51,318 nt of DNA, taken from positions 1 to 51,318 of the forward strand of contig CAKVCS010000001.1 in NCBI GenBank assembly GCA_934725785.1, given 5' to 3'. Both the position numbers and the translations under genes were made by a program. The DNA is from an uncultured Bacteroidales bacterium. Lineage in GTDB: Bacteria > Bacteroidota > Bacteroidia > Bacteroidales > Marinilabiliaceae. This document shows, in pieces, positions 1 through 51,318 of this stretch (within the stretch, counting starts at the first letter, position 1; every line of letters begins with the position of its first letter). Under the pieces are notes generated by a model. It did not search any database. It was given only the letters and a program-made list of their open reading frames with translations, and was not told where the DNA came from.

Positions 1-1227
1 GTATGATGTGGCTCCGCCTTTGATGTTTTTGCCAATGAACGAGCGGGACAGGTAGATGCTTCCGTCTTTATAGTCGCACAGCCTCGCGCCGCCCTCGGGC
101 ATCTCTATCTCGCCACCGCTCGCGAACCATTCGCAGTCATACACGTGCGTGAGGATTTTGCTCGTCAGCGGAGTCCCGTGTGTGGATAGCGGTTTTCCGA
201 AGAAGTCCGGGTCTTTTTCCGCGCTTGGAGTCTCTTCTTCGGGGGGCTGCGGCTCGCCTGGCACGGTGTCTCTTGCCAATATTGTGAATTGCGCGGTTCG
301 CCATTCGTCACACGTTAGCGTGTAGTTTCCGTTTTTCGCCGTCAGGCGGTATCGCACGTCATACACGCCCGGCTCGGGTCTCACCCGGCTCGTGTCGATC
401 TCCCCCACCGCCAGCCCGGGGTCTTCCGCGCCTTGCGGCAGGTTGTCCGCCTCGGGCATCGTCATCTTGCCAAGCCTCGTGGTGCCGTCCGCCTCGCGCG
501 GGGCGATTGCAAGTCCGTCGGCGCATATCGGTCGCGGCTCAATGCTTACGCTGAACGTCTTTTCCGCGCGCTTGAACCCGACGCGTACAGTCCCGTTGGC
601 GGGCGAGAATATGTTGTTGCCGATCAGGACGGACACCACTTTTAGTGTGTGCCGTCCGGCCGCCACTATGCTGTCGCGGTCCAAGGCCTCTGTCGCCCCG
701 TCGAGAAATGCCTGCGTGCCGCCCACCTCGACATAGGCCCCGCCGTCTTCCTCTATGCGTGCGTCGGTCCTGTGGTCGAGTTTTTCTCCATAAGTCAGGG
801 TAACATCGTTATTCTCGCTCCCGTTGAGTGTTATGGTGGGGGTCTCCCTGTCGATGCGTCCGCACCTGCTGCAGTATTTGTAGTTGTCTTTCAGAATTTT
901 AGCATTGCCCTCTTTGTCAACGAGCATCAGTCTCACCGTGACGGCGTATATTGTATCGTATCCTTCGGCCTTGGGCAGCCCGCCCACCAGGTAAGCGTCC
1001 GTTATGTAGAGCTTCCCGCCGCTGTATTCGCATAGTGGCACGGTGTCGGCCGGCAGGTCGAGCTTTGCGCCGCGTGAGAACCAGTCGTAGTCGTATATGT
1101 GCGTGAGGGTCTGCTGCCCCAGCACGGGGTGCGCCGTCATGAGCGGCTCGGACGGGAAGTCGGTTGTTTGCGCCGCGGCCCGGCATGCCACGGCCAGCGC
1201 TACGGCTATGGTGGAGCGCGTGATCAT
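1..1227 (-). CDS. secreted repeat-containing protein; its C-terminal part is cut off by the window edge
   Basis: My own minus-strand translation from ATG (1225-1227) stays open to position 1 (409 codons): MITRSTIAVALAVACRAAAQTTDFPSEPL... It is absent from the ORF track because it has no stop in the window. It has a signal-peptide-like N-terminus. The module THIYDYDWFSRGAKLDLPADTVPLCEYSGGKLYI recurs about 330 aa later as THVYDCEWFASGGEIEMPEGGARLCDYKDGSIYL. The GVYDVRYRLTAKNGNYTL segment looks like an adhesin MBG/Ig-type module (weak). Confidence 0.6.
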   Translation of the reverse strand, partial: MITRSTIAVALAVACRAAAQTTDFPSEPLMTAHPVLGQQTLTHIYDYDWFSRGAKLDLPADTVPLCEYSGGKLYITDAYLVGGLPKAEGYDTIYAVTVRLMLVDKEGNAKILKDNYKYCSRCGRIDRETPTITLNGSENNDVTLTYGEKLDHRTDARIEEDGGAYVEVGGTQAFLDGATEALDRDSIVAAGRHTLKVVSVLIGNNIFSPANGTVRVGFKRAEKTFSVSIEPRPICADGLAIAPREADGTTRLGKMTMPEADNLPQGAEDPGLAVGEIDTSRVRPEPGVYDVRYRLTAKNGNYTLTCDEWRTAQFTILARDTVPGEPQPPEEETPSAEKDPDFFGKPLSTHGTPLTSKILTHVYDCEWFASGGEIEMPEGGARLCDYKDGSIYLSRSFIGKNIKGGATSY

Positions 1228-1234
1228 GCTTTAT

Positions 1235-1915
1235 CTATAGGGCTGGCTTTTTGGCGTTGTTGATGGCCTCTATGACCTCGGCGGTCTTGCGGGTCATGTC
1301 GTCCGATCGTATTATCTCCCCGCTTAGGGCAATGCCGTCGGGGCCGCACTCGAGTATGTCGGCTATGTCGGCAGACGTTATGCCGCCAATGGCCACTATG
1401 GGTATGTTGACGCCCTCGCTGCGAGCTGCCCACGTCAGTTCGCGGTATCCGTCAAGACCCAGCGTCGGGGCGAGGTTCTTCTTCGTCGTCGTGAAGCGGA
1501 ACGGTCCGCAGCCTATGTAGTCTACCGAGTCGCGGACCCTCATTATGTCGTCAGCCGTGTTGCACGTCCCGCCTATTATGGCTTTCTCGCCCAATATCTT
1601 GCGAGCCTCGGCGGGCGGCATGTCGTTCTTGCCGAGGTGGACGCCGCTCGCCCCGGCTCTTCGGGCGACCTCGACGTGGTCGTCTATAATAAGTGTGGCC
1701 CCGAAGGTGTCCGTGAGCCTCTTCATCTCCACGGCGGTAGCCTCCACCTCATCTTCCGTCGCGCCCTTCATGCGCAGCTGCACCCACAGGCATCCGCCGT
1801 TCAGCACCTTGCGGGCCTGCTCCACGCACTGAGCCCCGGTGCTGGCGTTTGTTATGAACTGGAGGCTGAAGTGGGTCATGTCAAGTTTTACGCGTGTGGA
1901 TGCCGTGTCGTTCAT
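1235..1915 (-). CDS. thiE: thiamine-phosphate synthase
   Basis: ThiE-like TIM-barrel pattern: LIIDDHVEVA, GVHLGKNDM, IGGTCNT, DYIGCGPFRFTTTK, VAIGGI. I moved the start to the internal ATG at 1913-1915 (MNDTAS...), because the 40 upstream codons of the track ORF run into AT-rich promoter-like DNA. Confidence 0.85.
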   Translation of the reverse strand: MNDTASTRVKLDMTHFSLQFITNASTGAQCVEQARKVLNGGCLWVQLRMKGATEDEVEATAVEMKRLTDTFGATLIIDDHVEVARRAGASGVHLGKNDMPPAEARKILGEKAIIGGTCNTADDIMRVRDSVDYIGCGPFRFTTTKKNLAPTLGLDGYRELTWAARSEGVNIPIVAIGGITSADIADILECGPDGIALSGEIIRSDDMTRKTAEVIEAINNAKKPAL

Positions 1916-2051
1916 GTCTGTTGTTTTTGTCAATAGTATCTTTATTCTACCGTATGTCAACCTTCGACTGGACATTCGTCTGTCGGGCCATCTCTTTGTC
2001 ATATAGCCCTCGACAGGTTTCGTGATGGTGGCCATAAGGATATGCGCGGCC

Positions 2052-3023
2052 TCACACCACCCGCCCCATGTTATACTCCACGAGCTTCTTCAGGGCCTCT
2101 TTGGCGGGGCTGTCCGGCAGCGGGGCTATGTCGGCTACAGCCATGCGTCCGAGCTCATTCATCTTTTCGCCGGCGTACTCCATGCCGCCGTGCCGCCCCA
2201 CCAAGTCGAGCGCGGCCTCGGCCGTGGCCTCGGCTTTCGGGTCGCGGCGTATCATGCGCGTAAGCGCCCTGCGCTCGGCCTCCGTGGCGTTGTGCATGGC
2301 GGCTATCAGAGGGAGCGTCATTTTCTGCTCCTTGACGTCGTTCAGCGCGGGCTTGCCGAATATGCCTCCCGGCGTGTAGTCGAACATGTCGTCGCGTATC
2401 TGGAAAGCGAGACCCAGGTGGTTGCCATAGGCCGCTAGGGCCTCGACGGTCTCGGGTCGCGCCCCCGCGCTTGTTGCCCCCGCCCTTGTGCACGCCTCAA
2501 TGAGGGTTGCCGTCTTTTGGCGTATCACGCCCAGGTAGGTCTCCTCCGTCAGGTCCATCCTCCTCGCGTGCTCCATTTGGCTCAGCTCGCCGTCGGCCAG
2601 GTCGCGCACGGCGCGGCTCACTATGCGGAGTATGTCGACGTGTCCGCCGTCAAGGGCCATCTCCATGCCGCGCGCCAGGAAGAAGTCGCCCACCAGCACC
2701 GCCACTTTGCCGCCCCACAGGCCCATGAGGCTCCACTGGCCGCGGCGTGTGTATGTCTCGTCGACAACGTCGTCATGGACCAGCGACGCGTTGTGCAGGA
2801 GCTCAATGAGGGCGGCCGCGGCGTACGACGAGTCGGCTACTCCGCCGGCTGCGGCCGCGGAGAGGAACACCAGCAGCGGGCGCATACGCTTGCCGCGGCG
2901 GCGGAAGACGTAGCGCGTGGCCAACGTGAGCAGGCGGTTGGGGGACTGAAGCTGGCTGTCGAAGTATGGCTCGAAGCGCCTCAGGTGCTCGCCGACGGGG
3001 GCTTGTATCTCTTTTAGGTCCAT
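2052..3023 (-). CDS. trans-polyprenyl diphosphate synthase (octaprenyl/IspB-like)
   Basis: Has two aspartate-rich motifs, LVHDDVVDE and FQIRDDMFDY. The 323-aa length is typical of the family. Confidence 0.85.
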   Translation of the reverse strand: MDLKEIQAPVGEHLRRFEPYFDSQLQSPNRLLTLATRYVFRRRGKRMRPLLVFLSAAAAGGVADSSYAAAALIELLHNASLVHDDVVDETYTRRGQWSLMGLWGGKVAVLVGDFFLARGMEMALDGGHVDILRIVSRAVRDLADGELSQMEHARRMDLTEETYLGVIRQKTATLIEACTRAGATSAGARPETVEALAAYGNHLGLAFQIRDDMFDYTPGGIFGKPALNDVKEQKMTLPLIAAMHNATEAERRALTRMIRRDPKAEATAEAALDLVGRHGGMEYAGEKMNELGRMAVADIAPLPDSPAKEALKKLVEYNMGRVV

Positions 3024-3081
3024 CCGTGTCGGAAATTCTATTATTTTCGTGGCTCTGTTCGGGCAAAGTTACCACTAAAAG

Positions 3082-3525
3082 ATGTCAGTTATCAGGCTTA
3101 CCAAGGAGTTCTCTTTCGAGATGGCTCATTTCCTGCCGGGCTATGACGGGCTCTGCAGCAACGTCCACGGACACTCGTATCTGCTGCACGTCACGGTGGC
3201 GGGCGTGCCATCGGCCGACCCCGCCTCGCCCAAGTTCGGGATGGTCATGGATTTCTCTGATCTCAAGAGGATTGTGGGCGAGGAGGTCGTAGGGCGGCTT
3301 GACCACGCCCTTATGGTGCGCCGAGGCTCGGTCGACGCCGCGGCCCTCGGTGGCCTTACCCACCGCCTTGTCGAGGTGGACTATCAGCCCACGTGCGAGA
3401 ATATGCTCATAGACTTCGCCGAGCGCATCGGGCGGCGCCTGCCTGGCGGCGTGAGACTCGCCTCGCTCAGGCTCAATGAGACGGCGACCTCGTTCGCCGA
3501 GTGGCGGGCCGATGACAACGGCTGA
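3082..3525 (+). CDS. queD: 6-carboxy-5,6,7,8-tetrahydropterin synthase
   Basis: 147 aa. Contains EFSFEMAHFLP and CSNVHGHSY (the zinc/His motif of the PTPS/QueD family). Confidence 0.85.
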   Translation: MSVIRLTKEFSFEMAHFLPGYDGLCSNVHGHSYLLHVTVAGVPSADPASPKFGMVMDFSDLKRIVGEEVVGRLDHALMVRRGSVDAAALGGLTHRLVEVDYQPTCENMLIDFAERIGRRLPGGVRLASLRLNETATSFAEWRADDNG

Positions 3526-3538
3526 CGCGCCGCGCCTT

Positions 3539-4186
3539 TCATTTCCGCCCGGCCTTCCACGCGTCGACCTGCTTTTTGATGGCCTCGGGCATCTGACCCT
3601 TTATGGCGTTTATGGCCCTCGCCCTGTCTGCCGAGTTGTTCACGAAGTCGGTGTTGTCTATGTCTATGGTGAGCATGTTGCCCGAGTACCCTTCCACCCA
3701 GTCGTCATACTTCTTGTTCAGCATGTGGAGGTACTCCTGGCCTATTGAGTTCTCATAGGCCAGACCGCGCTGGCGTATGTGTGTCACGAGTGTGGGCACT
3801 GACGCTTTGAGGTAAATGAGCAGCTCGGGCGGCTTTATGAACGAGACCATTATCTCGAACAGCTCGCTGTACGTGTCATAGTCCGTCCGGCTTATGAGGC
3901 CCATGGTGAGCAGGTTCTCTACGAATATGTACGCGTCCTCATATATGGTGCGGTCCTGCACAACCGTGTCGTCCGCCCACATCGCGCGCTGTATCGACTT
4001 GAAGCGCTTGGTCAGGAAGTAGACCTGCAGGTTGAGCGCCCACCGCTGCATGTCGGCGTAGAAATTTGAGAGGTACGGGTTCGTCACGTCGCCGCTGTCG
4101 AACGTGCGGAAGCCGAACTCGCCGCACAGCAGCTCAGCCATCGCGCTCTTGCCGCTGCCTATGTTGCCTGCTATCCCTATGTACAT
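3539..4186 (-). CDS. deoxynucleoside kinase
   Basis: N-terminal P-loop IGIAGNIGSGKS. The 215-aa size and the overall dNK/dCK-dGK family pattern fit. Confidence 0.8.
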   Translation of the reverse strand: MYIGIAGNIGSGKSAMAELLCGEFGFRTFDSGDVTNPYLSNFYADMQRWALNLQVYFLTKRFKSIQRAMWADDTVVQDRTIYEDAYIFVENLLTMGLISRTDYDTYSELFEIMVSFIKPPELLIYLKASVPTLVTHIRQRGLAYENSIGQEYLHMLNKKYDDWVEGYSGNMLTIDIDNTDFVNNSADRARAINAIKGQMPEAIKKQVDAWKAGRK

Positions 4187-4220
4187 GGTCTTTGCCCCCT
4201 GCTTTGTCTTGCTTTGTTGT

Positions 4221-5744
4221 TCACATTGTCTTTTGGGCGGCCATCTCCTTCAGCTCGTCCATCAGGCTCCTGTCGTTCTTCAGGCGTGGCATCTTGTTCT
4301 GCCCGCCCATCTTGTCGTGTTTCCGCATCCAGTCCTCAAACAGTCCGCGCGGGGCCACGTTCAGCCGCAGCCTGTCAAGCGTAATGTCCTTGTAGCGTTT
4401 GGCCTCGTAGTCCGAGTTTACGCCCTGCAGGGCCTTGTCGAGCCTCTCGGCGAAAAGCTCAGGGTCGGCGGGCGGCGTGTCAAACTCCACCATCCACTCG
4501 TGGCAGCCGCGGGTGTTGGCGTCCATGAATACCGGGGCTGCCGTGTACTCCCTCACGACGGCTCCCGTCTCACTGCAAGCCCGCGCCATGGCGGCCTCGG
4601 CGTTGCTTATCATGAGCTCCTCGCCGAAGGCGTTTATGTATAGCTTCGTGCGTCCGCTTATGACGAAACGGTAAGGGTCTTTGCCCGTGAAGCGGACCGT
4701 GTCCCCAATCACGTAGCGCCACAGACCGTTGACGCTCGTTATCACCATGGCGTAGTCTACGCCGGTCTCTATGCCGCTTAACGGCGTCACGCCGTCGGGG
4801 TGGGGCTTGCCGGCCTCGCTAATCGGCATGAACTCGTAGAAAGTGCCATAGTCCAGCATGAGCCGCATGCTCTTGTCGGCCATGTCGGTCTGGATGCCGA
4901 AGAAGCCCTCGCTGGCGTTATATGTCTCCATGAAGTGCATACCGCCGGGGCACAGGCTCTTATATTGCTCGCGGTAGGGCTCGAAGCTTATCCCTCCGTG
5001 GATGAAGAGCTCCATCCCGGGCCACAAGTCGGCCACGGTCTTCACGCCGCGTCGCTCCATTATGTATTTGAGCAGGACGAGCATCCAGCTCGGCACGCCG
5101 GCCATCGACGTCACGTTCTGCCCGATGGTCGCGGCGGCTATCTTTTCCAGCTTCTCCTCCCACCTGGGCAGCAGGGCTATCCGCTTCCGCGGGGTCTTGA
5201 ACAGCTCGCTCCACAGCGGGGCGTTGCCTATCATGATGGCGGAGAGGTCGCCCGTCTGGCTGCCCGAGCCCGTGGGGGTCAGTTGTTTGCTGCCTCCCAA
5301 CGTCAGGCATTTGCCGCGCCATATTTCAGTGCCTGGGTTTTGCCGCATGTACGTGGCCACGACGTCGTTTGTCCCGCGCAGGTGGCAGCGCCTCAGCCCC
5401 TCGTCGGTCACGGGGATGAACTTGCTTTTGCTGCCCGATGTGCCGCTGCTCTTGGCGAACCACTTGACGCGCCCGGGCCACGTGACGTCCCCCTCCCCCG
5501 ACATCATGCGCTCCACGTAGGGCCGGAAACCCTCGTAGTCCATCACGCTCACGGTCTTGGCGAACTCCTCGTAGCCCATGTCCGGCCGCAGCCCCAGCTT
5601 GCGCCCCAAGTACGTCCGCGAGCCGCATTCCAGTATGTGGCGCAGCTGCTCGGCCTGCATGTCGGGGCCTTGGGAGGCCATCCGGTCCATTTGTCTGTAG
5701 CGATCGGCGTAGTGCAACCTTGCCAGCCAGTTTATCAGTGCCAT
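4221..5744 (-). CDS. GH3 auxin-responsive-promoter family (adenylating enzyme-like) protein
   Basis: 507 aa. The SSGTSGSKSKFIP motif and overall layout match the bacterial GH3 family common in Bacteroidota. Confidence 0.7.
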   Translation of the reverse strand: MALINWLARLHYADRYRQMDRMASQGPDMQAEQLRHILECGSRTYLGRKLGLRPDMGYEEFAKTVSVMDYEGFRPYVERMMSGEGDVTWPGRVKWFAKSSGTSGSKSKFIPVTDEGLRRCHLRGTNDVVATYMRQNPGTEIWRGKCLTLGGSKQLTPTGSGSQTGDLSAIMIGNAPLWSELFKTPRKRIALLPRWEEKLEKIAAATIGQNVTSMAGVPSWMLVLLKYIMERRGVKTVADLWPGMELFIHGGISFEPYREQYKSLCPGGMHFMETYNASEGFFGIQTDMADKSMRLMLDYGTFYEFMPISEAGKPHPDGVTPLSGIETGVDYAMVITSVNGLWRYVIGDTVRFTGKDPYRFVISGRTKLYINAFGEELMISNAEAAMARACSETGAVVREYTAAPVFMDANTRGCHEWMVEFDTPPADPELFAERLDKALQGVNSDYEAKRYKDITLDRLRLNVAPRGLFEDWMRKHDKMGGQNKMPRLKNDRSLMDELKEMAAQKTM

Positions 5745-5827
5745 CGTTTAGTCTGCAAGTGTTCTTTGTCTTGTCCTGCCTTACCATCCGGCCATATGCC
5801 GCGTGAGCACCCCCCCCTTGTCTCTGG

Positions 5828-5857
5828 GAAAAAGGGCGGGGTGGGGTGCGCCGCCCC
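5828..5857 (-). terminator. putative intrinsic terminator downstream of deoC
   Basis: On the minus strand, a GGGGCGG / CCGCCCT stem with an 11-nt loop is followed by TTTTT (plus-strand AAAAA at 5829-5833). Confidence 0.45.
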
Positions 5858-5887
5858 GCTCCGCCTTTAGCCTCACGCGTGTGCTGC

Positions 5888-6784
5888 TCAAAAATATTTC
5901 TCTGGGGCCGTCTTGCCTTTCACGGTCAGTATCTGCCTCAGCAGGTTGTTAGCCAGTCCGCTCGCCCCGATGCGGAACAGGGTGTTGACCGTGTGGTCGT
6001 CGCCGAGCGTGGCGCGCACTATCTCGTAATACAGCGCGGCGTCCTCGGGAGTGCGCACGCCCCCGGCAGGCTTGAAGCCGACCTTGCGCCCGCTCTTCTG
6101 CTCATAAGCCTTTATGGCCTGCGTCATTACGACGGCGGCCTCGGGGCTGGCGCCGTCGCAGTTCTTGCCCGTGCTGGTCTTGATGAAGTCCGCGCCGGCC
6201 GCCATGGCTATGACGCTCGCGTCCCATATCTGCCCGTGGGTCTTCATGGAGCCCGTCTCCAGTATAACTTTCAGCCTTGCGTCGGCGCAAGCCTCGCGCA
6301 GGCGCAGCAGCTCCTCGTAAACGAACTGGTAGCTGCCGTCCAGGAATTCGCCTACCGAGATGACGACGTCGACCTCGGTGGCGCCGGCCTCGACGGCCTT
6401 GCGAACCTCAGCCGCCTTTATGTCGGCGAATGATTGCGAGGACGGGAAGCATGCGGCCACCACGGCTCTGTGCACGCTCTCCACTTTCAGCGCCGACTTC
6501 AGCACCGGAGCGAAAACGGAGTACACGCATATGCCGCCCACGTTTTTCAGCTCGGGGTAGTCCTTGCCGAACTGGTTGACCTTCTCCACGAAGCGGCGCA
6601 CGCTCTCCGCCGAGTCCGTATGGCTAAGCGTCGTGAGGTCTATGGCGTTGAACATGGTCTGCAGCGCCTCGGTGTCGGTCAGCCATTTTGCGGCGTTGGC
6701 GCGGTGGCCTGCTATGATGGTCTCAACGTTGTCAAGCCCGGTGTCATACTTGTATTCGCCGAGCGTCTTGTCTATATCTTTCAT
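5888..6784 (-). CDS. deoC: deoxyribose-phosphate aldolase (long form)
   Basis: DFIKTSTGK Schiff-base lysine motif and FKPAGGVRT; 298 aa. Confidence 0.85.
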   Translation of the reverse strand: MKDIDKTLGEYKYDTGLDNVETIIAGHRANAAKWLTDTEALQTMFNAIDLTTLSHTDSAESVRRFVEKVNQFGKDYPELKNVGGICVYSVFAPVLKSALKVESVHRAVVAACFPSSQSFADIKAAEVRKAVEAGATEVDVVISVGEFLDGSYQFVYEELLRLREACADARLKVILETGSMKTHGQIWDASVIAMAAGADFIKTSTGKNCDGASPEAAVVMTQAIKAYEQKSGRKVGFKPAGGVRTPEDAALYYEIVRATLGDDHTVNTLFRIGASGLANNLLRQILTVKGKTAPEKYF

Positions 6785-6814
6785 TTTCTGTGTTATAATC
6801 TTTTCTTTCTCTTT

Positions 6815-7183
6815 TCACTGTTTATCGCTCTGGCCGGGCCTCAGCTTGGCGTTGCCCGCGTGTCTGCCCGCGTCGCGCATGGTCTTTTTCTCAAGGCTCT
6901 TGCGCAGCTCCGTGTCCAGGTCCACCCCGGTCTGGTTCGCCAGGCACAGCAGCACCCACAGCACGTCGGCCATCTCCTCGCCCATGTCTCGGCTCTCGCC
7001 GGGCTTGAAGCTCTGATCGCCATACGTCCGCGCCATCAGCCGCGCCAGCTCGCCCACCTCCTCGGTCAGGCATGCCATGTTGGTCAGCTCGCTGAAATAT
7101 CTCACGCCGTACTCGTGGATCCATTTGTCCACCATGCGCTGGGCGCCCCTAAGGCTCATTTCGCCGTCTCCCGCCTCGATCAT
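6815..7183 (-). CDS. MazG-type nucleotide pyrophosphohydrolase
   Basis: The internal start MIEAGDGEMS (ATG 7181-7183) gives a 122-aa protein with EEVGELARL and EEMADVLWVLLCLAN (the EExxE/ExxD MazG helices). The longer track ORF (to 7510) is an Arg-rich read-through overlapping dtd. Confidence 0.75.
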   Translation of the reverse strand: MIEAGDGEMSLRGAQRMVDKWIHEYGVRYFSELTNMACLTEEVGELARLMARTYGDQSFKPGESRDMGEEMADVLWVLLCLANQTGVDLDTELRKSLEKKTMRDAGRHAGNAKLRPGQSDKQ

Positions 7184-7185
7184 CC

Positions 7186-7650
7186 CTAAGCCTTGTTTCT
7201 TGTGTCGACTATTATTGTCACCGGGCCGTCGGCCTCCATGTCTATCTTCATGTCTGCGCCGAAGACGCCCGTGGGAATCTCTTTGCCCGTCAGCCGTCGC
7301 AGCTCGGCGACGAAGGCCTCGTAATACGGCACGGCCACGTCCGGCCGCGCGGCGTTGATGAATGACGGGCGGTTGCCCTTCTTGGTCAGGGCGAAGAGGG
7401 TGAACTGGCTCACTACCAGGATGTCCCCGCCCGCGTCGGCCACGGAGATGTTCATCAGCCCGTCGGCGTCGCTGAATATTCGCATCTGCGACACCTTTTG
7501 CGCGAGCCAAGTAACCTCGGCCATGTCGACATCTGGCCCGTCGGCCGTCTCCACGCCCAGCAGGATCAACAGGCCCGCCCCTATGTGGCCGGCCCTGGCC
7601 CCGTCGGCCGTCACCGATGCGCGGCTCACTCGTTGTATTACGGCTTTCAT
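7186..7650 (-). CDS. dtd: D-aminoacyl-tRNA deacylase
   Basis: MKAVIQRVSRASV..., SQFTLFA, and the GPVTIIVD C-terminal motif. The start is set at ATG 7648-7650. The stop TAG (7186-7188) lies 2 nt from the mazG-like start. Confidence 0.9.
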   Translation of the reverse strand: MKAVIQRVSRASVTADGARAGHIGAGLLILLGVETADGPDVDMAEVTWLAQKVSQMRIFSDADGLMNISVADAGGDILVVSQFTLFALTKKGNRPSFINAARPDVAVPYYEAFVAELRRLTGKEIPTGVFGADMKIDMEADGPVTIIVDTRNKA

Positions 7651-7817
7651 CTCCCTGTTGCGCTTCCCTCTCCGCCTCCCCTCCGCGTCGCCGCCGGAGG
7701 AGTCAGAGAGCTTTTTTAACATTGCCTTTCCGAGTGTGAATTTACGCGATATATTTGCGTTCTCAAAATGGAAAAATTGCCGCTCCGCCTGTGGCGACGG
7801 CGCAAAAGAAAGAGGCA

Positions 7818-9146
7818 ATGCCCCGAAGAAAAGATTTATCCCTGGCGCGCCGTCTCACGGATGCCGAGGTGGGCTATGTTTTCGCGCATCTCCGTCAGAT
7901 GGTCGACTGCGCCGCGCCCTTGGAGACCGTGGTCGACTGGCCGCGTACCGAGGGCCCGCTCCGCAAGGATCTTGTGGTCGAAGGAGTCCCCGTCTTGTTC
8001 TCCTCGTCCGACCGGGGAGCCGCGCCTTTCAGCGAGGCTGGCGGCAGGGTCGTCGTGGGTCACGATCTGGTCAAGAGCGCGTTCTTCCTCCTGTCCGCAT
8101 ATCAGGAGTGGGCGTCCGGCCAGTCCGACGAGTGGGGGCGGTATCCATACGAGGCCTCCATCCAGAGGGAGCTCGGAATAGAGCACGTGGCCGTCGTGAA
8201 CCATTACTTTACGTGGATGACTCAAGCCATAGTGAGACAGTGTGAGATAAAAGGTATAGAATATCGCATAAAATCGCCTCTCGGAGGCCCCTCCCTACAT
8301 TTGTCACATGACATAGACTCCGCCCATTACTTCACCTTGCGCAAGGCTCTTTTCCGCTGCGCGCAGGTATTCGGGCTTCGCAAGTGCGACACCAGCAGGA
8401 GTCGCCTGGCCCGTGCGGCCGCCATCTCTCTGCTTCGCGTGGCGGGGTTGCGCGGAGATCCCGACCCCTATTGGAGCTTCGACGCCATTCAAGACAATGA
8501 GGCTTTCGTTGGCTACAAGTCGGAGTGGTTCTTTCTGCCCGATGACGGCGGCCCTTTCCCGCCCGACTACGATTTATCCGCCGACGCCGATGTGCGCAAG
8601 GTCATGGATCAGCTCGCCGCTCGCGGCAACACGATAAGCCTTCACGCACCTATAAATTGCCGAACATCAGACGCATATGCCAAGTGGCTTAAAGTGTTGC
8701 AAGATGTTTGCCCCGGCCTCTCTCGCCATGTCCGTCAGCATTTTCTCGCCATCAGCGCCCCGTCCTCTTTCATAGCCATGGAAGATGCCGGCCTGACAGC
8801 CGATTTCTCTTTCGGATTCTCTCGCCACGAGGGCTTCAGGAACAGCTACTGCATGCCGTTCCATCCTTTCGACCATGACCGTCAGCGTATGCTCGACCTG
8901 GTCTGCGTCCCGCTTGCCATGATGGACGTGTCGTGCCTCACGCACCGCCGCATGTCCTATGACGGCATTTTCCTCGCCGTGGGCGAGATGCTCGACGAGG
9001 TGCGGCTTTTCGGCGGCGTTTTCAGCCTCCTGTGGCACAACTCCACTTTCGATGAGGTTTATCACCCGGGCGTGACCAAATTCTATGAGGAGCTTCATCT
9101 CCTCTTCTCGCAATATCAGCTCAGGCAGTTCTCCCTTCAGGAGTGA
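7818..9146 (+). CDS. hypothetical protein, possibly a divergent polysaccharide deacetylase (CE4-like)
   Basis: The C-terminal half has GFSRHEGFRNSYCMPFHPFD ... VPLAMMD, which I recall from the divergent polysaccharide deacetylase family found in glycan loci. The start is set at ATG 7818. Confidence 0.4.
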   Translation: MPRRKDLSLARRLTDAEVGYVFAHLRQMVDCAAPLETVVDWPRTEGPLRKDLVVEGVPVLFSSSDRGAAPFSEAGGRVVVGHDLVKSAFFLLSAYQEWASGQSDEWGRYPYEASIQRELGIEHVAVVNHYFTWMTQAIVRQCEIKGIEYRIKSPLGGPSLHLSHDIDSAHYFTLRKALFRCAQVFGLRKCDTSRSRLARAAAISLLRVAGLRGDPDPYWSFDAIQDNEAFVGYKSEWFFLPDDGGPFPPDYDLSADADVRKVMDQLAARGNTISLHAPINCRTSDAYAKWLKVLQDVCPGLSRHVRQHFLAISAPSSFIAMEDAGLTADFSFGFSRHEGFRNSYCMPFHPFDHDRQRMLDLVCVPLAMMDVSCLTHRRMSYDGIFLAVGEMLDEVRLFGGVFSLLWHNSTFDEVYHPGVTKFYEELHLLFSQYQLRQFSLQE

Positions 9147-9204
9147 AAGTAGAACCTGCGTAGCTTCGCTTTCGTAAAAAGAATCATATCATAACCAGCA
9201 GCCG

Positions 9205-10107
9205 ATGTCACCCATAGCCCTTTTCGTCTATAACCGTCCCGATCACACGCGCCGAACTCTACAGAGCCTCGCTGCCGCCGACGGGGCTGAGCGGTCAGAC
9301 CTTTACATATTCGCCGATGGCCCGAGGGACTCCGACTCTGTGCCAGCGGTGGATGCCGTTCGCGAGCTGTGCCGTGCCGCGTCGGGCTTCGCGAGCGTCT
9401 CCGTCACCGAGCGGGAGGACAACGTTGGTCTGGCAGCCAACATACTTGGTGGCGTCAGCGATGTTATATCCCGCCACGGCCGGGTCATTGTCATTGAGGA
9501 TGATGTCAACGTCTCCCCGTTCTTCCTCAAGTATATGAATGCCGCTCTCGAGTTCTACCGAGGCAGGGGGGTCTTCTCCATTGGCGGGTACACGCCGGAC
9601 ATTTCCATCCCCGCGGATTATCCATACTCCACGTTTGTCATGCACCGCAACTGCTCCTGGGGCTGGGCCACGTGGAAGAGCGAGTGGGACAAGGTTGACT
9701 GGCAGGCCGCCACGTTCGACTCTTTTATCCGCAGCCCGTCTTTGCGCCGTCGCTTCAATGAGCCGGGCGATGACATGACGCCCTTCCTGCTCAGGTGGAA
9801 GACGGGAGCCCGGGAGATGTGGGACATCGTCTTCTCCTATGCGGCATTCCGGGCCGGAGAGCCGCACGTGTACCCGCGCAAGAGCCTCGTAAGGAATGTA
9901 GGGAATGACGGCACAGGCACACACGTGGCGCCGACGACTAAATATGACGCACCGCTCGCGGCAAGCGTAGGCTTGAACAATTTCTGCCCGGGGGTGGCTA
10001 CTAATCCCGCAATCGTCAAGGAGTTCCACAGGTTTTACTCCACATCGGCTTTCCGCAGGGTGGTCAATGCGTTCAAGAGGTGGAGATATGTGCTGTCAGG
10101 CCATTGA
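9205..10107 (+). CDS. GT-A fold glycosyltransferase (GNT-I-like)
   Basis: N-terminal FVYNRPDHTRRTLQSL plus the IVIEDDVNVSP (EDD) motif resemble the GnT-I/GT13-like GT-A layout. Confidence 0.5.
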   Translation: MSPIALFVYNRPDHTRRTLQSLAAADGAERSDLYIFADGPRDSDSVPAVDAVRELCRAASGFASVSVTEREDNVGLAANILGGVSDVISRHGRVIVIEDDVNVSPFFLKYMNAALEFYRGRGVFSIGGYTPDISIPADYPYSTFVMHRNCSWGWATWKSEWDKVDWQAATFDSFIRSPSLRRRFNEPGDDMTPFLLRWKTGAREMWDIVFSYAAFRAGEPHVYPRKSLVRNVGNDGTGTHVAPTTKYDAPLAASVGLNNFCPGVATNPAIVKEFHRFYSTSAFRRVVNAFKRWRYVLSGH

Positions 10108-10215
10108 CCTTACGCCAAGTCTCGTTTGAGGACTGCCGCCATTTGTCTTGCCTCGTCAGCCCGGGACCTGTCCGGAAGAGCGTTTTTTCTTGCCAGAGAG
10201 AGGCGGTGAGGGGTA

Positions 10216-11157
10216 TCACAGCCTCTCCACCTGCTCTGCGCTCAGCCCCGTACAAGCCGATATGGTCGCGGAGTCGATCCCCTTCTCTTTCATACCCTTT
10301 GCCACTCTCTCAATGCCGTCACGGATTCCCTGCTCTTTTCCGATTTCAATTCCCTGCTCTTTTCCGATTTCTTTTCCTATCTCAATCCCCTGCTCCTTAC
10401 CTATCTCCTTCCCAATCTCAATTCCCTGCTCCTTGGCGGTCTCCATCGAGTTCTTGATGTCCCTGTAGGCCTTGAGGCTGTCCTCGTAGGTCTTGAGCTC
10501 CGAGGGCGAGAACTGGGCTATCTCGGCCTTCTGGAACAGTTTGGTGAATACGCGGTCCCTGAGCGCCTTCGGCCTCCCCTCGATCCTGGCCATGTTCTTG
10601 AGCGCGTAGAGCCACTTGTCGCTCAGCGTCTCCAGCTCGTCGGCTCCCTTGTCGAACTTGCCAATCTCGATGTATTTGAATATCAGCTTGTCGTAGAAGG
10701 TCCTGTTCGTGGCCTTGTCCTGCAGCTCCACGTCGTGGCAGATTGCGCCGCTGTCGAACGCCTCGTCGTTGTACGCGAAGTTGAGCAGCGCGATGACGTA
10801 CACCTTGCTCAGCCTGAAGTCCCAGTCGGCCCCTTTCCTCGCCTGCTCGCGGATGGGGTATGTGGCGTAGTAGATGGACCTGTCCTTGAAGTACTTCTGG
10901 TACGCGTTCTGCATCTCGACGATGAACTTCTCGCCCCTCTCGTTTTGGCAGTAGACGTCGAAAATGGCCTTCCTCTCCATCAAGACGTCGCCCACGCTCT
11001 CGCCGTTGAGGTACATGACGTCCGTTACGACCTGCTCCCCCTCGAAGAGCGAGTTGAGGAAGTTGATGAGCAGGTCCTTGTTAGGCTTGGTCCCGAAGAT
11101 CCTCTTGAAGCCGAAGTCGGTCAGCAGGCTTATGTATTTCTCCTCCCGGTCTCGCAT
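10216..11157 (-). CDS. Rpn-family recombination-promoting nuclease / PD-(D/E)XK putative transposase
   Basis: YISLLTDFGFKRIFG ... DVYCQNERGEKFIVEMQNAYQ is the hallmark N-terminal PD-(D/E)XK core of this family. The start is set at ATG 11155-11157 (MRDREEKYISL). Confidence 0.8.
   Translation of the reverse strand: MRDREEKYISLLTDFGFKRIFGTKPNKDLLINFLNSLFEGEQVVTDVMYLNGESVGDVLMERKAIFDVYCQNERGEKFIVEMQNAYQKYFKDRSIYYATYPIREQARKGADWDFRLSKVYVIALLNFAYNDEAFDSGAICHDVELQDKATNRTFYDKLIFKYIEIGKFDKGADELETLSDKWLYALKNMARIEGRPKALRDRVFTKLFQKAEIAQFSPSELKTYEDSLKAYRDIKNSMETAKEQGIEIGKEIGKEQGIEIGKEIGKEQGIEIGKEQGIRDGIERVAKGMKEKGIDSATISACTGLSAEQVERL
10321..10440 (-). repeat. in-frame tandem repeat (24/36-nt units) inside the Rpn C-terminus
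   Basis: The DNA units GATTTCAATTCCCTGCTCTTTTCC and variants encode EQGIEIGKEIGK EQGIEIGKEIGK EQGIEIGK EQGIRDG. Confidence 0.85.
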
Positions 11158-11175
11158 GTCATCTCTGTTTTTGCC

Positions 11176-11183
11176 CAAAAGTA
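11176..11183 (-). promoter_or_regulatory. exact TAnnTTTG (-7) box upstream of the Rpn gene
   Basis: The minus strand reads TACTTTTG, 17-18 nt before the ATG at 11157. Confidence 0.4.
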
Positions 11184-11185
11184 GG

Positions 11186-11219
11186 AATAAAAAATGGCAA
11201 TGGCGCGATGCCATTGCCA
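11186..11219 (-). terminator. rho-independent terminator ending the six-gene vWA/tubulin/TerD operon
   Basis: Perfect 10-bp stem TGGCAATGGC / GCCATTGCCA (11195-11219) with a 5-nt loop, followed on the minus strand by TTTTTTATT. Confidence 0.75.
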
Positions 11220-11267
11220 GCAATATGGGTTGTTGAATTTTATCGACACGAGTCTCAGCGCGCCTGC

Positions 11268-11846
11268 CTATTTGTTATCTCTTAGTATTTCATTCACAAT
11301 GCGCTGGACGCTCTCATACTTCTCTCCGAGCTGCCGTTTCCTGTCCGCTCCGTTGCCGTAGATGCCTTTTATCACGTCTTTTGCCGTGTCATGGTCGCTA
11401 CCGCCGTCGCGCTCTTGCTGCCGGACGATGTCCGGGGCGTCCACCTCTTCTGCTATGTGAGCCTCCTCGCCGCTTTGCTTTGCGGCGGGTGCGGCGCTCT
11501 CTGCCTCGGTCGGGCTGCTGCACCCCTCTGCCGCGGTGGCTGGCGCCGTTGGCGATTCTGGCGTTATTGTTGTCTGTTTCGCAGGTGTTTCTATATGCTT
11601 GGTTTCCTGCGGGTTCGCTGTCAACGCCGATTCTGCGGGCCCGCGTTCCGGCCATAGGGCGAATGCCGCCACGCCGACGGCTACGGCCACAGCAGCTGCG
11701 GCGCATACGACAATAGCCGTGGATGGCCGCCCCTTCCGTGGAGCGGCGTCGGCTCTTTCCTCTTTGCTGAAGTCGAAAGACATGCCGCCGTTCTTCTTCT
11801 CAAAGTCGTATTTGCCTACGCTTCCAGCCTCTTTTTTCTGAGTCAT
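11268..11846 (-). CDS. single-pass membrane protein with a C-terminal CW_7 (Cpl-7) peptidoglycan-binding repeat
   Basis: TM segment AIVVCAAAAVAVAVGVAAFALW, then a low-complexity Pro/Ala/Thr/Glu linker. The C-terminus DVIKGIYGNGADRKRQLGEKYESVQRIVNEIL matches the CW_7 consensus (GxxGNGxxRxxxLGxxYxxVQxxVNxxL). The start is set at ATG 11844-11846. Confidence 0.7.
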   Translation of the reverse strand: MTQKKEAGSVGKYDFEKKNGGMSFDFSKEERADAAPRKGRPSTAIVVCAAAAVAVAVGVAAFALWPERGPAESALTANPQETKHIETPAKQTTITPESPTAPATAAEGCSSPTEAESAAPAAKQSGEEAHIAEEVDAPDIVRQQERDGGSDHDTAKDVIKGIYGNGADRKRQLGEKYESVQRIVNEILRDNK

Positions 11847-11853
11847 ATCCTTG

Positions 11854-12531
11854 CTATGCGTATATGTCGGCAAGAGTGGGCATGCCGCCGGTATAACCTG
11901 TCCCCATTGGCTCAAAGACCCATTCGCCCTCGTCGTTCAATATGATGCGGCCGGCCTCTATGGCCGTCTCGTCGGCGAATTTCTCACTCATGTTGAAGCG
12001 GCAGAGGCTCTCGCCGGTCTCCTCGTTTGTTATCGTTATGGCGGGCGACTCTACGGACTTGAATGTCTCAGTCTGGGCGTCGGGCTTGGCGTATATGGCG
12101 GCTCCGAACACGATGGCGCGAACCGACTCGCTCACCCTGTCAAGCACCACGTGCATGGTTTCGCAATTCTCATCGTCTGCGTCGTCGCCGGCCTCGTCTG
12201 GCGAGCCGATTACGGATGTGTCGGCCGAGACGGGCACCGTCATAGCCTTCCACGCTTTCTTGGTGCGGTGGGCCTGCAGGTTGAACGGCTCTATCTTGCC
12301 TTCTGTCACGTCATCCTCCGAGGATGGGCGCCAGCGGTTGTCCGAGTTGTAGTAGACAAAGTCCTCCCTGCGTGTCAATATGCCGTCTTCTCCCACCAGG
12401 AAGGCGCACACGTCAAGGTCTGCGTCGCCCTTCCACGTCAAGTCTACGCGTATCTTGTTCAGTCCCTCTTCTTTGCCGAAGTTGAATTTCTGCCCCTTTG
12501 CCAGTTCTTTGCCGAAGTTGAATGAGTTCAT
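11854..12531 (-). CDS. TerD-family stress protein
   Basis: LAKGQKFNF...IRVDLTWKGDADLDVCAFLVGEDG...EDFVYYNS ... acidic GDDADDE segment ... VFGAAIY ... WVFEPMGTGYTGGMPTLADIY is the canonical TerD pattern. Confidence 0.85.
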   Translation of the reverse strand: MNSFNFGKELAKGQKFNFGKEEGLNKIRVDLTWKGDADLDVCAFLVGEDGILTRREDFVYYNSDNRWRPSSEDDVTEGKIEPFNLQAHRTKKAWKAMTVPVSADTSVIGSPDEAGDDADDENCETMHVVLDRVSESVRAIVFGAAIYAKPDAQTETFKSVESPAITITNEETGESLCRFNMSEKFADETAIEAGRIILNDEGEWVFEPMGTGYTGGMPTLADIYA

Positions 12532-12544
12532 GTGCTTATGTTTT

Positions 12545-14902
12545 TTAGTCGTTTATATATTTTTCTGCCACTTGGCGCAGGGGGACGTATTCTATGCCGT
12601 ATTCGGCAAAGAGGGTGACTATCTGCCTTATGGTCTGCTTTTGCGCCTCTGTCATGTCCCCATTGGCGCCTTTGGCTATTTCGTCTATGAGTCTTTTGCT
12701 CTTTATGAGCGTCACGCACTCGTCCGCCATGTGCGAGTTGCGCTCGACGGTCGCGAAGTAACGCTTGGCTTCGCCCAGGCGCATGTCGCGCAGCAGCTTA
12801 TACCCGTTGCCCAGCATCTGTGGGCCGCGCTTGGGCGCAGTCTCTTTTTCGGGGGCGGGGGAGGGCTCGCCCGCGGTCTCTCCGATTGCCTTGACCGGTT
12901 CTCCTGGGGCGCTCTCTTCCGTCGCTTGTGGTGTCTCCTGGTCGTCCGTGCCGATACCTGTCAGGGTTTTCACGTAGTCGGTCGCGAGGGGCATCACTTG
13001 CAGTGTACATATCTTGTCTTTTATGGCGTTTGTCTGCAACGCCTGGTATGACACCCCCATCTCGGGTAGGCCCGGTTGAGCGTGCTGGTTGCTGCTGGCG
13101 AATATCAGGACCTGCCTCTTGGTGAAAAGGCTCACGTCGTTGACGTACACATATGGCAGAGACTGGGCTTCCATGTGGCAATATAGCGCGCCAAGTGACG
13201 GGATGCTTATGAAGCCGTATGGTTTAGCCCAGTCGACCGTGGCGTAGCGGCCAGCCTCCGACGCCGAGACTGAGGCGAACGCCGTGGCGAGCGAGTTCTT
13301 CCCAAGGCTCAGCAGGCGGGCGTATTCCGCCTCTATGCGCTGGGCGTACTCTGTCATCTCCTTTTTGAAGTGGACTATGGCTTTACCCTTGTCCACTATG
13401 TTTGTCGCATCTCTGAACGAGGTGAGCTCTGATCGCTCCAGCTCCATGTCGAGCCGGACACTCTCCGCTTTCAGCTTGGCGACCTCGGCCTCTAACTTTT
13501 TATACCTCTCGCTTTTCTCGGTGAGGATTAGGATTTCCTCGTTAGCTTTCAGCGCGTTGTCGCATATGGCGATAATCTTGTCGCATGCCGCGCTTTGGGC
13601 TTTCAGGCTCTCTATCTTGACCCTCCTGTTAGCCCCGCTGCCAGTCAGCCATTCCCATATCCTTGTCCACAGTCGACGGTTGTCGGCCTCGTCTTGCAGG
13701 GCGCAGGCTTCGTCGTCATGCCTCTTTTTGCCTTCCGCGGCCTTCTTTTTCTCGTTTTCGACCCAAGTCCGGAACTCTTCGGACTTCACGCCCCGCACGA
13801 GCCTCGCGTAGTTGCGCTTGAGTGTCTCGAACGCCTCGGTCGTTTCCGCCTGTTGCCGCGAGGACCCGCCGTGTGCGGCGGCTTCAGCCTCTTGAGCCGC
13901 TTTGCGCACCATGTCGCGGGTCAGGAGCGTCTCGCCCAGGGGGCTCTCCTTGCCCATCAGCGGGCCTATATGTTCCTTTATTATGTGGTCAACCTTGGCC
14001 GCTACGTTCTCCTCTCCCGCGGGGCTGCTGTAGTCTGGCTTTTTGAGTCTCGCCGCGAGGCCTTCCATTCTCTTGCGCAGGCCGGTGGGGTTGTCCTCAA
14101 TGTCGAGCGGGTCGTCCGAGCCCATGGGGCACTCGCCGTTCAGGCGAACCTCCACGAGGGCGCGGCTCAACGCCAAGCTCTGCATGCGCTCCACGTCGGG
14201 GGCGAAGTACATGCACTCTGCGTGACCTATGGAGAAGACGTGCGAGCTGACGTTGGTCGGCAGCGCGGCGTTCACCACAAGCCCGCACGTGGCGGGGTCC
14301 GACGCGAGCAGCATGAAGTCCGCCAGCACGCGCGGCAGGCGGAAGTCGTGATGCTCCTCGCCCGTGAATGACGCTCCGCCTTTGATGTTGCGCGTCTCGA
14401 CATACAGGGTGTAGGGCGCCTCCGACTCCGACGTGCGCTCAAGTATGTGCGCCAAGGCCTCCTCGGCCATGACTGACGTCACGTTCGCCGGCCTCTTGGT
14501 GTCATATCCCAGCACGACATGCCACACGGTCAGAGCCCCGAATCCGTTCTTGGGGTCGTTGCGCAAGGCCATGAGCCGTCTGAACGCGCTCTGGTCGAAG
14601 TCGTTCTCGCCATACGGGTTGTCAAGGAAGAAGAGGTTCAGCTTGGCAGTGACTGTCGCTATGCCCGCCGCGCCCATGAACTGCGCTATGTGGTTGGCCA
14701 TCCCGCACCCCATGTCGTCGTCCGCCTCGGTGTCCGAGCCGGGTATGCTGAATTCATACCCCTCGCCCTCGTCGCGGATAAGGCCGTAGGAGACCAGCAT
14801 GTCCGCCGATGCTGTGCGCGGGACGCACTCCTCCGCTATCTGGCGCGCTATGCTGTCGGTCTCGCTCTTGCCGCTGACCACTATGAAATGTGTGCGAGAC
14901 AT
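12545..14902 (-). CDS. 785-aa hypothetical protein with a central coiled coil (partner of the tubulin-like GTPase)
   Basis: Long ORF in an operon with 13-15 nt gaps to its neighbours. Residues about 330-520 are Glu/Lys/Ala/Arg-rich heptad-like sequence. I recognised no catalytic motif. Confidence 0.6.
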   Translation of the reverse strand: MSRTHFIVVSGKSETDSIARQIAEECVPRTASADMLVSYGLIRDEGEGYEFSIPGSDTEADDDMGCGMANHIAQFMGAAGIATVTAKLNLFFLDNPYGENDFDQSAFRRLMALRNDPKNGFGALTVWHVVLGYDTKRPANVTSVMAEEALAHILERTSESEAPYTLYVETRNIKGGASFTGEEHHDFRLPRVLADFMLLASDPATCGLVVNAALPTNVSSHVFSIGHAECMYFAPDVERMQSLALSRALVEVRLNGECPMGSDDPLDIEDNPTGLRKRMEGLAARLKKPDYSSPAGEENVAAKVDHIIKEHIGPLMGKESPLGETLLTRDMVRKAAQEAEAAAHGGSSRQQAETTEAFETLKRNYARLVRGVKSEEFRTWVENEKKKAAEGKKRHDDEACALQDEADNRRLWTRIWEWLTGSGANRRVKIESLKAQSAACDKIIAICDNALKANEEILILTEKSERYKKLEAEVAKLKAESVRLDMELERSELTSFRDATNIVDKGKAIVHFKKEMTEYAQRIEAEYARLLSLGKNSLATAFASVSASEAGRYATVDWAKPYGFISIPSLGALYCHMEAQSLPYVYVNDVSLFTKRQVLIFASSNQHAQPGLPEMGVSYQALQTNAIKDKICTLQVMPLATDYVKTLTGIGTDDQETPQATEESAPGEPVKAIGETAGEPSPAPEKETAPKRGPQMLGNGYKLLRDMRLGEAKRYFATVERNSHMADECVTLIKSKRLIDEIAKGANGDMTEAQKQTIRQIVTLFAEYGIEYVPLRQVAEKYIND

Positions 14903-14917
14903 GTGTCCTCTGTCGTT

Positions 14918-17821
14918 TTATCGTTTGTCTTGCTTTGTGCGCAATTTAATCTCGCTCTCCACGAGGCTCGCTGTAGCCTCGTACACATCGTTGTGGCTCT
15001 CCAAGGCGTCAACCTCCTCTGGGTTCATATTGGGGTATGCGTACATGTCCTTGTATCGGCTGTTTCCAATGCCTCTGAGGCTGTCGAGAGTCTCTTTTAC
15101 GAAGTCTGAGCCGCGCTCGTTCTTTATCTCTTTGATTCTCTTTTCAACATCTTTGCGCAAATTGTTCAGCTCAAACTGCTTGTACGCCACGTTACGCCGC
15201 TCCCCAAGGTTTAGGCGGTTGTTGTCTATAGCGTTGCCCTTGTCTGACGTCATCCAATATTGCTTTTTCTCCTTGTCGAAGCGTATAATAGGCAGCCCGT
15301 CTTGCATGGTGAAGCAGAAGGCCTGCGTCCACATGTCGAGTGCTTCGTCAGCCTTCTCGGCTGGCCACATTGAGAACTTCATCGACTCGCGCAATGAGTC
15401 CATTCCCGTATCAATAGAGCACGAGAGGCCGCTTGCCTCGTTCATCCGGCGGTTGTATTCGTCCTCATATGTCTTGAAGTTGTTCACAGCGAAAACAGGC
15501 ACCGAAGACTCCACCATCATGATATACACTCGGTCCTTCTGACGGGTTGATGCGTATTTAGGGTCTGTTATGTCATATTTCAAAGCCGCTTTAACAGAGG
15601 CCTCCTTCATTATCGTGTTTGCTTGGTCTGGTACTCCAACCAGAACCTGGCGCGCACGGTTGACATTCTCTGGCATCTTGCCGTGGTAGTTTATTGTCCA
15701 CATGGGGGTGGCCAGGTCGAGGATATATTTTGCGTTGCGGATGACGTTCTCTGTCCCCATTTCTGTTAGAACCTCCTCTATGTTCTTGCTCAGCGCTGCC
15801 GACACGGGCTGCGTGGTGCCCGCATAGTGCATCACCCTGTTGGCCGTCTCGCTTGTCGACTCCTTAAGCCACTCTGTAAGGCTGCGACCCGACGGCATCG
15901 AGTCCGATGTGCAGAAGTCGTTCCACATCTGTTGGCTGATGGCGGGGTTTATGCCGTTCAACGCGTTAATGTGCAGGTATACCTGGAATTTCGATTTTGG
16001 TCTGCACGAGTTGCGCAGTCTCACCACTTCGCTGTCAAATTCGCCGCCTATCTGCCTCATTATCTCCATCTTGGCTGCCACCAACGCCTTGTAGGCTGCC
16101 ACGTCCTCCTTAAGCTTTGTGTAGAACAGGATGGCCAGCTGATGCCTCTTCAGGTCCATCGTGTCGCGTATGCGCGAGTTCACGGTGTTGCTCAAGTCCT
16201 CGGCCTCGTCGCTCAGGAATCGTCCGAACAGCCCGTGACACCCCGCCAACTCTTTGATCCAGTCGGGACACTCCCTCAGCCTGGCCTCCAACTCTTTGCT
16301 CTCGCTCACCATCTCGCCGAGACACGAGTCCATTAGGGCGTCCAGCGCCGTCAGGAACGCTGCCGAGGCTGCCAGTCCGCCGCCCGCGGGGTCGCATATG
16401 ATTTTGCGGATTTCCTTCTCGAGCAGCCGCTGCGTGTTGGCGAGCTTGCTTGCGCAGTTCGCCTCGGGGGCCGTGTCGCTGCTGGCCATGTTGAGACGGT
16501 TCACGATGTCGTCCGCCTCCGTCCCCTTCTCCACCTCGAAGGGGCGCAATGCGCCGAGGTCGCATATGGCGTCGGTGACGTCGTCGTGCAGGTGGCCGCC
16601 GTTCTCCCTTATCTTCACGTCCTCGCGGTCCACGAAGTTGTCGCACAGGGTGGATCCCACCTTTTCCGTGTTTAGCAGTTTGTTCGTCAGCCGCTCCGCC
16701 ACGGCGTAGGCCGTAGCGATGCCCATGGTGTCACTGTCATACACCAGCTCGGCCGCGCTCAACGAGTTAGCCCAGGCGCATTTTTGTGATATTTTGAAAT
16801 TTATGTGGTTTGCTATTATGTTATCCTTCATCTCGTCAGCATGATCTCCCATGTCGCCCGATGGAAGGAAGGCACATTTTGCCACGTTATCCAGTAGGTC
16901 GTCAAGCCCATTGAACGTGTTGCCGGAACTGCTGACGTTGTTTATCAAGTATGCGAATTCGAACGGCTTATCCGTTATTGTGTTGTTGCCGAATGGTATT
17001 AGTTTTTTCGCCGCGTCTTTCCCGTCGAAATTACCGAATATGAAGTCGAGGTCGCGCAGGGTGCCGTAGGTGTTGTAGTTGACGTTGAACGATCCAGTAG
17101 GTGTTATTTGCTTGTATATGTCTGGCATAACAACCCACGGTATCACGAGGCAGTCGTTCGTCATTCCGAGGCTTTTCTTTACCCTGTCTATCATTAATAG
17201 CACGTCTATCAGCATTCCGGACCCTGTGCCTCCACTCATAGAGCAAATGACGTTGACGGTTGTTTTGGACGGTATGCCAGGCTGCTTTCCCTGTCCCAGC
17301 TGGTATTTGGAGTCGGGAGGAAGTGGTTCGCGTGTGTAGTTCAGGGCGTTTAATATGCGAATTTCTATCTCCTTTCGGTTATATCTGGCAATGAAGCATC
17401 CGCTTGAGCGTACCTGTCCCGCACCTGTGCTCTTTATTGCGCCCAGAGCGCCCACATTATCGAATGGATCTTTCGGCATCCAGGTGAATTCCGACTCTTG
17501 GCTGCGGTATATCTCAAGCGCGTTTTGAACCGTGACGCACTTTATCTCGCTTGCCGACAGGCGCACCTCGCGGCTCTTTATCTCCTTCACGTTGGTCACC
17601 TTGCCGTCGACGACCGAGTATGTCACCCCGTTGGCGTCGTTGCCCGCCTTGGCTACGGCCAGGTTGCCTATGCCGTCCTGCGTGTCTATCGCCAGGAAAC
17701 CAATCATAGGCTGCGGAATCTCGCCATACGCGTCTATGAAGTGCCTCTTTATCTTTACGAGTGTCTTCGCTCCAGTGCCGCCAATGCCCACGTAGAGCGT
17801 CCTGTTTATGCTTATCGCCAT
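14918..17821 (-). CDS. tubulin/FtsZ-superfamily GTPase (Tubulin_2-like), 967 aa
   Basis: N-terminal LYVGIGGTGAKT (T1-like glycine loop), STGAGQVR, and the tubulin signature SMSGGTGSGM (GGTGSG encoded at 17216-17233). Confidence 0.75.
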   Translation of the reverse strand: MAISINRTLYVGIGGTGAKTLVKIKRHFIDAYGEIPQPMIGFLAIDTQDGIGNLAVAKAGNDANGVTYSVVDGKVTNVKEIKSREVRLSASEIKCVTVQNALEIYRSQESEFTWMPKDPFDNVGALGAIKSTGAGQVRSSGCFIARYNRKEIEIRILNALNYTREPLPPDSKYQLGQGKQPGIPSKTTVNVICSMSGGTGSGMLIDVLLMIDRVKKSLGMTNDCLVIPWVVMPDIYKQITPTGSFNVNYNTYGTLRDLDFIFGNFDGKDAAKKLIPFGNNTITDKPFEFAYLINNVSSSGNTFNGLDDLLDNVAKCAFLPSGDMGDHADEMKDNIIANHINFKISQKCAWANSLSAAELVYDSDTMGIATAYAVAERLTNKLLNTEKVGSTLCDNFVDREDVKIRENGGHLHDDVTDAICDLGALRPFEVEKGTEADDIVNRLNMASSDTAPEANCASKLANTQRLLEKEIRKIICDPAGGGLAASAAFLTALDALMDSCLGEMVSESKELEARLRECPDWIKELAGCHGLFGRFLSDEAEDLSNTVNSRIRDTMDLKRHQLAILFYTKLKEDVAAYKALVAAKMEIMRQIGGEFDSEVVRLRNSCRPKSKFQVYLHINALNGINPAISQQMWNDFCTSDSMPSGRSLTEWLKESTSETANRVMHYAGTTQPVSAALSKNIEEVLTEMGTENVIRNAKYILDLATPMWTINYHGKMPENVNRARQVLVGVPDQANTIMKEASVKAALKYDITDPKYASTRQKDRVYIMMVESSVPVFAVNNFKTYEDEYNRRMNEASGLSCSIDTGMDSLRESMKFSMWPAEKADEALDMWTQAFCFTMQDGLPIIRFDKEKKQYWMTSDKGNAIDNNRLNLGERRNVAYKQFELNNLRKDVEKRIKEIKNERGSDFVKETLDSLRGIGNSRYKDMYAYPNMNPEEVDALESHNDVYEATASLVESEIKLRTKQDKR

Positions 17822-17846
17822 AGGGTTTATGTTTTTTCCTTTCTCT

Positions 17847-18770
17847 TTATGACAGTTGTATCTTGTTCTTCGTCGTGTTGTCCGTCGCCGTCAGTGGTGC
17901 GTCACTGTACTGCGTCTTGCTCGCCGAGAGCGTGAACCCTCCCCCGGCCACCCTTATTTCCTTGCGGCCGCGCCGTCCGGGCTTCATCCGCAGGGTGCTG
18001 GTGAACGCCGGAGACGTCACGCAGAGTGTCCTCCCCGTGAAGAAAGCGGAGGCCAGGCTCTGCTTGGCAGCCCTGCTCGTCAAGACGACCTCGGCGAAGC
18101 CGCCCATCCTGACAGTCTTGGGCCCATATATGATGCGCCCCGCCTGGTCGGTCACGACCACGCTCTTGCGGGCCGTCGGGCCGAACGTCCGCCTGTGGAG
18201 CGCCAGGCGAGCAAGGAAGATGACGGCGGCCATGGCGCACAGGGTTATTAGCTGCCCCTTGGCAAGGGGGTTCATGTCCTTGTCGAAGTATATTGTCCAT
18301 TGCATCAGCTTCGCGCCCTCGCTCGCCTCCATGCCGTTGACGCAGGCCATGCCGTGCGGCCGCATGACGAGGTAGCCCTGGTGCTTGCCCCCCTCGGCCT
18401 TGGGCAGGAAGCGGAAGCCCACCCCGACCTCGCGCGTCCTCCCCCCGTCCGCCGCCGATATGCTTATCACGTTGCCGCTGGCGCGACGGCCGTCAATGGT
18501 CACCTCGAGCACGTCTTCCGGGACGGGCGCGCCATCATTGTCTGTCACCACGAGGTCCACCGCCGCTCCGTCATTCACCGCGTCGTCGTTGAAGGTCAAG
18601 GCCATCCTCTTCACGAGGCTTGTGGTGTCGGCGTCCGACCACAGGAAGCCGTCGTGCCAGCTCGTCGTGCCGAGCGTCACTCGCTCCATGCCGTCGTCTT
18701 CCGAACACGAGGCCGCTGTCGAGGCCGTGATGGCCGCGACGGCCATCACGCGCAGAATCTTGGTGCTCAT
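17847..18770 (-). CDS. lipoprotein-like bitopic membrane protein
   Basis: Lipobox-like signal AITASTAASC|SEDD, an internal TM segment LITLCAMAAVIFLARLAL, and a basic C-terminal tail. In the same operon. Confidence 0.55.
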   Translation of the reverse strand: MSTKILRVMAVAAITASTAASCSEDDGMERVTLGTTSWHDGFLWSDADTTSLVKRMALTFNDDAVNDGAAVDLVVTDNDGAPVPEDVLEVTIDGRRASGNVISISAADGGRTREVGVGFRFLPKAEGGKHQGYLVMRPHGMACVNGMEASEGAKLMQWTIYFDKDMNPLAKGQLITLCAMAAVIFLARLALHRRTFGPTARKSVVVTDQAGRIIYGPKTVRMGGFAEVVLTSRAAKQSLASAFFTGRTLCVTSPAFTSTLRMKPGRRGRKEIRVAGGGFTLSASKTQYSDAPLTATDNTTKNKIQLS

Positions 18771-18802
18771 CTTGCTCTGTGTGGGTGTTTTTTCGTGGGG
18801 TG

Positions 18803-19789
18803 TCAGTCTTTGAACGAGATGTTCACGGTGGGGTAGTGCTTGTTTATGCAGCGGATCTCAATTGCCTTGCTCAGCAGGAACGTGAAGCGCGGCAGCCCCT
18901 GAGCCTCGGCCTCTATCGTCCACAGGTGATCTTCGGGAGGGTCCGCTGTGAGCTTCCGGGCGTACAGGCGGATGGCTTTGCCGCCGTCTTCCGTGGTCAC
19001 CGTCTCCTGGCGTGCTATGGCATACAGCTCGTCGTCCGACTTGAGCGTTATCTTCGCCCCGCCCGGGTCGCCGTCTATGGCTATGTCCACGTGATCCCCG
19101 TCTCTCACGGCGTAGACCGTCGAGTGCCTCAGCTTCACGTGGTTGATGTTCACGTCGGCCGTCTCCACCGTCCACAGCTGGGCGTCTTGCCTCTCCACCT
19201 CGCGCTCTATGTCCTTGGCGGCGGCGGCCCCGGTCAGCATCACGTAGAATCCGTAGCTCGTGGGGCTGGTGCTGCGCTCCCACCTGCCTATGGCGTCGAA
19301 TAGTCTGCCGCGGGTCTGCGAGAAGTTGGCCCCGTCGGTCATCAGGTAGAAGTATGTGTCGCCTTTGCGCTTGCCATAGTTGCTATAGAAGTCGTCGAAG
19401 GGGACGTATATCTCGGTGTGGCAGTCGTCCTCGAGCTTCAGGCCGTCCACGAATTTGCAGATGGCCTCTTTGCCCTCGGCTGTCGCCCTTTCCTTTTTGC
19501 GTGTCAGCTTGTGCCCGCTGTCGGTCCACGCCACCACCTCGAGCGTGGCCGTCTCGTCGTTCACGTTGCGAATGGCGCGTTTCAGGTTGCCCGTCACTTC
19601 GCCCCATATCGGCTTCATGGATCCCGTCACGTCCAGGTAATACGCCCTTGCCTCCACGCCTTGAGCGCAGGCCGCCCCAGGGAAGGAGGCCGCTGCCAGC
19701 GTCGCCGCGGCGCATGCGCCGAAGATTGCCGCCTGTCCGCGTCTTTTTGCGAGTGCGGCAAGGGCTCGCAGTGTGTGTTTCCGAGGCAT
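18803..19789 (-). CDS. secreted von Willebrand factor A (vWA) domain protein (TerY-like)
   Basis: The start is set at ATG 19787-19789 (MPRKHTL...). Signal-like AAIFGACAAATLAAASFPGAACA|QG, followed by a MIDAS-like YYLDVTGSM. Confidence 0.6.
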   Translation of the reverse strand: MPRKHTLRALAALAKRRGQAAIFGACAAATLAAASFPGAACAQGVEARAYYLDVTGSMKPIWGEVTGNLKRAIRNVNDETATLEVVAWTDSGHKLTRKKERATAEGKEAICKFVDGLKLEDDCHTEIYVPFDDFYSNYGKRKGDTYFYLMTDGANFSQTRGRLFDAIGRWERSTSPTSYGFYVMLTGAAAAKDIEREVERQDAQLWTVETADVNINHVKLRHSTVYAVRDGDHVDIAIDGDPGGAKITLKSDDELYAIARQETVTTEDGGKAIRLYARKLTADPPEDHLWTIEAEAQGLPRFTFLLSKAIEIRCINKHYPTVNISFKD

Positions 19790-19810
19790 GGAGATTCTGG
19801 TTTTGTGTTC

Positions 19811-19850
19811 TTCACAAATTTCAATAAAAAAAAACACTATCCAAATTTTA
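19811..19850 (-). promoter_or_regulatory. Bacteroides-type promoter for the six-gene operon (TTTG - GTG T9 spacer - GAAATTTG)
   Basis: The minus strand reads AAAATTTGGATAGTGTTTTTTTTTATTGAAATTTGTGAA. The -7-like box (19815-19822) lies 26 nt before the ATG. Confidence 0.45.
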
Positions 19851-19884
19851 TTGACCTGCGTGGCTTCGGCCCTGCGCTAAAGCG

Positions 19885-19924
19885 GCGAGGCGCGGGCTTG
19901 CCAGTCAACAAGCCCGCGCCTCGC
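19885..19924 (-). terminator. GC-rich hairpin downstream of the TagF-like gene
   Basis: Perfect 16-bp inverted repeat GCGAGGCGCGGGCTTG / CAAGCCCGCGCCTCGC with an 8-nt loop. The U-tract is weak. Confidence 0.5.
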
Positions 19925-19957
19925 GCCGGTCTGTGTGCCGCCTCCCGTGGCGGGGGG

Positions 19958-21193
19958 TCACGCGTATCCCTCTCCGCCCAGTATGGCCGCCATTATGTTC
20001 TCGCATGCCGTGCGCCCGCCCGGCGGTGTCAGCATGCTGGCGTAGAAATTGTCCCTCTCCGCCCTCAGCGGGTCCTGGCCGCCCACCACCACCTCGTCAA
20101 TGAACCGCTCTATCTCCCGGGCCGAGCCGGCCTTGTAGTGCAGGTCGTAGGCGCGGCGGGCGAAGTCGGACAGGTTTCCGATCCGCTGACCCTCCTTCAC
20201 CATGTAGAGGGCGGGCCGCCTCGTGTAGAGGTATTCTATGATGAACGAGCTGCAGTCGTGTATCATGGCGTCCGAGTGCATGAAGAGCGACGTGTATTTG
20301 CCGTCCTCGGCCTGGCAGTTCGCCGCCTCGGCCCATCGGGTGTAATACCTGTCGGTGCGCTCACGCCCCCATACGCGGTTCAGCTTGGCGCGCAGCAGTG
20401 GGTGGGGCTTGAATGCGAACTGCACGGTGTCGGCGTGACGCTCCGCGATTTCCAGCATCTCCTCGCCCACGCTCAGGAATGTCGACAGGTTCAGCCCGCC
20501 GTCGTCCTCTATGCTGTGGTGGGGGGCGTATATCACACGCTTTTTCCGCGCGGCCTGCGTCCGCCACGGGTCGGGCCCGCCTTGCGCCCCGCTCATCAGC
20601 TCGTCTTGCATCGGCAGTCCCGTCACCACCGAGTTGCGCGCCCTGTTGTCCATCATGCGCGCTGCGCCGTCGACGCACTCCTGGTTCTCGAAGAAGACCA
20701 TCCACGCCTCGTTGAGAAACGGCAGGTTGAGCCCCCACGTGGTCTCGGTCGTGTGGAACGCGTAGTCTATGAAGCACGTCAGCGTGCGCGCGTTGCGCCA
20801 GTAGGCGTACCCCCCCCTCTCGGTGAATATGGCGTAAGGCTTCTGGTAGAACGCCACGTCGGCCTCCAGATGGTCGCGCGGCCCCATCTCGCGAAATTCG
20901 TAGCCCTTGGCGGCGAGGTGCCTGCGCAGGGCCTGGGTGTCCGCCTCGTCGAGGGTGGGGGGGATGGATATCGTCGGGCGGAAGCGGCTGTGGTCCTTCA
21001 TTGCGGCGTAGAGGCTCTCCGTCTTCCATGCCGAGAGGCTGTTTATCAGGAACTCTACGCTCACCACCTCTTTGCCGCGCATCGCCTTGACCAGGGCGGC
21101 CTCGTCGTGCGCGCGCTCATACCTGGCGTGGGCCACGGCCTTGGCGACGGCGCGCGTCAGCTTGTTGTCGAGTATCTTTCGCAGCGCACTCAT
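19958..21193 (-). CDS. CDP-glycerol/CDP-alditol glycerophosphotransferase family (TagB/TagF-like)
   Basis: VIYAPHH ... FKPHPLLR ... LFMHSDAMIHDCSSFIIEYLYTRRPALYM is the typical TagF-family C-terminal catalytic region. Confidence 0.75.
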   Translation of the reverse strand: MSALRKILDNKLTRAVAKAVAHARYERAHDEAALVKAMRGKEVVSVEFLINSLSAWKTESLYAAMKDHSRFRPTISIPPTLDEADTQALRRHLAAKGYEFREMGPRDHLEADVAFYQKPYAIFTERGGYAYWRNARTLTCFIDYAFHTTETTWGLNLPFLNEAWMVFFENQECVDGAARMMDNRARNSVVTGLPMQDELMSGAQGGPDPWRTQAARKKRVIYAPHHSIEDDGGLNLSTFLSVGEEMLEIAERHADTVQFAFKPHPLLRAKLNRVWGRERTDRYYTRWAEAANCQAEDGKYTSLFMHSDAMIHDCSSFIIEYLYTRRPALYMVKEGQRIGNLSDFARRAYDLHYKAGSAREIERFIDEVVVGGQDPLRAERDNFYASMLTPPGGRTACENIMAAILGGEGYA

Positions 21194-22230
21194 CGGCTCT
21201 TGCGCAGTATCTCTATCGTGCGGCGTATGGCGTCGCGCATCTCGTATCGGGGCTCGAAGCCCGTCCTCTCCAGCTTACTCCCGTCCATCAGGGCCACCGT
21301 GGCCTTGCTATATCCCGCGGCCTCGGCCTCCGAAGGCAGGTCGAACACCACCTTCCTGCCGCACTGCTCGGCGCACATGGCGGCGAAGTCCTTGAGCCTC
21401 ACGTCGGTCTTGCGGCTGCTCACGTTGTACGCCTCGCCGTCCTCGCCGTTCAGCAATATGTGGAGCATGGCGGCAGCGGCGTCCGCCACGTATGTGTATG
21501 AGAATCTCTGCTCGCCGTTGCTCTTCAGCACTATGTCCTCGCCTGCCAGGGCCTTGAGGATGAACTGCGACGACGCCTTGGTGTCCGACGACAGCATCGT
21601 CGGGCCGAATACACGGCTCAGGCGCGCTATGCGCACGCTGACGCCGTACTCTTTGGCGTACGACTGGCACATGGCCTCACTCGCTCGTTTCGACTCGTTG
21701 TAGCACGACCGTGCCGTGCCCAGGTTCAGGGAGCCGGTGTAGTCCTCGGTGAAGACGTCCGCGCCCCGGGCGTTGCCGTATATCTCGACGCTCGAGGGGT
21801 AGAGCACCCTCGCCCCCGTGGCCCTCGCAAGCTCGAGCGCGCCCCTCGCGCCCATTATGTTGGTCATCATGGTCTCGACGGGGTGTTCCGAGTAGGCCAG
21901 TGGGTGGGTGTTGCTCGCCAGGGGTATCACGTAGTCGGGGCGCAGGGCCTCCGGCAGGGGCGATGTGACGTCTTGCTCAACTATTCCGAATGCCTCCTCG
22001 CCTGCGTGGTCGTCCAGCCTCCCGCTCAGCCGGCTCTTGTCGCGCACCACGGCCGTCACGCGGCACCCAGCGCTCAGCAGGGCGTCGGTCAGCATCACGC
22101 CCAGCAGGCCGCCGGCGCCCGTTATCACGGCGTGCTTGCCCCGGAGGCCCTCCGATCCCCTCACGCTGGCCACGTAAGCCATGTCGTCCGCGTATTCGGC
22201 GCAGCCCTTGGCTATCTTGTGCTTTTCCAT
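21190..22230 (-). CDS. extended SDR, NAD-dependent epimerase/dehydratase/reductase
   Basis: Rossmann motif VITGAGGLLG. There is a 4-nt ATGA overlap with the TagF-like gene. Confidence 0.75.
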   Translation of the reverse strand: MEKHKIAKGCAEYADDMAYVASVRGSEGLRGKHAVITGAGGLLGVMLTDALLSAGCRVTAVVRDKSRLSGRLDDHAGEEAFGIVEQDVTSPLPEALRPDYVIPLASNTHPLAYSEHPVETMMTNIMGARGALELARATGARVLYPSSVEIYGNARGADVFTEDYTGSLNLGTARSCYNESKRASEAMCQSYAKEYGVSVRIARLSRVFGPTMLSSDTKASSQFILKALAGEDIVLKSNGEQRFSYTYVADAAAAMLHILLNGEDGEAYNVSSRKTDVRLKDFAAMCAEQCGRKVVFDLPSEAEAAGYSKATVALMDGSKLERTGFEPRYEMRDAIRRTIEILRKSR

Positions 22231-22251
22231 TGCCTTATGTTCTGTTTAGGT

Positions 22252-22974
22252 CTATTTCAGCCACTTGTCCTCTCCCTTGGTGAGGTATCCTTTGAAGAGT
22301 TCCAGGTCGTCCTTCGTCGTCAGCTTTATGTTCTTGTCGCTGCCGGCCGCGAAGTGCAGGCGGACGCCCAGCTGGACCATCATCGTGTTCGTGTAGTTGG
22401 ACCCGCCGATGCCCACGCCCGTCTCGAACGCCTCGCGGTACTTGTCGCGAAGCAGGTCGTAGCGGTAGGCCTGGGGAGTGCTCACGCGGCGCAGGGTCTC
22501 GCGCGGGATGTAGCGCGTGGTGGTGCTCTCGTCCGCCTCGTCGACTATGAATATCTGCTCGTTGTAGGGCATCGAGGTCACCGCGTTGCCGTACGCCTTG
22601 GCTTTCGCCACCACGTCGGTCAGCACCGTCGGCTCCACCATGGGGCGTATGCCGTCGTGGATTATCACGATGTCGTGTCCCGCGCACATCTCGGCGAGGC
22701 TCTCGACGCCGTTCCGTATGCTCTCCTGGGCCGAGGACCCGCCAGCCACAATGTAGCGCAGCTTTGTTATGTTGAACTGGTTGGCGTAGGCCCTCACCAT
22801 CTTCTCCCACCCGTCTATGCACACCACGACGATAGCGTCAACCTCCTTCTGCCTCTCGAATCCCTCGAGGGTGTAGATGAGGACGGGTTTGTCGAAGACG
22901 TTGAGGAACTGCTTGGGGATGTCTTGCCCCATCCTGTTGCCGGAACCCCCGGCTATTATCAAGGCTACGTTCAT
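22252..22974 (-). CDS. IspD/TarI-family cytidylyltransferase (likely alditol-phosphate cytidylyltransferase)
   Basis: MNVALIIAGGSGNRMGQDIPKQF (the P-loop-like motif of IspD/TarI). The start is set at ATG 22972-22974. Confidence 0.8.
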   Translation of the reverse strand: MNVALIIAGGSGNRMGQDIPKQFLNVFDKPVLIYTLEGFERQKEVDAIVVVCIDGWEKMVRAYANQFNITKLRYIVAGGSSAQESIRNGVESLAEMCAGHDIVIIHDGIRPMVEPTVLTDVVAKAKAYGNAVTSMPYNEQIFIVDEADESTTTRYIPRETLRRVSTPQAYRYDLLRDKYREAFETGVGIGGSNYTNTMMVQLGVRLHFAAGSDKNIKLTTKDDLELFKGYLTKGEDKWLK

Positions 22975-23024
22975 TCTCTTTGGTCTGATGTTCTGTTTAT
23001 ATGTTCTGCGCATTGTGTGGTGGG

Positions 23025-24476
23025 CTATCTGCCCAACCTCGTCAATCTCTTTATGTAAGGTTCTATTACACCTTGATATATATCGTCTTTCCTATATCTC
23101 AAAACCATGGAGTACAAGGCTGCCGACACTGTCCCGCCAATGGACAGGCACGCCACGGGCGGGGCCGCAGTGGCCTCGCTCAGCGCGAATGCCGGTGCGC
23201 AGCACAGGGCGGATATCCACAAGTATGGCATGAAGTCACGGCTCTGCTCGCGGTATCCGAGCCCGTATATCCTGCCCGTGCTCCACGTGTTTATCTGCAC
23301 CGCGACCTGCCCATAGGCCACCCGCGACAGGCATATGGCCATCACGCCGAACGGCGCCGCCGCCGCGAGCATGGCCAAGGATATAAGCTTCTTTACCACT
23401 TCAAGCTTGAGAAACAGGCCTGTGCGGCCGTTTATCTGCAGCAGGTTCATGTTTATCTGGTTGATGTGGTCGAACATCACGGCGAACGCGTACACTTGCA
23501 GGTACACCACCGAGCCGGCCCACTTCTCCGTCAGCAGCAGCTCCACCAGGGGTCTCGCCAGCGCCGCCATCAGCATGGTGAGGAACATTATCCCGAGCGA
23601 CGAGGCCTTGACATATTTGCGATACGCCCCTACAAGGGCGGCCCTGTCGTCCTGCAGGCGCGCCAGGATGGGGAACGTCACCCTTTGCAACACGCCCGTC
23701 ACCTGGTAGCTCGGCAGGGTGGCGAACTGCTGCCCGCGGGTGTAATTGCCGAGGTCCGCCGCGGTGTACATCTTGCCTATGGCCATCGTGGCCAGCTGGC
23801 CGTGTATAGTGTTTATCATCGAGGCGGCGAGGAGCTTGCTGCCATAGCCGAACAGGTTTTTGAACGACCTTGACGAGAACTTTAGTTGAGGCCTCCATCT
23901 TGCTGCGACCCAAAGTATTATTGTATTGACAAGAGCCTTGGTCACCGACTGCCACACAAGCGCCCACACGCCGAAGCCCGAGTAAGCCAGGCCCACGCCC
24001 GCCACGCCCGAGAGAAGGGCTGCCGCCGACGACGCCTTTGCCTGGCTCTTGAAGTCCACCGCCACAGTCAGCCTGGCGGTCTGCACAACCCCGAGCGAGT
24101 TTATCAGCAGCGTCAGGGCCAACACGCGGGTCAGCCCCTCAAGCGCCGGAGTCCCGAAGAACGAGGCTATAGCGCCCGCCGAGGCGTAAAGGGCGGCGTA
24201 GCAGGCCAGCCCTACGGCCACGTTGAAATAGAAGGCGGTGGAGTAGTCCGTCTCGTCCCTGTCCTTCTTGCGGATCAGGGCCTTCGAGAAGCCGCTGTCG
24301 ACGATATTCTCCGACACGGCGATGAATATGGCCAGCATCCCCACCATGCCGTAGTCCGACGGCGACAGCTGGCGGGCCAGGACGAACCCGAGCACCAGCT
24401 GTATGCCCTGCGTGGCGATGCGCTCCGCGAGGCTCCATTTCACCCCGCGGGCCGTGTCCTCCCTCACGTCGCCCAC
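23025..24476 (-). CDS. Wzx-type polysaccharide flippase (MOP superfamily)
   Basis: 483 aa and polytopic. The N-terminal KWSLAERIATQGIQLVLGFVLARQLSPSDYG is typical of oligosaccharide flippases. It has a GTG start directly after the LicD stop. Confidence 0.8.
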   Translation of the reverse strand: MGDVREDTARGVKWSLAERIATQGIQLVLGFVLARQLSPSDYGMVGMLAIFIAVSENIVDSGFSKALIRKKDRDETDYSTAFYFNVAVGLACYAALYASAGAIASFFGTPALEGLTRVLALTLLINSLGVVQTARLTVAVDFKSQAKASSAAALLSGVAGVGLAYSGFGVWALVWQSVTKALVNTIILWVAARWRPQLKFSSRSFKNLFGYGSKLLAASMINTIHGQLATMAIGKMYTAADLGNYTRGQQFATLPSYQVTGVLQRVTFPILARLQDDRAALVGAYRKYVKASSLGIMFLTMLMAALARPLVELLLTEKWAGSVVYLQVYAFAVMFDHINQINMNLLQINGRTGLFLKLEVVKKLISLAMLAAAAPFGVMAICLSRVAYGQVAVQINTWSTGRIYGLGYREQSRDFMPYLWISALCCAPAFALSEATAAPPVACLSIGGTVSAALYSMVLRYRKDDIYQGVIEPYIKRLTRLGR

Positions 24477-25352
24477 CTAACGCCAGTAGAATTTATGAGC
24501 CGAGTGGCACGGCAGCCGCTTTTCCACGGGGGGCAGCTGCATATAGTCGCCGTAATACGTCCTGAGGATGGTCTCGTAGCCCTTGGCCACCATCAGCTTG
24601 TGGCCCTCGAAGTCCATGTCCATGTACTCCGAGTACACGCTTGACGGTATGTGCTCTTTGTCCGTGTTGACGATGCAGCTTATCACGCCCATGTGGTGGC
24701 TGCCGCCCGGGCACAGGCCCTTTATGTACTCGTCGGCCTCGGCCACCATCTCCAGCAGGCTCTCGCGCGGGGCGGTCAGCTTCGCCCACGCCAGCTTGAC
24801 CCAGCAGCCGGGGTGGCGTGGGTCGCACTCCGACAGATTGCCCATGGCGTACCGTTTCTTGTGCGTCCGCCAGTACATCTGCTTTATCTTGGCGTTTTTC
24901 AGGTCATACTCGGCCATGTCGTCCGGGACGTTGTCGAGGGGGAACACGTCGACCCACACGCCAACGTCATCGGTCGAGGCCATCGGGCGCCACGGCTCCA
25001 CGATGGTCCGCGTCTTGTCAAACACGTGGCCGTAGAACAGGTAGCTGTTGCCAAGGCATGGCGCCGAGCACGTGTAACGGCCGTTGTCGAACGTCTTGAA
25101 GAAACGCTCGAAATCCGCGCGAGGCATACTTATGTCTATGTCGTCATCCCACGGGATGAAGCCCTTGTGGCGCACCGCGCCCAGCAGCGTGCCTCCGTTG
25201 AGGGTGTAGCGGATGCCGTTCCGCCTGCAGAAGTCGTCTATGTCCAGCAATATGCGCAGGCTCTCCTCCTGCAGCTCTTTCAGCGTCAGCTCTCTCCTGC
25301 GCCCCCCGTCTGCCGTCCGGGCCGCAGCGCGCCCTTCCTTTGTCTCTGCCAT
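24477..25352 (-). CDS. LicD-family phosphotransferase
   Basis: GGTLLGAVRHKGFIPWDDDIDISMPR is the LicD signature. Confidence 0.85.
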   Translation of the reverse strand: MAETKEGRAAARTADGGRRRELTLKELQEESLRILLDIDDFCRRNGIRYTLNGGTLLGAVRHKGFIPWDDDIDISMPRADFERFFKTFDNGRYTCSAPCLGNSYLFYGHVFDKTRTIVEPWRPMASTDDVGVWVDVFPLDNVPDDMAEYDLKNAKIKQMYWRTHKKRYAMGNLSECDPRHPGCWVKLAWAKLTAPRESLLEMVAEADEYIKGLCPGGSHHMGVISCIVNTDKEHIPSSVYSEYMDMDFEGHKLMVAKGYETILRTYYGDYMQLPPVEKRLPCHSAHKFYWR

Positions 25353-25421
25353 TTGTATTTGCTTTTGATGCGAGCCCGGGCGTCGCCCTCGGCTCCGTGC
25401 GCTCGCCCGGCGTGAGCCGCC

Positions 25422-25841
25422 TCACGCCACGCTCACCAGCTCTATGTCGAAAATCAGTGTCGACCCGCCCGGGATGCCCGGCTGCGAGTAGCTGCCATAG
25501 CCCGCCTCGGCGGCCACGTAGAGCTCCCACCTGTCGCCGGGCCGCATCTTCACCAGCGCGGCCTGCCAGCCGTCTATCAGGTCGCGGACCCTGAAGGCCG
25601 GGGCCACTGCGTCAGGGTCGGCGCGGCTCGTGTCGAACGTCTTGCCGTCTATCGTCCGGCCCGTGTAGTGGGCTGTCACAATGCTGCCCGGCGTCGGGCA
25701 TGCCCGGCTCGCGTCGCCCTCGGCCAACACCTTGGCGTAGACGCCGGGCGCCACTTTCACCACGCCCTCCTCTTTCGATTTTGCGGCCAGCCACGCGTGG
25801 TTGGCCTTTATGTACTCTTTTCTTGTCATATCGATTCTCAA
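25422..25841 (-). CDS. FKBP-type peptidyl-prolyl cis-trans isomerase
   Basis: VTAHYTGRTIDGKTFDTS ... LIDGWQAALVKMRPGDRWELY ... GGSTLIFDIELV. Confidence 0.85.
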   Translation of the reverse strand: MRIDMTRKEYIKANHAWLAAKSKEEGVVKVAPGVYAKVLAEGDASRACPTPGSIVTAHYTGRTIDGKTFDTSRADPDAVAPAFRVRDLIDGWQAALVKMRPGDRWELYVAAEAGYGSYSQPGIPGGSTLIFDIELVSVA

Positions 25842-25856
25842 TCGCGCCGCCCTCTC

Positions 25857-26786
25857 TCACTCTTCGCGCAGGGCGCTCCTCACCGTCACCACCGCCACCA
25901 GCAGCGTCAGCGTCAGCGCCAGGGCGATGCGGCGTATCATGCCGCCGGCGAGGCTCGTCATCTTGTCCTCCGCCACGGCGCTCACCAGCGCCCAGCCGGG
26001 GGTGCCGCCAATGGGCTGGCAGGTGGCGAAATACCGCTTGCCGCTCTCCAGGGTCACGTAGCACGACGATTTCTCCCGCGCCCTCACCGCGCCCGCAATC
26101 TGGGCCACGCCCTCGCTCTTGCCGGCATGGTCGCTCAGCCTGTATTCCAGCAGCAGGCCCTTGTCCGCGGCGCCAATGACGTACGTCCGCTCGTCGACGA
26201 CCCACATTATCCTCTCGTCGCCGTCGTTGCCGTCCGTCACCATGCCCGACAGGATGTCGAGGCTGATGTTCGACGCCAGGCAGCCCTTAGGCCCCTCGCC
26301 CTCGGCGTGAATCGGCACGGCGAGGGTGTACTTCTTCTTGCCCGTCATGCGGCTGTAGTCCGGGCTCGTCATCGCGAACGGAGTCCCGCCGGCCATCACG
26401 TCGCGGAAGTACTTGCGGTCGCTCAGGTTGCGCCCCTCCACGCGCCCCAGGCCGGCGAAGTAATAGTCGCCGCTCGGCTCTATCAGCATCAGGTTGGTCA
26501 GCTTCTCGGCCGAGCTGCTGGCCACGTCGCTCAGGTAGCCGCTCATGGAGTCCCACTTCATGCTTACCACGTCCGGGTGGCGCGCCGCCCACGTCAGCTC
26601 GTCGCGGATGCTCTTCAGGCTGGCCGTAATCTGCCTGGCCGACATCTCGCACAGCTCGCTCTGGTGGGCCTCGGTCACGGCCCGCAGCTCGGCGTTAACC
26701 GCCCCGTAGTTCATCAGACCCGCCGTCAGCATGGCGACAGCGGTGGTGGGCAGCAGGATGGAGAGTATCTTGGCGCTTGTCTTCAT
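25857..26786 (-). CDS. stand-alone Cache-type extracytoplasmic sensor domain protein flanked by two TM segments
   Basis: N-terminal TM (ILSILLPTTAVAMLTAGL), Cache-like DRKYFRDVMAGG ... TLAVPI, and a C-terminal TM (IALALTLTLLVAVVTV). There is no output domain. Confidence 0.55.
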   Translation of the reverse strand: MKTSAKILSILLPTTAVAMLTAGLMNYGAVNAELRAVTEAHQSELCEMSARQITASLKSIRDELTWAARHPDVVSMKWDSMSGYLSDVASSSAEKLTNLMLIEPSGDYYFAGLGRVEGRNLSDRKYFRDVMAGGTPFAMTSPDYSRMTGKKKYTLAVPIHAEGEGPKGCLASNISLDILSGMVTDGNDGDERIMWVVDERTYVIGAADKGLLLEYRLSDHAGKSEGVAQIAGAVRAREKSSCYVTLESGKRYFATCQPIGGTPGWALVSAVAEDKMTSLAGGMIRRIALALTLTLLVAVVTVRSALREE

Positions 26787-26991
26787 ATGCGTGGCGTCTT
26801 TTTGTGGTGGGGAGGGAGGCGTAGCGCCCCGTCACGCAAATATAGCGTCTTTTCCGCCCGAATGGAATGCCGCGGCAGCCGTTTGCCGCGTCTTCTTCGG
26901 CGGCGCGCCCGTTTTTCCCCCGCGGCGGCGTCGGGGCGGGGTGATCCGCCGCGGGGTGACCTGCGGGCGCGATGCAGCCGCCTGTGAAAGA

Positions 26992-27022
26992 TTTTGATAG
27001 TGTTTTTTTTTGTATACTTTCG
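26992..27022 (+). promoter_or_regulatory. Bacteroides-type promoter for the island operon (TTTG - GTG T9 spacer - TACTTTCG)
   Basis: TTTTGATAGTGTTTTTTTTTGTATACTTTCG, with TTTG at 26993-26996 and a -7-like box at 27015-22 (one mismatch to TAnnTTTG). Confidence 0.4.
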
Positions 27023-27102
27023 TGAAATATAATTTAACGCCACAGGGTGTCGCCAGGTGGCTACGTGTGAGAGGAAAATAAAGGAAGAAGATAATTAGTG
27101 CC

Positions 27103-27960
27103 ATGGAGGCAAACAGCGGTATAAAATGCACATTCTCTGGTCATGAAACTTTTACCTGTAAGTCAATATGGCTGAAGAAAGGCTATGACTTTGTAAAGGA
27201 TGGTCACTCTTTTAGCGATGAGGAGGCTGTGGTTGTTTTGGGAGTGGGCAAGAATATGGTGAGTTCCATAAGGTATTGGCTCCGCGCTTTTGGGCTCATA
27301 AATCAAAGCGGCGAGTTATTGCCTCTGGCCGACTTCATTTTTGACACCGAAACAGGGCGTGACCCGTTTGTGGAAGATGTGCAGACCCTGTGGCTGTTGC
27401 ATTGGAACTTGATATACAGCAACTACGCCAGTCTCTACAGATATGTTTTCCTAAACTTTCACAAAGAGCGCAAGATGTTCAATAAAGAGAACATCTTCAA
27501 ATTTTTGAGACGCAAGAATGACGAAAAGCCATTCGGCGGGGGCGTTTGGAACGATAATACTATAAGCAAGGACATAGCGATGCTTCTCCGTATGTACGTT
27601 TCTCCAAACGGCAGCCAGAACGATGACTATTGCGCTACGTTGATCGATCTGAATTTGATTAGGAGGGTTGGCAAGGACTCTTATGAGTTCAATTATCCCG
27701 CAAAAGCAAAAATCAGCCCGTTGACATTTCTCTATGCTGTCAACAAAATTTCAAACGGCAGCCAAGTAGTCGAATTTGACAAGCTTTTGGAGCTTGCTCT
27801 TATATTTTGTTTGTCGCAGGGCGAGCTGTATGACATATTCAGCCGGCTTACGGAAATCAATCCAAACATTTCATTTGTCAACTCCGCAGGGGAGCAGTTG
27901 TTCGCCGTCAAACAGGATTTCAACGGGTTTGACATTCTCGACATGTATTATAAATCGTGA
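27103..27960 (+). CDS. DUF4007-like protein (SspB-like candidate)
   Basis: N-terminal FSGHETFTCKSIWLKKGYDFV matches my recollection of the DUF4007 N-terminal motif (GHETF...WLxKGY). 285 aa. First gene of the island. Confidence 0.55.
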   Translation: MEANSGIKCTFSGHETFTCKSIWLKKGYDFVKDGHSFSDEEAVVVLGVGKNMVSSIRYWLRAFGLINQSGELLPLADFIFDTETGRDPFVEDVQTLWLLHWNLIYSNYASLYRYVFLNFHKERKMFNKENIFKFLRRKNDEKPFGGGVWNDNTISKDIAMLLRMYVSPNGSQNDDYCATLIDLNLIRRVGKDSYEFNYPAKAKISPLTFLYAVNKISNGSQVVEFDKLLELALIFCLSQGELYDIFSRLTEINPNISFVNSAGEQLFAVKQDFNGFDILDMYYKS

Positions 27961-30900
27961 TGACGATGAAGTTCTCAACATCTGTAAACATTGAGCGAGA
28001 CTGCGGCAAGGGGTTTGATTACGTTGTTACAGCCAATGCGAAACAGGCAATTGGCAAAATTGTTAATCAGTTCTCTGTTGGAATCCATTCTTTCTGTTTG
28101 ATTGGCTCCTACGGAACGGGCAAGTCGAGTTTCCTGCTGGCTTTAGAGCAATGTATGCTATGCTCTCGGCCTTTACCGAGCCAACTTATGACCAACAAAG
28201 GGCAGTTCAATGGATTTACCAAGTTCCGATTCATTAACATAGTTGGCGATTATACTCCGCTGGGAGGATTGCTTGATGCGCACTTACGGCATGAAAAGTT
28301 TCAAGGAGGCAATTTTTTCGAGACGCTTGACGGCCTTTACGCCGAATGCCAAAAAGACGACACATTCCTTGTTTTCGTAGTTGACGAATTCGGCAAGGTG
28401 CTTGAATACGCCGCCAAAAATAATCCGGAAAAGGAAATGTACTTTTTGCAGAAATTCTGCGAATATGTCAATGACACAGATAAGAATATCCTTTTCCTTG
28501 CTACTCTCCACCAAGCTTTTAGCGCATACGCTAAAGATTTAAGGCTTGAGCAAAAGCAGGAGTGGGCGAAAGTAAAAGGCCGCATCGCCGACATCGTTTT
28601 TAAGGAGCCTGTCGAGCAGTTGCTAAATCTCGCTGCGACTAAAATCTCGCGGGAGAGGGGGGGGGCGCGGAGTGTGGCCTGTAGACAGCTTTATGAGTTG
28701 GCACTCACGTCCAGGTTCATCAATGATAGCCTCAAGTCTGATGTCGCGCTGGCTCTGTACCCTATGGATATTTTTGCCGCATACGCTCTAACGGAGGCCA
28801 ATCAGCGTTACGGGCAGAATGAGAGAAGTCTGTTTACTTTCTTAGAATCGAGGGGCGAAGGCTCTATCTCTGACTTTTCACCATCTGGCAATACCCTTTT
28901 CAGCCTCGTCAATGTTTATGACTATGTACGTTACAATTTTTATTCATCATTGACCGAGGTAAATGCCGATTCTTCCAAGTGGTCGGCAATTCTTACTGCA
29001 ATTGAGCGTATAGAGGGGCTTCCCCTTGCGGAGGAGGAGGTAAAAACGGCTGTCTCAATTGTCAAGGTTATCGGGATGCTCAACATTTTTGCTTCTTCGG
29101 CGACAAAAATTGATTCCGATTTCCTTGCGTCATATGCCCGGCTTTCGTTGGGAATTAAGGACGTTCTGCCTTTGCTGGGCAAGTTGCAAAGGGCGCAGAT
29201 TGTCCGTTTTGCGAAATATAAATCGAAATATATACTGTTTGAGGGTACTGATGTCGACATTGAGTTTGGGCTTTATATTGCTTCGCTCGAGTGTAAACGT
29301 TCCGATGACTATGTCGACAAACTGAGGCGGTTTTTCCCTCACCACATTCGCCTCGCGAATGCCCATTTATACCGGACCGGAACGCCCCGATATTTCGAGT
29401 ACCAGATATCGGGCGAACCCGTCAACAAGTCGCCTCATGGTGAGACTGACGGCATTGTCAACCTTATCTTTACAAGGGAGGACGAGTTGCCAGCAATCAA
29501 AGCCAGATGCCTTTCAGTCAAAGGTATGGCTGTCGTTTATTGCATTTTTCGAAATGCGCCGGAGGTGACTGACCATGTTTACAACATAGAGAAATTGCAT
29601 TGGGTAAGGGATTATTTCGTCAAGGATGAAAACGACAAGGTGGCGAATAATGAGATAGAAAGCCTTGTTGAATACGAAGAGTCACTGCTGAGCAAGTCAA
29701 TATTCGACAGTCTCTATTCTGACAAGGTCATGTGGGTTTTCAACGGTGAACCCGTTGACGGAATACATTCCCACAAGGACTTGATGAAGTTCATTTCCTT
29801 AGTTTCCGACCGGGTTTACTATTCAACGCCTGTTTTCAGAAATGAGTTGATAAACAGACAACGCCCGAGCGGGACAATGTCGGTTGCACGGCAGAATTAC
29901 CTGAACGCTTTGCTGGAAAACTCCGATAAGCCTGACATCGGATTTGACAAGGGCAAATTTCCGCCGGAAAAGTCAATATATCTCACAATGTTGAGAAGCA
30001 CAGGGATTCACGTCCCTGCGGGCGACTCGTTCACTTTTTGCGAACCATCAGAGCCGTCTTTCAAGGAGCTGTGGAAATGTTGCATGGAGTTTATCAAGTC
30101 AGCCCGGCAGAAGCGGAGAAAAATCAGTGAGCTTGTCACTTTGCTTTCACAAGCTCCGTTCGGAATGAAGAAAGGTTTTATCGATTGGTGGGTTCCGTCT
30201 TTTCTCATAATTAAGAAAAATGATTTTGCGCTCTATAGTGGAGATGCTTATGTGCCGTTCATAAATAAAGATGTTCTTGGTCTGCTCTATCGCAACCCTA
30301 ATGACATATCTGTGAAGTCTTTCAGTGTAGAGGGCGTGAAGCAGGTGTTTTTTCAAAAATATAGGGAGGCTGTGAATCTGGGGAAGTCTGAATTGAACTC
30401 TAATTCATTCGTAGAGACAATTCGTCCTATCTTAACATTCTACAGGCACTTGAACCCTTATGCCCAAAACACAAGAGATATTCCTACCGAGGCCAGGAAA
30501 TTTCGTGACGTCATTTCGCGAGCAACGGATCCCGAGGTGACATTCTTCGATCAGCTGCCCGAAGCCTTGGGTTTCCGACAGGATGTCATGGTGCGCAACC
30601 CGGAGTCGGTTGATAGTTTTGTCTCTGTTTTGCAAAATGCGATCAGGAGTCTGAGGGGCTGTTACGATGATTTTGTTCGCTCGATTGAACGCCATATCCT
30701 CAATGCGCTCAAGGTCAATGAGAATGAGTTTCCCGCATACAAGCCCATTGTCGATGGTCGGTATAAGTCTGTCAAGGCGGAATTGATGCCCAACGATGTA
30801 AGGACTTTCCACTTGCGACTGACCGGAAGCTATGACAATTATAAAGAGTGGGTCGAGTCGATATCCTATGCGGTTCTCAACAAGCCCCTTGAGAAAATCA

Positions 30901-31178
30901 AGGATGCGGAGAAGACGTTCTTGCTCACTTCGTTGACAGACAAACTTTTCCAGCTCGATGATTATGTAGAGATGCACAAAACTGACAACGAGTCTATTGT
31001 CCGTCTGCATATTACTCAAAATAGAGGAGCGGCAATAGCGAAACAAGTGGTTATCCCGAGCCATAACATCAAAGAGGTTGACCGGTTGGAGAAACGGATT
31101 GAAGATGTGCTCTCATCCGACAACGCCATCAATATGGCAGCTCTTATCAATATGATAAAAAGAAAGTGTAATGGATAA
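27957..31178 (+). CDS. large P-loop NTPase, 1073 aa (SspC-like candidate)
   Basis: Walker A GSYGTGKSS (28104-28130) and Walker B-like FLVFVVDEFGK. The start is GTG 27957 or ATG 27960, overlapping the upstream stop. Confidence 0.6.
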   Translation: MMTMKFSTSVNIERDCGKGFDYVVTANAKQAIGKIVNQFSVGIHSFCLIGSYGTGKSSFLLALEQCMLCSRPLPSQLMTNKGQFNGFTKFRFINIVGDYTPLGGLLDAHLRHEKFQGGNFFETLDGLYAECQKDDTFLVFVVDEFGKVLEYAAKNNPEKEMYFLQKFCEYVNDTDKNILFLATLHQAFSAYAKDLRLEQKQEWAKVKGRIADIVFKEPVEQLLNLAATKISRERGGARSVACRQLYELALTSRFINDSLKSDVALALYPMDIFAAYALTEANQRYGQNERSLFTFLESRGEGSISDFSPSGNTLFSLVNVYDYVRYNFYSSLTEVNADSSKWSAILTAIERIEGLPLAEEEVKTAVSIVKVIGMLNIFASSATKIDSDFLASYARLSLGIKDVLPLLGKLQRAQIVRFAKYKSKYILFEGTDVDIEFGLYIASLECKRSDDYVDKLRRFFPHHIRLANAHLYRTGTPRYFEYQISGEPVNKSPHGETDGIVNLIFTREDELPAIKARCLSVKGMAVVYCIFRNAPEVTDHVYNIEKLHWVRDYFVKDENDKVANNEIESLVEYEESLLSKSIFDSLYSDKVMWVFNGEPVDGIHSHKDLMKFISLVSDRVYYSTPVFRNELINRQRPSGTMSVARQNYLNALLENSDKPDIGFDKGKFPPEKSIYLTMLRSTGIHVPAGDSFTFCEPSEPSFKELWKCCMEFIKSARQKRRKISELVTLLSQAPFGMKKGFIDWWVPSFLIIKKNDFALYSGDAYVPFINKDVLGLLYRNPNDISVKSFSVEGVKQVFFQKYREAVNLGKSELNSNSFVETIRPILTFYRHLNPYAQNTRDIPTEARKFRDVISRATDPEVTFFDQLPEALGFRQDVMVRNPESVDSFVSVLQNAIRSLRGCYDDFVRSIERHILNALKVNENEFPAYKPIVDGRYKSVKAELMPNDVRTFHLRLTGSYDNYKEWVESISYAVLNKPLEKIKDAEKTFLLTSLTDKLFQLDDYVEMHKTDNESIVRLHITQNRGAAIAKQVVIPSHNIKEVDRLEKRIEDVLSSDNAINMAALINMIKRKCNG

Positions 31179-32277
31179 GGTAAGGCATGTGCTGGGAATC
31201 TCCGGAGGCAAGGACAGTGCGGCGTTGGCAATATATTTGAAAGACAAATATCCGGCGCTCGGCATAGACTTCTACACTTGTGACACGAAATGCGAATTGG
31301 CGGAAACAGAGCAACTCGTTGAGAGATTGCGTTCTTATTTGGGTAGGATTACGACGCTCCAAGCTGCCAAGGGAAGTCCGGAACCTACGCCTTTCGACCA
31401 TTTCCTGAAGATTAATGGCGGTTTTCTGCCTTCTGTTCAGCAGAGGTGGTGCACACAGAAAATGAAACTTGCGGAGTTCGAAAAGTATGTAGGCGACGAT
31501 CCCGTGGTCTCCTATGTCGGCATACGTGGCGATGAGGACCGAGATGGCTATGTCTCCTCAAAACCTAATATTCAGTCAGTTTTCCCGTTCCGCAGGAACA
31601 TATGGAGCATCGATGTCATAAACAAGGTCTTGAGCAACGATAACATTAGCAAGTTCAGCGAATGCTATCGCTCCGTTGCCGATACCCGGACTTTTGATGA
31701 GGCCAACAAGGTCCTCACCGCCAAGCTTACAAAGGATTTCTTCTACTCTAAGAAGCTCAATGCGTTGCTCGATATTGACATAAGGGCCTTTAATCACGCC
31801 ACTTTCTGCTTCCTTAAGGAATATACCGATTACCCCGTCGGCAGGTTGGATAATTTCCCTCTGCTTGACAATGAGGATGTCCTCTGTAAAGAGGACATTT
31901 TCAGGATATTGGAGGATAGCGGGGTCGGCGTCCCCGCCTATTACAAACTCATAGATTTTGAGGTGGACGGCAAGACGGGGAAATATTGCCGTAGCCGCTC
32001 AGGATGCTATTTCTGCTTTTTTCAGCAGAAGATTGAGTGGGTTTGGCTCTACGAGCAGCATCCCGACCTGTTTAAGAAAGCGATGGAATATGAAAAAGGC
32101 GGCTACTCTTGGATTCAAGACGAACCTCTTGAAAAACTGATCAGGCCTGAGCGTATACGCCAAATTAAGCTTGACCACATCAAGAAGACCGCGGTTCTCG
32201 AGTCAAAGAACAGAAGCAAGTTACTCATCGACCTGTTCGATGACGACGATGTCAACTGCGCCAATTGCTTTATTTAG
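31171..32277 (+). CDS. PP-loop ATP pyrophosphatase of the PAPS-reductase/DndC/SspD family
   Basis: SGGKDS PP-loop at 31201-31218, QQRWCTQKMK, and the Cys cluster CRSRSGCYFC. There is an 8-nt overlap with the upstream gene. Confidence 0.75.
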   Translation: MDKVRHVLGISGGKDSAALAIYLKDKYPALGIDFYTCDTKCELAETEQLVERLRSYLGRITTLQAAKGSPEPTPFDHFLKINGGFLPSVQQRWCTQKMKLAEFEKYVGDDPVVSYVGIRGDEDRDGYVSSKPNIQSVFPFRRNIWSIDVINKVLSNDNISKFSECYRSVADTRTFDEANKVLTAKLTKDFFYSKKLNALLDIDIRAFNHATFCFLKEYTDYPVGRLDNFPLLDNEDVLCKEDIFRILEDSGVGVPAYYKLIDFEVDGKTGKYCRSRSGCYFCFFQQKIEWVWLYEQHPDLFKKAMEYEKGGYSWIQDEPLEKLIRPERIRQIKLDHIKKTAVLESKNRSKLLIDLFDDDDVNCANCFI

Positions 32278-34554
32278 ATGCTGAAGGGGGTAGAGTTTCC
32301 ATCTCATCGACGTTTTAAGTCGCGGACGGAGTGGGAGCCAATAGGTTTCTTCTCCGACTGCCTCTGTAATGCGACCCAGTTCAACCTGATGCTCGGTTTC
32401 TTTTCCTCATCCGCCATAAACGTACTCGCCGACGGCTTCGCTTTCTTCATCTCCAATGGGGGCCGTATGAATCTGGTTATAAACGACATCCTAACTCAGC
32501 AAGACAAAAATGCCATAGCCGTCGGTGAGTATGCCAAGCCCATCCCTTTTTTTGACATACACGACGTCGAAAGGTTGAAAGCGACGCTGTCCGTGCGGGA
32601 CTCGCATTTTTTCGATTGCATAGCGTGGCTCATACGCAATAATCGTATTGACATAAAGATTGTCGCGCCAAAGGGCGGGGTGGGGATTTCTCACACCAAG
32701 ATGGGTGTTTTCTGTGATGGTGCGAACAAAGTGGGTTTTGACGGATCTTGTAATTTCTCGCGGTCGGCATTGGTGGACAATATCGAGAGTCTCACGGTGT
32801 GCTGCGATTGGGACGGTAACACTGCATCCGCAACCATAGACAGGCTGAGCGATGAGTTCGATCTTGTCTTCTCAGGCAATGATGATAGTGTTGTTTTTGT
32901 GCCCACCGATAAGGTTAAGACCAGTGTCACCGAGTTGTTTAAGGACAAGACTATAGACGAATTGCTTGAAGACGAATACAAATTGATTAAGCACGACTGT
33001 GCAAAATCTGCGCTGCCAGACTCGGTGATAAAGGCTCTGGCAAAAGCCAAGATGAAGATAGAGACCGCGATAGAGATGGGCAAATCAAAGTACGAAGTAC
33101 AGAACGTCGAGTCGATAGGCCTTGTTAAGCCTTGTTTCCCCTATGCGTCCGGCCCTCGCGAATACCAAAAGCAGGCATTCCTGAATTGGAAGAACAATAA
33201 GCAGAAAGGCTTGTTCGCGATGGCGACTGGCACGGGTAAAACCATTACTTCACTAAATTGCCTTCTCGAGATATACAAGAGGTTAGGTTATTACAAAGCT
33301 ATCATTCTTGTACCGACAATAGCGCTTCTTGACCAATGGGAAGCCGAATGCCGTAAGTTTAATTTCCGGACGGTTATAAAAGTTTGCTCCAAGGCCAGTG
33401 ATTGGAAATCGCAGGTAGCGCATATACGTCTGCTCGAAATGACGAACCCCGACAACGATTTATCATACGTTGTTATATCAACATATGCGTCATACGTAAG
33501 GTCTAATGTCTTTAACGAGCTGAACCATTTTACAAAAAACAAGCTCCTGTTGATAGCCGATGAGTGTCATAATATGGGTGGCGGGTTGATGGCTCAGCGC
33601 ATGCAAGACATTAAATATGTGCGCCGCATAGGTCTCTCGGCAACGCCCGATAGGCAGTCTGATGATGTCGGCAACCGCAAGCTTATGGATTTCTTCGGAT
33701 GTGACGGCGGTTACACTTTCGAGTACTCTATGGCCGATGCCATACAGAACGGTGCTTTGTGCCGTTACTACTATTATCCGCACGTAGTTCGACTGACAGA
33801 GAGTGAGATGTCCGACTACGTCGAGCTTTCAAAGGCGATAGTCAAACTCCTTGGGATCAAAGATGACACAGGTCAGGACCGCCTTAAAATGCTAATGCTG
33901 AAACGTAAACGCATAATACATAAGGCGGCCAACAAGCTGCCCATTTTTCAGCAAATAATCGAGCAAAGAATCAAGGAGAAAGGGAATCTGAAATACGCTT
34001 TGGTCTACGTGCCCGAGGGAGACAGGCCTGACAATTACGAGGCTGAAATATCAGATTTGGATGATTCGGGTTGCTCTGATCACGATACAGAGCATCTCAT
34101 TGACGATTTCACTCGGATTGTGCGCGATATTGATTCTCATATTACAGTCCGTAAGTTCACGTCTGTTTCTTCCGACAGAGACGCAATGCTGAAGGATTTC
34201 GCCTCCGGCGCAATCGATGTACTTGTATCAATGAAGTGTTTAGACGAGGGTGTTGACGTCCCGCGAAGTGAGTTGGCCATATTTTGCGCAAGTACGGGAA
34301 ACCCGCGGCAGTTCATACAGCGTCGCGGCCGTGTGCTAAGAACTCATAAAGATAAGCGCTTCGCCGTCATTCACGACCTCGTCGTTGTGCCCGACAATGT
34401 TTTCAATCATGATTGCTATGCTTATGAGAAAAATTTGGTTCAAGCCGAGTTGAGCCGAGTGCGTGATTTTGCGTTGCTCTCAGAGAACATTACCGATACG
34501 GTCAATGAATTGTCCGATGTGTTGCGGCGTTACAATTTGTCCATATTTGAATAG
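32278..34554 (+). CDS. PLD-family (HKD) nuclease domain fused to an SF2 DEAD/DEAH-type helicase
   Basis: HKD-like SHTKMGVFCDG...GSCNFSRSAL (HTK at 32692-32700). Helicase motif I is MATGTGKT (33220-33243), motif II is DECH (33559-33570), motif III is SATP, and motif VI is QRRGRVLR. Confidence 0.8.
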   Translation: MLKGVEFPSHRRFKSRTEWEPIGFFSDCLCNATQFNLMLGFFSSSAINVLADGFAFFISNGGRMNLVINDILTQQDKNAIAVGEYAKPIPFFDIHDVERLKATLSVRDSHFFDCIAWLIRNNRIDIKIVAPKGGVGISHTKMGVFCDGANKVGFDGSCNFSRSALVDNIESLTVCCDWDGNTASATIDRLSDEFDLVFSGNDDSVVFVPTDKVKTSVTELFKDKTIDELLEDEYKLIKHDCAKSALPDSVIKALAKAKMKIETAIEMGKSKYEVQNVESIGLVKPCFPYASGPREYQKQAFLNWKNNKQKGLFAMATGTGKTITSLNCLLEIYKRLGYYKAIILVPTIALLDQWEAECRKFNFRTVIKVCSKASDWKSQVAHIRLLEMTNPDNDLSYVVISTYASYVRSNVFNELNHFTKNKLLLIADECHNMGGGLMAQRMQDIKYVRRIGLSATPDRQSDDVGNRKLMDFFGCDGGYTFEYSMADAIQNGALCRYYYYPHVVRLTESEMSDYVELSKAIVKLLGIKDDTGQDRLKMLMLKRKRIIHKAANKLPIFQQIIEQRIKEKGNLKYALVYVPEGDRPDNYEAEISDLDDSGCSDHDTEHLIDDFTRIVRDIDSHITVRKFTSVSSDRDAMLKDFASGAIDVLVSMKCLDEGVDVPRSELAIFCASTGNPRQFIQRRGRVLRTHKDKRFAVIHDLVVVPDNVFNHDCYAYEKNLVQAELSRVRDFALLSENITDTVNELSDVLRRYNLSIFE

Positions 34555-34560
34555 TGCTAT

Positions 34561-34794
34561 ATGAGTGTGTATCAAACCAAAGATGATAGAATGTTGCAAG
34601 CCGTCATATCAGACGAGCGACTTGTCAACTACTATGGCTACAATCCTAATGACTTCACGTCTATGTCTGACGCCTTAAATTCCGATGTGGTTATAGTTCA
34701 GGCTATTGCCAAAATCATCGATAAATCTGGTCAAGGGTGCAGCGTCACGGAAATTTATAATGAGGTAAGAGATTTGCTAACGGCGAAGATATGA
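34561..34794 (+). CDS. 77-aa hypothetical protein
   Basis: Shares the island's AT-rich composition. Its stop overlaps the next start (ATGA at 34791-34794), which suggests translational coupling. I recognised no motif. Confidence 0.5.
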   Translation: MSVYQTKDDRMLQAVISDERLVNYYGYNPNDFTSMSDALNSDVVIVQAIAKIIDKSGQGCSVTEIYNEVRDLLTAKI

Positions 34795-36965
34795 TTTTAA
34801 AAGAGCTGAAAATAAAAAACTTCCGAAGCTACTATGGCTATAATACCCTTTTATTTTCCAAGGGGCTGACGCTTGTTATTGGCGACAATGGAGATGGGAA
34901 AACAACGTTGTTCGAGGCTTTGGAGTGGTTGTTCAATACAACTGGTGCCCCCCAAAAAGAATCAAACATCTCCGAAATGCGAAAGTCTGAGTTGGAAATT
35001 GGGGAAAGTGATGAGGTATCTGTCTCCTTAAGCTTTGAGCATGACGGACATAAAGAAGTTGAAAAGTCTTTTACTTTCGAGAGGGAGTTAGGCGGCAATA
35101 TTAGCCTTAGGGACTATAAGTTCGTCGGATATTGTATTGATGGCGTTGAACGTTCTCGTACCGAGGGTGCCAAGCTTTTGGACAGATGTTTTGAGCCTGT
35201 AATCCGCACATACTGTTTGTTCAAGGGAGAGAATAAGCTCAACGTTTTTGAAACCCCTGACGCCCTTAAGACATTGGTTGAGACATTCTCAGGTATAAAA
35301 GACTTTGATAAAAAGGTTGACCTTACAAAAAGTTTTGAGGAGAAAGCTGCCAATGTGGTCAGCAAAGCTCTGCAAAACGACAATAAAGTGTCGAAGCAGA
35401 CGAAAGAGCTTACCGATAGAAGAACAGCTCTTTTAAACGAGATACAAGAAATTAAAATTGAGTTAAAAGAAAAGAGAAAGTCAATCGACTGGTATTCTTC
35501 CAAATTGCAGGAATTGGAAAGTAATCAGGACCTCTCAGAGCGCTATCAGCACTTGAAGGTTCGCATAAAAGGATTAGAAGATAAACGTGCTGGTTTAGCC
35601 AAACATGTGAAATGCGACTACAATGCAAAATTATTGGACGAATCATGGATCCTGCGTTCCTTTCCATCTGTCATGAGCGACTTCTCTGCAAAAGTCTCTG
35701 CGTTGAGCAAGGCGAAGAGGAGACTTGATAAGCAAGAGACAGAAAGGCGTGCTATGGCCGATGGCAAGCGTGAGGCTTACACGCAAATTCAGAAACTTGT
35801 AAATGATACAGTCCCACTGCCTTGGAACTTGCCAGACGAACAAACGATGAAGGAGATGATTGACGATGAGGTTTGTAAGGTTTGCGGACGGCCTGCGCCT
35901 AAAGGCTCTGAACCATATGAGTTTATGCGCCATAAACTGCAGGACTATCTTGACCACGTAAAGGCAGAGGCGAATAAGAAATCAAATGATTCTCAAGAGG
36001 AAGAGAAACCTCTGTTCGTCAATTCATTCATTGATGAGTTGCATTCTTTACAAATCAAATTTAGTGGAGACGAGGAGATTGCGGTCGCAAACACAGCAAG
36101 GAAAATTAGTGAGGAGTTAGAGTTCATAAACGCAAGAAAACTTCAGTATAATGAAGTCGATACGCAGCTGAACGATTTGGAAACAGAGGCAAACAACATG
36201 ATATTGCAGTCAGGATTAAGTGATGAACTGTTGTCGAAGAATTTTTCGGATTTAATAGGTTTTTTTGACTCTAAGAGTCATGCGGAAAGGCGCATGACGG
36301 AGTTGGAGGCAGAACTTAAGTCCAAGGAGGAGGAAGTCGAGCGAGTTAAGGAAGCATTGTCACAACTTGAGCCAGAAAGTACTATGACCCAGGTATTGCA
36401 ACGTGTTCATCAAGCTTTTGAAAATATTAGCAAGGCCTTCGAAAATGCCAAAACTCAGAACATTAACAAGTTCCTGCAGATGCTCGAGTCCAAATCAAAT
36501 GAGTATCTTCAAAAATTGAATGAAGGAGACTTCTATGGGGTAATCCATATCTGGAAGTCTATGGGAGACTCTGCGCATATAGAGCTTTGCAGTAAAAATG
36601 GAACACGCATTGAGAACCCCAATGGTGCGCTTAAGACGACAATGTACATGTCTGTCCTCTTCGCGATTTCTGAAATTACAACATTGAAAAGGGAGAAGGA
36701 CTATCCTCTAATCTTTGATGCGCCTACCTCTTCTTTCGGCAGTTTTAATAAGGAGCGTTTCTACAATGTCATCGACTCTATCGACAAGCAGTGCGTTATA
36801 TTCACAAAGGACTTGCTCAATGTAGATAAAGAGACAGGACTGAAAGAGGTTGACTGCCAGACAATCGATAAACTCTCTTGCCCCGTCCTGCGCATCGAGA
36901 AGGTTCTGCCGTTCAACGATAAGGATTTGTCTACTGTTCGAACTGTCATAAAGATAATAAGGTAA
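34791..36965 (+). CDS. SMC/Rad50/DndD-like ABC ATPase with a central CxxC hook
   Basis: N-terminal LKIKNFRSY...VIGDNGDGKTT (Walker A at 34881-34907), long coiled-coil arms, CKVCGRP at residues 362-368 of 724 (35874-35894), and a C-terminal Walker B YPLIFDAPTSSF. Confidence 0.75.
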   Translation: MILKELKIKNFRSYYGYNTLLFSKGLTLVIGDNGDGKTTLFEALEWLFNTTGAPQKESNISEMRKSELEIGESDEVSVSLSFEHDGHKEVEKSFTFERELGGNISLRDYKFVGYCIDGVERSRTEGAKLLDRCFEPVIRTYCLFKGENKLNVFETPDALKTLVETFSGIKDFDKKVDLTKSFEEKAANVVSKALQNDNKVSKQTKELTDRRTALLNEIQEIKIELKEKRKSIDWYSSKLQELESNQDLSERYQHLKVRIKGLEDKRAGLAKHVKCDYNAKLLDESWILRSFPSVMSDFSAKVSALSKAKRRLDKQETERRAMADGKREAYTQIQKLVNDTVPLPWNLPDEQTMKEMIDDEVCKVCGRPAPKGSEPYEFMRHKLQDYLDHVKAEANKKSNDSQEEEKPLFVNSFIDELHSLQIKFSGDEEIAVANTARKISEELEFINARKLQYNEVDTQLNDLETEANNMILQSGLSDELLSKNFSDLIGFFDSKSHAERRMTELEAELKSKEEEVERVKEALSQLEPESTMTQVLQRVHQAFENISKAFENAKTQNINKFLQMLESKSNEYLQKLNEGDFYGVIHIWKSMGDSAHIELCSKNGTRIENPNGALKTTMYMSVLFAISEITTLKREKDYPLIFDAPTSSFGSFNKERFYNVIDSIDKQCVIFTKDLLNVDKETGLKEVDCQTIDKLSCPVLRIEKVLPFNDKDLSTVRTVIKIIR

Positions 36966-36970
36966 CCAAT

Positions 36971-37489
36971 ATGTCCGATAGTTTATTCGATTTGTGGGCC
37001 AGGAGAGACCCGCAGTGGGAGAAAAGGTATGAGGATAACATAGTCAAGAAATTCTGCGACTATGGCCGAGGGGCCACCTCTTTGCGCGAGGATAGGGGTA
37101 AGCTCTTTGGCTCTGGATATGAAATATACATTGTTGCATTTTTCATTGGCTTGTATAACAACCAGAGGCGACAGCTTGTCGATGATGCAAAAAAGCGTAA
37201 GAGTTTTGGACACCCAATTCAAAATTGGGGGAATATAACTGCTTCAGTTGCGAATGGCAGGAAACCTTACCCCAAACTGCGTAAGTTTATTTTCATAGCT
37301 CTCATAGCTCGTGCCGACATTGATTTCATCGCACTTGAAGAAGGCGATATTAAGCCAGCCAAGGCTGTCGATATGTTAGTACAGCTGATGGAGGAATACG
37401 CCAATTGGGGCTTCCATTTTATTGAGGATAAGATGGAGGACGACGCAAATTATTTTTTCGTGAAACTGCTTTCCTCGAAGTCTTTTTAG
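36971..37489 (+). CDS. 172-aa hypothetical protein (last island gene)
   Basis: Island-like composition, 5 nt after the preceding stop. Notable segments are GYEIYIVAFFIGLY and MEEYANWGFHF. I could not assign a family with confidence. Confidence 0.5.
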   Translation: MSDSLFDLWARRDPQWEKRYEDNIVKKFCDYGRGATSLREDRGKLFGSGYEIYIVAFFIGLYNNQRRQLVDDAKKRKSFGHPIQNWGNITASVANGRKPYPKLRKFIFIALIARADIDFIALEEGDIKPAKAVDMLVQLMEEYANWGFHFIEDKMEDDANYFFVKLLSSKSF

Positions 37490-37606
37490 GTTTTGACGCA
37501 CCAGACGGCAAAAGAACGGATGACGGTGAGCCCGAATCGTTAGACTGAGAGGATGATTAAGCTGCTCATCTCGTTACATATAATCTCGTAGCATTCTAAA
37601 AACCAC

Positions 37607-37644
37607 GAAGCCGGGCGGCGAGGACACTCTCGCCGCCCGGCTTC
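37607..37644 (-). terminator. rho-independent terminator of tRNA-Leu (possibly bidirectional, also closing the island operon)
   Basis: Perfect 16-bp stem GAAGCCGGGCGGCGAG / CTCGCCGCCCGGCTTC with a 6-nt loop. The minus strand continues GTGGTTTTTAG. Confidence 0.75.
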
Positions 37645-37655
37645 TTCAGTTCCCG

Positions 37656-37737
37656 TACCCTGACCCGGGATCGAACCGGGACGGATCGCTCCATTGGTGT
37701 TTGAGACCAACGCGTCTACCAATTCCGCCATCAGGGC
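37656..37737 (-). tRNA. tRNA-Leu (anticodon CAA)
   Basis: The reverse complement folds by hand: acceptor GCCCTGA/TCAGGGT, D-arm GCG-GAATTGGTAGA-CGC, anticodon stem TTGGT/ACCAA with loop CTCAAAC, long variable arm TGGAGCGATCCGT, T-arm CCCGG-TTCGATC-CCGGG, discriminator A. No encoded CCA. Confidence 0.9.
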
Positions 37738-37792
37738 CTTACGTGACGCGAATATAGCAAAAAATCCGCTCACGCCAAACAAATGTGGGTCA

Positions 37793-38902
37793 TCACACGG
37801 CCGCCCGGCCTCCCGCCTGCGAACCCGCGTTATTGCTCAGGCGGTAGTCCCCGGGCGTCATCCCCTCATACGTGTAGAAAGCGCGCCGGAAAGTAATCAG
37901 GCTGTTAAAACCCGACATCGTCGCCACCACGTCAAGCTTGTGGCTCGTCTCGCGCAGCAGGCCCTTGGCGTGTTCCGTACGCCTGCGGTTCACGTAGTCG
38001 TAAAACGTCGTCCCCAGAGTGTTGTTCAGGTAGCGGCTCACGTACGTGCGGTTTGTGCCCAGCCGCTTGCTAAGCTCCGCTATGTTAAGCTCCTTGTCCA
38101 GGTATATGTGCTCCTTGTTAAACAGACGGACGAAGTCCGCCTCGAATCCGTACTTGGCACCCTTGATGCCGCTCTTGTTGTTCCTCATGTCAGATGATTC
38201 TTGTTCGTCATCGCCGTCCTCGCGGGCCTCGCTCACCACGTCCGCCACCTCCTGCCTGTACACGCAGAAGGCCAGAGCGAAAAGCACGGCGCTTATGCTT
38301 ATGTTATATATCACGTCTATCAGCGGAGAGTCCGCCACGCTCGCCATCGTCCACGTCACCAGTATCCCCAGGCAGCACCACACTATCCGCTTCAGCCACC
38401 GCAGGTCGACACCCTCCGTGTTGCTCAGGTTCTCTCGCAGCAGGCGGTCGAAACGCCTCACGGCGGCCGCCGTGTATATCACCGTCCCCAGGCCGTAGGC
38501 CACCGCAAGGCACATCGACACCGTGTAGAGCGTCTCGCTCCGAGTCGCCACGTAGGCGCACAAAACAGCGAAAAACGGGGCGGCGTTCATCGCCAGCAGG
38601 CGATAGCCGCTGTGCCGCGGGTGTGTCAGCTCATACATCAAGGCCGCCGCAAACGGCAGGACTGTCGTCTGGTACAGGTTCACGGTCTCCGTCTCGTGGC
38701 TGCCTATCATGTCCACCACGAAATACTGGACGAAGAGTATCAGGTTCATCAAGCTCAGGTGGGCGAAGAGGACGACGCCGGCGCGGTGGAGTACCGCCTT
38801 GTCGCGTCTCGCCGATAATATCGCGAGGCTCACCAGTGGTATGCAGAAGTTCATTCCAGCCGAGAAGTCTTTAAAAGACTCTACCGTAGCGATGGTTGTC
38901 AT
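37793..38902 (-). CDS. membrane-anchored AraC-family transcriptional regulator
   Basis: Multiple N-terminal TM segments. The C-terminal AraC HTH reads LNIAELSKRLGTNRTYVSRYL ... ATMSGFNSLITFRRAFYTYEGMTPGDYR. Confidence 0.8.
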   Translation of the reverse strand: MTTIATVESFKDFSAGMNFCIPLVSLAILSARRDKAVLHRAGVVLFAHLSLMNLILFVQYFVVDMIGSHETETVNLYQTTVLPFAAALMYELTHPRHSGYRLLAMNAAPFFAVLCAYVATRSETLYTVSMCLAVAYGLGTVIYTAAAVRRFDRLLRENLSNTEGVDLRWLKRIVWCCLGILVTWTMASVADSPLIDVIYNISISAVLFALAFCVYRQEVADVVSEAREDGDDEQESSDMRNNKSGIKGAKYGFEADFVRLFNKEHIYLDKELNIAELSKRLGTNRTYVSRYLNNTLGTTFYDYVNRRRTEHAKGLLRETSHKLDVVATMSGFNSLITFRRAFYTYEGMTPGDYRLSNNAGSQAGGRAAV

Positions 38903-39620
38903 GCTGTGCTTGCTTTAGCGAGTGTTAAGGCCCGGCCGCCAATATGCGCCGTCGGTCGCCGCCGTGTCTCATGGCGGCGCAGGTGGGGGTGCCCGCCTGT
39001 GCGGGGTATTTACGAGAAATGCGGCTCTCGGGTTTCCTGCCCAAGCTGATTGTTGACGCCGAGGACCCATTGCCGCCCCGAGTCCGGCTCGGGGGCGATG
39101 CCCCTGTTGGCGGACGCTCTTCGCCGTGCGCCGCGTTGTCGCTCGTCTCCCCGTCTTTCATCGTATGTATCGTCGCGTTAATTACTGTTGCTTGCATCAA
39201 ATCGTATGCAAAGTGAGCTAAAAGCCGCGACAAATCGGGGGTCTTGGCCTCTCCTTGTTGCTTCAATCGGTACAAAATGACGCTTTTTTACGCATTGATT
39301 TTATTAACGACCCCCTTGCGCCTTATATGTTGTTAACAATCAGGACATCCTGACGCTCCTGCACCTGCCTTCCTCCAGCCACCCGGCGTCATTGCCTTGG
39401 TTATTCAGTCCGGCATCTGCGACTCCGCCGTGCCATCCTCCGCCTTGGTTTCCGCTTCTTGTCAATTTCGCCTGCGGTCGCTGCCTTGCCGTCGCGCCTT
39501 TTGTCAGTGCGGCTTATTCCTGACATGCCGTGTTCCGAATGGCGCGGTTGTCGCCATTTGCCGCCATGTCTTCGCTCCGTCTCATGCCGTCTCTCTCCGG
39601 GGTGCGGCGGGGGTGGGGAC

Positions 39621-39658
39621 AAAAAAGTCAAGCCCCGACGTTGCCGACGGGGCTTGAC
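39621..39658 (-). terminator. rho-independent terminator of the frdCAB operon
   Basis: Stem GTCAAGCCCCG / CGGGGCTTGAC (39627-39658), followed on the minus strand by TTTTTTG. Confidence 0.75.
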
Positions 39659-39684
39659 TCCACATATGGTTAGTCCGCTCTCGC

Positions 39685-40440
39685 TTAGTCTTTCAGCTTA
39701 GCCTTGAGGAACTCGCGGTTCAGCCGCGCGATGTTCGCGATCGAGACGCCCTTCGGGCACTCGGCCTCGCAAGCGCCGGTGTTCGTGCAGTTGCCGAAGC
39801 CCAGCTCGTCCATCTTTGCCACCATCGCCTTGGCGCGGCGCGCGGCCTCCACGCGGCCCTGGGGCAGCAGCGCGAACTGGCTCACCTTGGCCGAGACGAA
39901 CAGCATGGCCGAACCGTTCTTGCAGGCGGCTGCGCAAGCTCCGCAGCCTATGCACTGGGCGGCGTCCATAGCCTTGTCCGCATCCTCCTTGGCAATGGGC
40001 AGGGCGTTGGCGTCCTGCGCTGCGCCGCAACGAATCGAGGTGTAGCCGCCAGCCTGCATGATCTTGTCATAGGCCGAGCGGTCCACCATCAGGTCGCGGA
40101 TCACGGGGAAGCCCGCCGAGCGCCACGGCTCTATCGTTATCGTGTCGCCGTCCTTGAATGTGCGCATGTGCAGCTGGCAGGTCGTCGTCTTGGCGTTAAC
40201 GCCGTGAGGGTGGCCGTTGATGTAGAGCGAGCACATGCCGCATATGCCCTCGCGGCAGTCGTGGTCGAACACGACTGGCTCCTCATGCTTGGCCACGAGC
40301 TTCTCGTTCAGCGTGTCAAGCATCTCGAGGAACGACATGTTGACCGAGATGCCCGGCATGTCGTATGTCTCGAAATGGCCCTTCTCCTTAGGTCCTCTCT
40401 GACGCCAGACCTTAAGCGTTATATTGATAGTCTTATCCAT
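39685..40440 (-). CDS. frdB: fumarate reductase/succinate dehydrogenase iron-sulfur subunit
   Basis: Cys clusters [20 protein letters not shown] and [12 protein letters not shown]; 251 aa. Confidence 0.9.
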
Positions 40441-40463
40441 GAAAATCGAATACTGTTACCGGG

Positions 40464-42410
40464 TTAGTTCTTGTAGTTGCGGGTCTTGCGCTCAGTCTCC
40501 TCATACACGAGGTCCTCCTTCAGCATCTCGGGGTCCTGGTCCTCGCCCATGTAGTGCCAGCAAGCCGCGTAGCTGAACTTGTCATCGTGGCGCAGCGCCT
40601 CGCCATCCTCCGTCTGGTGCTCCTCGCGGAAGTGGCCGCCGCAGCTCTCCTCGCGGTTGAGCGCGTCGATGGCGATAAGGTAGCCGATGTCGATGAAGTC
40701 CGACAGGCGCAGGGCCTTCTCGAGCTCCGTGTTAAGGTCGTCTGCCTTGCCCGGCACGTAGACGTTCGTCCAGAACTCTTTCTTGATGTCCTTGAGCATG
40801 CCGAGGGCCTTCGTCAAGCCCTCCTTCGTGCGGCCCATGCCGACGTACTCCCACATTATGTGGCCCAGTTTCTTGTGGATGGTGTCGACGCTCTCCTCTC
40901 CCTGGATGGCCATGATCTTGGCTATCTTCTCGCGGACGCCCTTCTCGGCCTCGTCAAACTCCGGGGCCGTGGTCGGGATGCGGGCCACCTGGATCTGGTC
41001 GGCCAGGTAGTTCTGGATCGTGTATGGCAACACGAAGTAGCCGTCGGCCAGGCCCTGCATCAGGGCCGAAGCGCCAAGGCGGTTCGCGCCGTGATCCGAG
41101 AAGTTAGCCTCGCCAAGGCAGAACAGGCCGGGGATGGAGGTCTGCAGCTCATAGTCAACCCAGATGCCGCCCATCGTGTAGTGGATGGCGGGGAAGATCA
41201 TCATCGGGGTCTTATACGGGTCCTGAGCCATGATCTTCTCATACATCTCGAACAGGTTGCCGTAACGCTCCCTCACGCGGTCCTCGCCCAGTCGCTGGAT
41301 GGCGTACTTGAAGTCGAGGAACACGGCCAGGCCCGTCTCGTTGACGCCATAGCCGGCGTCGCAACGCTCCTTGGCAGCGCGGCTCGCCACGTCGCGAGGC
41401 ACCAGGTTGCCGAACGCCGGGTAGCGGCGCTCCAGGTAGAAGTCGCGATCCTCGTCGGGGATGTCGTTCGCCGTCTTCTTGCCTGCGCGGATGGCCTCGG
41501 CGTCCTCCTTCTTCTTCGGGACCCATATGCGGCCGTCGTTACGGAGCGACTCCGACATCAGCGTCAGCTTCGACTGGATGTCGCCGTGCACGGGTATGCA
41601 CGTCGGGTGGATCTGGCAGTAGCACGGGTTTGCGAAGTACGCGCCCTTGCGGTATATCTGCATGGCGGCCGAGCCGTTCGACCCCATGGCGTTGGTCGAG
41701 AGGAAGTACGTGTTGCCGTAGCCGCCCGTGGCTATGACTACGGCGTGCCCGAAGTAACGCTCTATCTCGCCCGTGATGAGGTTCCTCACGATGATGCCCC
41801 TCGCGCGGCCCTCTATGATCACCACGTCAAGCATCTCGCGGCGGGCGAACATCTTGACCGTCCCGTTCTTAATCTCTTTCGAGAGAGAGGAGTACGCGCC
41901 GAGCAGAAGCTGCTGGCCGGTCTGGCCGCGGGCGTAGAACGTGCGGCTTACCTGGGCGCCGCCGAAAGAGCGGTTCGCAAGCAGTCCGCCATACTCGCGG
42001 GCGAAGGGCACGCCCTGGGCCACGCACTGGTCTATGATGTTGTTAGACACCTCCGCCAGGCGGTACACGTTCGCCTCGCGGGCGCGGTAGTCGCCACCCT
42101 TTATCGTGTCGTAGAACAGGCGGTAAACCGAGTCGCCGTCGTTCTGGTAGTTCTTGGCGGCGTTGATACCACCCTGAGCTGCGATAGAGTGAGCGCGGCG
42201 GGGGCTGTCCTGGATGCAGAAGTTCAAGACGTTGAAGCCCATCTCGCCAAGCGTCGAGGCCGCCGAGGCCCCTGCGAGGCCGGTGCCTACCACGATGATG
42301 TCAAGCTTGCGCTTGTTCGCGGGGTTCACCAGTTTCTGGTGAGCCTTATAGTTTGTCCACTTCTGAGCCAACGGCCCCTGCGGGATCTTGGAGTCTATAG
42401 TGTTTGCCAT
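40464..42410 (-). CDS. frdA: fumarate reductase/succinate dehydrogenase flavoprotein subunit
   Basis: FAD-binding [28 protein letters not shown], and HYTMGG. The start is set at ATG 42408-42410 ([12 protein letters not shown]). Confidence 0.9.
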
Positions 42411-42503
42411 GTTATTCTTCAGCAATAAATTCGAATGGTTGTATTATCATGTGCCTGGCCGGCCATCCGTCTGAGCCGGCCGCGCTTTGACGGTTTGTCC
42501 GGA

Positions 42504-43241
42504 CTACATGCACGGCACGCCTGGCGTGGCGATGGCGACAGCCGTGGGGAACAGGGGGAATACGTGGAGCGCATAGCCAAGCACGACAATCGCGAAGCCC
42601 GCGCAAACTATCGTGGCGTACCATACGGCGACGGTCTTCCACCTCGAAAGCCAAATCTCGTTGTTCCATCCGAGTGTCTGCAGCATGCTCCAGAACCCGT
42701 GGGTCAGGTGCAACCATATGGCCACAATCCAGACAACGTAGGCGAGGGCTACCGGCCACTGGCTGAAGTAGTATGCGATGAAGCGGGCGCCCTCGGTGGG
42801 CTTTATTATGCCCATCTCGCCTCCGTCAAACTCGCAGCCGCGCAGCTCGGCGAGCATCATGTGGCTCCAGAACTGGTGCAGGTGCAGGGCTATGCCGAGC
42901 AGGACGATGATGCCAAGGACAAGCATGTTCTGGCTCGACCACTCAACGCCTTTCGGCGCGTCGACAACGGCGTAGCGGTCGTTACCGCGGGCGCGGCGGT
43001 TCTGCACGGTCAGGATGAACGCGTAGACTATGTGCACCAGGAAACCGATGGCGAGCACGGCCGTGCCGGCCAAGGCGTACCAGTTCGTGCCGAGGAACTC
43101 GCACACCGCGTCATATGCGCCGTCCGAGAACGCGGCCACAAGGTTCATGCTCATGTGGAAAAGAAGGAAGAGCACGAGCAATATGCCCGATACGCTCATT
43201 ATCAACTTCTTCCCAATGGACGATTGGAAAATACAGCTCAT
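42504..43241 (-). CDS. frdC: fumarate reductase/succinate dehydrogenase cytochrome b subunit (Bacteroides type)
   Basis: SSIGKKLIMSVSGILLVLFLLFHMSMNL. Five-TM pattern. First gene of the C-A-B order. Confidence 0.85.
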   Translation of the reverse strand: MSCIFQSSIGKKLIMSVSGILLVLFLLFHMSMNLVAAFSDGAYDAVCEFLGTNWYALAGTAVLAIGFLVHIVYAFILTVQNRRARGNDRYAVVDAPKGVEWSSQNMLVLGIIVLLGIALHLHQFWSHMMLAELRGCEFDGGEMGIIKPTEGARFIAYYFSQWPVALAYVVWIVAIWLHLTHGFWSMLQTLGWNNEIWLSRWKTVAVWYATIVCAGFAIVVLGYALHVFPLFPTAVAIATPGVPCM

Positions 43242-43955
43242 AAATGAATGTTTGTAATTATGTGAATTTTATAGGTTTGCTGAGTGCTTGTTTGCCGAAA
43301 GGAGGCTTCGCGCGGTTCTGTCCGCGCTTTCCCTTCACAAAAATAAGATAAGGCGTCGAATGCCGACCCCCAATTAAAGAAAAATTTCTTTATTTAAAGT
43401 CGGTCAAATTTAGCCCTCCCTCCAGGCTCCTGCTTCACGCCCTCCGTCCTGCGCCCCGCCCCCCCCCTGCTCCCGGACCAATCCCCGCCCCGCGCTTGCC
43501 GAGCCTCCTGTTCCCTCTTTTGCCGCCCCCCCCTGTCCGTCGCGGCCATCTCATGCCAGCCTCCCCCTCCTTAGTCTTTGGTTGCGTTCACCGCGTCCGT
43601 GGCTGGATGCCGCGCCGGAATCACATAAGCCATTGTCAGCTAATTTATTTTGCGATTTCAACAAAAATATTTTTCAAAACATCGCCAAAATAATTTGTCA
43701 TTTCAATTTATCAACCTACCTTTGCATTGTCAACGGAACAAGATGACGACCTCGGGTCAAAGTCTTTCGCACTCCCATAACTGACTGACGGATACAGCTG
43801 GCCGCCTCTCTTACGCGGTGCGATGTAGGCTCTTCTCCCTCGATGCCCGTTTTGCTCTTTTGGCAAACCAATTCAATAATTCGAACAAAACATCAAATCA
43901 GCGCGGGGCGGTCTGTTTCCTCCGCCCAAAAGCGCTCTCAAACACATCAAATGAA

Positions 43956-44561
43956 ATGGCAGTTTATAAGCAAGGTGTTCTCGGTCCGTTCAGTGGTAAA
44001 GTCGGAACTGTTGTTGGAAGTTCTTGGCGCGGTATTGCATATATCCGCTCGCTGGCTACGAAGGTTGGAAATCCGCGTACGGCGGGGCAGGTCGCCGCAA
44101 GGTCTCGGCTCGCTCTCGTGGCGGGAAGGCTCAAGCACTTCGCTACCGCAATCAGGGCCGGATTCGTCAACGCCGGGGCTCTGAGCCCTTGGTCGGCGGC
44201 CATCAAGGCCAACCTCGCCCATGTCAAGGATTCAGGCTCGGGCCTCACGGTCGATATGAAGTCGCTCCGCCTCTCCGACGGTTCGGGCGAGTTCGCCGTC
44301 ACGCCGGCTAAGACCTCTGGCAGCGTGGATTTCTCATGGAAGGCCCCCAAGGCGTCCGACGCCTTCTACGGGGGTAAGCTCTATGCGGCGGCCTATAATG
44401 TCGCCAATGGCAAGGCCGCTAACTTCGTGGCCGACCTCACGGCCTCTTCCGCGTCCATGAGCCTCGCGTCCCTCCTCTCGGGCGAGGACGATGATGTCCA
44501 TGTCTACTACTTCGTTGCAACCGCCGCGGCAAGCACGCCTACCGCGCATGTCGCCGACTGA
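43956..44561 (+). CDS. DUF6266-like hypothetical protein
   Basis: MAVYKQGVLGPFSGKVGTVVGSSWRGIAYIRSL matches my recollection of the DUF6266 N-terminus. The start is set at ATG 43956. Confidence 0.5.
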   Translation: MAVYKQGVLGPFSGKVGTVVGSSWRGIAYIRSLATKVGNPRTAGQVAARSRLALVAGRLKHFATAIRAGFVNAGALSPWSAAIKANLAHVKDSGSGLTVDMKSLRLSDGSGEFAVTPAKTSGSVDFSWKAPKASDAFYGGKLYAAAYNVANGKAANFVADLTASSASMSLASLLSGEDDDVHVYYFVATAAASTPTAHVAD

Positions 44562-44678
44562 TAGCCGGCCTGGCTGCGATACCACGGGGCGGGGCGCTCC
44601 TTCCGCCCCCGCCCCTTTCTCCCCTCTCTGCCACCAATTCAAACGCATTTTTTCTCACCATCAAATACGTTCACTCTT

Positions 44679-45239
44679 ATGCTTTCTTTCAAGCTTTACC
44701 GCAAGGAGAACACGGCCGACTTCTGCCGCGGCCGCCTCTACGCTTCTGTCAACGACGATTGCCCGCCCTCCGGCGGCTCGTCCGCGCCGCTCGGCGAGTG
44801 CCTTCTCTGCGACACCATCGAGCCGCCTGTGCGCCGCCCTGCGGACTTTGTCCGAGGCAAGACGGCCGTACCCGCCGGCACCTACGACCTCGCCCTCACC
44901 CGCAGCCCGAAGTTCGGGCGCCCGCTCCCCGTTCTCATCGATGTGCCGGGCATGACGGGTGTCCGCATACACCGCGGCAATTCTGTGGCCGACACCCGCG
45001 GCTGCATCCTCCCGGGGCGATACGTCGGCCGGGGCAGGGTGGTGGACAGCACTCCCCGCGAACTTGACATCGTTCGCATGATGATGGATAGCGCCGATGG
45101 CGCAGAGATTGAGATTGTCGACGATTTCGCCGCGCCCTCTGTCGAGGCCGACCGCTCGCCAATCTTCTCCTCGTGGCCGCTCGCAACCCTCGTGGCGCGT
45201 TCCGTCTGGGATCGCCTCCGGCTCTCAGCCGCGGCATGA
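44679..45239 (+). CDS. DUF5675-like protein with a YkuD-like H...GC motif
   Basis: KTAVPAGTYDLALTRSPKFGRPLPVLIDVPGMTGVRIHRGNSVADTRGCILPG. Confidence 0.55.
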   Translation: MLSFKLYRKENTADFCRGRLYASVNDDCPPSGGSSAPLGECLLCDTIEPPVRRPADFVRGKTAVPAGTYDLALTRSPKFGRPLPVLIDVPGMTGVRIHRGNSVADTRGCILPGRYVGRGRVVDSTPRELDIVRMMMDSADGAEIEIVDDFAAPSVEADRSPIFSSWPLATLVARSVWDRLRLSAAA

Positions 45240-45283
45240 CCGGCTCGCCCCGACCCTCGCCAACCGGACGGCCACAAAAGCTG

Positions 45284-45316
45284 CCAGGCCCCGCCACCTC
45301 ATGTGGCGGGGCCTGG
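45284..45316. terminator. bidirectional hairpin between convergent genes
   Basis: Perfect 14-bp stem CCAGGCCCCGCCAC / GTGGCGGGGCCTGG with a 5-nt loop. No clear U-tract. Confidence 0.5.
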
Positions 45317-45411
45317 CCCTGCGGCGGGCGGCTTTGCCTGTCGCCACCGCTCCCTTTATGCTTTTGTCGCGTGTTCCTGTGCGGGCGCGACTCTCCGCGA
45401 GCTGCCGCTCT

Positions 45412-46989
45412 CTACCGGACTATCACTTTCGCCCGTCCGCCCGCTGAGTCCACGACGTATATGCCCGTAGGCAGCTGTCGCCCGTCCGGCATGCGCCTCC
45501 CGCTGAGGTCATACACTGCGCGCAGGCCCTCTGCCTCAACCTCGCCGTTGACGACTCTCGCGACGCTGCGACCCGAATTAACGTTCTTGGCCGCCGTCGT
45601 GAATTCCGACAGGGGTCTTATGTCGCTGAAGTAGCTGCCCCAAGTGCTGCTCTTGTAAGCCTTGACGGCGGCGTCAGGCACGTACAGCGGGCACAAGTTT
45701 TCGGGGAAGGCCTCGCTTTCGTCGATTTCGGGTACTGTCTCCGACTCCGAAATCACGTATTTCAGGCCCTCACAAAGCCTGAATGCGCCATAGTCGATAT
45801 GTGTGACATTTCCCGGTATGGTTATGTTTGCCAAACTGCGGCAACTCTCGAATGCGACGGAGCTGATATATGTCACGTTTTGAGGTATGTTAATGCTTCG
45901 TAGTGCGCTGCAACCGTCAAAAGCACTGTTGCCTATGTTAGCCACTGCTTCAGGGATGGATATTTCCGTCAGGCTGTTGCAATACTCAAATGCGCTCACT
46001 CCAATGCTTTTGATGCTTTCGGGTATTTTTATAGCCTCCAAATCACGACACGTATAGAATGCGTAGTCCCCAATTTTCGTCACCCCGTCCTGCAGTTCTG
46101 CGTAAGTGTAATGTAAGTGTTCCCACGGGTGGTGCGAGACTATTGGCGAGTCCCACTCATATTCAGTGCTGATGCTCACCTTATCGTCTTCACATTTCCA
46201 ACCGTTGCCCACGGTCGCCTTGACTGCGGTGCCGATTGCGCCGTCCGAGATTGACGGGAAGATGTGTTTCCAGTCAGACTCTTCGTATGCCTCCAGCGAT
46301 CCCGATGGAACGTAGAGTGCGCAAATGTTGCAAGGGAATGCATCCAGTCCAATATTTGCGGGAGAACCTCCTGCGCACTCGACGTACTCTAAGCTGTCGC
46401 AGTATAAAAAGGCTTGCTCCCTTATCTCCGTGACGCTCTCAGGGATTCTTACGTGTTTGAGAGACCAGCAGGAATAGAAAGCGCCGTTTTCTATGGTCGT
46501 GACTCCGTCAGGAACAGTAATATCCGAAATTGCGCAAGTGTTGAAAACGCTTCTGCGTAAAGTTGTCACACCTTTGGGGATGTTCACAGTGGTGAAATTA
46601 AAGTTGTATGCGAATGCAGATCCTCCAATCTCAGTGACGCTCTCTGGTAAAGTAATTCCCGTGAGGCTCCAGCAAGACTGGAATGAACTATAGCCTATTT
46701 GCTCAACCCCGTCAGGTATCGATACCTTCGTTAGTTTTGTGCAACTTGCGAAGGCTTCATTTCCGACCCTTGTCACGCCGGGTTCTATCACCACGCTCGT
46801 CACTGCCTCGCGGTCAGCGTCCCAAGGGTAGTCCGCCTTTGCGTCCGCCCATTCGTACTCTTGCGTCACCGTCAGGACGCCCTCGTCCGTCAGCGTCCAC
46901 CCCGTGCCGCTGTTGTCTGCTCTCGTCTCGCCGCCCCACGCCAGCGCGGCCGCCGCGGCGATGATGATTGTGGATAATGTCTTCTTCAT
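45412..46989 (-). CDS. BspA-type leucine-rich-repeat surface protein with a T9SS C-terminal sorting domain
   Basis: Signal peptide MKKTLSTIIIAAAAALAWG. Repeated units follow the pattern IP.SVT.IG..AF..C..L..I.IP. The C-terminal AVYDLSGRRM...LPTGIYVVDSAGGRAKVIVR is a Por/T9SS CTD pattern. Confidence 0.8.
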   Translation of the reverse strand: MKKTLSTIIIAAAAALAWGGETRADNSGTGWTLTDEGVLTVTQEYEWADAKADYPWDADREAVTSVVIEPGVTRVGNEAFASCTKLTKVSIPDGVEQIGYSSFQSCWSLTGITLPESVTEIGGSAFAYNFNFTTVNIPKGVTTLRRSVFNTCAISDITVPDGVTTIENGAFYSCWSLKHVRIPESVTEIREQAFLYCDSLEYVECAGGSPANIGLDAFPCNICALYVPSGSLEAYEESDWKHIFPSISDGAIGTAVKATVGNGWKCEDDKVSISTEYEWDSPIVSHHPWEHLHYTYAELQDGVTKIGDYAFYTCRDLEAIKIPESIKSIGVSAFEYCNSLTEISIPEAVANIGNSAFDGCSALRSINIPQNVTYISSVAFESCRSLANITIPGNVTHIDYGAFRLCEGLKYVISESETVPEIDESEAFPENLCPLYVPDAAVKAYKSSTWGSYFSDIRPLSEFTTAAKNVNSGRSVARVVNGEVEAEGLRAVYDLSGRRMPDGRQLPTGIYVVDSAGGRAKVIVR

Positions 46990-47282
46990 TCTTATTTCTG
47001 TTTTCGGTTCCTCGGCGCGTCTTGCGCACCACCCCTCCTTCTACGTGCATCTTTTATTTTGGTTGTGAAAAGCCATGAGGCTCCGTTGATACTTTTACCA
47101 ATTGGCGTGTTTTCTAAGTTGCCCCTTCCTGCTCATCCCAAAGCCTGTCATAAGTCTCCAGCCTTTTCAAGTTTGCTCCATTTTCATGCCTCATGACACA
47201 TAGCCTCTCCATTGCCCGCCTCACACATTTTTGTATGCCGACATTCCAATCTGTGCTGTCTTAATCCAGCCTAAATGTTGCT

Positions 47283-47305
47283 GGGTGTTTTTTTTTGTAA
47301 ATTTG
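47283..47305 (+). promoter_or_regulatory. Bacteroides-type promoter for the J-like/GrpE-like/Hsp70 operon
   Basis: GGGTGTTTTTTTTTGTAAATTTG, with an exact TAnnTTTG at 47298-47305 about 46 nt before the ATG. Confidence 0.5.
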
Positions 47306-47350
47306 TGTTGACGACAGCAAGAAGATATCGCAAGTTCAAACAGGGTCTTG

Positions 47351-49057
47351 ATGAATATACTGCAAAACAACCCCTACCGCACTCTCGGAGTTTACTCGAA
47401 CTCCCATATAAAGGAGAGGCTGGCAAACAGAAACCGTATGAAGGCGTTTCTGAAGGTGGGCAAACCAGTCGCTTTTCCTTTAGACCTTCCGCAATATATG
47501 GCGGCCGTCGACCGCACGGCTGCCTCGGTCGAGGAGGCTGAGGCTGAATTGGCTTTGCCTAAAGACCAGGTGTTCTACGCACAGTTCTGGTTCGTTAAGC
47601 TCTCGCCTCTCGACGAGGTCGCTTTCAACAACCTTCTCTCAGGGGACATGGGCAAGGCCGAGGAGATATGGCAGAAGAGACCCTCCGCCTCCTCTCTGCA
47701 GAACAGCATAGTGTGCGCGCTTATCCGCAAGGACTATGCTTGCGCTGTCCGTTGTGCGGAGGCGTTATATGGCGATAGTCGGAAGGTCGGCCAGCTTGTC
47801 TCTGCCGTCCTCGGAGATGCCGGGTGCTCGTTCCCGCTGTCGGGCTTGCAGAACGCTTTTGTTGATGCCTTGAGCGGCGTCGTGGGGGCTGAGAGTCTCA
47901 TTCCCATTATCGAGAACAGCGATTTGCGGGTCTCCGTTGTTCAATCGGCCACAGGGCCGCTGTTCAAGCAGGTCGAGTCGGCTATCGCGGTCGCGAGGAT
48001 GGCTGTGGATAAAGGCTATGCCGGCCTGAGGGCTGGCAGGGCGTTGATGAATGAGACGAGGGATCCTGTCAGTAAGCTCAAGGAACTTGTGCCTGCCAAT
48101 GACATTCACTTCCAGGCGGTCATGGACAAGTTGTCGCAGGAACTCTCGCATTGCGCCATCCTCTATCACAATCACACCGATGATGACGACGCCCCGCATA
48201 AGGCCCTGCCTCTCCTCAGATACGCCCTATCCGTCGCCATTAGTGCCATGGAGAGGGAAAAATGCAAGAAAGACATCCTGACACTCGAGAGGATGGAGCG
48301 CAAAAGTGCTGTGCGAGGACAAATCGAAAGAATCGAGGGCGCTGTCCGCAATCTAAAGTTAGACAGATTTGGGGTCCGCTTTGGTGGTGGGGAGGCCGAG
48401 CTTCAAGAGGTTACGCAGATTGTCAAGGGGTGTGCCTCCGACCTCGCGGACATAAAGGCGGAGCTGGGCGGCTCTTCCGAGCAGTATGCCATGTTCTCTT
48501 CGCTGCTCGCCGCCGCCGCTGTCAACGCCGTGGTCAGGATTCTTAACCTCCAGCAAGACCAGCATGCGGGCGACGTGACGACACTCCGTCACGTCTTCTC
48601 CTCCGGAATCTCCACTATGGAGGAGATTAATGGCATCCATATGGACGCCAAGGTGCGCAAATATTTCGATGACAATTTTTCAGTCATAAAGTCTATATAC
48701 GAACGCCTGAGTCCGATTAACATATTAAGTCGGTATCTTCCGGATTATAAGAAGCTTGAGGAGGCGGCTAAAGCCGAAGCTGAATACCGGAGGAAGATAA
48801 GTGGTGAGTCAAGTGGCGGAGCCTGCTACGTGGCCACCATGGCCTATGGGGACTATGACCATCCGCAGGTCGTCATCCTCCGCCATTTCCGCGACCGCTA
48901 TCTCTCGCACAGAGACTGGGGCAGGCGGTTCATAAATACCTACTACAGATATTCGCCAAGGCTTGTCGAGAAGCTTAAGGGCCACTCTGTTGTAAACAGG
49001 CTCATAAGGGGTATCCTCGATGGCTTCATTTCCTGCATAAGAAACAAATATGAGTAA
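47351..49057 (+). CDS. 568-aa hypothetical protein with a degenerate J-domain-like N-terminus and a CxVATxAYG...LRxFRD C-terminal module
   Basis: NPYRTLGVYSNSHIKERLANRNRMKAFLK resembles J-domain helices I-II, but no HPD follows. The C-terminal GGACYVATMAYGDYDHPQVVILRHFRDRYL is a motif I recall at the C-termini of diverse membrane-associated proteins. The ATG is at 47351; the track lists TTG 47348. Confidence 0.55.
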   Translation: MNILQNNPYRTLGVYSNSHIKERLANRNRMKAFLKVGKPVAFPLDLPQYMAAVDRTAASVEEAEAELALPKDQVFYAQFWFVKLSPLDEVAFNNLLSGDMGKAEEIWQKRPSASSLQNSIVCALIRKDYACAVRCAEALYGDSRKVGQLVSAVLGDAGCSFPLSGLQNAFVDALSGVVGAESLIPIIENSDLRVSVVQSATGPLFKQVESAIAVARMAVDKGYAGLRAGRALMNETRDPVSKLKELVPANDIHFQAVMDKLSQELSHCAILYHNHTDDDDAPHKALPLLRYALSVAISAMEREKCKKDILTLERMERKSAVRGQIERIEGAVRNLKLDRFGVRFGGGEAELQEVTQIVKGCASDLADIKAELGGSSEQYAMFSSLLAAAAVNAVVRILNLQQDQHAGDVTTLRHVFSSGISTMEEINGIHMDAKVRKYFDDNFSVIKSIYERLSPINILSRYLPDYKKLEEAAKAEAEYRRKISGESSGGACYVATMAYGDYDHPQVVILRHFRDRYLSHRDWGRRFINTYYRYSPRLVEKLKGHSVVNRLIRGILDGFISCIRNKYE

Positions 49058-49986
49058 TGATGAAGATAATATTCACGCTTGTAGCGCTGGCCGCTTTTCC
49101 CTTTATGCCGGTGCGCGCGCAAGAGCCGTCAGACACGGTCGAGCTCGGTGAGCTTAAGGAGCAGTTCGAAGCTCTGCAGAGCCTGCAGAAACGCCAAACA
49201 GAGGAGATTCGCCAACTAACGGAGAAATATAAGGCTGTCGAACATAACCTATCGCTCGTTGAGAGTGTGCGCGATAGACAGATAAAAAGAATCGACAGTC
49301 TGGCCTCTGTCTGCGATACGCTGACCCAAAAACAATCCGAAGACAGTAAGAGCGTCAACGGTAGAATAGACAACGTCAATAGCGATGTCCGCTCCAACAA
49401 CCAGGCGTTGCGTAGTCACACCCTCTGGGGCGGGGTGTTGGCTGTCGTCATGTTGGCGGCCGTGGGCGTAGCCTCCTTTCTCCTGTCCCGGCGCATAAAG
49501 TCTGGCTCCTCATCTATCGATGAGGTCCGCAAGGCGCAAGAAGCCCTCAAGCGCACGCAGGCCCTCATGCAGGAGGAGTCTGTCAAGCTCGACGACAAGA
49601 TGTTGGCCATCTTAGACAAGAGGCTGTCAAGCTCTGCGCAAAGCCAAGGCGACGGCAAGCCCGACCATTCGCTGGCACTCAAGGTGGCCGACGAGATTGT
49701 GAGGATTGAGCTCAACATGTCGCATATGGACCCCTCCGTCAAGGGCTTCAAGCAATTGTCTAAAGCAGTCGAGCGAATCAAGAACAATTTCCAGGCCAAT
49801 GGCTACGAGATAGTCGACATGCTCGGCAAGCCCTATGACGATGGCATGAAGGTCACCGCTAACTTCGTGGCGGACGATAGCCTCGAGGCCGGTGCGCAAA
49901 TCATAACTGGCGTCACGAAGCCGCAAATCAATTTCAACGGGCAGATGATCCAGGCTGCTCAGATCACTGTAAGCCAAAACATCTAA
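49057..49986 (+). CDS. signal-peptide/TM-anchored coiled-coil protein with a GrpE-like C-terminal domain
   Basis: Signal MMKIIFTLVALAAFPFMPVRAQ, TM LWGGVLAVVMLAAVGVASFLL, and a C-terminal ANGYEIVDMLGKPYDDGMKVTANFVADDSLEAGAQIITGVTKPQINFNGQMIQAAQITV that follows the GrpE beta-domain pattern. Its start overlaps the upstream stop. Confidence 0.6.
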   Translation: MMKIIFTLVALAAFPFMPVRAQEPSDTVELGELKEQFEALQSLQKRQTEEIRQLTEKYKAVEHNLSLVESVRDRQIKRIDSLASVCDTLTQKQSEDSKSVNGRIDNVNSDVRSNNQALRSHTLWGGVLAVVMLAAVGVASFLLSRRIKSGSSSIDEVRKAQEALKRTQALMQEESVKLDDKMLAILDKRLSSSAQSQGDGKPDHSLALKVADEIVRIELNMSHMDPSVKGFKQLSKAVERIKNNFQANGYEIVDMLGKPYDDGMKVTANFVADDSLEAGAQIITGVTKPQINFNGQMIQAAQITVSQNI

Positions 49987-49989
49987 TCA

Positions 49990-51318
49990 ATGACAAGAAA
50001 TAAAATTGACTACGGCATAGATCTCGGCACGACCAATTCAGCAATATGCCGGATGGAAAAGGGCGAGCCTTGCGTAATCAAGACCGATGTACTCAAAGAT
50101 ACCATGCCGTCATGCGTCTCGGTTAACAAGAAGGGTTCCTTGAAGGCGGGGGACGGCGCTTTCAACACAATGAAGCAGGATAAGCGCCGCGCGACGATGT
50201 CTTGGCATCGCGGCGCTTCGAATACCTACGTCGAGTTCAAGCGCACGATGGCTACGGACACAAGGTATGCTTGCGAGAACCTTGGCAGGGACTTCTCTTC
50301 CGAGGAGCTGTCTTCCGAGGTGCTTAAGACCCTTAAGTCCTTCGTCACCGACGAGGCCATTAACTCCGTCGTCATAACCGTCCCCGCCAAGTTCACGGTC
50401 AACCAGAAGACGGCTACCATCGAGGCCGCCAAGATGGCGGGCTTCAAGCGCTGCGAGCTGCTTCAGGAGCCTATCGCCGCCTCTATGGCGTATGGCGTTT
50501 CCGCAGATGAGAAGAATGGCCTCTGGATGGTGTTCGACTTCGGTGGCGGCACGTTCGATGCAGCTCTCCTTAAAGTTGAGGATGGGATAATGCAAGTTTT
50601 TGACACAGAGGGCGACAATTACCTCGGAGGCAAGAACCTCGACTATGCCATTGTCGACAGCATCCTTATCCCATACCTCCAAGAGAATTACGCCATCGGA
50701 GGCTATCTTGCTGACCCAGAGAAGAAGGATGTCCTCCGCGACGCTATGAAGACTTATGCAGAGGAGGCCAAGAACCAGCTCTCTTTCAAAGCCAGCGAGG
50801 ATGTCATCTCAAACCTCGGTGACCTCGGTCAGGATGAGGAGGGCGAGGAGATCGAGCTCGACCTGACGCTCTGGCAGGAGCAGGTGTTCGATGTCATGCG
50901 ACCCTATTTCCAGAAGGCGGTCGACATATGCAAGAATCTCGTCAGCCGAAACAATATCGACCCTTCTCAAATCACTAAACTTATTCTTGTTGGCGGGCCA
51001 ACCCATAGCCCGCTCATCCGCCAGATGCTAAGGGAGCAGCTCACGCCCAACGTGGACACGAGCATCGACCCGATGACGGCGGTAGCCTCGGGGGCTGCGC
51101 TTTTCGCCTCCACGCTCGATGCCGAGGTCTCTGACGGTGATATCGAGGTCGGCACGGTCAAGCTCGATGTCAACTACGAGTCTACGACGGTCGAGACGAC
51201 AGAATTCGTGACGGTGAGGCTCGCCGCCGGCTCTTTTGTCGACGAGGTGCTTGTCGAGTGCGTCAGGGCGGACAAGGCGTGGGCGAGCGGCAAGGTCGAG
51301 ATAAACTCAAGGGGCGAC
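49990..51318 (+). CDS. Hsp70-family ATPase with a non-canonical C-terminal region; 3' end outside the window
   Basis: My own translation is open for 443 codons to the window end. It contains IDYGIDLGTTNSAI, VITVPAKF, LLQEPIAASMAYG, VFDFGGGTFDAALL and LILVGGPTHSP. No DnaK-like linker/SBD motif (DVLLLDVTPLSLG) follows the NBD. Confidence 0.85.
   Translation, partial: MTRNKIDYGIDLGTTNSAICRMEKGEPCVIKTDVLKDTMPSCVSVNKKGSLKAGDGAFNTMKQDKRRATMSWHRGASNTYVEFKRTMATDTRYACENLGRDFSSEELSSEVLKTLKSFVTDEAINSVVITVPAKFTVNQKTATIEAAKMAGFKRCELLQEPIAASMAYGVSADEKNGLWMVFDFGGGTFDAALLKVEDGIMQVFDTEGDNYLGGKNLDYAIVDSILIPYLQENYAIGGYLADPEKKDVLRDAMKTYAEEAKNQLSFKASEDVISNLGDLGQDEEGEEIELDLTLWQEQVFDVMRPYFQKAVDICKNLVSRNNIDPSQITKLILVGGPTHSPLIRQMLREQLTPNVDTSIDPMTAVASGAALFASTLDAEVSDGDIEVGTVKLDVNYESTTVETTEFVTVRLAAGSFVDEVLVECVRADKAWASGKVEINSRGD

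What the first reader, a model, noticed from the sequence alone, without database searches (positions are those of the whole stretch)
11186..19850. Six-gene operon linking a tubulin-like GTPase to vWA, TerD and a peptidoglycan-binding anchor
One promoter (19811-19850) and one strong terminator (11186-19219 region: hairpin at 11195-11219 plus T-tract) bracket six minus-strand genes separated by only 7-32 nt.

The gene order is:
- a secreted vWA protein (MIDAS-like DVTGSM)
- a lipoprotein with one TM and a cytoplasmic tail
- a 967-aa tubulin/FtsZ-superfamily GTPase
- a 785-aa coiled-coil protein
- TerD
- a membrane protein ending in a CW_7 murein-binding repeat

The predicted topologies alternate between extracytoplasmic and cytoplasmic. 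This suggests an envelope-spanning assembly in which an outside ligand or damage signal (via the vWA protein and lipoprotein) is coupled to a cytoplasmic GTP-driven filament and a Ca-binding TerD.

TerD+vWA (TerY) linkage is known from Ter stress clusters. Divergent FtsZ/tubulin-like families in conserved operons have been noted in comparative genomics. I cannot place this exact combination, and especially not the CW_7 anchor.

Parts of the operon look lower in GC than the flanks (for example about 35-45% in sampled lines of the GTPase gene). It also sits next to an Rpn nuclease gene. Both point to an accessory origin.
Basis: partly seen in the sequence, partly recalled or inferred. Interest (0 to 1): 0.82.

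Follow-up and report, generated by a model that had tools for sequence, protein, structure and literature searches.

The report
Tubulin-like–vWA operon with TerD anchor
A six-gene operon in a gut Bacteroidales genome joins a poorly understood tubulin-like GTPase system that spans the cell envelope to a calcium-binding TerD protein and a cell-wall anchor, and because the same combination recurs in unrelated operons, two long-unexplained protein families can now be tested together.

Summary
There are six minus-strand genes with gaps of 32, 25, 15, 13 and 7 nt. A Bacteroidetes-type promoter motif lies upstream and a strong hairpin plus T-tract downstream. Tubulin_2, TerD and CW_7 pass Pfam. The vWA call is supported at family level by an invariant MIDAS motif and Pfam/PDB vWA hits in orthologues.

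The operon is a composite of two modules.

Module A is secreted vWA, a lipoprotein/TM connector, a ~950-aa Tubulin_2 protein and a large partner. It is the FtsZl1-vWA system predicted by Makarova and Koonin in 2010. It was found in 76-77 of 80 related loci, mostly Bacteroidales, and the first two genes are fused in 36 of them.

Module B is a ~90-aa C-terminal tail on the partner, TerD, and a TM-CW_7 protein. It occurs only in the closest clade. The same tail-TerD-CW_7 triad also follows a different, very divergent operon with a vWA-like motif and a probable tubulin-like gene, so the link is recurrent.

In other clades the partner position carries papain, transglutaminase-like or zincin domains, or is followed by periplasmic nucleases or an ion channel.

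My best reading is a trans-envelope, GTP-dependent stress or conflict device with swappable outputs. The function is inferred, not shown. It is a new variant of a known, uncharacterised kind.

The parts
19882..19926 (-). Strong RNA hairpin after the upstream glycerophosphotransferase-like gene. It separates that gene from the operon.
   Evidence: -43.6 kcal/mol, z = -5.1, 0 of 200 shuffles fold as well. Sequence.
19815..19845 (-). Bacteroidetes-type promoter-like motif: TTTG, 19 nt, GAAATTTG. It ends 26 nt upstream of the g1 ATG.
   Evidence: Read from the sequence. The consensus TTTG/TAnnTTTG is from my own knowledge. The sigma-70 scan does not cover this type. Untested.
18803..19789 (-). g1: secreted (periplasmic) vWA protein of 328 aa. 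It has a signal peptide, a vWA domain with an intact MIDAS motif (D53-V-T55-G-S57 at 19619-19633; T125; T151-D152-G153), and a beta-rich C-terminal domain.
   Evidence: It is fused to g2 in 36 related loci.
17847..18770 (-). g2: lipoprotein/bitopic connector of 307 aa. It has a lipoprotein signal with Cys22, a periplasmic domain, one TM helix (aa 169-187, 18210-18266) and a ~115-aa cytoplasmic tail.
   Evidence: No Pfam or PDB match. It lies between g1 and g3 in 77 of 80 loci.
14918..17821 (-). g3: 967-aa FtsZl1/Tubulin_2 protein. It has an N-terminal tubulin/FtsZ-like nucleotide-binding domain (aa 9-377, 16691-17797), with the T1 loop GGTG at 17771-17788 and the T4 loop GGTGSG at 17216-17233. 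A helical/coiled-coil region and a C-terminal alpha/beta domain follow.
   Evidence: Pfam 1.5e-40. Invariant motifs. AF2 model with pLDDT 86.5. All 42 Foldseek PDB hits at E <= 1e-3 are FtsZ, tubulin, BtubA, CetZ or TubZ.
12812..14902 (-). g4 core (aa 1-697): an N-terminal alpha/beta domain, a helical region with a ~68-residue helix, an alpha/beta domain (aa 450-648) and a disordered linker.
   Evidence: AF2 model with pLDDT 82. Homologues follow g3 in 30 loci. The aa 450-645 domain is shared with the 1110-1280-aa papain-bearing partner found in 45 loci (hhalign probability 94%, E = 1.4e-7).
12548..12811 (-). g4 C-terminal tail domain (aa 698-785), a helical ~90-aa module with the signature G.F.EAK..FA..M..C..LIKSKR.I. 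It is the putative adaptor for the TerD/CW_7 module.
   Evidence: It is present only where TerD and CW_7 are present (8 of 8 loci), is truncated in L006 and is absent elsewhere. The same domain ends unrelated proteins that are likewise followed by TerD and CW_7.
11854..12531 (-). g5: cytoplasmic TerD-domain protein of 225 aa.
   Evidence: Pfam 2.4e-34. It matches Klebsiella TerD 2KXT/2KXV at 5e-14 and Streptomyces 3IBZ. The acidic DLD and GDD.DDE segments are retained.
11268..11846 (-). g6: 192-aa membrane protein. It has a cytoplasmic N-terminus carrying a TerD-hairpin-like duplicated motif (YDFEKKNGGMSFDFSK, 11763-11810), a TM helix (11661-11717), a Pro/Ala/Thr-rich periplasmic linker and a C-terminal CW_7 repeat (11283-11390).
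   Evidence: Pfam CW_7 1.4e-12. It matches the Cpl-7 lysozyme repeats 5I8L and 4CVD. TM helix. The motif is present in 12 of 12 g6-like proteins against 1.45% of background ORFs.
11185..11219 (-). Intrinsic-terminator-like hairpin (11195-11219) followed by a U-tract.

Best explanation
What it is (shown): a single operon built from two conserved modules.

Module A is the FtsZl1-vWA system. It contains a periplasmic vWA protein with an intact metal-ion site (g1) and a lipoprotein/TM connector whose tail reaches the cytoplasm (g2). It also contains a cytoplasmic ~950-aa tubulin/FtsZ-superfamily nucleotide-binding protein (g3) and a large cytoplasmic partner (g4).

Module B is a Ter-like, wall-anchored add-on. 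It contains a ~90-aa tail domain on g4, a TerD protein (g5), and a membrane protein (g6). The cytoplasmic N-terminus of g6 copies the TerD N-terminal hairpin motif, and its periplasmic end is a peptidoglycan-binding CW_7 repeat.

How it most likely works (inferred):
1. g1 and g2 act as one transmembrane receptor; they are a single polypeptide in about half of related loci.
2. An extracytoplasmic event, such as envelope damage or contact with a phage or toxin, changes ligand binding at the vWA MIDAS site. The g2 tail relays this change to g3/g4.
3. g3 binds GTP and assembles with g4 into a membrane-proximal scaffold.
4. The g4 position is the output socket. In other clades it carries a predicted active papain protease, a transglutaminase-like domain or a zincin, or it is followed by periplasmic nucleases or an ion channel.
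5. In this clade the socket is the tail domain. It recruits TerD, a likely Ca2+-responsive element, and the CW_7 protein, which ties the cytoplasmic scaffold across the inner membrane to the cell wall.

The overall role is most likely an accessory envelope stress or conflict response (phage, toxin or damage), not cell division.
For: Operon anatomy.

Domain identities.

Module A conservation: the g1-g2-g3 order occurs in 76-77 of 80 loci from a scan of 185,579 species genomes. g1 and g2 are fused in 36 loci and separate in 40, across three architecture classes. A g4-type partner follows g3 in 30 loci and a distantly related papain-bearing partner in 45. The papain catalytic residues Q, C, H and N are each conserved in >= 93% of the 41 aligned sequences. 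The same three-gene layout occurs on a Thermus oshimai megaplasmid and in the B. caccae entry of Makarova and Koonin's supplement.

Module B linkage: TerD and CW_7 are present in 8 loci and the tail domain in the same 8. All three are lost or truncated together in L006.

Independent recurrence: tail-only homologues sit at the C-terminus of unrelated 590-650-aa proteins on 5 independent contigs. Each is followed at once by a TerD of the same subfamily, and by a g6-like CW_7 protein wherever the contig continues. In L090 that CW_7 protein also carries TerB. In L091 the upstream genes include a TM protein with a MIDAS-like YVDMSSGM...LMTDY motif and a 552-aa protein. That protein has IGGTG, LDTD and GGTGAS motifs, and its top Pfam hit is Tubulin_2 (E = 2.1e-4, below cutoff).

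Shared hairpin motif: present in 12 of 12 g6-like proteins against 1.45% of background ORFs.

Accessory and conflict flavour: outputs vary between loci. Several MAGs carry more than one cassette, and L050 has two in tandem. Only 93 g4 relatives exist among 1.84 billion representative proteins. Related tubulin-vWA-GTPase operons are read as conflict systems acting at the membrane or cell wall (PMC7159879). Neighbours include BrxL and TROVE in Thermus, HipBA in L083, and Rpn plus an Ssp island in the window.

Ter link to cell morphology: expression of ter genes causes filamentation (PMC4633105).
Against: - There are no experimental data for any FtsZl1 system in the literature searched.
- No protein of the operon matches a PADLOC defence model.
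- In three genera the six-gene operon lies among housekeeping or carbohydrate-metabolism genes, not in defence islands.
- The window's g4 has no enzymatic domain, so 'output' here is only an anchoring and Ca-binding module.
- Polymerisation is uncertain for this family because T6-H7 and a tubulin-type C-terminal domain are not recognisable.
- Some variable downstream genes may be unrelated neighbours, for example RuvC and UDG.
- The 80 loci were gathered with two peptide patterns and crude ORF calls, so the counts are approximate and phylogenetically non-independent.
- The L091 tubulin-like and vWA-like assignments are below threshold.
Confidence: 0.45

Rival explanations
1. It is a constitutive membrane-remodelling or envelope-architecture machine, which was the original Makarova-Koonin proposal. 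The tubulin-like protein would shape or bud the inner membrane, for example for vesicles, compartments or local wall-membrane tethering. vWA, the lipoprotein and CW_7 would be structural anchors and TerD a Ca2+ cofactor. No threat would be sensed.
For: - g3 belongs to a cytoskeletal superfamily.
- Nearly all accessory parts are membrane or periplasmic proteins.
- A peptidoglycan anchor is present, analogous to the OmpA-type partners noted in 2010.
- The operon has housekeeping neighbours in several genera.
- In the window and its nearest relative the operon follows a surface-polysaccharide gene cluster on the same strand.
- ter genes alter cell morphology.
Against: - Distribution is patchy and the g4 family is tiny.
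- Some genomes carry several divergent copies.
- Proteases, nucleases and a channel are swapped at one position, which is hard to fit to a single structural role.
- The surrounding genes differ between genera.
Confidence: 0.27
2. It is a divergent member of the classical Ter (tellurite, metal or oxidative stress) resistance system. On this view TerD is the functional centre and the other genes are lineage-specific accessories.
For: - TerD is a clear match.
- TerB is fused to the CW_7 protein in L090.
Against: - The operon has no TerC, TerB, TerA/Z or TerW/X, and none is found by Pfam or NCBIfam.
- The vWA protein here is secreted, unlike TerY.
- TerD is absent from 72 of the 80 related cassettes, so it is the add-on and not the core.
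Confidence: 0.06
3. It is an alternative or auxiliary cell-division or morphogenesis system, with g3 acting as an FtsZ paralogue tethered to the wall.
For: - g3 has a tubulin/FtsZ fold with intact T1 and T4 motifs.
- The system includes a wall anchor.
Against: - The system is found in only a small minority of Bacteroidales, and the scan used only two peptide patterns.
- g3 lacks the FtsZ C-terminal domain and a recognisable T7 loop.
- No division genes are consistently nearby.
- The protease and nuclease variants do not fit a division role.
Confidence: 0.04
4. It is a chance juxtaposition of unrelated genes.
For: None beyond the lack of experimental data.
Against: - The six-gene order is conserved at 56-69% g3 identity in at least four different genomic contexts.
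- g1 and g2 are fused in many loci.
- The tail-TerD-CW_7 triad recurs in a second operon type.
Confidence: 0.01

Closest known systems
FtsZl1 (Pfam Tubulin_2)-vWA predicted operons, Makarova & Koonin 2010 (PMC2875224)
   Same: [quoted passage not shown] A secreted or membrane vWA protein with an intact MIDAS motif sits next to it. A peptidoglycan-binding partner and lineage-specific membrane proteins are also present. The Bacteroides caccae cassette (535-aa hypothetical protein, FtsZl1, 1152-aa cysteine protease) is listed in their supplement.
   Different: The operon has no P-loop GTPase, no Ser/Thr kinase and no OmpA domain. The peptidoglycan binder is a CW_7 repeat. TerD, the tail adaptor and the g4 family are not mentioned in that paper (0 occurrences of TerD). 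The vWA nature of the Bacteroides upstream gene was not annotated there.
GAP1-N2 GTPase-centric conflict systems with tubulin and vWA components, Kaur, Burroughs, Iyer & Aravind 2020 (PMC7159879)
   Same: Both have tubulin-domain proteins with coiled-coil or helical C-termini. Both have membrane-bound or extracellular vWA proteins with beta-rich domains, wall-binding domains and variable effectors. That paper interprets them as the regulated assembly of cytoskeleton-like complexes at the membrane.
   Different: Those systems are defined by a GAP1-type TRAFAC GTPase with zinc ribbons and an FNIII-repeat protein, and they were reported from Firmicutes and Actinobacteria. Neither component is detected in this operon. 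TerD appears in that paper only as a nucleotide-derivative-binding domain in other systems.
Ter stress-response cluster (terZABCDEF/terXYW) of IncHI2 plasmids, Yersinia and Klebsiella
   Same: Both have a TerD-domain protein with retained acidic Ca-site segments. TerB is present in the sister operon L090. A vWA protein lies in the neighbourhood. Ter genes are historically linked to phage and colicin resistance (my own knowledge) and to filamentation (PMC4633105).
   Different: The operon has no TerC, TerA, TerZ or TerW. The vWA protein is periplasmic. TerD here is an add-on recruited to a tubulin-like core.
CW_7 repeats of the pneumococcal phage Cp-7 lysozyme Cpl-7 (PDB 5I8L, 4CVD)
   Same: g6 aa 153-188 aligns to each of the three Cpl-7 repeats, including the G.(Y/W)GNG core. 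It matches Pfam CW_7 above the cutoff.
   Different: g6 has a single repeat on an inner-membrane anchor of a Gram-negative organism, and it has no catalytic domain. In Cpl-7 three repeats target a lysin to Gram-positive walls.
Other non-FtsZ prokaryotic tubulins (BtubA/B, TubZ, PhuZ, CetZ)
   Same: They share the nucleotide-binding fold. BtubA, TubZ and CetZ2 are among the best Foldseek hits.
   Different: Those proteins are ~300-450 aa, have the tubulin/FtsZ C-terminal activation domain and are proven to form filaments. g3 is 967 aa with unrelated C-terminal domains, and whether it forms polymers is unknown.

Membership tests
FtsZ/tubulin superfamily | N-terminal Rossmann-like nucleotide-binding fold | tested here: met
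   An AF2 model (pLDDT 86.5) was searched with Foldseek against the PDB. All 42 hits at E <= 1e-3 are FtsZ, tubulin, BtubA, CetZ or TubZ. About 370 columns align, with a target-normalised TM-score (TMt) of about 0.48.
FtsZ/tubulin superfamily | T1 (GxGxxG) and T4 (GGGTG[ST]G) nucleotide-binding loops | tested here: met
   G12, G14, G15, T16 and G17 are invariant, and G197-G198-T199-G200-S201-G202 is invariant or nearly so, in 22 homologues. The AIDT (T2) and GAGQVRS.G (T3-like) motifs are also conserved.
FtsZ/tubulin superfamily | T7 catalytic loop and C-terminal activation domain, which enable GTP hydrolysis on polymerisation | tested here: inconclusive
   I could not assign a T7-like NxDxxD/E loop. 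Makarova and Koonin report that T6-H7 and the C-terminal domain are not recognisable in FtsZl1. The target-normalised TM-score (TMt) of about 0.48 fits with only part of FtsZ being matched.
FtsZ/tubulin superfamily | GTP-dependent polymerisation | not testable with these tools
   This needs purified protein.
FtsZl1 / Pfam Tubulin_2 with vWA partner | Tubulin_2 HMM above the gathering score; coiled-coil plus C-terminal domain architecture; adjacent vWA gene | tested here: met
   g3 scores 140 bits against a cutoff of 27. The model has a helical region at aa 389-703 with a 69-residue helix, followed by an alpha/beta domain. A vWA gene lies two genes upstream and this arrangement is conserved.
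von Willebrand A (vWA) domain (g1) | MIDAS motif: DxSxS ... T ... D (TDG) | tested here: met
   D53, S57, T125 and T151-D152-G153 are invariant in 25 orthologues. Position 55 is S or T.
von Willebrand A (vWA) domain (g1) | Significant match to a vWA profile | tested here: inconclusive
   The window copy alone gives no family at E <= 0.1, and its mature region gives VWA_3 at E = 0.15. However, 7 of 25 orthologues hit VWA (best 1e-6), 3 hit VWA_CoxE, 2 hit VWA_2 and 1 hits VWA_3. The family profile hits vWA structures (4cn8 at 5.6e-8; integrin alpha-L I-domain at 0.07). Membership therefore rests on transitive evidence.
TerD domain (g5) | TerD HMM above the gathering score and similarity to solved TerD structures | tested here: met
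   g5 scores 118.9 bits against a cutoff of 25.3. It matches 2KXT/2KXV at 5e-14 and 3IBZ at 1.4e-10.
TerD domain (g5) | Ca2+ binding | not testable with these tools
   The acidic segments DLDVCAF and GDDADDE align with the TerD Ca-site regions. Binding itself was not measured.
Canonical ter operon | TerC membrane protein with TerB and several TerD paralogues (TerZ/A/E) | tested here: not met
   No protein of the operon gives a TerC or TerB hit. There is only one TerD.
CW_7 cell-wall-binding repeat (g6) | CW_7 HMM above the gathering score | tested here: met
   g6 scores 47.5 bits against a cutoff of 25. It aligns to the Cpl-7 repeats. Peptidoglycan binding was not tested.
GAP1-N2 GTPase-centric conflict system (Kaur et al. 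2020) | GAP1-type TRAFAC GTPase with zinc ribbons and an FNIII-repeat component | tested here: not met
   No GTPase, zinc-ribbon or FN3 family is detected in any of the six proteins. The g4 N-domain has only weak, mixed Foldseek resemblance to tubulin, vWA and small GTPases.
Known anti-phage defence systems (PADLOC-DB v2) | Match to a defence-protein model | tested here: not met
   There are no meaningful hits. The best are LmuB at 0.077 and PD-T4-6 at 0.0044, the latter on the low-complexity linker.
Bacterial lipoprotein (g2) | Signal peptide ending in a lipobox cysteine | tested here: met
   Cys22 is invariant in 26 sequences and follows a hydrophobic stretch. This was judged by motif only; no dedicated predictor was available.

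The most novel reading that the evidence does not exclude
The TerD/TerB-type 'Ter' proteins have been unexplained for decades. On this reading they are Ca2+-responsive adaptors that act on FtsZ/tubulin-superfamily scaffolds. This operon would be a trans-envelope immune or repair machine. A periplasmic vWA receptor would trigger assembly of a tubulin-like polymer. A dedicated tail domain would then clamp that polymer to TerD and, through a TerD-hairpin mimic on a CW_7 protein, to the cell wall. The same socket would accept proteases, nucleases or channels in other lineages. If true, this would explain why ter operons cause filamentation. It would also define a tubulin-based class of bacterial conflict systems outside the GTPase-centric ones described so far.
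Probability: 0.15. Interest if true: 0.85.

Novelty: new variant of a known kind. Interest (0 to 1): 0.62.

Why it matters
FtsZl1/Tubulin_2 proteins are the most divergent branch of the tubulin superfamily. In the literature I could search they have no experimentally known function fifteen years after they were described. Ter proteins are likewise widespread, clinically associated and mechanistically obscure.

This operon, together with a second divergent operon type, shows a recurrent, physically ordered link: tail domain, then TerD, then a TM-CW_7 protein, downstream of vWA and tubulin-like genes. That link yields concrete and cheap tests:
- Does the tail bind TerD and the hairpin peptide?
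- Does TerD or Ca2+ change the assembly of the tubulin-like protein?
- Does the vWA/lipoprotein pair gate that assembly?

The system also shows that, in gut Bacteroidales, one conserved envelope-spanning core is combined with swappable protease, nuclease, channel or Ter outputs. That pattern is typical of conflict systems. It is relevant to phage-host and inter-bacterial dynamics in the gut, and cultured carriers exist for genetics (Segatella copri, Bacteroides caccae).

Tried and rejected
1. g4 as a degenerate tubulin paralogue (a BtubA/B-like pair). Its domain order parallels g3 and its top five Foldseek PDB hits are tubulins. But all hits have E >= 0.04 and are mixed with vWA I-domains and small GTPases. 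The BFVD search favours vWA, again weakly. hhalign of the g4 and g3 N-domains gives only 18% probability. The N-terminal SGK..T motif is not conserved outside the closest clade. I leave this as inconclusive.

2. An Hsp70-like N-terminus for the L091 592-aa tail-domain protein. I suspected this by eye, but neither PDB nor Pfam supports it, so I dropped it.

3. PADLOC, PHROGs and NCBIfam gave nothing useful for g1-g4.

4. PDB sequence-profile searches for g2 and g4 returned only coiled-coil or TM noise.

5. Re-searching the protein database with the g4 alignment added no new homologues.

6. The metagenome scan with TerD returned one marginal locus because the peptide patterns were too specific.

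7. Plasmid and phage collections hold no full-length relative of g3. There are only N-domain matches on Thermus, Meiothermus and cyanobacterial plasmids and one weak match to a phage-labelled contig. The Bacteroidales cassette is therefore not on known mobile elements.

8. Rfam found no RNA family in the window.

9. Literature searches for tubulin-like plus defence, TerD or vWA found no characterisation of this system. The Anantharaman et al. 2012 Ter paper could not be retrieved.

10. A strong compositional anomaly as evidence of recent transfer is rejected. GC differs by only about 2 points overall. Third-codon-position GC (GC3) is 64-78% in g3-g6, against 80-93% in neighbouring genes.

Full report
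**1. The observation**

The region holds six minus-strand ORFs. With start codons chosen from the sequence, they are:
- g1, 18803-19789. The ATG at 19789 gives MPRKHTL...; the mechanical ORF begins upstream at a GTG inside the promoter region.
- g2, 17847-18770.
- g3, 14918-17821.
- g4, 12545-14902.
- g5, 11854-12531.
- g6, 11268-11846.

Downstream, the scan finds a 10-bp GC-rich hairpin at 11195-11219 followed by UUUUUU. It folds at -17.8 kcal/mol with z = -4.1.

Upstream, a 45-nt hairpin at 19882-19926 (-43.6 kcal/mol, z = -5.1) closes the preceding glycerophosphotransferase-like gene. After it the sequence reads TTTG, 19 nt, GAAATTTG at 19845-19815. This is close to the Bacteroidetes -33/-7 consensus, which I cite from my own knowledge. 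The sigma-70 scan does not cover that promoter type and found nothing there.

The GC claim is overstated. The operon is 58.1% GC against 60.2% for the surrounding 27 kb. g3 is 53.7%, and only 5 of its 48 60-nt lines fall below 45%. Third-codon-position GC (GC3) is 64-78% in g3-g6 against 80-93% in neighbouring genes.

The adjacent gene, 10216-11157, is an Rpn/PDDEXK_2 protein.

**2. Domain identities**

g3 matches Pfam Tubulin_2 at 1.5e-40 over aa 9-377. In 22 full-length homologues, the T1 loop (GGTG), an AIDT motif, a GAGQVRS.G motif and the tubulin signature GGTGSG are invariant or nearly so. An AlphaFold2 model (pLDDT 86.5) was searched against the PDB. It retrieves only FtsZ, tubulins, BtubA, CetZ and TubZ at E <= 1e-3: 42 hits, about 370 aligned columns, and a target-normalised TM-score of about 0.48. 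Beyond aa 385 the model shows a helical region with a 69-residue helix and a C-terminal alpha/beta domain. This is the layout Makarova and Koonin described for their FtsZl1 family.

g5 is a TerD domain protein (2.4e-34). It matches Klebsiella TerD 2KXT at 5e-14.

g6 ends in one CW_7 repeat (1.4e-12). The repeat aligns with each of the three repeats of the Cpl-7 lysozyme.

g1 gives no Pfam hit on its own (VWA_3 at E = 0.15 for the mature part). In an alignment of 25 orthologues, however, D53, S57, T125 and T151-D152-G153 are invariant. That is the vWA metal-ion-dependent adhesion site. Seven orthologues hit Pfam VWA directly, the best at 1e-6. The family profile also hits solved vWA domains.

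g2 and g4 match nothing in Pfam, NCBIfam, PHROGs, PADLOC or PDB sequences.

**3. Topology, predicted from sequence**

g1 has a cleavable signal peptide. g2 has a lipoprotein-type signal, with Cys22 invariant in 26 sequences. It also has one TM helix at aa 169-187 and a ~115-aa cytoplasmic tail. g3, g4 and g5 have no signal or TM segments.

g6 has a ~43-aa cytoplasmic N-terminus, one TM helix, a Pro/Ala/Thr-rich linker and the CW_7 repeat, which would therefore be periplasmic.

**4. Conservation of genes 1-4**

A scan of one genome per species (185,579 species) with two peptide patterns from the g3 alignment confirmed 107 relatives. I kept 80 loci, almost all Bacteroidales MAGs. There are also three Flavobacteriales, one Fibrobacteraceae and several records whose titles are clearly unreliable (see section 10).

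Iterated profile searches on six-frame ORFs show g1 in 76, g2 in 77 and g3 in all 80 loci, always in that order and on the same strand. g1 and g2 are one ORF in 36 loci and separate in 40, and fusions occur in three architecture classes. This is strong evidence that they act as one transmembrane unit.

The gene after g3 falls into two types. In 30 loci it is a g4 homologue of 590-980 aa. In 45 loci it is a 1110-1280-aa protein, which I call g4B. g4B shares a ~200-aa domain with g4 aa 450-645 (hhalign probability 94%, E = 1.4e-7).

g4B carries a papain-family domain (6e-21). Its catalytic Gln, Cys, His and Asn are conserved in at least 93% of 41 sequences, and it has two predicted TM helices. 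Five g4 homologues end in a transglutaminase-like domain.

Downstream extras recur in small groups:
- a DA1-like zincin (4 loci);
- membrane-anchored Endonuclease_NS (3 loci);
- an EEP-family (endonuclease/exonuclease/phosphatase) lipoprotein (2 loci);
- a six-TM Ion_trans channel (2 loci);
- DUF6804 membrane proteins (5 loci);
- a small lipoprotein (5 loci).

The same layout occurs on a Thermus oshimai megaplasmid: a vWA protein with a TM helix, a 911-aa tubulin-like protein matching both the N- and C-terminal parts of the g3 profile, and a 677-aa hypothetical protein. It sits beside BrxL and a TROVE protein.

Makarova and Koonin's supplement lists the Bacteroides caccae version: BACCAC_02056 hypothetical, 02057 FtsZl1, 02058 cysteine protease. 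Their paper describes vWA, OmpA-type peptidoglycan binders, a GTPase and kinases as FtsZl1 partners and proposes membrane remodelling. TerD does not occur in it.

**5. Genes 5-6 and the tail of g4 form a second module**

TerD and the CW_7 protein are present in only eight of the 80 loci. These are the closest relatives of the window, with 56-69% g3 identity. Three further metagenome assemblies show the same six-gene order with precomputed Pfam labels.

The surrounding genes differ between genera:
- polysaccharide genes and Rpn in the window and L089;
- PEPCK, MutS2 and ZapA in L086;
- starch-utilisation genes, PRK and RF3 in L082.

The six genes therefore travel as a unit.

Mapping each g4 homologue onto the window protein shows that the last 88 residues (aa 698-785) are fully present in exactly the eight TerD/CW_7 loci. 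In the AF2 model (pLDDT 82) this is a helical domain following a disordered linker. The tail is truncated in L006, the one close relative that lacks TerD and CW_7, and is absent from all other g4 proteins.

An exhaustive HMMER search of 1.84 billion representative proteins with the g4 profile found only 93 relatives. Eight of them match the tail alone. I looked up five of these and all five were traceable to contigs.

Three of the tail-only hits are 590-650-aa proteins with unrelated N-terminal parts. On every contig the next gene is a TerD of the same subfamily, with E down to 2e-81. Wherever the contig continues, one more TerD and a g6-like TM-CW_7 protein follow. In L090 that CW_7 protein also contains a TerB domain (4.7e-9).

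In L091 the genes upstream of the tail protein include two notable products. One is a membrane-anchored protein with YVDMSSGM...LMTDY motifs that look like a MIDAS site. The other is a 552-aa protein with IGGTG, LDTD and GGTGAS motifs in tubulin order. Its top Pfam hit is Tubulin_2 at E = 2.1e-4 (21 bits, below the 27-bit cutoff), and it aligns weakly with g3 around the T4 loop.

None of these upstream proteins is detected by my g1-g4 profiles. The tail-TerD-CW_7 triad is thus attached to two very different operons that both appear to contain tubulin-like and vWA-like genes. That makes the linkage recurrent and not a single-clade accident. The L091 assignments are below threshold and need confirmation.

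**6. A shared short motif**

All 12 g6-like proteins begin, at residues 10-15, with a duplicated aromatic-x-hydrophobic-x-Lys motif. The window has YDFEKKNGGMSFDFSK and L091 has FHLEKNVGNRFEIEK. This mirrors the N-terminal hairpin of the TerD proteins themselves (FNFGKELAKGQKFNFGK). The pattern occurs in the first 60 residues of only 1.45% of background ORFs.

I infer, but have not shown, that the g4 tail recognises this hairpin on both TerD and the CW_7 protein.

**7. How it most likely works**

What is shown: the operon structure, the domain families, the predicted locations, the g1-g2 fusions, the conserved order, and the two-module composition.

What is inferred:
- g1/g2 is a transmembrane receptor whose vWA site binds a periplasmic ligand.
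- The g2 tail communicates with g3/g4.
- g3 binds GTP and assembles with g4 near the membrane.
- The C-terminal or downstream position of g4 is an output socket.
- In this clade the socket recruits TerD and, through g6, ties the complex to peptidoglycan.

I favour an accessory stress or conflict role for several reasons. The socket is filled by predicted active proteases, nucleases or a channel in other lineages. The system is patchy and sometimes present in several copies. The g4 family is tiny. Related tubulin-vWA operons centred on GAP1 GTPases have been interpreted as conflict systems acting at the membrane and cell wall (PMC7159879). Ter genes confer phage and colicin resistance (my own knowledge) and cause filamentation (PMC4633105).

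Several facts count against this reading. There are no PADLOC matches. Neighbours are housekeeping genes in several genera. The window's own g4 has no enzyme domain. There is real doubt whether FtsZl1 proteins polymerise at all.

The main rival is the original membrane-remodelling or structural reading. I give it roughly half the weight of the conflict reading. The two are not mutually exclusive.

**8. Membership**

g3 is a member of FtsZl1/Tubulin_2 and of the tubulin superfamily at the level of fold and nucleotide-binding loops. The T7 loop and polymerisation features are unresolved.

The operon is a member of the FtsZl1-vWA class. It is not a canonical ter operon, because it has no TerC, TerB or TerA/Z. 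It is not a GAP1-N2 system, because it has no GAP1 GTPase or FNIII protein. It is not any PADLOC system.

It works most like the FtsZl1-vWA and GAP1-N2 tubulin systems, with a Ter-type module bolted on.

**9. Novelty**

The core is known as a prediction from 2010 and 2020 but is experimentally uncharacterised. In the literature I could search, I found no description of the following:
- the tail-TerD-(TerB)-CW_7 module;
- its recurrence with tubulin-like/vWA genes;
- the TerD-hairpin mimic;
- the survey of swappable outputs in Bacteroidales.

I rate it a new variant of a known kind. Interest is moderately high because it links two enigmatic families through specific, testable contacts.

**10. 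Caveats**

Loci were gathered with two peptide patterns, and genes were called as longest ORFs. The counts are approximate and not phylogenetically independent.

Several record titles are wrong. L004, L008 and L009 are 88-91% identical over 22.8 kb yet carry names from three phyla.

Structure models rest on shallow alignments of 22 and 12 sequences.

The tubulin-paralogue idea for g4 is unresolved.

Noticed in passing
window 27103-37737: A low-GC island (45% against ~60% in the flanks) encodes SspB, SspC and SspD, a PbeA-like PLD/helicase and a PbeC/SMC-like ATPase. This looks like a phosphorothioation-type defence system. It ends next to tRNA-Leu(CAA) at 37655-37737 (-), so it is probably an integrated island, about 7 kb from the operon.
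   Followed up: partly
window 47351-51318 (+): Three co-directional genes lie here. The first is a 568-aa protein whose N-terminus (NPYRTLGV...) looks J-domain-like by eye, but it has no Pfam hit and no PADLOC hit. The second is a 309-aa secreted protein with a weak DruC match (3.7e-5). The third is an Hsp70-like ORF (GIDLGTTNS) cut by the window end. They may form an Hsp70-type conflict system like those in Kaur et al. 2020.
   Followed up: no
window 10216-11157 (-): The Rpn/PDDEXK_2 gene directly after the operon terminator has a C-terminal run of KEIGKEQGIEIG-type repeats, which produce spurious FliH-like hits. The same gene follows the operon in the closest relative (L001/L089) but not in other genera.
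   Followed up: partly
window 19958-26786 (-): A same-strand cluster lies upstream of the operon: dCache_1 sensor, an ORF at 25422-25829 that was not scanned here (its L089 counterpart is FKBP_C), LicD, a Polysacc_synt_3 flippase, an NAD-epimerase and a Glyphos_transf-like gene. It looks like a teichoic-acid-like or phosphocholine surface-polysaccharide locus. It is syntenic in L089, and a strong hairpin separates it from the operon.
   Followed up: partly
L004, L008, L009 (also L002, L012, L013, L031): The record titles name Bifidobacteriaceae, Clostridium sp. CAG:343, Pseudobutyrivibrio, Eggerthellaceae, Mycobacteriaceae, Gastranaerophilales and Methanobrevibacter. Yet L004, L008 and L009 are 88-91% identical over 22.8 kb. 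This points to mislabelled or mis-binned MAG records, not to cross-phylum transfer.
   Followed up: partly
L050 3055-12778; L069 18995-20191; L070 19025-20239: L050 carries two tubulin-like cassettes in tandem. L069 and L070 have an extra short (399-405 aa) Tubulin_2 gene (2.8e-39) about 6 kb downstream of the main cassette.
   Followed up: no
L081 (Thermus oshimai pTHEOS01) 3712-13363: The Thermus vWA / tubulin-like / hypothetical cassette is flanked by a TROVE (Ro60-like) gene and a BREX-type Lon-like protease gene, brxL, with no other BREX genes in view.
   Followed up: no
L091 526-12412; L090 2-7981: This is a second, low-GC (33-39%) operon type. Its gene order is: TM protein with a MIDAS-like motif, a 114-aa membrane protein, a 552-aa probable tubulin-like protein, a 1286-aa protein, a 592-aa tail-domain protein, TerD, TerD, and a CW_7 protein. 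In L090 the CW_7 protein also carries TerB. In L091 an SH3 protein follows. None of the large proteins has a Pfam family.
   Followed up: partly

Follow-up and report, generated by a model that had tools for sequence, protein, structure and literature searches.

The window, a 51,318-nucleotide stretch of DNA from an uncultured Bacteroidales bacterium, carries an operon of six genes with the following components and flanking elements, in order of transcription.

19883 to 19927, minus strand: GC-rich hairpin in the sequence (perfect stem of 16 bp), located between the operon and the glycerophosphotransferase gene upstream of it
19815 to 19845, minus strand: putative promoter-like element (TTTG, 19 nt, GAAATTTG) of the Bacteroidetes type, 25 nt before the ATG of the vWA gene
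18803 to 19789, minus strand: secreted vWA-domain protein with a signal peptide, 328 aa from the ATG at 19789 (family alignment A2)
17847 to 18770, minus strand: lipoprotein with a periplasmic domain and one transmembrane (TM) helix at residues ~168 to 193 (alignment A3 and hydropathy)
14918 to 17821, minus strand: FtsZl1/Tubulin_2 protein, 967 aa with an ATG start (open reading frame, Pfam, AlphaFold, and Foldseek)
12545 to 14902, minus strand: large partner protein, 785 aa, predicted cytoplasmic (AlphaFold pLDDT of 82.9)
11854 to 12531, minus strand: TerD-domain protein, 225 aa, an accessory of this clade only (Pfam TerD, 2.4e-34)
11268 to 11846, minus strand: accessory bitopic membrane protein with a TM segment and a C-terminal CW_7 peptidoglycan-binding repeat (Pfam CW_7, 1.4e-12)
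11195 to 11219, minus strand: terminator-like hairpin and T-run after the last operon gene, with a 10-bp stem (6 GC pairs) and a TTTTTTATTC tail

The first five genes are spaced by 13 to 32 nt, and the sixth (CW_7) starts at the first in-frame ATG (11846), 7 nt below the TerD stop. The Bacteroides promoter consensus is TTTG/TAnnTTTG. Four of the genes form a core that recurs in more than 80 Bacteroidota loci, and its order (vWA, lipoprotein-TM, Tubulin_2, and partner) is kept across more than 80 loci of Bacteroidales, Flavobacteriales, and Fibrobacter. The TerD and CW_7 genes occur in 9 and 8 of 83 loci, respectively, the latter also in this clade only. None of the six proteins matches an NCBIfam model, and no P-loop GTPase domain was detected among them with Pfam, NCBIfam, or PADLOC. 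The vWA, lipoprotein, Tubulin_2, partner, and TerD proteins have no significant match among the PADLOC 2023 models.

Genomic contexts vary between loci. The window's operon is adjoined by an Rpn transposase and by a surface-polysaccharide cluster, which is also present beside the operon of the closest relative but is clade specific and not kept in more distant loci. An Ssp/Pbe defence island lies ~7 kb away, and HipA/HTH genes adjoin the operon at another locus (L002). The distribution of Tubulin_2 systems is patchy, and some genomes hold two systems of different class (L028/L068 and L022/L027). The Bacteroidota subfamily comprises ~120 clusters at 50% identity that match at an E value of ≤1e-30, with 144 loci among GTDB species representatives.

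The 967-aa protein matches Pfam Tubulin_2 (PF13809) over residues 9 to 377 (E = 1.5e-40; profile positions 1 to 353 of 356), with a score of 140 bits against a gathering cutoff of 27, and all 75 homologues found carry the same domain. A sequence match of this strength far exceeds chance. Sequence similarity to tubulin, CetZ, BtubA/B, and FtsZ was too low for phmmer and hmmsearch against PDB sequences, and tblastn with Escherichia coli FtsZ found no match anywhere in the window. In the AlphaFold model (pLDDT of 86.9), a tubulin/CetZ/FtsZ-like head of ~400 aa is followed by a helical stalk and, at the C terminus, by an alpha/beta region. The top 50 Foldseek matches in the PDB are without exception tubulins (gamma, alpha, and beta), CetZ, BtubA, or FtsZ, all with a probability of 1.0 (best E value, 5.7e-5); head alignments span 360 to 400 columns with TM-scores of 0.35 to 0.49 normalized to the target. 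The best viral fold matches are phage FtsZ and PhuZ. The predicted fold of the GTPase head is thus that of the tubulin/FtsZ superfamily, and the protein is, as judged from profile and model together, a genuine but very divergent member of it. The first-pass annotation had proposed a tubulin-signature protein in a bacterium, which Pfam and Foldseek bear out; a non-tubulin Rossmann fold, the outcome it had named as contrary, was not seen in the model.

The novelty that the same annotation implied does not stand. The protein belongs to FtsZl1, a curated known family described by Makarova and Koonin in 2010 (PMC2875224) and equivalent to Pfam Tubulin_2 (PF13809), and is no discovery in itself. That description already gives the architecture (an FtsZ-like head at the N terminus, then long helices and a C-terminal region that is specific to the family and called mostly alpha-helical, ~900 to 1100 aa in all) and already remarks that the T6-T7 region is unrecognizable. 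Its supplementary tables list Bacteroides caccae BACCAC_02057, an orthologue whose N-terminal motifs are near-identical to those of the window's protein, with its operon, which is of the same type as the window's, a three-gene context of 535, 913, and 1152 aa in which the 1152-aa neighbor is annotated as a "cysteine protease" (PMC2875224).

Within the 967-aa protein, the following elements can be placed.

16691 to 17797, minus strand: GTP-binding head, tubulin/FtsZ-like, residues 9 to 377 (Pfam extent; ~360 to 400 columns aligned to structures)
17762 to 17788, minus strand: T1 loop GIGGTGAKT, residues 12 to 20, aligning with FtsZ GVGGGGGN
17678 to 17692, minus strand: T2-like AIDTQ, residues 44 to 48, with D46 and T47 conserved, aligning with FtsZ AVNTDA
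17408 to 17425, minus strand: T3 loop GAGQVR, residues 133 to 138, aligning with FtsZ GLGAGANP
17216 to 17233, minus strand: T4 signature GGTGSG, residues 197 to 202, with G197, G198, G200, and G202 invariant
16814 to 16828, minus strand: KDNII, residues 332 to 336, candidate T7/H8 equivalent within a family-wide [K/R]-D-N motif
15707 to 16582, minus strand: helical stalk, residues 414 to 705, including a 69-residue helix at 537 to 605 (AlphaFold secondary structure)
14921 to 15706, minus strand: C-terminal alpha/beta and helical region, residues 706 to 967 (AlphaFold; no Pfam match)

The three glycine-rich motifs reported from the letters alone (residues 12 to 20, 133 to 138, and 197 to 202) lie exactly where they had been placed, correspond to the T1, T3, and T4 loops, and are joined by the T2-like AIDTQ. 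Their glycines are conserved among homologues, so that the second contrary outcome named beforehand was not seen either: G12, G14, G15, T16, G17, G133, R138, G197, G198, G200, and G202 do not vary among 34 aligned sequences that extend down to 23% identity (A1), in which A134 and G135 of T3 are at least 90% conserved. The invariant T1, T3, and T4 residues stay at least 90% conserved in 82 sequences, and those of T1 and T4 are at least 85 to 90% conserved in wider alignments. Alignment to E. coli FtsZ preserves the order of the T1, T2, T3, T4, and S6 motifs, and hhalign against the same protein is confident for T1-T2 only.

The remainder of the protein was said to comprise ~750 residues unlike the FtsZ and tubulin C-terminal domains. 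The dissimilarity is upheld by the lack of any Pfam match to FtsZ_C or Tubulin_C, but the length is not: the tubulin-like domain ends at ~380 to 400 rather than ~215, so that ~570 to 590 residues follow. The accompanying statement that a T7-type region is absent is not supported as it stands. No NxDxxD T7 loop is recognizable; a [K/R]-D-N motif is conserved in its place. D333 and N334 are invariant in alignment A1 and keep a conservation of at least 85% once cyanobacterial Tubulin_2 proteins are added, and in the AlphaFold model the motif sits in helix 325 to 338, directly after core helix 306 to 321. It would thereby occupy the FtsZ T7/H8 position and is a candidate equivalent with an inferred role; D333 is, from conservation and position only, a candidate catalytic residue. 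Lacking both the canonical activation domain at its C terminus and a clear-cut T7 loop, the protein might be able to bind GTP but not to form filaments. For the stalk, the profile matches just coiled-coil or helical proteins among PDB sequences, and the C-terminal region has many conserved residues (e.g., G714, G729, D763, P775, Y785, W831, Y855, G862, and R876). The protein is predicted to be cytoplasmic, with no TM segment and no hydrophobic 19-mer.

In 66 of 82 loci, the gene that directly follows the tubulin-like one downstream encodes a homologue of the large partner. In the window, the partner has no TM segment, and its model comprises a Rossmann-like head in which GTP motifs are missing, a stalk of helices, one of them 68 residues long, and an alpha/beta domain, ending in a disordered linker and a small helical end domain. 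Its best PDB fold match is CetZ2 (probability of 0.93, E = 0.036), and an "SGKS" at its start is not conserved across the family. The partner is probably a structural paralogue of the tubulin-like protein that is dead as a GTPase. Among the 66 partners, 32 carry Peptidase_C1, 5 carry Transglut_core, and 27 are without an enzyme domain; neither a papain-like peptidase nor a transglutaminase-like domain is recognizable in the window's partner, the C-terminal part of which is homologous to that of peptidase-bearing partners. The partner diverges fastest, with 34 to 39% identity where the tubulin-like protein has 56 to 60%.

The other two core proteins are directed to the envelope. The vWA protein has a complete MIDAS site (D53, T55, S57, T125, and D152, numbered from the ATG at 19789); the Pfam VWA model is matched by 12 of 29 members of its family, the profile of which matches the vWA protein PTMP1 (4cn8; E = 2.7e-7). 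The lipoprotein, present in 80 of 82 related loci, has an invariant lipobox Cys22 and a conserved tail of ~110 aa, and the positively charged side of its TM helix is the cytoplasmic one. The two are fused in 32 loci, which argues for their physical interaction, and separate in 44. The topology predicted from these sequences is periplasmic for the vWA protein and the outer domain of the lipoprotein and cytoplasmic for the lipoprotein tail, the tubulin-like protein, and the partner.

We postulate, with a probability of roughly 45%, that the operon encodes a GTP-gated assembly switch through which sensing in the periplasm is coupled to effectors in the cytoplasm, a module for envelope stress or biological conflict and not a cytoskeleton for division or DNA segregation. 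The vWA/lipoprotein pair would capture a ligand or damage signal in the periplasm, the signal would cross the inner membrane via the lipoprotein, and it would cause the tubulin-like protein to self-assemble with its partner at the membrane in a GTP-dependent way. Assembly would act as a threshold that turns on the effector function of the partner, which in most Bacteroidales may be a papain-like cysteine peptidase or a transglutaminase-like domain. In the window's system, the partner has no recognizable enzyme, and TerD and the CW_7 membrane protein are added. We infer this chain from domain content, topology, and gene order alone. GTP hydrolysis and polymerization are putative capacities of the tubulin-like protein. 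Interchangeable partner enzymes, fast partner evolution, genomes with two classes of system, varied contexts, and the earlier proposal of tubulin and vWA modules as conflict systems in Firmicutes and Actinobacteria count for the switch, whereas the lack of matches to PADLOC defence models and NCBIfam and the enzyme-less partner of the window count against it. A periplasmic sensor, unusual for anti-phage systems, also counts against it, and the adjoining polysaccharide cluster is just as compatible with a function in making the envelope. The suggestion in the first-pass annotation of a cytomotive or switch protein rather than a division protein is reasonable as regards switching or assembly, given the superfamily fold, the lack of FtsZ_C and Tubulin_C, and a vWA/envelope operon instead of a division cluster.

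A more specific and rather doubtful version holds that the tubulin-like protein and its partner are diverged paralogues in a hetero-assembly resembling that of alpha/beta-tubulin, forming a trans-envelope immune or stress switch. One subunit would bind GTP and the other would be GTPase dead; the periplasmic vWA sensor would trigger GTP-dependent coassembly and so activate the peptidase or transglutaminase domain in the dead subunit. If true, this would be a tubulin-based signaling or abortive-response system not described so far.

The main rival to the switch is a machine for membrane remodeling or vesicle biogenesis, in which the GTPase polymerizes on the inner membrane and the envelope is deformed or tethered by its joint action with the vWA protein, the lipoprotein, and the peptidoglycan-binding protein, by analogy with bacterial dynamin-like proteins. 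A GTPase head borne by a stalk that includes a 69-residue helix suits such a machine, as do accessory proteins that are all envelope proteins (the secreted vWA protein, the TM lipoprotein, and the CW_7 TM protein) and the polysaccharide cluster in the window and its closest relative, and it is the published inference for FtsZl1 operons (PMC2875224). It nevertheless leaves unexplained why a cytoplasmic partner should have interchangeable papain-like and transglutaminase-like domains and evolve fastest. Moreover, the tubulin-like protein showed no element for membrane binding, viral dynamin-like fold matches of its model are not significant (probabilities of 0.13 to 0.23), and the polysaccharide neighborhood is not kept in more distant loci. 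Remodeling is somewhat unlikely. The same clade-specific neighborhood weakens a proposal in which the vWA protein serves a surface structure as an adhesin or binds a matrix, and the GTPase assembles or anchors that structure by positioning or clustering the trans-envelope complex without signaling. MIDAS-bearing vWA domains are classic adhesion modules, a peptidoglycan-binding CW_7 protein is present here and OmpA-like proteins in other lineages, and the neighboring genes make a surface polymer; yet the vWA protein is small (~330 aa) with no outer-membrane or surface-export signal beyond its Sec signal peptide, and the peptidase and transglutaminase partners are cytoplasmic. Anchoring is improbable.

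Least credible, and already disfavored, is a cytomotive filament for division or DNA segregation like those of FtsZ, TubZ, or PhuZ. The tubulin/FtsZ fold of the head, the intact T1 to T4 GTP-binding loops, and the phage PhuZ and FtsZ among the structural matches speak for a filament, but they are set against the missing FtsZ_C/Tubulin_C domain and NxDxxD loop, the patchy distribution, and a locus that looks chromosomal, with no plasmid or phage genes within the operon and no dcw-cluster, TubR, or centromere-like neighbors. In the published view, FtsZl1 coexists with canonical FtsZ, and a division role for it is unlikely (PMC2875224).

No branch of the tubulin superfamily is more divergent than FtsZl1/Tubulin_2, and fifteen years after its description no structure, biochemistry, or phenotype was found for it in the literature. 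Gut and rumen genomes commonly carry the Bacteroidota subfamily, and its occurrence in cultured strains, among them B. caccae ATCC 43185, Xylanibacter ruminicola KHT3, and Myroides odoratimimus, makes it amenable to laboratory study. This analysis adds an explicit predicted topology that places the vWA-lipoprotein pair, at times fused, in the periplasm and both the tubulin-like protein and its partner in the cytoplasm. It also adds the swapping of peptidase and transglutaminase modules in that partner and the testable idea of the partner as a GTPase-dead paralogue. Should the switch model prove right, the tubulin fold would here be used outside cytoskeletal mechanics.

With CetZ, tubulin, BtubA/B, and FtsZ, the 967-aa protein shares the fold of the GTP-binding head. 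It differs from the canonical proteins in a 45-residue insert between S2 and H3, in a ~570-residue stalk and new domain that replace the canonical C-terminal beta-sheet domain after the S7-H9 equivalents, in [K/R]-D-N instead of an NxDxxD/E T7, and in gene context. Identification as canonical FtsZ (PF00091 plus FtsZ_C, NxDxxD, and dcw context) was rejected, as only Tubulin_2 is matched and the neighbors are vWA, lipoprotein, TerD, and polysaccharide genes. TubZ and PhuZ are likewise divergent prokaryotic tubulin-fold GTPases, but that type (~300 to 480 aa, forming segregation filaments, plasmid- or phage-encoded, and accompanied by TubR/centromere or phage-nucleus genes) was rejected for a protein of 967 aa at a chromosomal-looking locus without such genes. 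The resemblance to bacterial dynamin-like proteins, a GTPase head on a long helical stalk at the membrane, is analogy only, as their P-loop GTPase fold is unrelated to the tubulin fold.

Tubulin and vWA modules have been proposed as parts of conflict systems in Firmicutes and Actinobacteria, to which the DO-GTPase/GAP1-N2 systems are described as restricted (Kaur, Burroughs, Iyer, and Aravind 2020; PMC7159879). Those systems resemble the present one in having a tubulin-superfamily protein with a coiled-coil or helical C-terminal extension, vWA proteins of which one is extracytoplasmic, two tubulin-domain genes per system in Firmicutes, a constant core with variable effectors, and predicted action near the membrane. 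They are, however, defined by the DO-GTPase (a TRAFAC P-loop GTPase) and GAP1, whereas the operon here has no detectable P-loop GTPase and the effector peptidase or transglutaminase is built into the partner.

Compared with FtsZl1 as described in 2010, the C-terminal region is alpha/beta with helices in the AlphaFold model rather than mostly helical, the upstream protein then called "hypothetical" is a vWA-lipoprotein pair or fusion, the downstream partner falls into three classes with an overall architecture like that of the tubulin-like protein, and the window's operon is without a P-loop GTPase, protein kinase, or OmpA component. The likeness lies in the full-length profile match, the T1 and T4 motifs, the architecture, the lack of FtsZ_C/Tubulin_C and of a recognizable or confidently alignable T6-H7-T7 region, and an operon with vWA and membrane proteins, and nothing in the 967-aa protein excludes its membership in FtsZl1.

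The 967-aa protein placed at positions 14918 to 17821 by the first-pass annotation is encoded by one ATG-initiated minus-strand open reading frame (ORF), and its three glycine motifs begin at residues 12, 133, and 197 as claimed, the last of them (GGTGSG) being encoded at 17216 to 17233. Residues 9 to 377 match the whole Pfam Tubulin_2 profile (PF13809; E = 1.5e-40, 140 bits against a cut-off of 27), which establishes family membership. Eleven motif residues (G12, G14, G15, T16, G17, G133, R138, G197, G198, G200, and G202) are invariant in a 34-sequence alignment with identities down to 23%; across the 82 sequences of related loci their conservation is 90% or higher, and most are still conserved when cyanobacterial Tubulin_2 proteins are included. 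Judged by the Pfam match and this conservation among homologues, the motifs did not arise as runs of glycine by chance. A profile alignment to Escherichia coli FtsZ, colinear and low in score, assigns GIGGTG to T1, GAGQVR to T3, and GGTGSG to T4 and places AIDTQ (T2-like) and YLINN (S6-like) in order as well. The head profile gave P = 0.03 against the same protein (hhalign; FtsZ from NC_000913), the T1, T2, T3, T4, and S6 motifs being colinear and T1-T2 alone confidently aligned.

The AlphaFold2 model, for which the alignment of 34 sequences was used, has high confidence (mean pLDDT 86.9, pTM 0.69) and predicts a tubulin-like fold with intact nucleotide-binding loops. The top Foldseek matches in the PDB (probability 1.0) all belong to the tubulin superfamily (gamma-, alpha-, and beta-tubulin, CetZ, BtubA, and FtsZ), with 360 to 400 aligned columns and TM-scores of 0.35 to 0.49 relative to the target, and those in the viral library are phage FtsZ, tubulin, and PhuZ. 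The non-tubulin Rossmann fold that the first-pass annotation had allowed for is therefore rejected. A dynamin-like fold was also discarded, the viral-library matches to it being not significant. Searches of PDB chain sequences yielded no tubulin or FtsZ with either the single protein or the family profile, which returned coiled-coil noise, and the superfamily assignment therefore rests on Pfam and fold comparison. Since tblastn with E. coli FtsZ likewise gave no match touching the 967-aa ORF, the protein must be regarded as highly divergent.

The tubulin-like domain reaches approximately residue 380 to 400, so that ∼570 to 590 residues follow it and not ∼750, as first estimated. In the model, a helical region (residues 414 to 705) includes a single 69-residue helix (537 to 605) and is followed by an alpha/beta-plus-helical region (706 to 967) with many conserved residues and no match in a Pfam search. 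The core helix (306 to 321) is succeeded by a helix (325 to 338), one long strand (351 to 360), and another helix (363 to 383), which in a low-confidence alignment correspond to H8, S7, and H9 of FtsZ; the model has no counterpart to the other parts of the canonical C-terminal beta-sheet domain. The proposed lack of a T7-type element is borne out only in part: the protein has no NxDxxD/E motif, but the helix after the core helix carries a [K/R]-D-N motif (D333, N334) that is conserved family-wide, cyanobacteria included, and is a candidate functional equivalent.

The protein is an ordinary member of a family published in 2010 and then included in Pfam. Makarova and Koonin (2010, PMC2875224) described “FtsZ-like 1” (FtsZl1) proteins of ∼1000 aa, with an N-terminal FtsZ-like head, a coiled coil, and a distinct C-terminal domain, in which the T6-H7-T7 region was not alignable. 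Operon partners were vWA proteins, membrane proteins, and sometimes GTPases, kinases, or OmpA-like proteins, and a role in membrane remodeling was suggested. Their tables include Bacteroides caccae BACCAC_02057 (913 aa), whose neighbors are a hypothetical protein of 535 aa and a “COG4870 cysteine protease” of 1152 aa; these genes (BACCAC_02056-02058) make up a peptidase-class system. Judged by its N-terminus (IKRCLYIGLGGTG...FIETYGEVPPMIGFLGIDTDG), BACCAC_02057 is plainly orthologous to the protein studied here, and B. caccae already represents this operon type in the 2010 tables. In a phylogenetic study from 2023, Tubulin_2 proteins served solely as an outgroup and were still treated as uncharacterized. 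In an exhaustive search, Tubulin_2 clusters at 50% identity numbered 1102 at E ≤ 1e-3, 403 at ≤1e-10, and 120 at ≤1e-30, the full 900- to 960-aa architecture being common to >100 of them; the protein of the window is itself deposited in NCBI and ENA without a name. Our literature search on Tubulin_2/FtsZl1 found no experimental work and no link to defense or to Bacteroides, and part of the interest that remains is that of a family never studied experimentally.

The gene belongs to an operon of six minus-strand genes, the first five separated by 13 to 32 nt; the sixth has its first in-frame ATG at 11846, 7 nt below the terD stop.

Genes of the operon (window coordinates)
18803-19789, minus strand, vWA protein
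17847-18770, minus strand, lipoprotein
14918-17821, minus strand, Tubulin_2 protein
12545-14902, minus strand, 785-aa partner
11854-12531, minus strand, TerD
11268-11846, minus strand, CW_7 protein

Upstream of the vWA gene, a GC-rich hairpin precedes a promoter-like element of what we take to be the Bacteroidetes type (TTTG, 19 nt, GAAATTTG), which ends 25 nt before the ATG, and a hairpin with a T-run lies 3′ of the last gene. Many long ORFs occur antisense to the operon on the plus strand at 13284 to 21703 (e.g., 19418 to 21703, 761 aa) and seem to be of the kind that high GC content commonly produces. NCBIfam and PADLOC searches of the operon proteins gave nothing relevant, with no PADLOC match.

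The predicted topology spans the envelope. The vWA protein has a signal peptide, and its family alignment retains all five MIDAS positions (D53, T55, S57, T125, and D152); Pfam VWA is matched individually by 12 of 29 family members, and the family profile matches PTMP1, a two-vWA protein, at E = 2.7e-7. In the lipoprotein, the lipobox cysteine (C22) is invariant, and a periplasmic domain is joined by a single transmembrane helix (∼168 to 193), with basic residues behind it, to a conserved ∼110-aa cytoplasmic tail (∼197 to 307). The tubulin-like protein and its partner lack any hydrophobic segment and are therefore predicted to be cytoplasmic. TerD matches its Pfam family at 2.4e-34, and the CW_7 protein, which is bitopic in the membrane, has a linker rich in Pro, Thr, and Ala and carries its peptidoglycan-binding CW_7 repeat at the C-terminus.

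Among GTDB species representatives, a scan turned up 144 Tubulin_2 loci, and the 80 retrieved are nearly all from gut or rumen Bacteroidales, with some Flavobacteriales and one Fibrobacter. Cultured carriers include B. caccae ATCC 43185, Segatella copri, Xylanibacter ruminicola KHT3, and Myroides odoratimimus. Nearly all loci have the gene order vWA, lipoprotein-TM, Tubulin_2, large partner, with gaps of 0 to 60 nt; iterative searches matched the lipoprotein in 80, the vWA protein in 76, and the partner in 66 of 82 loci. The vWA and lipoprotein genes are separate in 44 loci, as in the window, and fused in 32 (570 to 640 aa; e.g., L024:5165-6988 and L073:5092-6972, the latter matching Pfam VWA), which argues that the two proteins act as one periplasm-to-cytoplasm unit. 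TerD (9 of 83 loci) and the CW_7 protein (8 of 83) are confined to the close clade of the window. Some assemblies carry two operons with different partner classes (L022 and L027 in JAZLDO01; L028 and L068 in JAFYZT01), and in the Prevotella MAG among them one partner is a 976-aa transglutaminase-class protein and the other has 1155 aa. Several MAG records (L005, L007, L011, L012, L015, L034, and L038) combine clearly Bacteroidales-type operon copies with the labels Eggerthellaceae, Bifidobacteriaceae, Clostridium, Pseudobutyrivibrio, Mycobacteriaceae, and Methanobrevibacter, which are probably binning or labeling errors and not true hosts.

Flanking genes vary by locus; L002, for example, adjoins a HipA/HTH toxin-antitoxin pair. 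The closest locus, from a Bacteroidales MAG (69% identity), shares the flanking genes of the window. A PD-(D/E)XK Rpn-family “transposase”/recombination nuclease (10216 to 11223, minus strand; Pfam PDDEXK_2, 5e-70) lies immediately 3′ of the operon and also occurs at the closest relative (L001/L004). Upstream, a teichoic-acid-like surface-polymer cluster (19958 to 25352, minus strand) encodes CDP-glycerol glycerophosphotransferase-like, NAD epimerase/dehydratase, IspD-like cytidylyltransferase, Polysacc_synt_3 flippase, and LicD proteins; it is syntenic in the closest relative and not in more distant loci. A BspA-type leucine-rich-repeat protein is encoded at 45412 to 46989 (minus strand; Pfam LRR_5, 1.6e-80), and such proteins are typical of host-associated Bacteroidales. 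About 7 kb from the operon, a low-GC island (27103 to 37489, plus strand; ∼46% versus ∼60% elsewhere) encodes a phosphorothioate defense system and was probably acquired horizontally.

Genes of the Ssp/Pbe island (window coordinates)
27103-27960, plus strand, SspB
27957-31178, plus strand, SspC
31171-32277, plus strand, SspD
32278-34554, plus strand, PbeA helicase/PLD protein
34791-36965, plus strand, PbeC-like AAA_23 ATPase
36971-37489, plus strand, 172-aa protein

The partner is the variable component of the operon and exchanges domains between loci, while its gene stays directly 3′ of the Tubulin_2 gene (e.g., L039:9745-13206 and L028:6958-9885).

Partner classes among 66 proteins
∼690-790 aa, 27 proteins, no recognizable enzyme domain (includes the 785-aa partner of the window)
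∼960-980 aa, 5 proteins, C-terminal transglutaminase-like core
∼1080-1250 aa, 32 proteins, internal papain-family Peptidase_C1 domain

The Peptidase_C1 consensus retains the Gln, Cys, His, and Asn-Ser-Trp motifs, and the C-terminal part of the window's partner is common to this class (hhalign, 96% and 94%). The partner also diverges fastest (34 to 39% identity, versus 56 to 60% for the tubulin-like protein and 62 to 68% for TerD). Single-sequence and profile searches returned only 12 proteins each, and its AlphaFold model (pLDDT 82.9) therefore rests on a shallow 13-sequence alignment.

That model repeats the element order of the tubulin-like protein: the head is beta-alpha-beta and leads to two paired helices, a long strand, and a helix, then to a helical bundle with a 68-residue helix (422 to 489, compared with 537 to 605) and an alpha/beta domain. 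Beyond these elements, the partner continues with a linker predicted to be disordered and ends in a small helical domain. The best PDB match by Foldseek is CetZ2 (E = 0.036, probability 0.93); tubulins score 0.85 to 0.90 and an integrin A-domain 0.94, and further Rossmann-like folds are among the matches with low probabilities. The partner lacks T1/T4 glycine motifs, and its SGKS was rejected as a P-loop because its lysine (K12) lacks conservation among the 24 aligned family members. Comparison with the tubulin-like protein by hhalign was not significant for full alignments (probability 0.4%) or head domains (P = 0.09, 0.008, and 0.23). Despite these scores the profile alignments are colinear and pair conserved motifs: YLINNxNxxG with YIDNQNxxG, AExxY on the long strand (E358/Y361 with E229/Y232), and, in the long class, KxYxLxYGE with KxxFIDxYGE. 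Given the matching secondary-structure order and the weak fold matches, on which the idea depends because sequence-level scores are not significant, we lean toward a GTPase-dead paralogue of the tubulin-like protein.

We propose that the operon encodes a GTP-dependent switch at the envelope. The periplasmic vWA/lipoprotein unit would sense a ligand or envelope perturbation via the MIDAS site, and the lipoprotein tail would carry the signal into the cytoplasm, where the tubulin-like protein, probably together with the partner, would assemble at the membrane in a GTP-dependent manner. Assembly may then gate the peptidase or transglutaminase of the partner; in the enzyme-less class of the window, output may involve TerD and the CW_7 protein.

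Membrane remodeling, as originally proposed for FtsZl1, is a serious rival to this switch. The accessory proteins all belong to the envelope, and the arrangement of head and stalk is akin in form to that of dynamin-like proteins, but remodeling leaves the cytoplasmic peptidase modules unexplained. The first-pass annotation was right in seeing a divergent tubulin-superfamily protein and no division FtsZ: a role in division or segregation is unlikely, as FtsZ_C, the T7 motif, and a dcw or TubR context are all lacking. In the Bacteroidota subfamily, the present analysis extends the FtsZl1 description by the topology, the fusion of vWA protein and lipoprotein, three partner classes, the possibility that the partner is a pseudo-tubulin, and the conservation of the [K/R]-D-N motif.

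The proposed switch can be compared with the tubulin and vWA modules of Firmicutes and Actinobacteria described by Kaur et al. (2020, PMC7159879), who see in a constant core with a variable effector the signature of a conflict system. The defining components of those modules are DO-GTPase and GAP1 proteins, neither of which was detected in the operon of the window. The operon type shares with them the constant core and variable effector, and related features are its fast-evolving partner, the presence of more than one system per genome, and its shifting neighborhoods.

Follow-up and report, generated by a model that had tools for sequence, protein, structure and literature searches.

A horizontally acquired seven-gene island in an uncultured Bacteroidales bacterium with predicted SspBCD modification genes and a divergent PbeABCD-like module

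A compact AT-rich block of seven genes next to a tRNA-Leu(CAA) gene was detected in 51,318 bp of DNA (the window) from an uncultured Bacteroidales bacterium. It raises the question of where this DNA came from, which systems its genes belong to and whether these genes act together in defence. The features of the locus are given in Table 1.

Table 1. Features of the island and its right-hand flank, with positions in the window.
Feature	Position	Strand	Description	Basis
Leader	26990–27102	+	AT-rich, presumed operon promoter region upstream of sspB	GC fall
SspB	27103–27960	+	285 aa, DUF4007 DNA-binding component of the Ssp module	PADLOC SspB 2.1e-82, Pfam DUF4007 1.3e-73
SspC	27957–31178	+	1073 aa, BrxC-like P-loop ATPase	PADLOC SspC E = 0, 1121 bits
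SspD	31171–32277	+	368 aa, PP-loop PAPS-reductase-like sulfur-transfer enzyme	PADLOC SspD 2.1e-85
PbeA-like	32278–34554	+	758 aa, HKD (PLD-family) nuclease fused to SF2 helicase	PADLOC PbeA E = 0
PbeB-position small protein	34561–34794	+	77 aa	Position and size only
PbeC-like	34791–36965	+	724 aa, ABC ATPase with long insert and mid-protein CxxC	PADLOC PbeC 1.1e-21
PbeD-like, truncated	36971–37489	+	172 aa as now read	Family profile compared to canonical PbeD
Frameshift site and PbeD remnant	37453–37546	+	Out-of-frame PbeD C-terminus	1-nt deletion
Hairpin	37607–37644	-	GC-rich, host; right island boundary, outside the island	Stem and T-run
tRNA-Leu(CAA)	37655–37737	-	Flanking host gene	ARAGORN

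Composition, borders and origin of the island

The GC content was 45% in a 10.6-kb block (approximately 26,990–37,606) compared to 58–60% in the flanks (0.45 for 27,000–37,600; 0.60 in the left and 0.575 in the right flank). All 10 inner 1-kb windows were at or below 0.475, compared to a lowest value of 0.513 in the outer ones (mean 0.591, sd 0.041). Island genes showed a GC3 of 0.46–0.60 compared to 0.81–0.93 for flanking genes, and the tetranucleotide correlation to the host profile was about zero for the island (-0.07 to 0.08), compared to mostly 0.90–0.97 for 5-kb host segments (0.83 for 45,001–50,000). All three measures (GC, GC3 and tetranucleotide composition) mark the block as foreign DNA, horizontally acquired by a high-GC uncultured Bacteroidales bacterium, which need not be of the genus Bacteroides. 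In windows of 40 nt, GC stepped at approximately 26,980–26,990 on the left and at 37,600–37,607 on the right. An earlier note on this DNA had described an abrupt drop near 26,990–27,000 and a recovery near 37,600; the sliding-window GC and tetranucleotide analyses agree, and these borders were right within a few bases. The foreign DNA consists of a bare operon with spacers of about 110 nt and 60 nt.

The island had also been described as inserted against the 3′ end of tRNA-Leu(CAA), which together with the gene content was regarded as a classic signature of a defence island. The tRNA gene is indeed adjacent and its 3′ end faces the island, but between them lies an intact hairpin (perfect 16-bp stem, 6-nt loop), after which the minus strand reads GTGGTTTTTA; this hairpin is interpreted as a putative terminator of the tRNA gene itself. 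Thus, the island adjoins this terminator and not the tRNA 3′ end, and because the terminator separates the two, the adjacency looks incidental. As a signature it is weak, since any tRNA was present in the flanks of only 9 of 56 related cassettes. The tRNA showed 93% identity to that of the closest GTDB relative, where its gene context is different. Searches of the island and its flanks bore out that neither the island nor the DNA within 10 kb of it encodes an integrase, recombinase or transposase and that the tRNA 3′ end is not duplicated at the island borders; besides, neither flanking direct repeats nor an empty site for the island were found. Position beside a tRNA gene and clearly foreign composition would fit the remains of a tRNA-targeting genomic island (ICE or prophage-like) mobilised by an integrase. 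This origin is highly improbable given the missing mobility genes, repeats and tRNA-end copy, the intervening terminator, the restriction of foreign DNA to the bare operon and its short spacers, and a tRNA adjacency that is no trait of the cassette family.

Two modules and their relation to known systems

All seven ORFs, and each junction previously quoted for them as co-directional with overlaps or gaps of at most 6 nt, were confirmed: GTGATG at 27957–27962, an 8-nt overlap at 31171–31178, TAGATG at 32275–32280 and ATGA at 34791–34794, with 6 nt and 5 nt in the two other gaps. This tightly packed layout is compatible with the single transcription unit proposed. At the left edge of the leader, at about 26,980–27,000, GC fell from 0.78–0.85 to 0.23–0.28. 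The leader, a candidate promoter, contained no exact Bacteroidetes -7 box (TAnnTTTG); a one-mismatch TACTTTCG was found at 27015, with TTTG motifs upstream of it. Nucleotide homology to the nearest cassettes starts only at 27101–27103.

Genes 1–3 are, as judged from PADLOC matches with E-values of 2e-82 to 0, sspB, sspC and sspD of a predicted single-strand phosphorothioate (PT) modification module. Both matches of SspB (PADLOC SspB and Pfam DUF4007) were full length; across cassettes the protein is hypervariable, at a median identity of 45%, and its variation tracks that of SspC (r 0.97). SspC, which starts at GTG 27957 or ATG 27960, matched positions 2–1038 of the 1039-position PADLOC model with residues 14–1049, and also matched BrxC in PADLOC (6e-73); its Walker A motif (G50–S57) and DEFGK (143–147) are kept in 96–98% of 55 sequences. 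SspD is the best-conserved gene product of the cassette (median 70% identity), with SGGKDS (11–16), C94, C279 and C282 invariant in 57 sequences. No cysteine desulfurase was found in the window, and PADLOC detected neither of the other restriction partners, SspE and SspFGH, in the island.

Genes 4–7 are, by profile matches and gene order, a divergent form of a PbeABCD-like restriction module. The order of PbeA, small protein, ATPase and PbeD is the same as in the canonical Pbe set beside dndCDEA on a Pontibrevibacter plasmid. The PbeA-like protein matched PADLOC PbeA at full length (1053 bits), NCBIfam TIGR04095 ("DNA phosphorothioation system restriction enzyme") at 1.5e-116, under the curated cut-off of that family, and Pfam ResIII, DEAD, Helicase_C and, weakly, PLDc_2. 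Residues H139, K141, D147 and N159 as well as GTGKT (318–322), DExH (428–431) and QxxGRxxR (681–688) were invariant in 67 sequences. The 77-aa protein showed no family match in PADLOC, Pfam or NCBIfam; in 47 related cassettes, an ORF of 69–81 aa, with 30–58% identity to the copy in the window, separates PbeA from PbeC. For the PbeC-like ATPase, the PADLOC match was confined to the N-terminal head, and Pfam matches were AAA_23 and SMC_N. Its Walker A (G31–T39) and PLIFDAPTSSF (638–649) are conserved, C362 and C365 are present in 100% of 58 sequences, and the long insert with CxxC may form a coiled-coil arm that bears a zinc hook. Against a profile of this ATPase family, canonical PbeC scored 53–66 bits and DndD 36 bits. 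The PbeD-like family profile was collinear with canonical PbeD ("DNA phosphorothioation-associated protein 4"), including an FA..LG helix and an EEYANxG motif, with weak homology (per-sequence E 7e-7, 4e-6 and 1e-3). An AF2 model of the PbeD-like protein (pLDDT 78) had DndE (4lrv) as its top PDB match, but at E = 1.8.

According to the earlier note, the gene combination matched no nameable system. This did not hold: PADLOC placed five of the seven in named families with confidence (SspB 2e-82, SspC E = 0, SspD 2e-85, PbeA E = 0, PbeC 1e-21), and the remaining two occupy the PbeB and PbeD positions, gene 7 being weakly and collinearly homologous to canonical PbeD. Thus, the set is largely covered by named families, but as two named modules and not as one system. 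The family matches agree with the view that DNA or nucleotides are the substrates of every recognisable domain, and the interpretation as a defence locus is supported.

Compared to SspABCD-SspE and SspABCD-SspFGH of Vibrio and E. coli (PMC8092258, PMC9646914), the island showed the same three-gene order of SspB (DUF4007), SspC (BrxC-like ATPase) and SspD (PP-loop) with strong profile matches, and like many Ssp clusters it has no cysteine desulfurase at the locus. However, it contains Pbe-like restriction genes instead of SspE and SspFGH, its SspB and SspC are of a Bacteroidales clade, and its PT motif is a predicted one. With haloarchaeal DndCDEA-PbeABCD (PMC6459918), elsewhere described as the CxC ABC ATPase-DndE system (PMC10853773), it shares the four-gene order of HKD-SF2 helicase, small protein, ABC ATPase and DndE-like protein, and in both, the ATPase has a cysteine motif in mid-protein as well as a long insert. 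The island set differs from canonical Pbe in being linked to sspBCD and not to dndCDEA or methyltransferases, in a PbeA only about 30% identical to the canonical PbeA of plasmids, in an ATPase motif of CxxC and not CxC (CIC at the canonical PbeC midpoint), in a PbeD family that is longer (about 190 aa compared to 142–152 aa) and has an acidic EPESLD tail, and in a 77-aa PbeB without detectable similarity to four canonical PbeB proteins.

BREX type 4 (brxPCZL) PT systems of gut Bacteroidota (PMC12914056, PMC12839542) write PT with homologous DUF4007, BrxC-like ATPase and PAPS-reductase parts, and besides the BrxC match of SspC, SspB and SspD matched BrxP weakly. The island lacks PglZ and BrxL, encodes DUF4007 and the PAPS reductase as separate proteins, and has an effector side of an altogether different kind. 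Type I/III ATP-dependent restriction enzymes and DISARM DrmC-type PLD nucleases likewise join a helicase-translocase motor to a nuclease and presumably discriminate by a mark on host DNA; the island nuclease is an HKD-type N-terminal fusion, the predicted mark is on the backbone (PT) and not on a base, and ABC ATPase and DndE-like partners are added.

Linkage and reassortment of the modules

Among 56 metagenomic loci with a PbeA relative (50–76% identity) and sufficiently long upstream sequence, 55 contained SspB-SspC-SspD upstream on the same strand and PbeB/C/D downstream, which shows that the cassette is recurrent. Three more contexts from MAGs and metagenome contigs showed the same linkage, and the Ssp-Pbe pairing is common in Bacteroidales metagenomes. 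A compact layout like that of the window, where the modules meet at TAGATG, was found in 37 loci, with the modules within about 115 nt and mostly within about 17 nt. The window-type PbeA clade was not found without SspBCD except in one locus (L116), which has no SspD and only the start of SspC. Related cassettes were mostly located on low-GC contigs, and no paper describing the pairing was found in the literature searched.

Sequence comparisons indicate that the two modules reassort freely: pairwise identities correlated at r 0.96–0.97 within Ssp and 0.84–0.94 within Pbe, but at about 0.5 across the junction. The latter value is also expected of two independent neighbours. Unrelated defence cargo was located exactly at the SspD-PbeA junction in 18 of 55 relatives, and in some relatives a true SspE (1.5e-291) separates the two modules; double systems of SspE and SspFGH have been reported (PMC8092258). 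Pbe-type modules were also seen alone or beside methyltransferases (also PMC10853773), and thus PT is not needed by them.

Proposed function and its alternatives

We consider it probable that the island is one operon for a two-module, PT-based restriction-modification-like defence cassette (SspBCD plus PbeABCD-type). Catalytic and structural motifs were invariant over 55–67 homologues per protein. SspB, SspC and SspD, with a housekeeping cysteine desulfurase from elsewhere, would place single-strand PT marks on host DNA, expected to be CpsC in CCA by analogy with the Ssp systems tested so far. The zinc-hook-type ABC ATPase and its DndE-like partner (PbeD) would scan DNA together, and the HKD nuclease-SF2 helicase would translocate on and damage DNA without the PT mark, whereby phage would be restricted; for the 77-aa protein, a role as regulator or adaptor is probable. 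In a haloarchaeon, DndCDEA-PbeABCD gives protection that depends on PT (PMC6459918), CpsC, mainly in CCA, is made by Ssp systems including those of gut isolates (PMC12914056), SspA is replaceable by IscS, and 83.9% of sspBCD clusters have no known partner (PMC8092258). Counted against this reading were the free reassortment, the Pbe-type modules without a PT partner, the dissimilarity of the 77-aa protein to canonical PbeB, the head-only PbeC match with CxxC for CxC, the missing cysteine desulfurase and a frameshift in PbeD.

The reassortment, the canonical Pbe modules found alone or with methyltransferases and the defence cargo at the junction, as in a defence island, would also fit two independent systems side by side, in which SspBCD is an orphan PT writer (with an epigenetic or redox role, or partnered elsewhere) and the Pbe-like set finds its targets without reading PT; Pbe as a dedicated restriction partner of PT modification has been questioned (PMC10853773). 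We regard this as unlikely, as the modules co-occur in the same order and strand over PbeA identities of 50–76%, and are closely spaced in the compact loci, and as the window-type PbeA clade was found without SspBCD in L116 only. An abortive infection model proposed for CxC-DndE systems (PMC10853773), in which PbeB would restrain the HKD nuclease until a phage trigger frees it to cut host DNA and PT has no self/non-self role, would agree with PbeB and PbeC (median pairwise identity 42%) being the fastest-evolving proteins of the Pbe module, as expected of contact with phage proteins. It appears quite improbable here, since PT-modified virus evaded restriction by the archaeal Pbe genes (PMC6459918), a sign of mark-based discrimination, and since pure suicide hardly explains the tight linkage to a modification module.

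With regard to the cassette in this particular lineage, a 1-nt deletion was detected in the PbeD-like gene at or just after a T6 run (37453–37458). The next frame reads FFRETAFLEVFLGFDAPDGKRTDDGEPESLD up to a stop, ends at 37546 and corresponds to the tail conserved in all relatives; nucleotide homology to the nearest cassettes extends past the PbeD stop to 37544. Almost all of 535 homologues are 185–195 aa long, and 53 of 53 unique copies from the loci are at least 185 aa. Independent assemblies showed 99.97–100% identity to the window without gaps, and a sequencing error is therefore unlikely. The deletion costs about 28 residues, including an AFLxxFL helix and the EPE(S)L(D) tail, both kept in 22 of 22 aligned relatives. 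With this conserved C-terminus lost, restriction may be impaired: the restriction module may be weakened or dead in this lineage, while the Ssp module looks intact. In the haloarchaeal system, pbeB, pbeC and pbeD are each absolutely required, and deletion of pbeD abolished protection (PMC6459918). That the cassette has ceased to work in defence here and survives as an orphan PT modification module or as an island in decay is accordingly possible, although we hold it doubtful. The lost tail may be dispensable, as it is predicted to be disordered (pLDDT <50 at residues 175–191). PbeD residues 1–163 are intact and hold all invariant columns of the family, and the other six genes of the cassette are full length with intact motifs.

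The seven-gene island and its Ssp module

Sliding-window GC and tetranucleotide analyses showed the abrupt compositional break claimed in the earlier note to be real and sharp. The GC content was 0.45 within the island (27,000-37,600) compared to 0.60 in the left and 0.575 in the right flank; 10 of 10 1-kb windows inside were at or below 0.475, the minimum outside being 0.513, and in 40-nt windows the GC steps were located at approximately 26,980-26,990 (left) and 37,600-37,607 (right). Tetranucleotide correlation with the host profile was -0.07 to 0.08 for the island compared to 0.90-0.97 in the majority of 5-kb segments of the host (0.83 in segment 45,001-50,000), and GC3 was 0.46-0.60 in island genes versus 0.81-0.93 in flanking genes. 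The block is occupied by seven ORFs, all on the + strand. The junctions GTGATG, TAGATG and ATGA and the 8-nt overlap quoted previously were each found, and the remaining gaps between genes are 6 nt and 5 nt. No exact Bacteroidetes -7 box was found upstream of sspB.

The first three genes were identified as sspB, sspC and sspD, the products of which are a DNA-binding protein with DUF4007, a large P-loop ATPase resembling BrxC and a PP-loop enzyme resembling PAPS reductase, respectively. Gene 1 matched SspB (PADLOC, 2.1e-82) and Pfam DUF4007 (1.3e-73), full length in both cases, gene 2 matched SspC over 1036 residues, nearly full length (PADLOC, E=0, 1121 bits), and gene 3 matched SspD (PADLOC, 2.1e-85). 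In homologue alignments (55-67 homologues per protein for all motifs reported here), the Walker A (GxxGxGKS, 50-57) and Walker B (DEFGK, 143-147) motifs of SspC were conserved, and the PP-loop SGGKDS and C94, C279 and C282 of SspD were invariant. No Aminotran_5-type protein that could represent the cysteine desulfurase SspA was detected among the scanned window genes or in three related contexts; membership of Ssp is still allowed, since IscS is accepted as a replacement for SspA (PMC8092258). In the Ssp defence systems SspBCD-SspE and SspBCD-SspFGH, the partner adjoins sspBCD, whereas the island contains neither: PADLOC gave no match to SspE (DUF262-DUF1524) or to an FtsK-like SspH-type protein among the seven island proteins.

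Coordinates of the island genes, of other features in the window and of selected regions in related contigs
Feature	Location	Strand
Gene 1, SspB	27103-27960	+
Gene 2, SspC	27957-31178	+
Gene 3, SspD	31171-32277	+
Gene 4, PbeA	32278-34554	+
Gene 5, PbeB-like	34561-34794	+
Gene 6, PbeC-like	34791-36965	+
Gene 7, PbeD-like	36971-37489	+
T6 run in pbeD	37453-37458	
Out-of-frame 3' part of pbeD	37453-37546	
Hairpin and T-run	37644..37607	-
tRNA-Leu(CAA), complete	37655-37737	-
PD-(D/E)XK 'transposase' family protein	10216-11223	-
Tubulin_2 gene group	12545-19837	-
Stretches of lowered GC in right part of window	43000-44000; 46000-51318	
Junction cargo in cassette relatives (examples)	L093:7682-9994; L138:8161-9993; L096:5763-9992; L090:7905-9996	
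Low-GC patch in closest GTDB relative	L005:6000-8000	

A Pbe-like module downstream of sspBCD

In canonical PbeABCD, an HKD nuclease-SF2 helicase is followed by a small, rapidly evolving protein of 66 aa, an ABC ATPase whose coiled-coil apex carries a cysteine hook, and a DndE-like protein of 152 aa (PMC6459918; re-annotated in PMC10853773); genes 4-7 reproduce this order and these part sizes exactly. Gene 4 was identified as PbeA (PADLOC, full length, E=0, 1053 bits), which also matched NCBIfam TIGR04095, 'DNA phosphorothioation system restriction enzyme' (1.5e-116); H139, K141, D147 and N159 and helicase motifs I, II, III and VI were intact and invariant. It showed approximately 30% identity to plasmid-borne and archaeal PbeA, copies of which adjoin dndCDEA or methyltransferases or stand alone, and the same Pbe gene order is annotated beside dndCDEA on a Pontibrevibacter plasmid. 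Dnd-linked and methyltransferase-linked PbeA were found only at this level of identity. PbeABCD was originally defined by its linkage to dndCDEA, and other forms adjoin cytosine methyltransferases, whereas the clade of the island is linked to sspBCD in the window and in 55 of 56 related loci.

Gene 6 matched the PADLOC PbeC model in the N-terminal ATPase head only (1e-21), and its family profile gave 53-66 bits for canonical PbeC compared to 36 bits for DndD. Walker A (31-39) and DAPTSSF (643-649) were conserved and are separated by a putative coiled-coil insert of approximately 600 residues, compared to a coiled-coil of approximately 400 residues that splits the ABC head of canonical PbeC. 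At the exact midpoint, the window protein and 57 of 57 relatives contain a CxxC motif (C362-K-V-C365), whereas four canonical PbeC contain CIC at mid-length; the CxxC occupies the same place as the canonical CxC and probably serves the same role.

Neither gene 5 (77 aa) nor gene 7 (172 aa) matched any family in Pfam, NCBIfam or PADLOC. The size and position of gene 5 fit PbeB (69-81 aa in 47 relatives), with no detectable sequence similarity to four canonical PbeB. For gene 7, a profile of 51 full-length family members (50%-identity representatives) aligned collinearly with three canonical PbeD (per-sequence E-values 7e-7, 4e-6 and 1e-3), with a FA..LG helix and an EEYANxG motif in common. Narrower comparisons gave no such match; with hhalign, gene 7 yielded nothing against one DndE and only a local match of 5% probability against one canonical PbeD. 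The broad profile did not match DndE, and PDB sequences searched with a gene 7 profile yielded only noise. When the AlphaFold model of a full-length relative (pLDDT 78) was searched with Foldseek, the top PDB match was DndE (4lrv; E=1.8, probability 0.2, TM 0.44), a non-significant score, and the likeness of the predicted structure to the DndE fold is suggestive, not significant.

Two other assignments were ruled out. Genes 4-7 do not represent SspFGH, in which SspH is FtsK-like and SspF has a Walker A motif only, and genes 6-7 do not represent DndD/DndE, there being no TIGR DndD/DndE match and DndD scoring lower than PbeC with the PbeC profile. Five PbeD homologues (P0128, P0174, P0191, P0200 and P0221) are labelled 'glycoside hydrolase family 15' in NCBI records, apparently a wrong annotation, since propagated, of a small protein of DNA defence.

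In the island clade, PbeD has a length of approximately 190 aa and a conserved acidic tail, EPE(S)L(D), at its C-terminus. None of the 53 unique relatives is shorter than 185 aa, and alignment of the shorter window copy revealed a 1-nt deletion at the T6 run or immediately 3' of it. Past the deletion, the next frame reads FFRETAFLEVFLGFDAPDGKRTDDGEPESLD followed by a stop codon, ends at 37546 and matches the conserved tail of the relatives, so that the conserved C-terminal helix and the acidic EPESLD tail are out of frame in the window. A sequencing error is unlikely, because gap-free alignments at 99.97-100% identity were obtained between the window and contigs of other assemblies. The archaeal system required pbeD (PMC6459918), and in the window lineage restriction may therefore be weakened. 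However, the lost tail is predicted to be disordered in the AlphaFold model, and every invariant residue lies upstream of this tail.

Recurrence of the cassette and its proposed function

PbeA homologues were found in more than 6,000 protein clusters (E<1e-20). The best 120 were 72-76% identical, and those from named sources belonged to Bacteroidales, Paludibacteraceae and Salinivirgaceae MAGs; some related contigs came from human-gut and animal-gut metagenomes. In three MAG or metagenome contexts, a DUF4007 protein, an ATPase of approximately 1075 aa and a protein of approximately 368 aa were followed, sometimes after extra genes, by a Pbe-like set of PbeA, a 77-aa protein, an ATPase and a 190-aa protein. 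A metagenome scan gave 80 loci with PbeA relatives of 50-76% identity, and these loci were then searched by tblastn with the seven window proteins. Among the 56 loci with sufficient upstream DNA, to which the linkage count was confined, 55 contained SspB-SspC-SspD upstream on the same strand and the three other Pbe-like genes downstream, and 37 loci had the compact layout of the window. This linkage and the compact loci show a recurrent cassette and not a chance neighbourhood, and the cassette appears to be widespread. In relatives its GC content is approximately 0.40 and that of their own flanks 0.42; the cassette blends into low-GC contigs and is foreign in the host of 60% GC. The nearest sampled cassette showed only 72% DNA identity, so that none of those sampled is a recent donor.

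Pairwise identities across 56 cassettes (that of the window and those of the series L090-L176) were strongly correlated within each module (r 0.96-0.97 for SspB-C-D and 0.84-0.94 for PbeA-C-D) and less so across the SspD|PbeA junction (approximately 0.5). SspC types were found paired with several PbeC types and vice versa; SspB, SspC and PbeC are hypervariable (median identity 42-45%) and SspD is conserved (70%). In 18 relatives (within the series L090-L176), 1-4 kb of additional, defence-type genes were located exactly at this junction. They included a true SspE (L093, 1.5e-291), a protein of the DndB family together with a partner of 190 aa, a set of three genes headed by a HATPase_c_3 protein, and a protein kinase accompanied by GmrSD_N, the kinase domain being found in one MAG or metagenome context. 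The presence of SspE beside Pbe-like genes mirrors the additive SspE+SspFGH pairs reported previously (PMC8092258). In two loci a DUF1016/YhcG nuclease was found between SspC and SspD.

We infer phosphorothioate (PT) chemistry, PT dependence and an antiviral effect for this cassette. In the proposed mechanism, SspBCD, together with a desulfurase encoded elsewhere, would introduce single-strand PT, and CpsC in CCA would be the expected mark by analogy with the tested Ssp systems, all of which have it (PMC12914056). The ABC ATPase, partnered by PbeD, would then survey DNA, and the HKD-helicase would damage DNA that does not carry the mark. The main rival explanation is that the Ssp and Pbe-like modules are independent neighbours, each acting on its own; the free reassortment of the modules is compatible with this, but their linkage in 55 of 56 loci speaks against it. 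If the modules do act together, their free recombination at SspD|PbeA suggests that the PT mark, or its absence, is read without a writer-matched recognition subunit.

The island does not represent a novel type of system, and each of its domains has been catalogued before. The restriction branches of PT defence in the literature are DndFGH/SspFGH, SspE and PbeABCD; the one experimental connection of Pbe is with Dnd, in archaea, and the literature links it with Dnd or methyltransferases. No description of an Ssp-Pbe pairing was found in the reviews and primary literature searched, an earlier mention elsewhere being possible, and both the pairing and the clade with CxxC and long PbeD appear to be undescribed so far. 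Known partners are lacking for 83.9% of sspBCD clusters, and other restriction counterparts have been proposed (PMC8092258). The cassette is an obvious candidate for the missing sspBCD restriction partner. We tentatively suggest, as a possibility on the doubtful side of even, that the Ssp-linked Pbe-like set is a third, undescribed Ssp restriction partner: a sequence-independent reader of the backbone mark that has a zinc-hook ABC ATPase at its core, the slot between the modules being variable and open to further effectors. Such a partner could explain part of the approximately 84% of sspBCD clusters that have neither SspE nor SspFGH. The modular build, from writer through optional cargo slot to restriction module, offers a clean test of a restriction module that uses a sparse backbone mark.

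Borders, arrival and other regions of the window

The earlier note placed the island against the 3' end of tRNA-Leu(CAA), which did not hold. A perfect 16-bp GC-rich hairpin with a T-run lies 3' of the tRNA gene, and the AT-rich DNA starts only beyond it. We read this hairpin, from its sequence, as the tRNA's own terminator; the island is therefore not inserted in the tRNA gene. The island operon runs towards the same hairpin, which could terminate both converging transcripts. A tRNA gene was present anywhere in the flanks of only 9 of 56 related cassettes. No integrase, recombinase or transposase was found within the island or less than 10 kb from it, and no direct or inverted repeats of note flank its borders, in agreement with the earlier note, in which no integrase, transposase or convincing duplicate of the tRNA 3' end was visible. 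The foreign DNA consists of the bare operon with spacers of approximately 110 nt and 60 nt. The sole mobile-element-like gene seen in the window encodes the PD-(D/E)XK protein (PDDEXK_2, 5e-70), 16 kb from the island.

No empty site was found. A scan of genome contigs with the left-flank dCache protein gave no match. A scan with FrdA led to the closest GTDB representative, a cattle-rectum Bacteroidales MAG (FrdA 93% at amino acid and 83% at nucleotide level), in which tRNA-Leu(CAA) is located upstream of frdC, next to an unrelated protein; as the locus is rearranged, no empty site is readable there. In this relative (L005), a separate low-GC patch of 2 kb (0.42-0.46) lies directly downstream of frdB. 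When four proteins of the flanks and the island were looked up by exact match, only near-identical contigs were retrieved, all with the island; the species is rare, and the island is present in all conspecific contigs found. Our guess is that the operon arrived by recombination into a variable spot.

Elsewhere in the window, two stretches to the right of the island, over genes with DUF6266, DUF5675 and LRR_5 domains, showed a GC content of 0.51-0.54 and a tetranucleotide correlation down to 0.83-0.90, and may be older acquired DNA. To the left, a 967-aa Tubulin_2 (PF13809) protein is encoded beside proteins of 785, 307 and 344 aa without a family assignment; this group, to which PADLOC gave no match, has a slightly low GC content (0.51-0.57 over 15-18 kb).

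Follow-up and report, generated by a model that had tools for sequence, protein, structure and literature searches.

The stretch of DNA analysed here (the window, 51,318 nt of a Bacteroidales MAG) carries a low-GC island that holds seven genes in the order sspB-sspC-sspD, pbeA-like, a 77-aa ORF, pbeC-like and pbeD-like (Table 1). The composition profile drops by 15 points, from a GC content of ~0.60 in the flanks to ~0.41-0.48 in the island, and housekeeping genes lie on either side, dCache and FKBP genes on the left and tRNA-Leu, AraC and fumarate reductase genes on the right. Because this drop lies beside a tRNA gene, a foreign origin is indicated, and the region is probably a phosphorothioate (PT) defence cassette that a Bacteroidales genome acquired horizontally; an integrase is lacking from the island, as are convincing att repeats. 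Neighbouring ORFs among the seven are coupled at spacings of -8 to +6 nt, and the hairpin that separates the cassette from the tRNA could act as a transcription terminator in both directions.

Table 1. Features of the island and its right edge, in window coordinates
Feature	Coordinates	Strand	Description	Basis
Low-GC island	26990..37600	.	whole seven-gene cassette	composition profile
sspB	27103..27960	+	DUF4007 protein, putative DNA-recognising and nicking component, 285 aa	Pfam, PADLOC and PDB matches
sspC	27957..31178	+	large P-loop ATPase, 1073 aa	PADLOC SspC, E=0
sspD	31171..32277	+	PP-loop ATP pyrophosphatase, DndC analogue, putatively sulfur-inserting, 368 aa	PADLOC SspD, 2e-85
pbeA-like	32278..34554	+	HKD (PLD-family) nuclease + SF2 helicase/translocase fusion	PADLOC PbeA
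77-aa ORF	34561..34794	+	pbeB position	exact fit to 236-bp gap
pbeC-like	34791..36965	+	coiled-coil ABC ATPase with mid-protein CxxC hook	AAA_23, SMC_N
pbeD-like	36971..37548	+	frameshifted	alignment with 34 relatives, frame analysis
1-nt deletion in pbeD-like	37453..37460	+		window TAT TTT TTC GTG versus relatives TAT TTC TTC CGT
Hairpin	37607..37644	.	strong, GC-rich, 16 bp, between cassette and tRNA
tRNA-Leu(CAA)	37655..37737	-	right edge of island

The first three genes had been read in the preliminary description as lying at 27103-32277 in canonical sspB-sspC-sspD order, and both the coordinates, on the plus strand, and the PADLOC profiles bear this out. SspB matches Pfam DUF4007 (E=1.3e-73) and PADLOC SspB (E=2e-82), and its N-terminal ~160 residues, these only, match PDB entry 6JUF, 'SspB protein' (E=4e-16). 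SspC, of a type described in the literature as ORC/Cdc6-like, aligns to its PADLOC profile (1121 bits) over residues 14-1049 on profile positions 2-1038; this match backs the GTG start at 27957, although the metagenome gene call starts later and yields a product of 996 aa. The family assignments made earlier hold for the DUF4007, SspB, SspC and SspD profiles but not for Pfam PAPS_reduct, which stays below threshold on SspD (E=0.011, 16 bits against a cut-off of 22.5 bits); DndC profiles reach 5e-4 on SspD at best (PADLOC). The motifs quoted at that stage, GHETF...WLKKGY in SspB, GSYGTGKSS and VVDEFG in SspC, and SGGKDS, RWCT and Cx6CxxC in SspD, are all present and conserved in 44-62 orthologs. 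In consensus form, SGHExF..CK..WLkKGY is kept in 44 SspB orthologs and the Walker motifs of SspC, G.YGTGKS (A) and DEFGK (B), are conserved among orthologs, while 62 SspD orthologs share invariant SGGKDS, RWCT (C94), CYFC (C279/C282) and a C-terminal CxxC (C363/C366), five invariant cysteines altogether. The end of sspB overlaps the start of sspC by 4 nt and the end of sspC that of sspD by 8 nt; the three genes thus form one operon, and the B-C-D order is conserved in related loci, to most of which the SspB and SspC alleles of the window are only ~40% identical. Profiles and motifs together confirm a predicted sspBCD modification module with intact catalytic motifs.

The earlier reading also held that none of the canonical partners follows sspD. 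This stands for SspE, and neither SspE nor SspFGH or DndFGH gave a PADLOC or Pfam match in the island or among the other uncharacterised proteins of the window; it does not stand for the locus as a whole, since sspD adjoins four genes that make up a probable PbeABCD-like restriction module. The pbeA-like gene begins at the base directly after the sspD stop codon, and its product matches PADLOC PbeA over its full length (E=0, 1053 bits) and TIGR04095 dnd_restrict_1 at 1.5e-116 (390 bits, short of the 600-bit cut-off), carries Pfam ResIII and Helicase_C with the conserved motifs HxK..D..GSxN, GTGKT, DECH, SAT and QRRGR, and has 29% identity (tblastn E=6e-75) to an enzyme that a Dnd-Pbe plasmid encodes and RefSeq calls 'DNA phosphorothioation system restriction enzyme'. 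The 77-aa ORF, which the metagenome gene finder left uncalled, starts 7 nt past the pbeA stop, and its own stop overlaps the ATG of the pbeC-like gene. Most of the 79 related loci have it in the corresponding place (tblastn), at 30-58% identity, below that of its neighbours; profile searches with it gave zero family matches, divergence of the kind expected for PbeB, whose canonical members measure 63-81 aa and occupy the same position. PbeC-like matches PADLOC PbeC (1e-21) by its N-terminal head only and scores equally with LmuB (4e-21), and BLASTP against PbeC of the Dnd-Pbe plasmid (5e-16) is likewise confined to the head; its hook, C362/C365 (CKVC), is kept in 97% of 68 orthologs, the corresponding residues of canonical PbeC being CxC (CIC). 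We base the Pbe identity on a gene order and gene sizes that match canonical Dnd-Pbe cassettes, and on an hhalign match of the PbeD-like family profile to RefSeq 'DNA phosphorothioation-associated protein 4' (PbeD; probability 83%, E=9e-6).

The PbeD-like family shares the EEYANgG motif with RefSeq PbeD, which is the cognate of DndE in the Aravind classification, and the AF2 model of the product (pLDDT 88.9, core residues mostly >90) found DndE as all of the best 4 of 350,542 PDB entries, at non-significant E=1.1-3.4; the PADLOC PbeD and Pfam DndE profiles do not recognise the protein, and sequence comparison with DndE itself gave no link. From one hhalign match and these fold matches we identify it, with moderate confidence, as the putative PbeD counterpart. 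As it stands, the ORF spans 36971-37489 and encodes 172 aa, in comparison with ~190 aa in the 34 aligned relatives, and the conserved last ~30 residues, present in 34/34 of these, sit in the other frame up to a stop at 37546-37548. Since a 1-nt deletion thus removes a conserved C-terminus, the restriction arm in this lineage may be impaired. The cassette as a whole could then be decaying, restriction having been killed by the frameshift and sspBCD being a modification-only remnant or nothing functional, which we consider possible but doubtful. In keeping with decay, 3 contigs, which come from at least 2 samples, encode the same 172-aa product, pbeD deletion abolished protection in an archaeal system in which each of four pbe genes was required (PMC6459918), and no structure favours programmed frameshifting. 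On the other side, every other gene is whole and keeps its conserved catalytic motifs, residues 1-161 of PbeD-like, its folded core in the model, are retained, and the zero-frame T TTT TTC would, speculatively, allow occasional -1 slippage to restore the exact consensus.

Whether the two halves of the cassette belong together was addressed across loci gathered through PbeA relatives, 69 of which were informative, that is, had enough upstream sequence. In 59/69, sspC and sspD lie upstream of pbeA on the same strand; because the loci were chosen via PbeA, this 86% describes PbeA relatives that have Ssp, not Ssp systems that have Pbe. Comparative work argues for frequent functional decoupling between modules for PT modification and those for restriction (PMC10853773), and the two halves might be independent neighbours in a defence island, an orphan epigenetic PT writer beside a Pbe-like restriction system that is self-contained and takes no account of PT. 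Such independence would fit the slot between sspD and pbeA, which takes unrelated genes in 19/59 loci; the Pbe-like modules that have no ssp genes nearby (L053, L056, L057 and L058); the occurrence of CxC-anchored systems on their own (PMC10853773); and the lack of nearby dnd genes for 320/553 pbeAC pairs (PMC6459918), although this count of 'solitary' pairs is older than the discovery of Ssp. We nevertheless regard it as unlikely. The sspD-pbeA gap is <80 bp on one strand in 40/59 loci and zero in the window; Pbe activity in the archaeal system required PT (PMC6459918); and pairwise divergences of Ssp and PbeA across loci are correlated (Spearman 0.74-0.84, with 0/500 permutations as high), near the within-module values of 0.88-0.95, a correlation that may stem in part from shared phylogeny. 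Pairing of sspBCD with a Pbe-like module is common in Bacteroidota and passes under the surveys' "orphan" label; one published survey enters 3 of the 59 Ssp-Pbe loci under "orphan sspBCD". Alloprevotella tannerae ATCC 51259, Prevotella dentasini JCM 15908 and Segatella copri are among the cultured organisms with this cassette. We found no paper that names such a pair, and PbeABCD is published as a PT-dependent antiviral module so far paired with Dnd only; the parts are known and the combination is apparently undescribed.

A further point concerns the source and nature of the modification. The preliminary description noted that no SspA/DndA/IscS is encoded nearby, and this observation holds across the 51-kb window: Aminotran_5 matches none of the called genes, and tblastn with the genuine SspA of a related locus gives no match at 1e-5. 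The weight placed on that absence does not hold, because a missing neighbouring desulfurase is ordinary for sspBCD operons. In published accounts sspBCD is an operon of three genes, with sspA adjoining it or, often, remote or replaced by IscS; CpsC phosphorothioate was detected by LC-MS in gut isolates with sspBCD, with or without sspE (PMC12914056); and sspBCD lacking an adjacent sspA makes CpsC PT in E. coli too. The alternative raised in the same place, that a DNA modification other than sulfur would explain the missing desulfurase, draws besides on the sub-threshold PAPS_reduct match and is very improbable, given the PP-loop and the full set of invariant cysteines kept in SspD, the operons just cited and 7 orthologous cassettes in which a genuine sspA (PADLOC SspA 2e-165) stands inside the operon, between sspD and the next gene, pbeA. 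From this placement directly after sspD, the chemistry of the present cassette is likely that of sulfur, with PT as the product. A variant of BREX type 4, in which BrxP is in effect an SspB-SspD fusion and BrxC resembles SspC, is suggested by a secondary PADLOC match of SspC to BrxC (6e-73), by weak BrxP matches of SspB and SspD (5e-6 and 1e-3) and by the homology of BREX type 4 to Ssp and its production of PT (PMC12914056), but can be set aside almost entirely, as SspB and SspD are separate genes, BrxZ/PglZ and BrxL occur in neither the island nor the window (PADLOC, Pfam), and Ssp profile scores lie far above those of the Brx profiles.

As a wider reading, to which we assign a probability of roughly 0.55, we posit that SspBCD and PbeABCD together make a PT defence type of their own, widespread at least in Bacteroidota, whose Pbe-type effector, with a variant CxxC-hook ABC ATPase and a PbeD that is long, would read the single-strand PT marks of Ssp. 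For the cassette of the window itself, in the model that we favour, persulfide sulfur would come from a housekeeping cysteine desulfurase of the IscS/NifS/SufS type encoded elsewhere in the genome; with roles transferred from the published Ssp system, SspB would recognise and nick the target, SspC would drive scanning with ATP, and SspD would insert sulfur into the DNA backbone, the precedent target being CpsC(A) on one strand. The restriction half would consist of the PbeA-like HKD nuclease/SF2 translocase, the 77-aa protein, the CxxC-hook ABC ATPase and the PbeD-like DNA-binding protein, and, by analogy with DndCDEA-PbeABCD, would take host PT marks as self and block the replication of unmarked invading DNA. 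In this lineage the pbeD-like deletion may have left the restriction half weakened or dead, with modification kept. If the wider reading is correct, part of the 84% of sspBCD modules classed as 'orphan' and part of the 58% of pbeAC pairs classed as 'solitary' would be each other's missing partners, and the Pbe effector would be able to operate with PT marks of either kind, the double-strand ones of Dnd and the single-strand ones of Ssp.

Several known systems come close to this cassette. SspABCD-SspE and SspBCD-SspFGH of Vibrio, E. coli and Streptomyces share with it the modification genes and their order, and the three-gene operons of E. coli 3234/A and V. anguillarum FF-93, like the one here, do not include the desulfurase, but their SspE (DUF262+DUF1524) or SspFGH partner is replaced in this cassette by the four-gene Pbe-like module. 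BREX type 4 (brxPCZL) uses a homologous PAPS-reductase, DUF4007 and BrxC-like ATPase and makes PT in gut Bacteroidales; its fusion BrxP, PglZ and BrxL are lacking here. The CxC ABC-ATPase/DndE-anchored conflict systems of the Aravind laboratory comprise a comparable HKD-SF2 nuclease, small fast-evolving protein, coiled-coil Zn-hook ABC ATPase and small DNA-binding partner, and are known to 'mix and match' with modification modules; the main text of that account names DndD-centred PT modules and cytosine methylases as associations and leaves sspBCD unmentioned. A further parallel, for the effector, is DndCDEA-PbeABCD, found in Haloterrigena jeotgali A29 and in bacteria, for example on the Pontibrevibacter plasmid NZ_CP049815. 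There the PT writer is Dnd (DndD/DndE), whereas here it is Ssp (SspB/SspC), PADLOC finding no DndC, DndD or DndE in the cassette, so that the Dnd pairing of published PbeABCD is not encountered; the hook is CxC there and CxxC here, PbeD measures 143-152 aa there and ~191 aa in the present family (the window's gene being frameshifted), and the PbeA proteins are only ~29% identical. Yet the four effector genes agree in order and size, namely an HKD+SF2 helicase, a protein of ~65-80 aa, a coiled-coil ABC ATPase of ~650-720 aa with a Cys hook in mid-protein and a small EEYANgG protein, and in both systems this module stands directly downstream of the PT-modification genes.

The locus is better described as a composite SspBCD-PbeABCD-like defence cassette, made of known parts in a seemingly unnamed combination. 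The preliminary description, which held that no canonical partner follows the modification genes, was right in that PADLOC and domain searches find neither SspE nor SspFGH, nor DndFGH, elsewhere in the window, but it overlooked the PbeABCD-like module adjoining sspD, which ends at 32277 and is followed by the pbeA-like gene from 32278. Readings of the locus as BREX type 4 or as a member of the Dnd systems were rejected, the core genes of each being missing.

Features of the cassette and its downstream edge, in window coordinates
Feature	Position	Strand	Description
sspB (ORF1)	27103-27960	+	285 aa, DUF4007 protein
sspC (ORF2)	27957-31178	+	1073 aa, PADLOC SspC match
sspD (ORF3)	31171-32277	+	368 aa, PADLOC SspD match
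pbeA-like	starts 32278	+	758 aa, HKD/PLD motif and SF2 helicase
77-aa ORF, pbeB position	34561-34794	+	exact fill of the 236-bp "gap" after pbeA
pbeC-like ABC ATPase	after the 77-aa ORF	+	724 aa; AAA_23 and SMC_N
pbeD-like ORF	36971-37489	+	172 aa, last cassette gene
1-nt deletion and out-of-frame tail of the pbeD-like gene	37453-37548	+	from alignment with relatives
GC-rich hairpin, 16 bp, very stable	37607-37644		between cassette and tRNA-Leu

The sspB-sspC-sspD order proposed for 27103-32277 is borne out by coordinates, profile matches, and conserved catalytic signatures. Start and stop codons overlap at both the sspB/sspC and the sspC/sspD junctions. SspB matches Pfam DUF4007 (E=1.3e-73), PADLOC SspB (2e-82), and the solved SspB structure 6JUF (4e-16); SspC matches the PADLOC SspC profile over its full length (E=0, 1121 bits), with BrxC weaker (6e-73). 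The third assignment stands on the PADLOC SspD profile (2e-85), whereas Pfam PAPS_reduct reaches just E=0.011, under its cut-off. Across 44-62 aligned orthologs taken from related loci, the SspB signature SGHExF...WLkKGY, the Walker A and Walker B motifs of SspC, and the SGGKDS, RWCT (C94), CYFC (C279/C282), and C-terminal CxxC (C363/C366) motifs of SspD are conserved or invariant. The metagenome annotation places the sspC start ~77 codons later (28188 versus 27957), giving a protein of 996 aa. Profile evidence supports instead the GTG at 27957, where the start overlaps the stop of sspB, because alignment to the SspC profile begins at residue 14. At the sequence level, SspB, SspC, SspD, the PbeA-like protein, and the ABC ATPase are shown to be what their names imply and to be intact.

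The reported absence of a desulfurase near sspBCD holds for the window, where no called gene encodes an Aminotran_5 domain and tblastn with a genuine SspA gives no match. As a notable feature, this absence loses its weight: in two primary papers and a review, sspBCD is a three-gene operon, and the gene for its desulfurase can be adjacent, remote, or replaced by iscS (PMC12914056, PMC8092258, PMC12707154), making the arrangement in the window the norm. Seven orthologous loci, from Chryseobacterium, Flavobacterium, Proteiniphilum, and Parafilimonas, carry sspA between sspD and the next gene, with matches to PADLOC SspA (2e-165) and Pfam Aminotran_5 (6e-86), and among gut isolates with CpsC phosphorothioate (PT), 32/34 strains had sspBCD with or without sspE (PMC12914056). 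Taken with the sspBCD literature, these seven cassettes and the CpsC isolates make sulfur almost certainly the chemistry of the sspBCD genes in the window, and the suggestion that the module might install a different modification is unlikely on the same grounds.

Gene order, protein sizes, and profile and motif matches identify the genes after sspD, by homology, as a PbeABCD-like module. PMC10853773 describes PbeA as an HKD nuclease with an SF2 helicase, PbeB as small and fast-evolving, PbeC as a CxC ABC ATPase, and PbeD as a DndE cognate; our canonical Pbe references were RefSeq-annotated Dnd-Pbe plasmids, used in place of the experimentally studied pbeABCD of H. jeotgali (CP031303). Along its entire length, the PbeA-like protein matches PADLOC PbeA (E=0, 1053 bits); it also matches TIGR04095, "DNA phosphorothioation system restriction enzyme," at 1.5e-116 (390 bits, under the 600-bit cut-off), and its HKD/PLD motif and every SF2 helicase motif are conserved in 44 orthologs. 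The 77-aa ORF starts 7 nt past the pbeA stop, and its own stop overlaps the next ATG. The metagenome gene calls do not include it; pbeB and pbeD frequently go undetected, a caution given by PADLOC's authors. Its position is kept in most related loci, with identity of just 30-58%. The head domain of the ABC ATPase matches PADLOC PbeC at 1e-21, with an equal score for LmuB; the PbeC encoded on a RefSeq Dnd-Pbe plasmid is a further match (5e-16). The hook of the ATPase is a variant, since a mid-protein CKVC, with both cysteines retained in 97% of 68 orthologs, replaces the C-x-C (CIC) of canonical PbeC.

The last gene required a more indirect assignment. The 172-aa ORF has no Pfam or PADLOC match; PADLOC PbeB and PbeD match neither of the two small proteins, and PbeD reaches E=0.011 in just 2/34 remote relatives. 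The family profile aligns with "DNA phosphorothioation-associated protein 4," the PbeD-position protein of a canonical dndCDE-desulfurase-pbe cassette (hhalign probability 83%, E=9e-6), with a common EEYANgG motif that is present too in a haloarchaeal PbeD-position protein. When a confident AF2 model of the 172-aa protein (pLDDT 88.9) is compared with PDB folds, the four DndE chains rank first to fourth, all with non-significant scores (E=1.1-3.4, TM 0.36-0.50 by DndE length). Only this fold ranking points to DndE, and membership of the DndE family by sequence was rejected: the family profile finds nothing among PDB sequences, Pfam DndE matches 0/34 divergent members, and hhalign against a canonical DndE gives a probability of 0.07%. 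Several family members are named "glycoside hydrolase family 15" at NCBI (e.g. P0128, P0174, and P0191), which looks like a propagated misannotation.

The pbeD-like gene diverges from 34/34 aligned relatives at residue ~162, and frame analysis places the conserved tail of ~30 C-terminal residues (RETAFLEVFL...DDGEPESLD) in another frame, which stays open until the stop at 37546-37548. The difference is a 1-nt deletion: TAT TTT TTC GTG in the window corresponds to TAT TTC TTC CGT in relatives. We considered programmed -1 frameshifting, given that the zero-frame T TTT TTC at the deletion is a classic slippery heptamer at which a slip would restore the consensus exactly; it was rejected, the slippery run being absent from 31/31 relatives inspected, all in frame, and the downstream RNA having no more structure than shuffles (z=-0.42). 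We treat the change as a plain deletion. It is probably a real allele, not assembly noise, because three contigs, which represent at least two samples, encode the identical 172-aa product. The archaeal system lost protection when pbeD was deleted (PMC6459918), and by analogy the restriction half in the window may be impaired.

The pairing recurs well beyond this contig. Scanning species-representative genomes with the PbeA-like protein yielded 79 loci, nearly all from Bacteroidota and including cultured strains, onto which the seven proteins were mapped. The count was limited to the 69 loci having 5.5 kb or more of upstream sequence, and in 59 of them sspC and sspD lie upstream on the same strand; the sspD-pbeA gap is <80 bp in 40 of these 59, as in the window, and inserts of 1.8-4.8 kb occupy it in the other 19. 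Several of the remaining ten have sspBCD on the opposite side (L051, L062, and L083). Genuinely standalone Pbe-like modules occur as well (L053 and L056-L058). Pairwise divergences of SspB, SspC, and SspD correlate with that of PbeA (Spearman 0.74-0.84; 0/500 permutations as high), against 0.88-0.95 within modules and 0.35-0.38 with the ABC ATPase, in loci selected via PbeA and with common ancestry inflating such values; the DndCD versus PbeAC figure of 0.107 (PMC6459918) was computed by a different method. The composite cassette is widespread in Bacteroidota, forming one conserved operon in many of them, among which are cultured species of oral, gut, and environmental origin.

What lies between sspD and pbeA varies from locus to locus (e.g. 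L077:7780-10008, L012:8200-9998, L020:6419-10001, and L008:5966-9998). In some loci this slot is filled by sspA, which may be joined by genes for a nucleoside 2-deoxyribosyltransferase-like protein and a protein of 229 aa; other loci have a DndB-family protein and its ~180-aa partner, two unknowns next to a HATPase_c protein of 740 aa, or a 547-aa unknown with a BrxC/D-like ATPase and a ~276-aa protein. The canonical Dnd-Pbe cassette of L085 is likewise flanked by the DndB and small-protein pair. SspB and SspC of the window share their allele with just one locus, from an Alloprevotella sp. (L005; identities of 79% and 71%), and are ~35-48% identical to those of all other loci, including several in which PbeA identity stays at 72-75% (L007-L012 and L060). 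This disparity suggests that the SspB/SspC recognition pair was exchanged between cassettes, possibly altering the modified motif.

The window matches metagenome scaffold ENA ERZ28613844 and belongs to a Bacteroidales MAG. The cassette lies in a sharply bounded low-GC island (~26,990-37,600; ~0.41-0.48 versus ~0.60 GC in the flanks) between a dCache-domain gene and tRNA-Leu(CAA). The island has no integrase. The sole repeat at both edges, a 15-nt imperfect pair (27013-27027 and 37451-37465), was weighed as an att site or target duplication and judged a coincidence because it lies inside coding pbeD, on the frameshift site, and is not conserved in relatives. The nearest species-representative relative is Alloprevotella sp. 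OH1205_COT-284 (67-83% amino acid identity for the six larger proteins, 56% for the 77-aa ORF), a relationship that fits acquisition from a Bacteroidales lineage of lower GC. The hairpin downstream is a probable terminator of the tRNA transcript, and perhaps of the cassette transcript as well. Elsewhere, a minus-strand run at ~10200-19850 (GC dipping to 0.51-0.53) encodes a 967-aa Tubulin_2 protein, a domainless 785-aa protein, TerD, CW_7, and PDDEXK_2 proteins, and unknowns of 307 and 328 aa; these uncharacterised genes have no PADLOC match and might form another conflict-related or mobile cluster. The lower-GC stretch at ~43000-51318 (0.51-0.54) encodes LRR_5, DUF5675, and DUF6266 proteins and unknowns of 569, 309, and ~430 aa, the 309-aa protein (49057-49986) having a weak PADLOC DruC match (E=3.7e-5).

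We posit, from published homologs, that a housekeeping desulfurase would supply persulfide, that SspBCD would insert PT, which is single-strand CpsCA in studied systems, and that the Pbe module would block invader replication in a PT-dependent manner. Operon coupling, cassette recurrence, and the in-operon sspA of some relatives can be read directly from sequence. If one effector family serves both single-strand and double-strand marks, the pairing would offer a natural experiment on PT sensing by Pbe. The pairing is relevant to phage resistance in the gut and oral microbiome and to genetic-manipulation barriers in Prevotella and Segatella.

The 2019 Pbe paper, written before Ssp was known, found 320/553 pbeAC pairs solitary, with no dnd nearby (PMC6459918), and the 2021 SspFGH paper, which sought sspE and sspFGH as sole partners, left 83.9% of 2,678 sspBCD modules unaccompanied. 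Three loci listed as "non-existing / non-existing" in Table S2 of the latter, from Prevotella dentasini JCM 15908 (L025, NZ_BAKG01000012.1), Bacteroidales bacterium KHT7 (L027, NZ_FNBQ01000006.1), and Flavobacterium chilense LMG 26360 (L021, NZ_LSYT01000006.1), each carry a Pbe-like cassette after sspD. For a portion of these sspBCD and pbeAC orphans, the pairing supplies an explanation that is concrete and can be tested. A full-text literature search found no compound name for Ssp-Pbe, and papers with both pbeABCD and sspBCD leave them unpaired; the pairing appears to be undescribed in the open-access literature searched, which included the main text of PMC10853773. Set beside the systems that reviews list, namely Dnd-DndFGH, Dnd-PbeABCD, TdpABC, SspBCD-SspE, and SspBCD-SspFGH, the Ssp-Pbe pairing is an incremental recombination of known modules that introduces no new principle.
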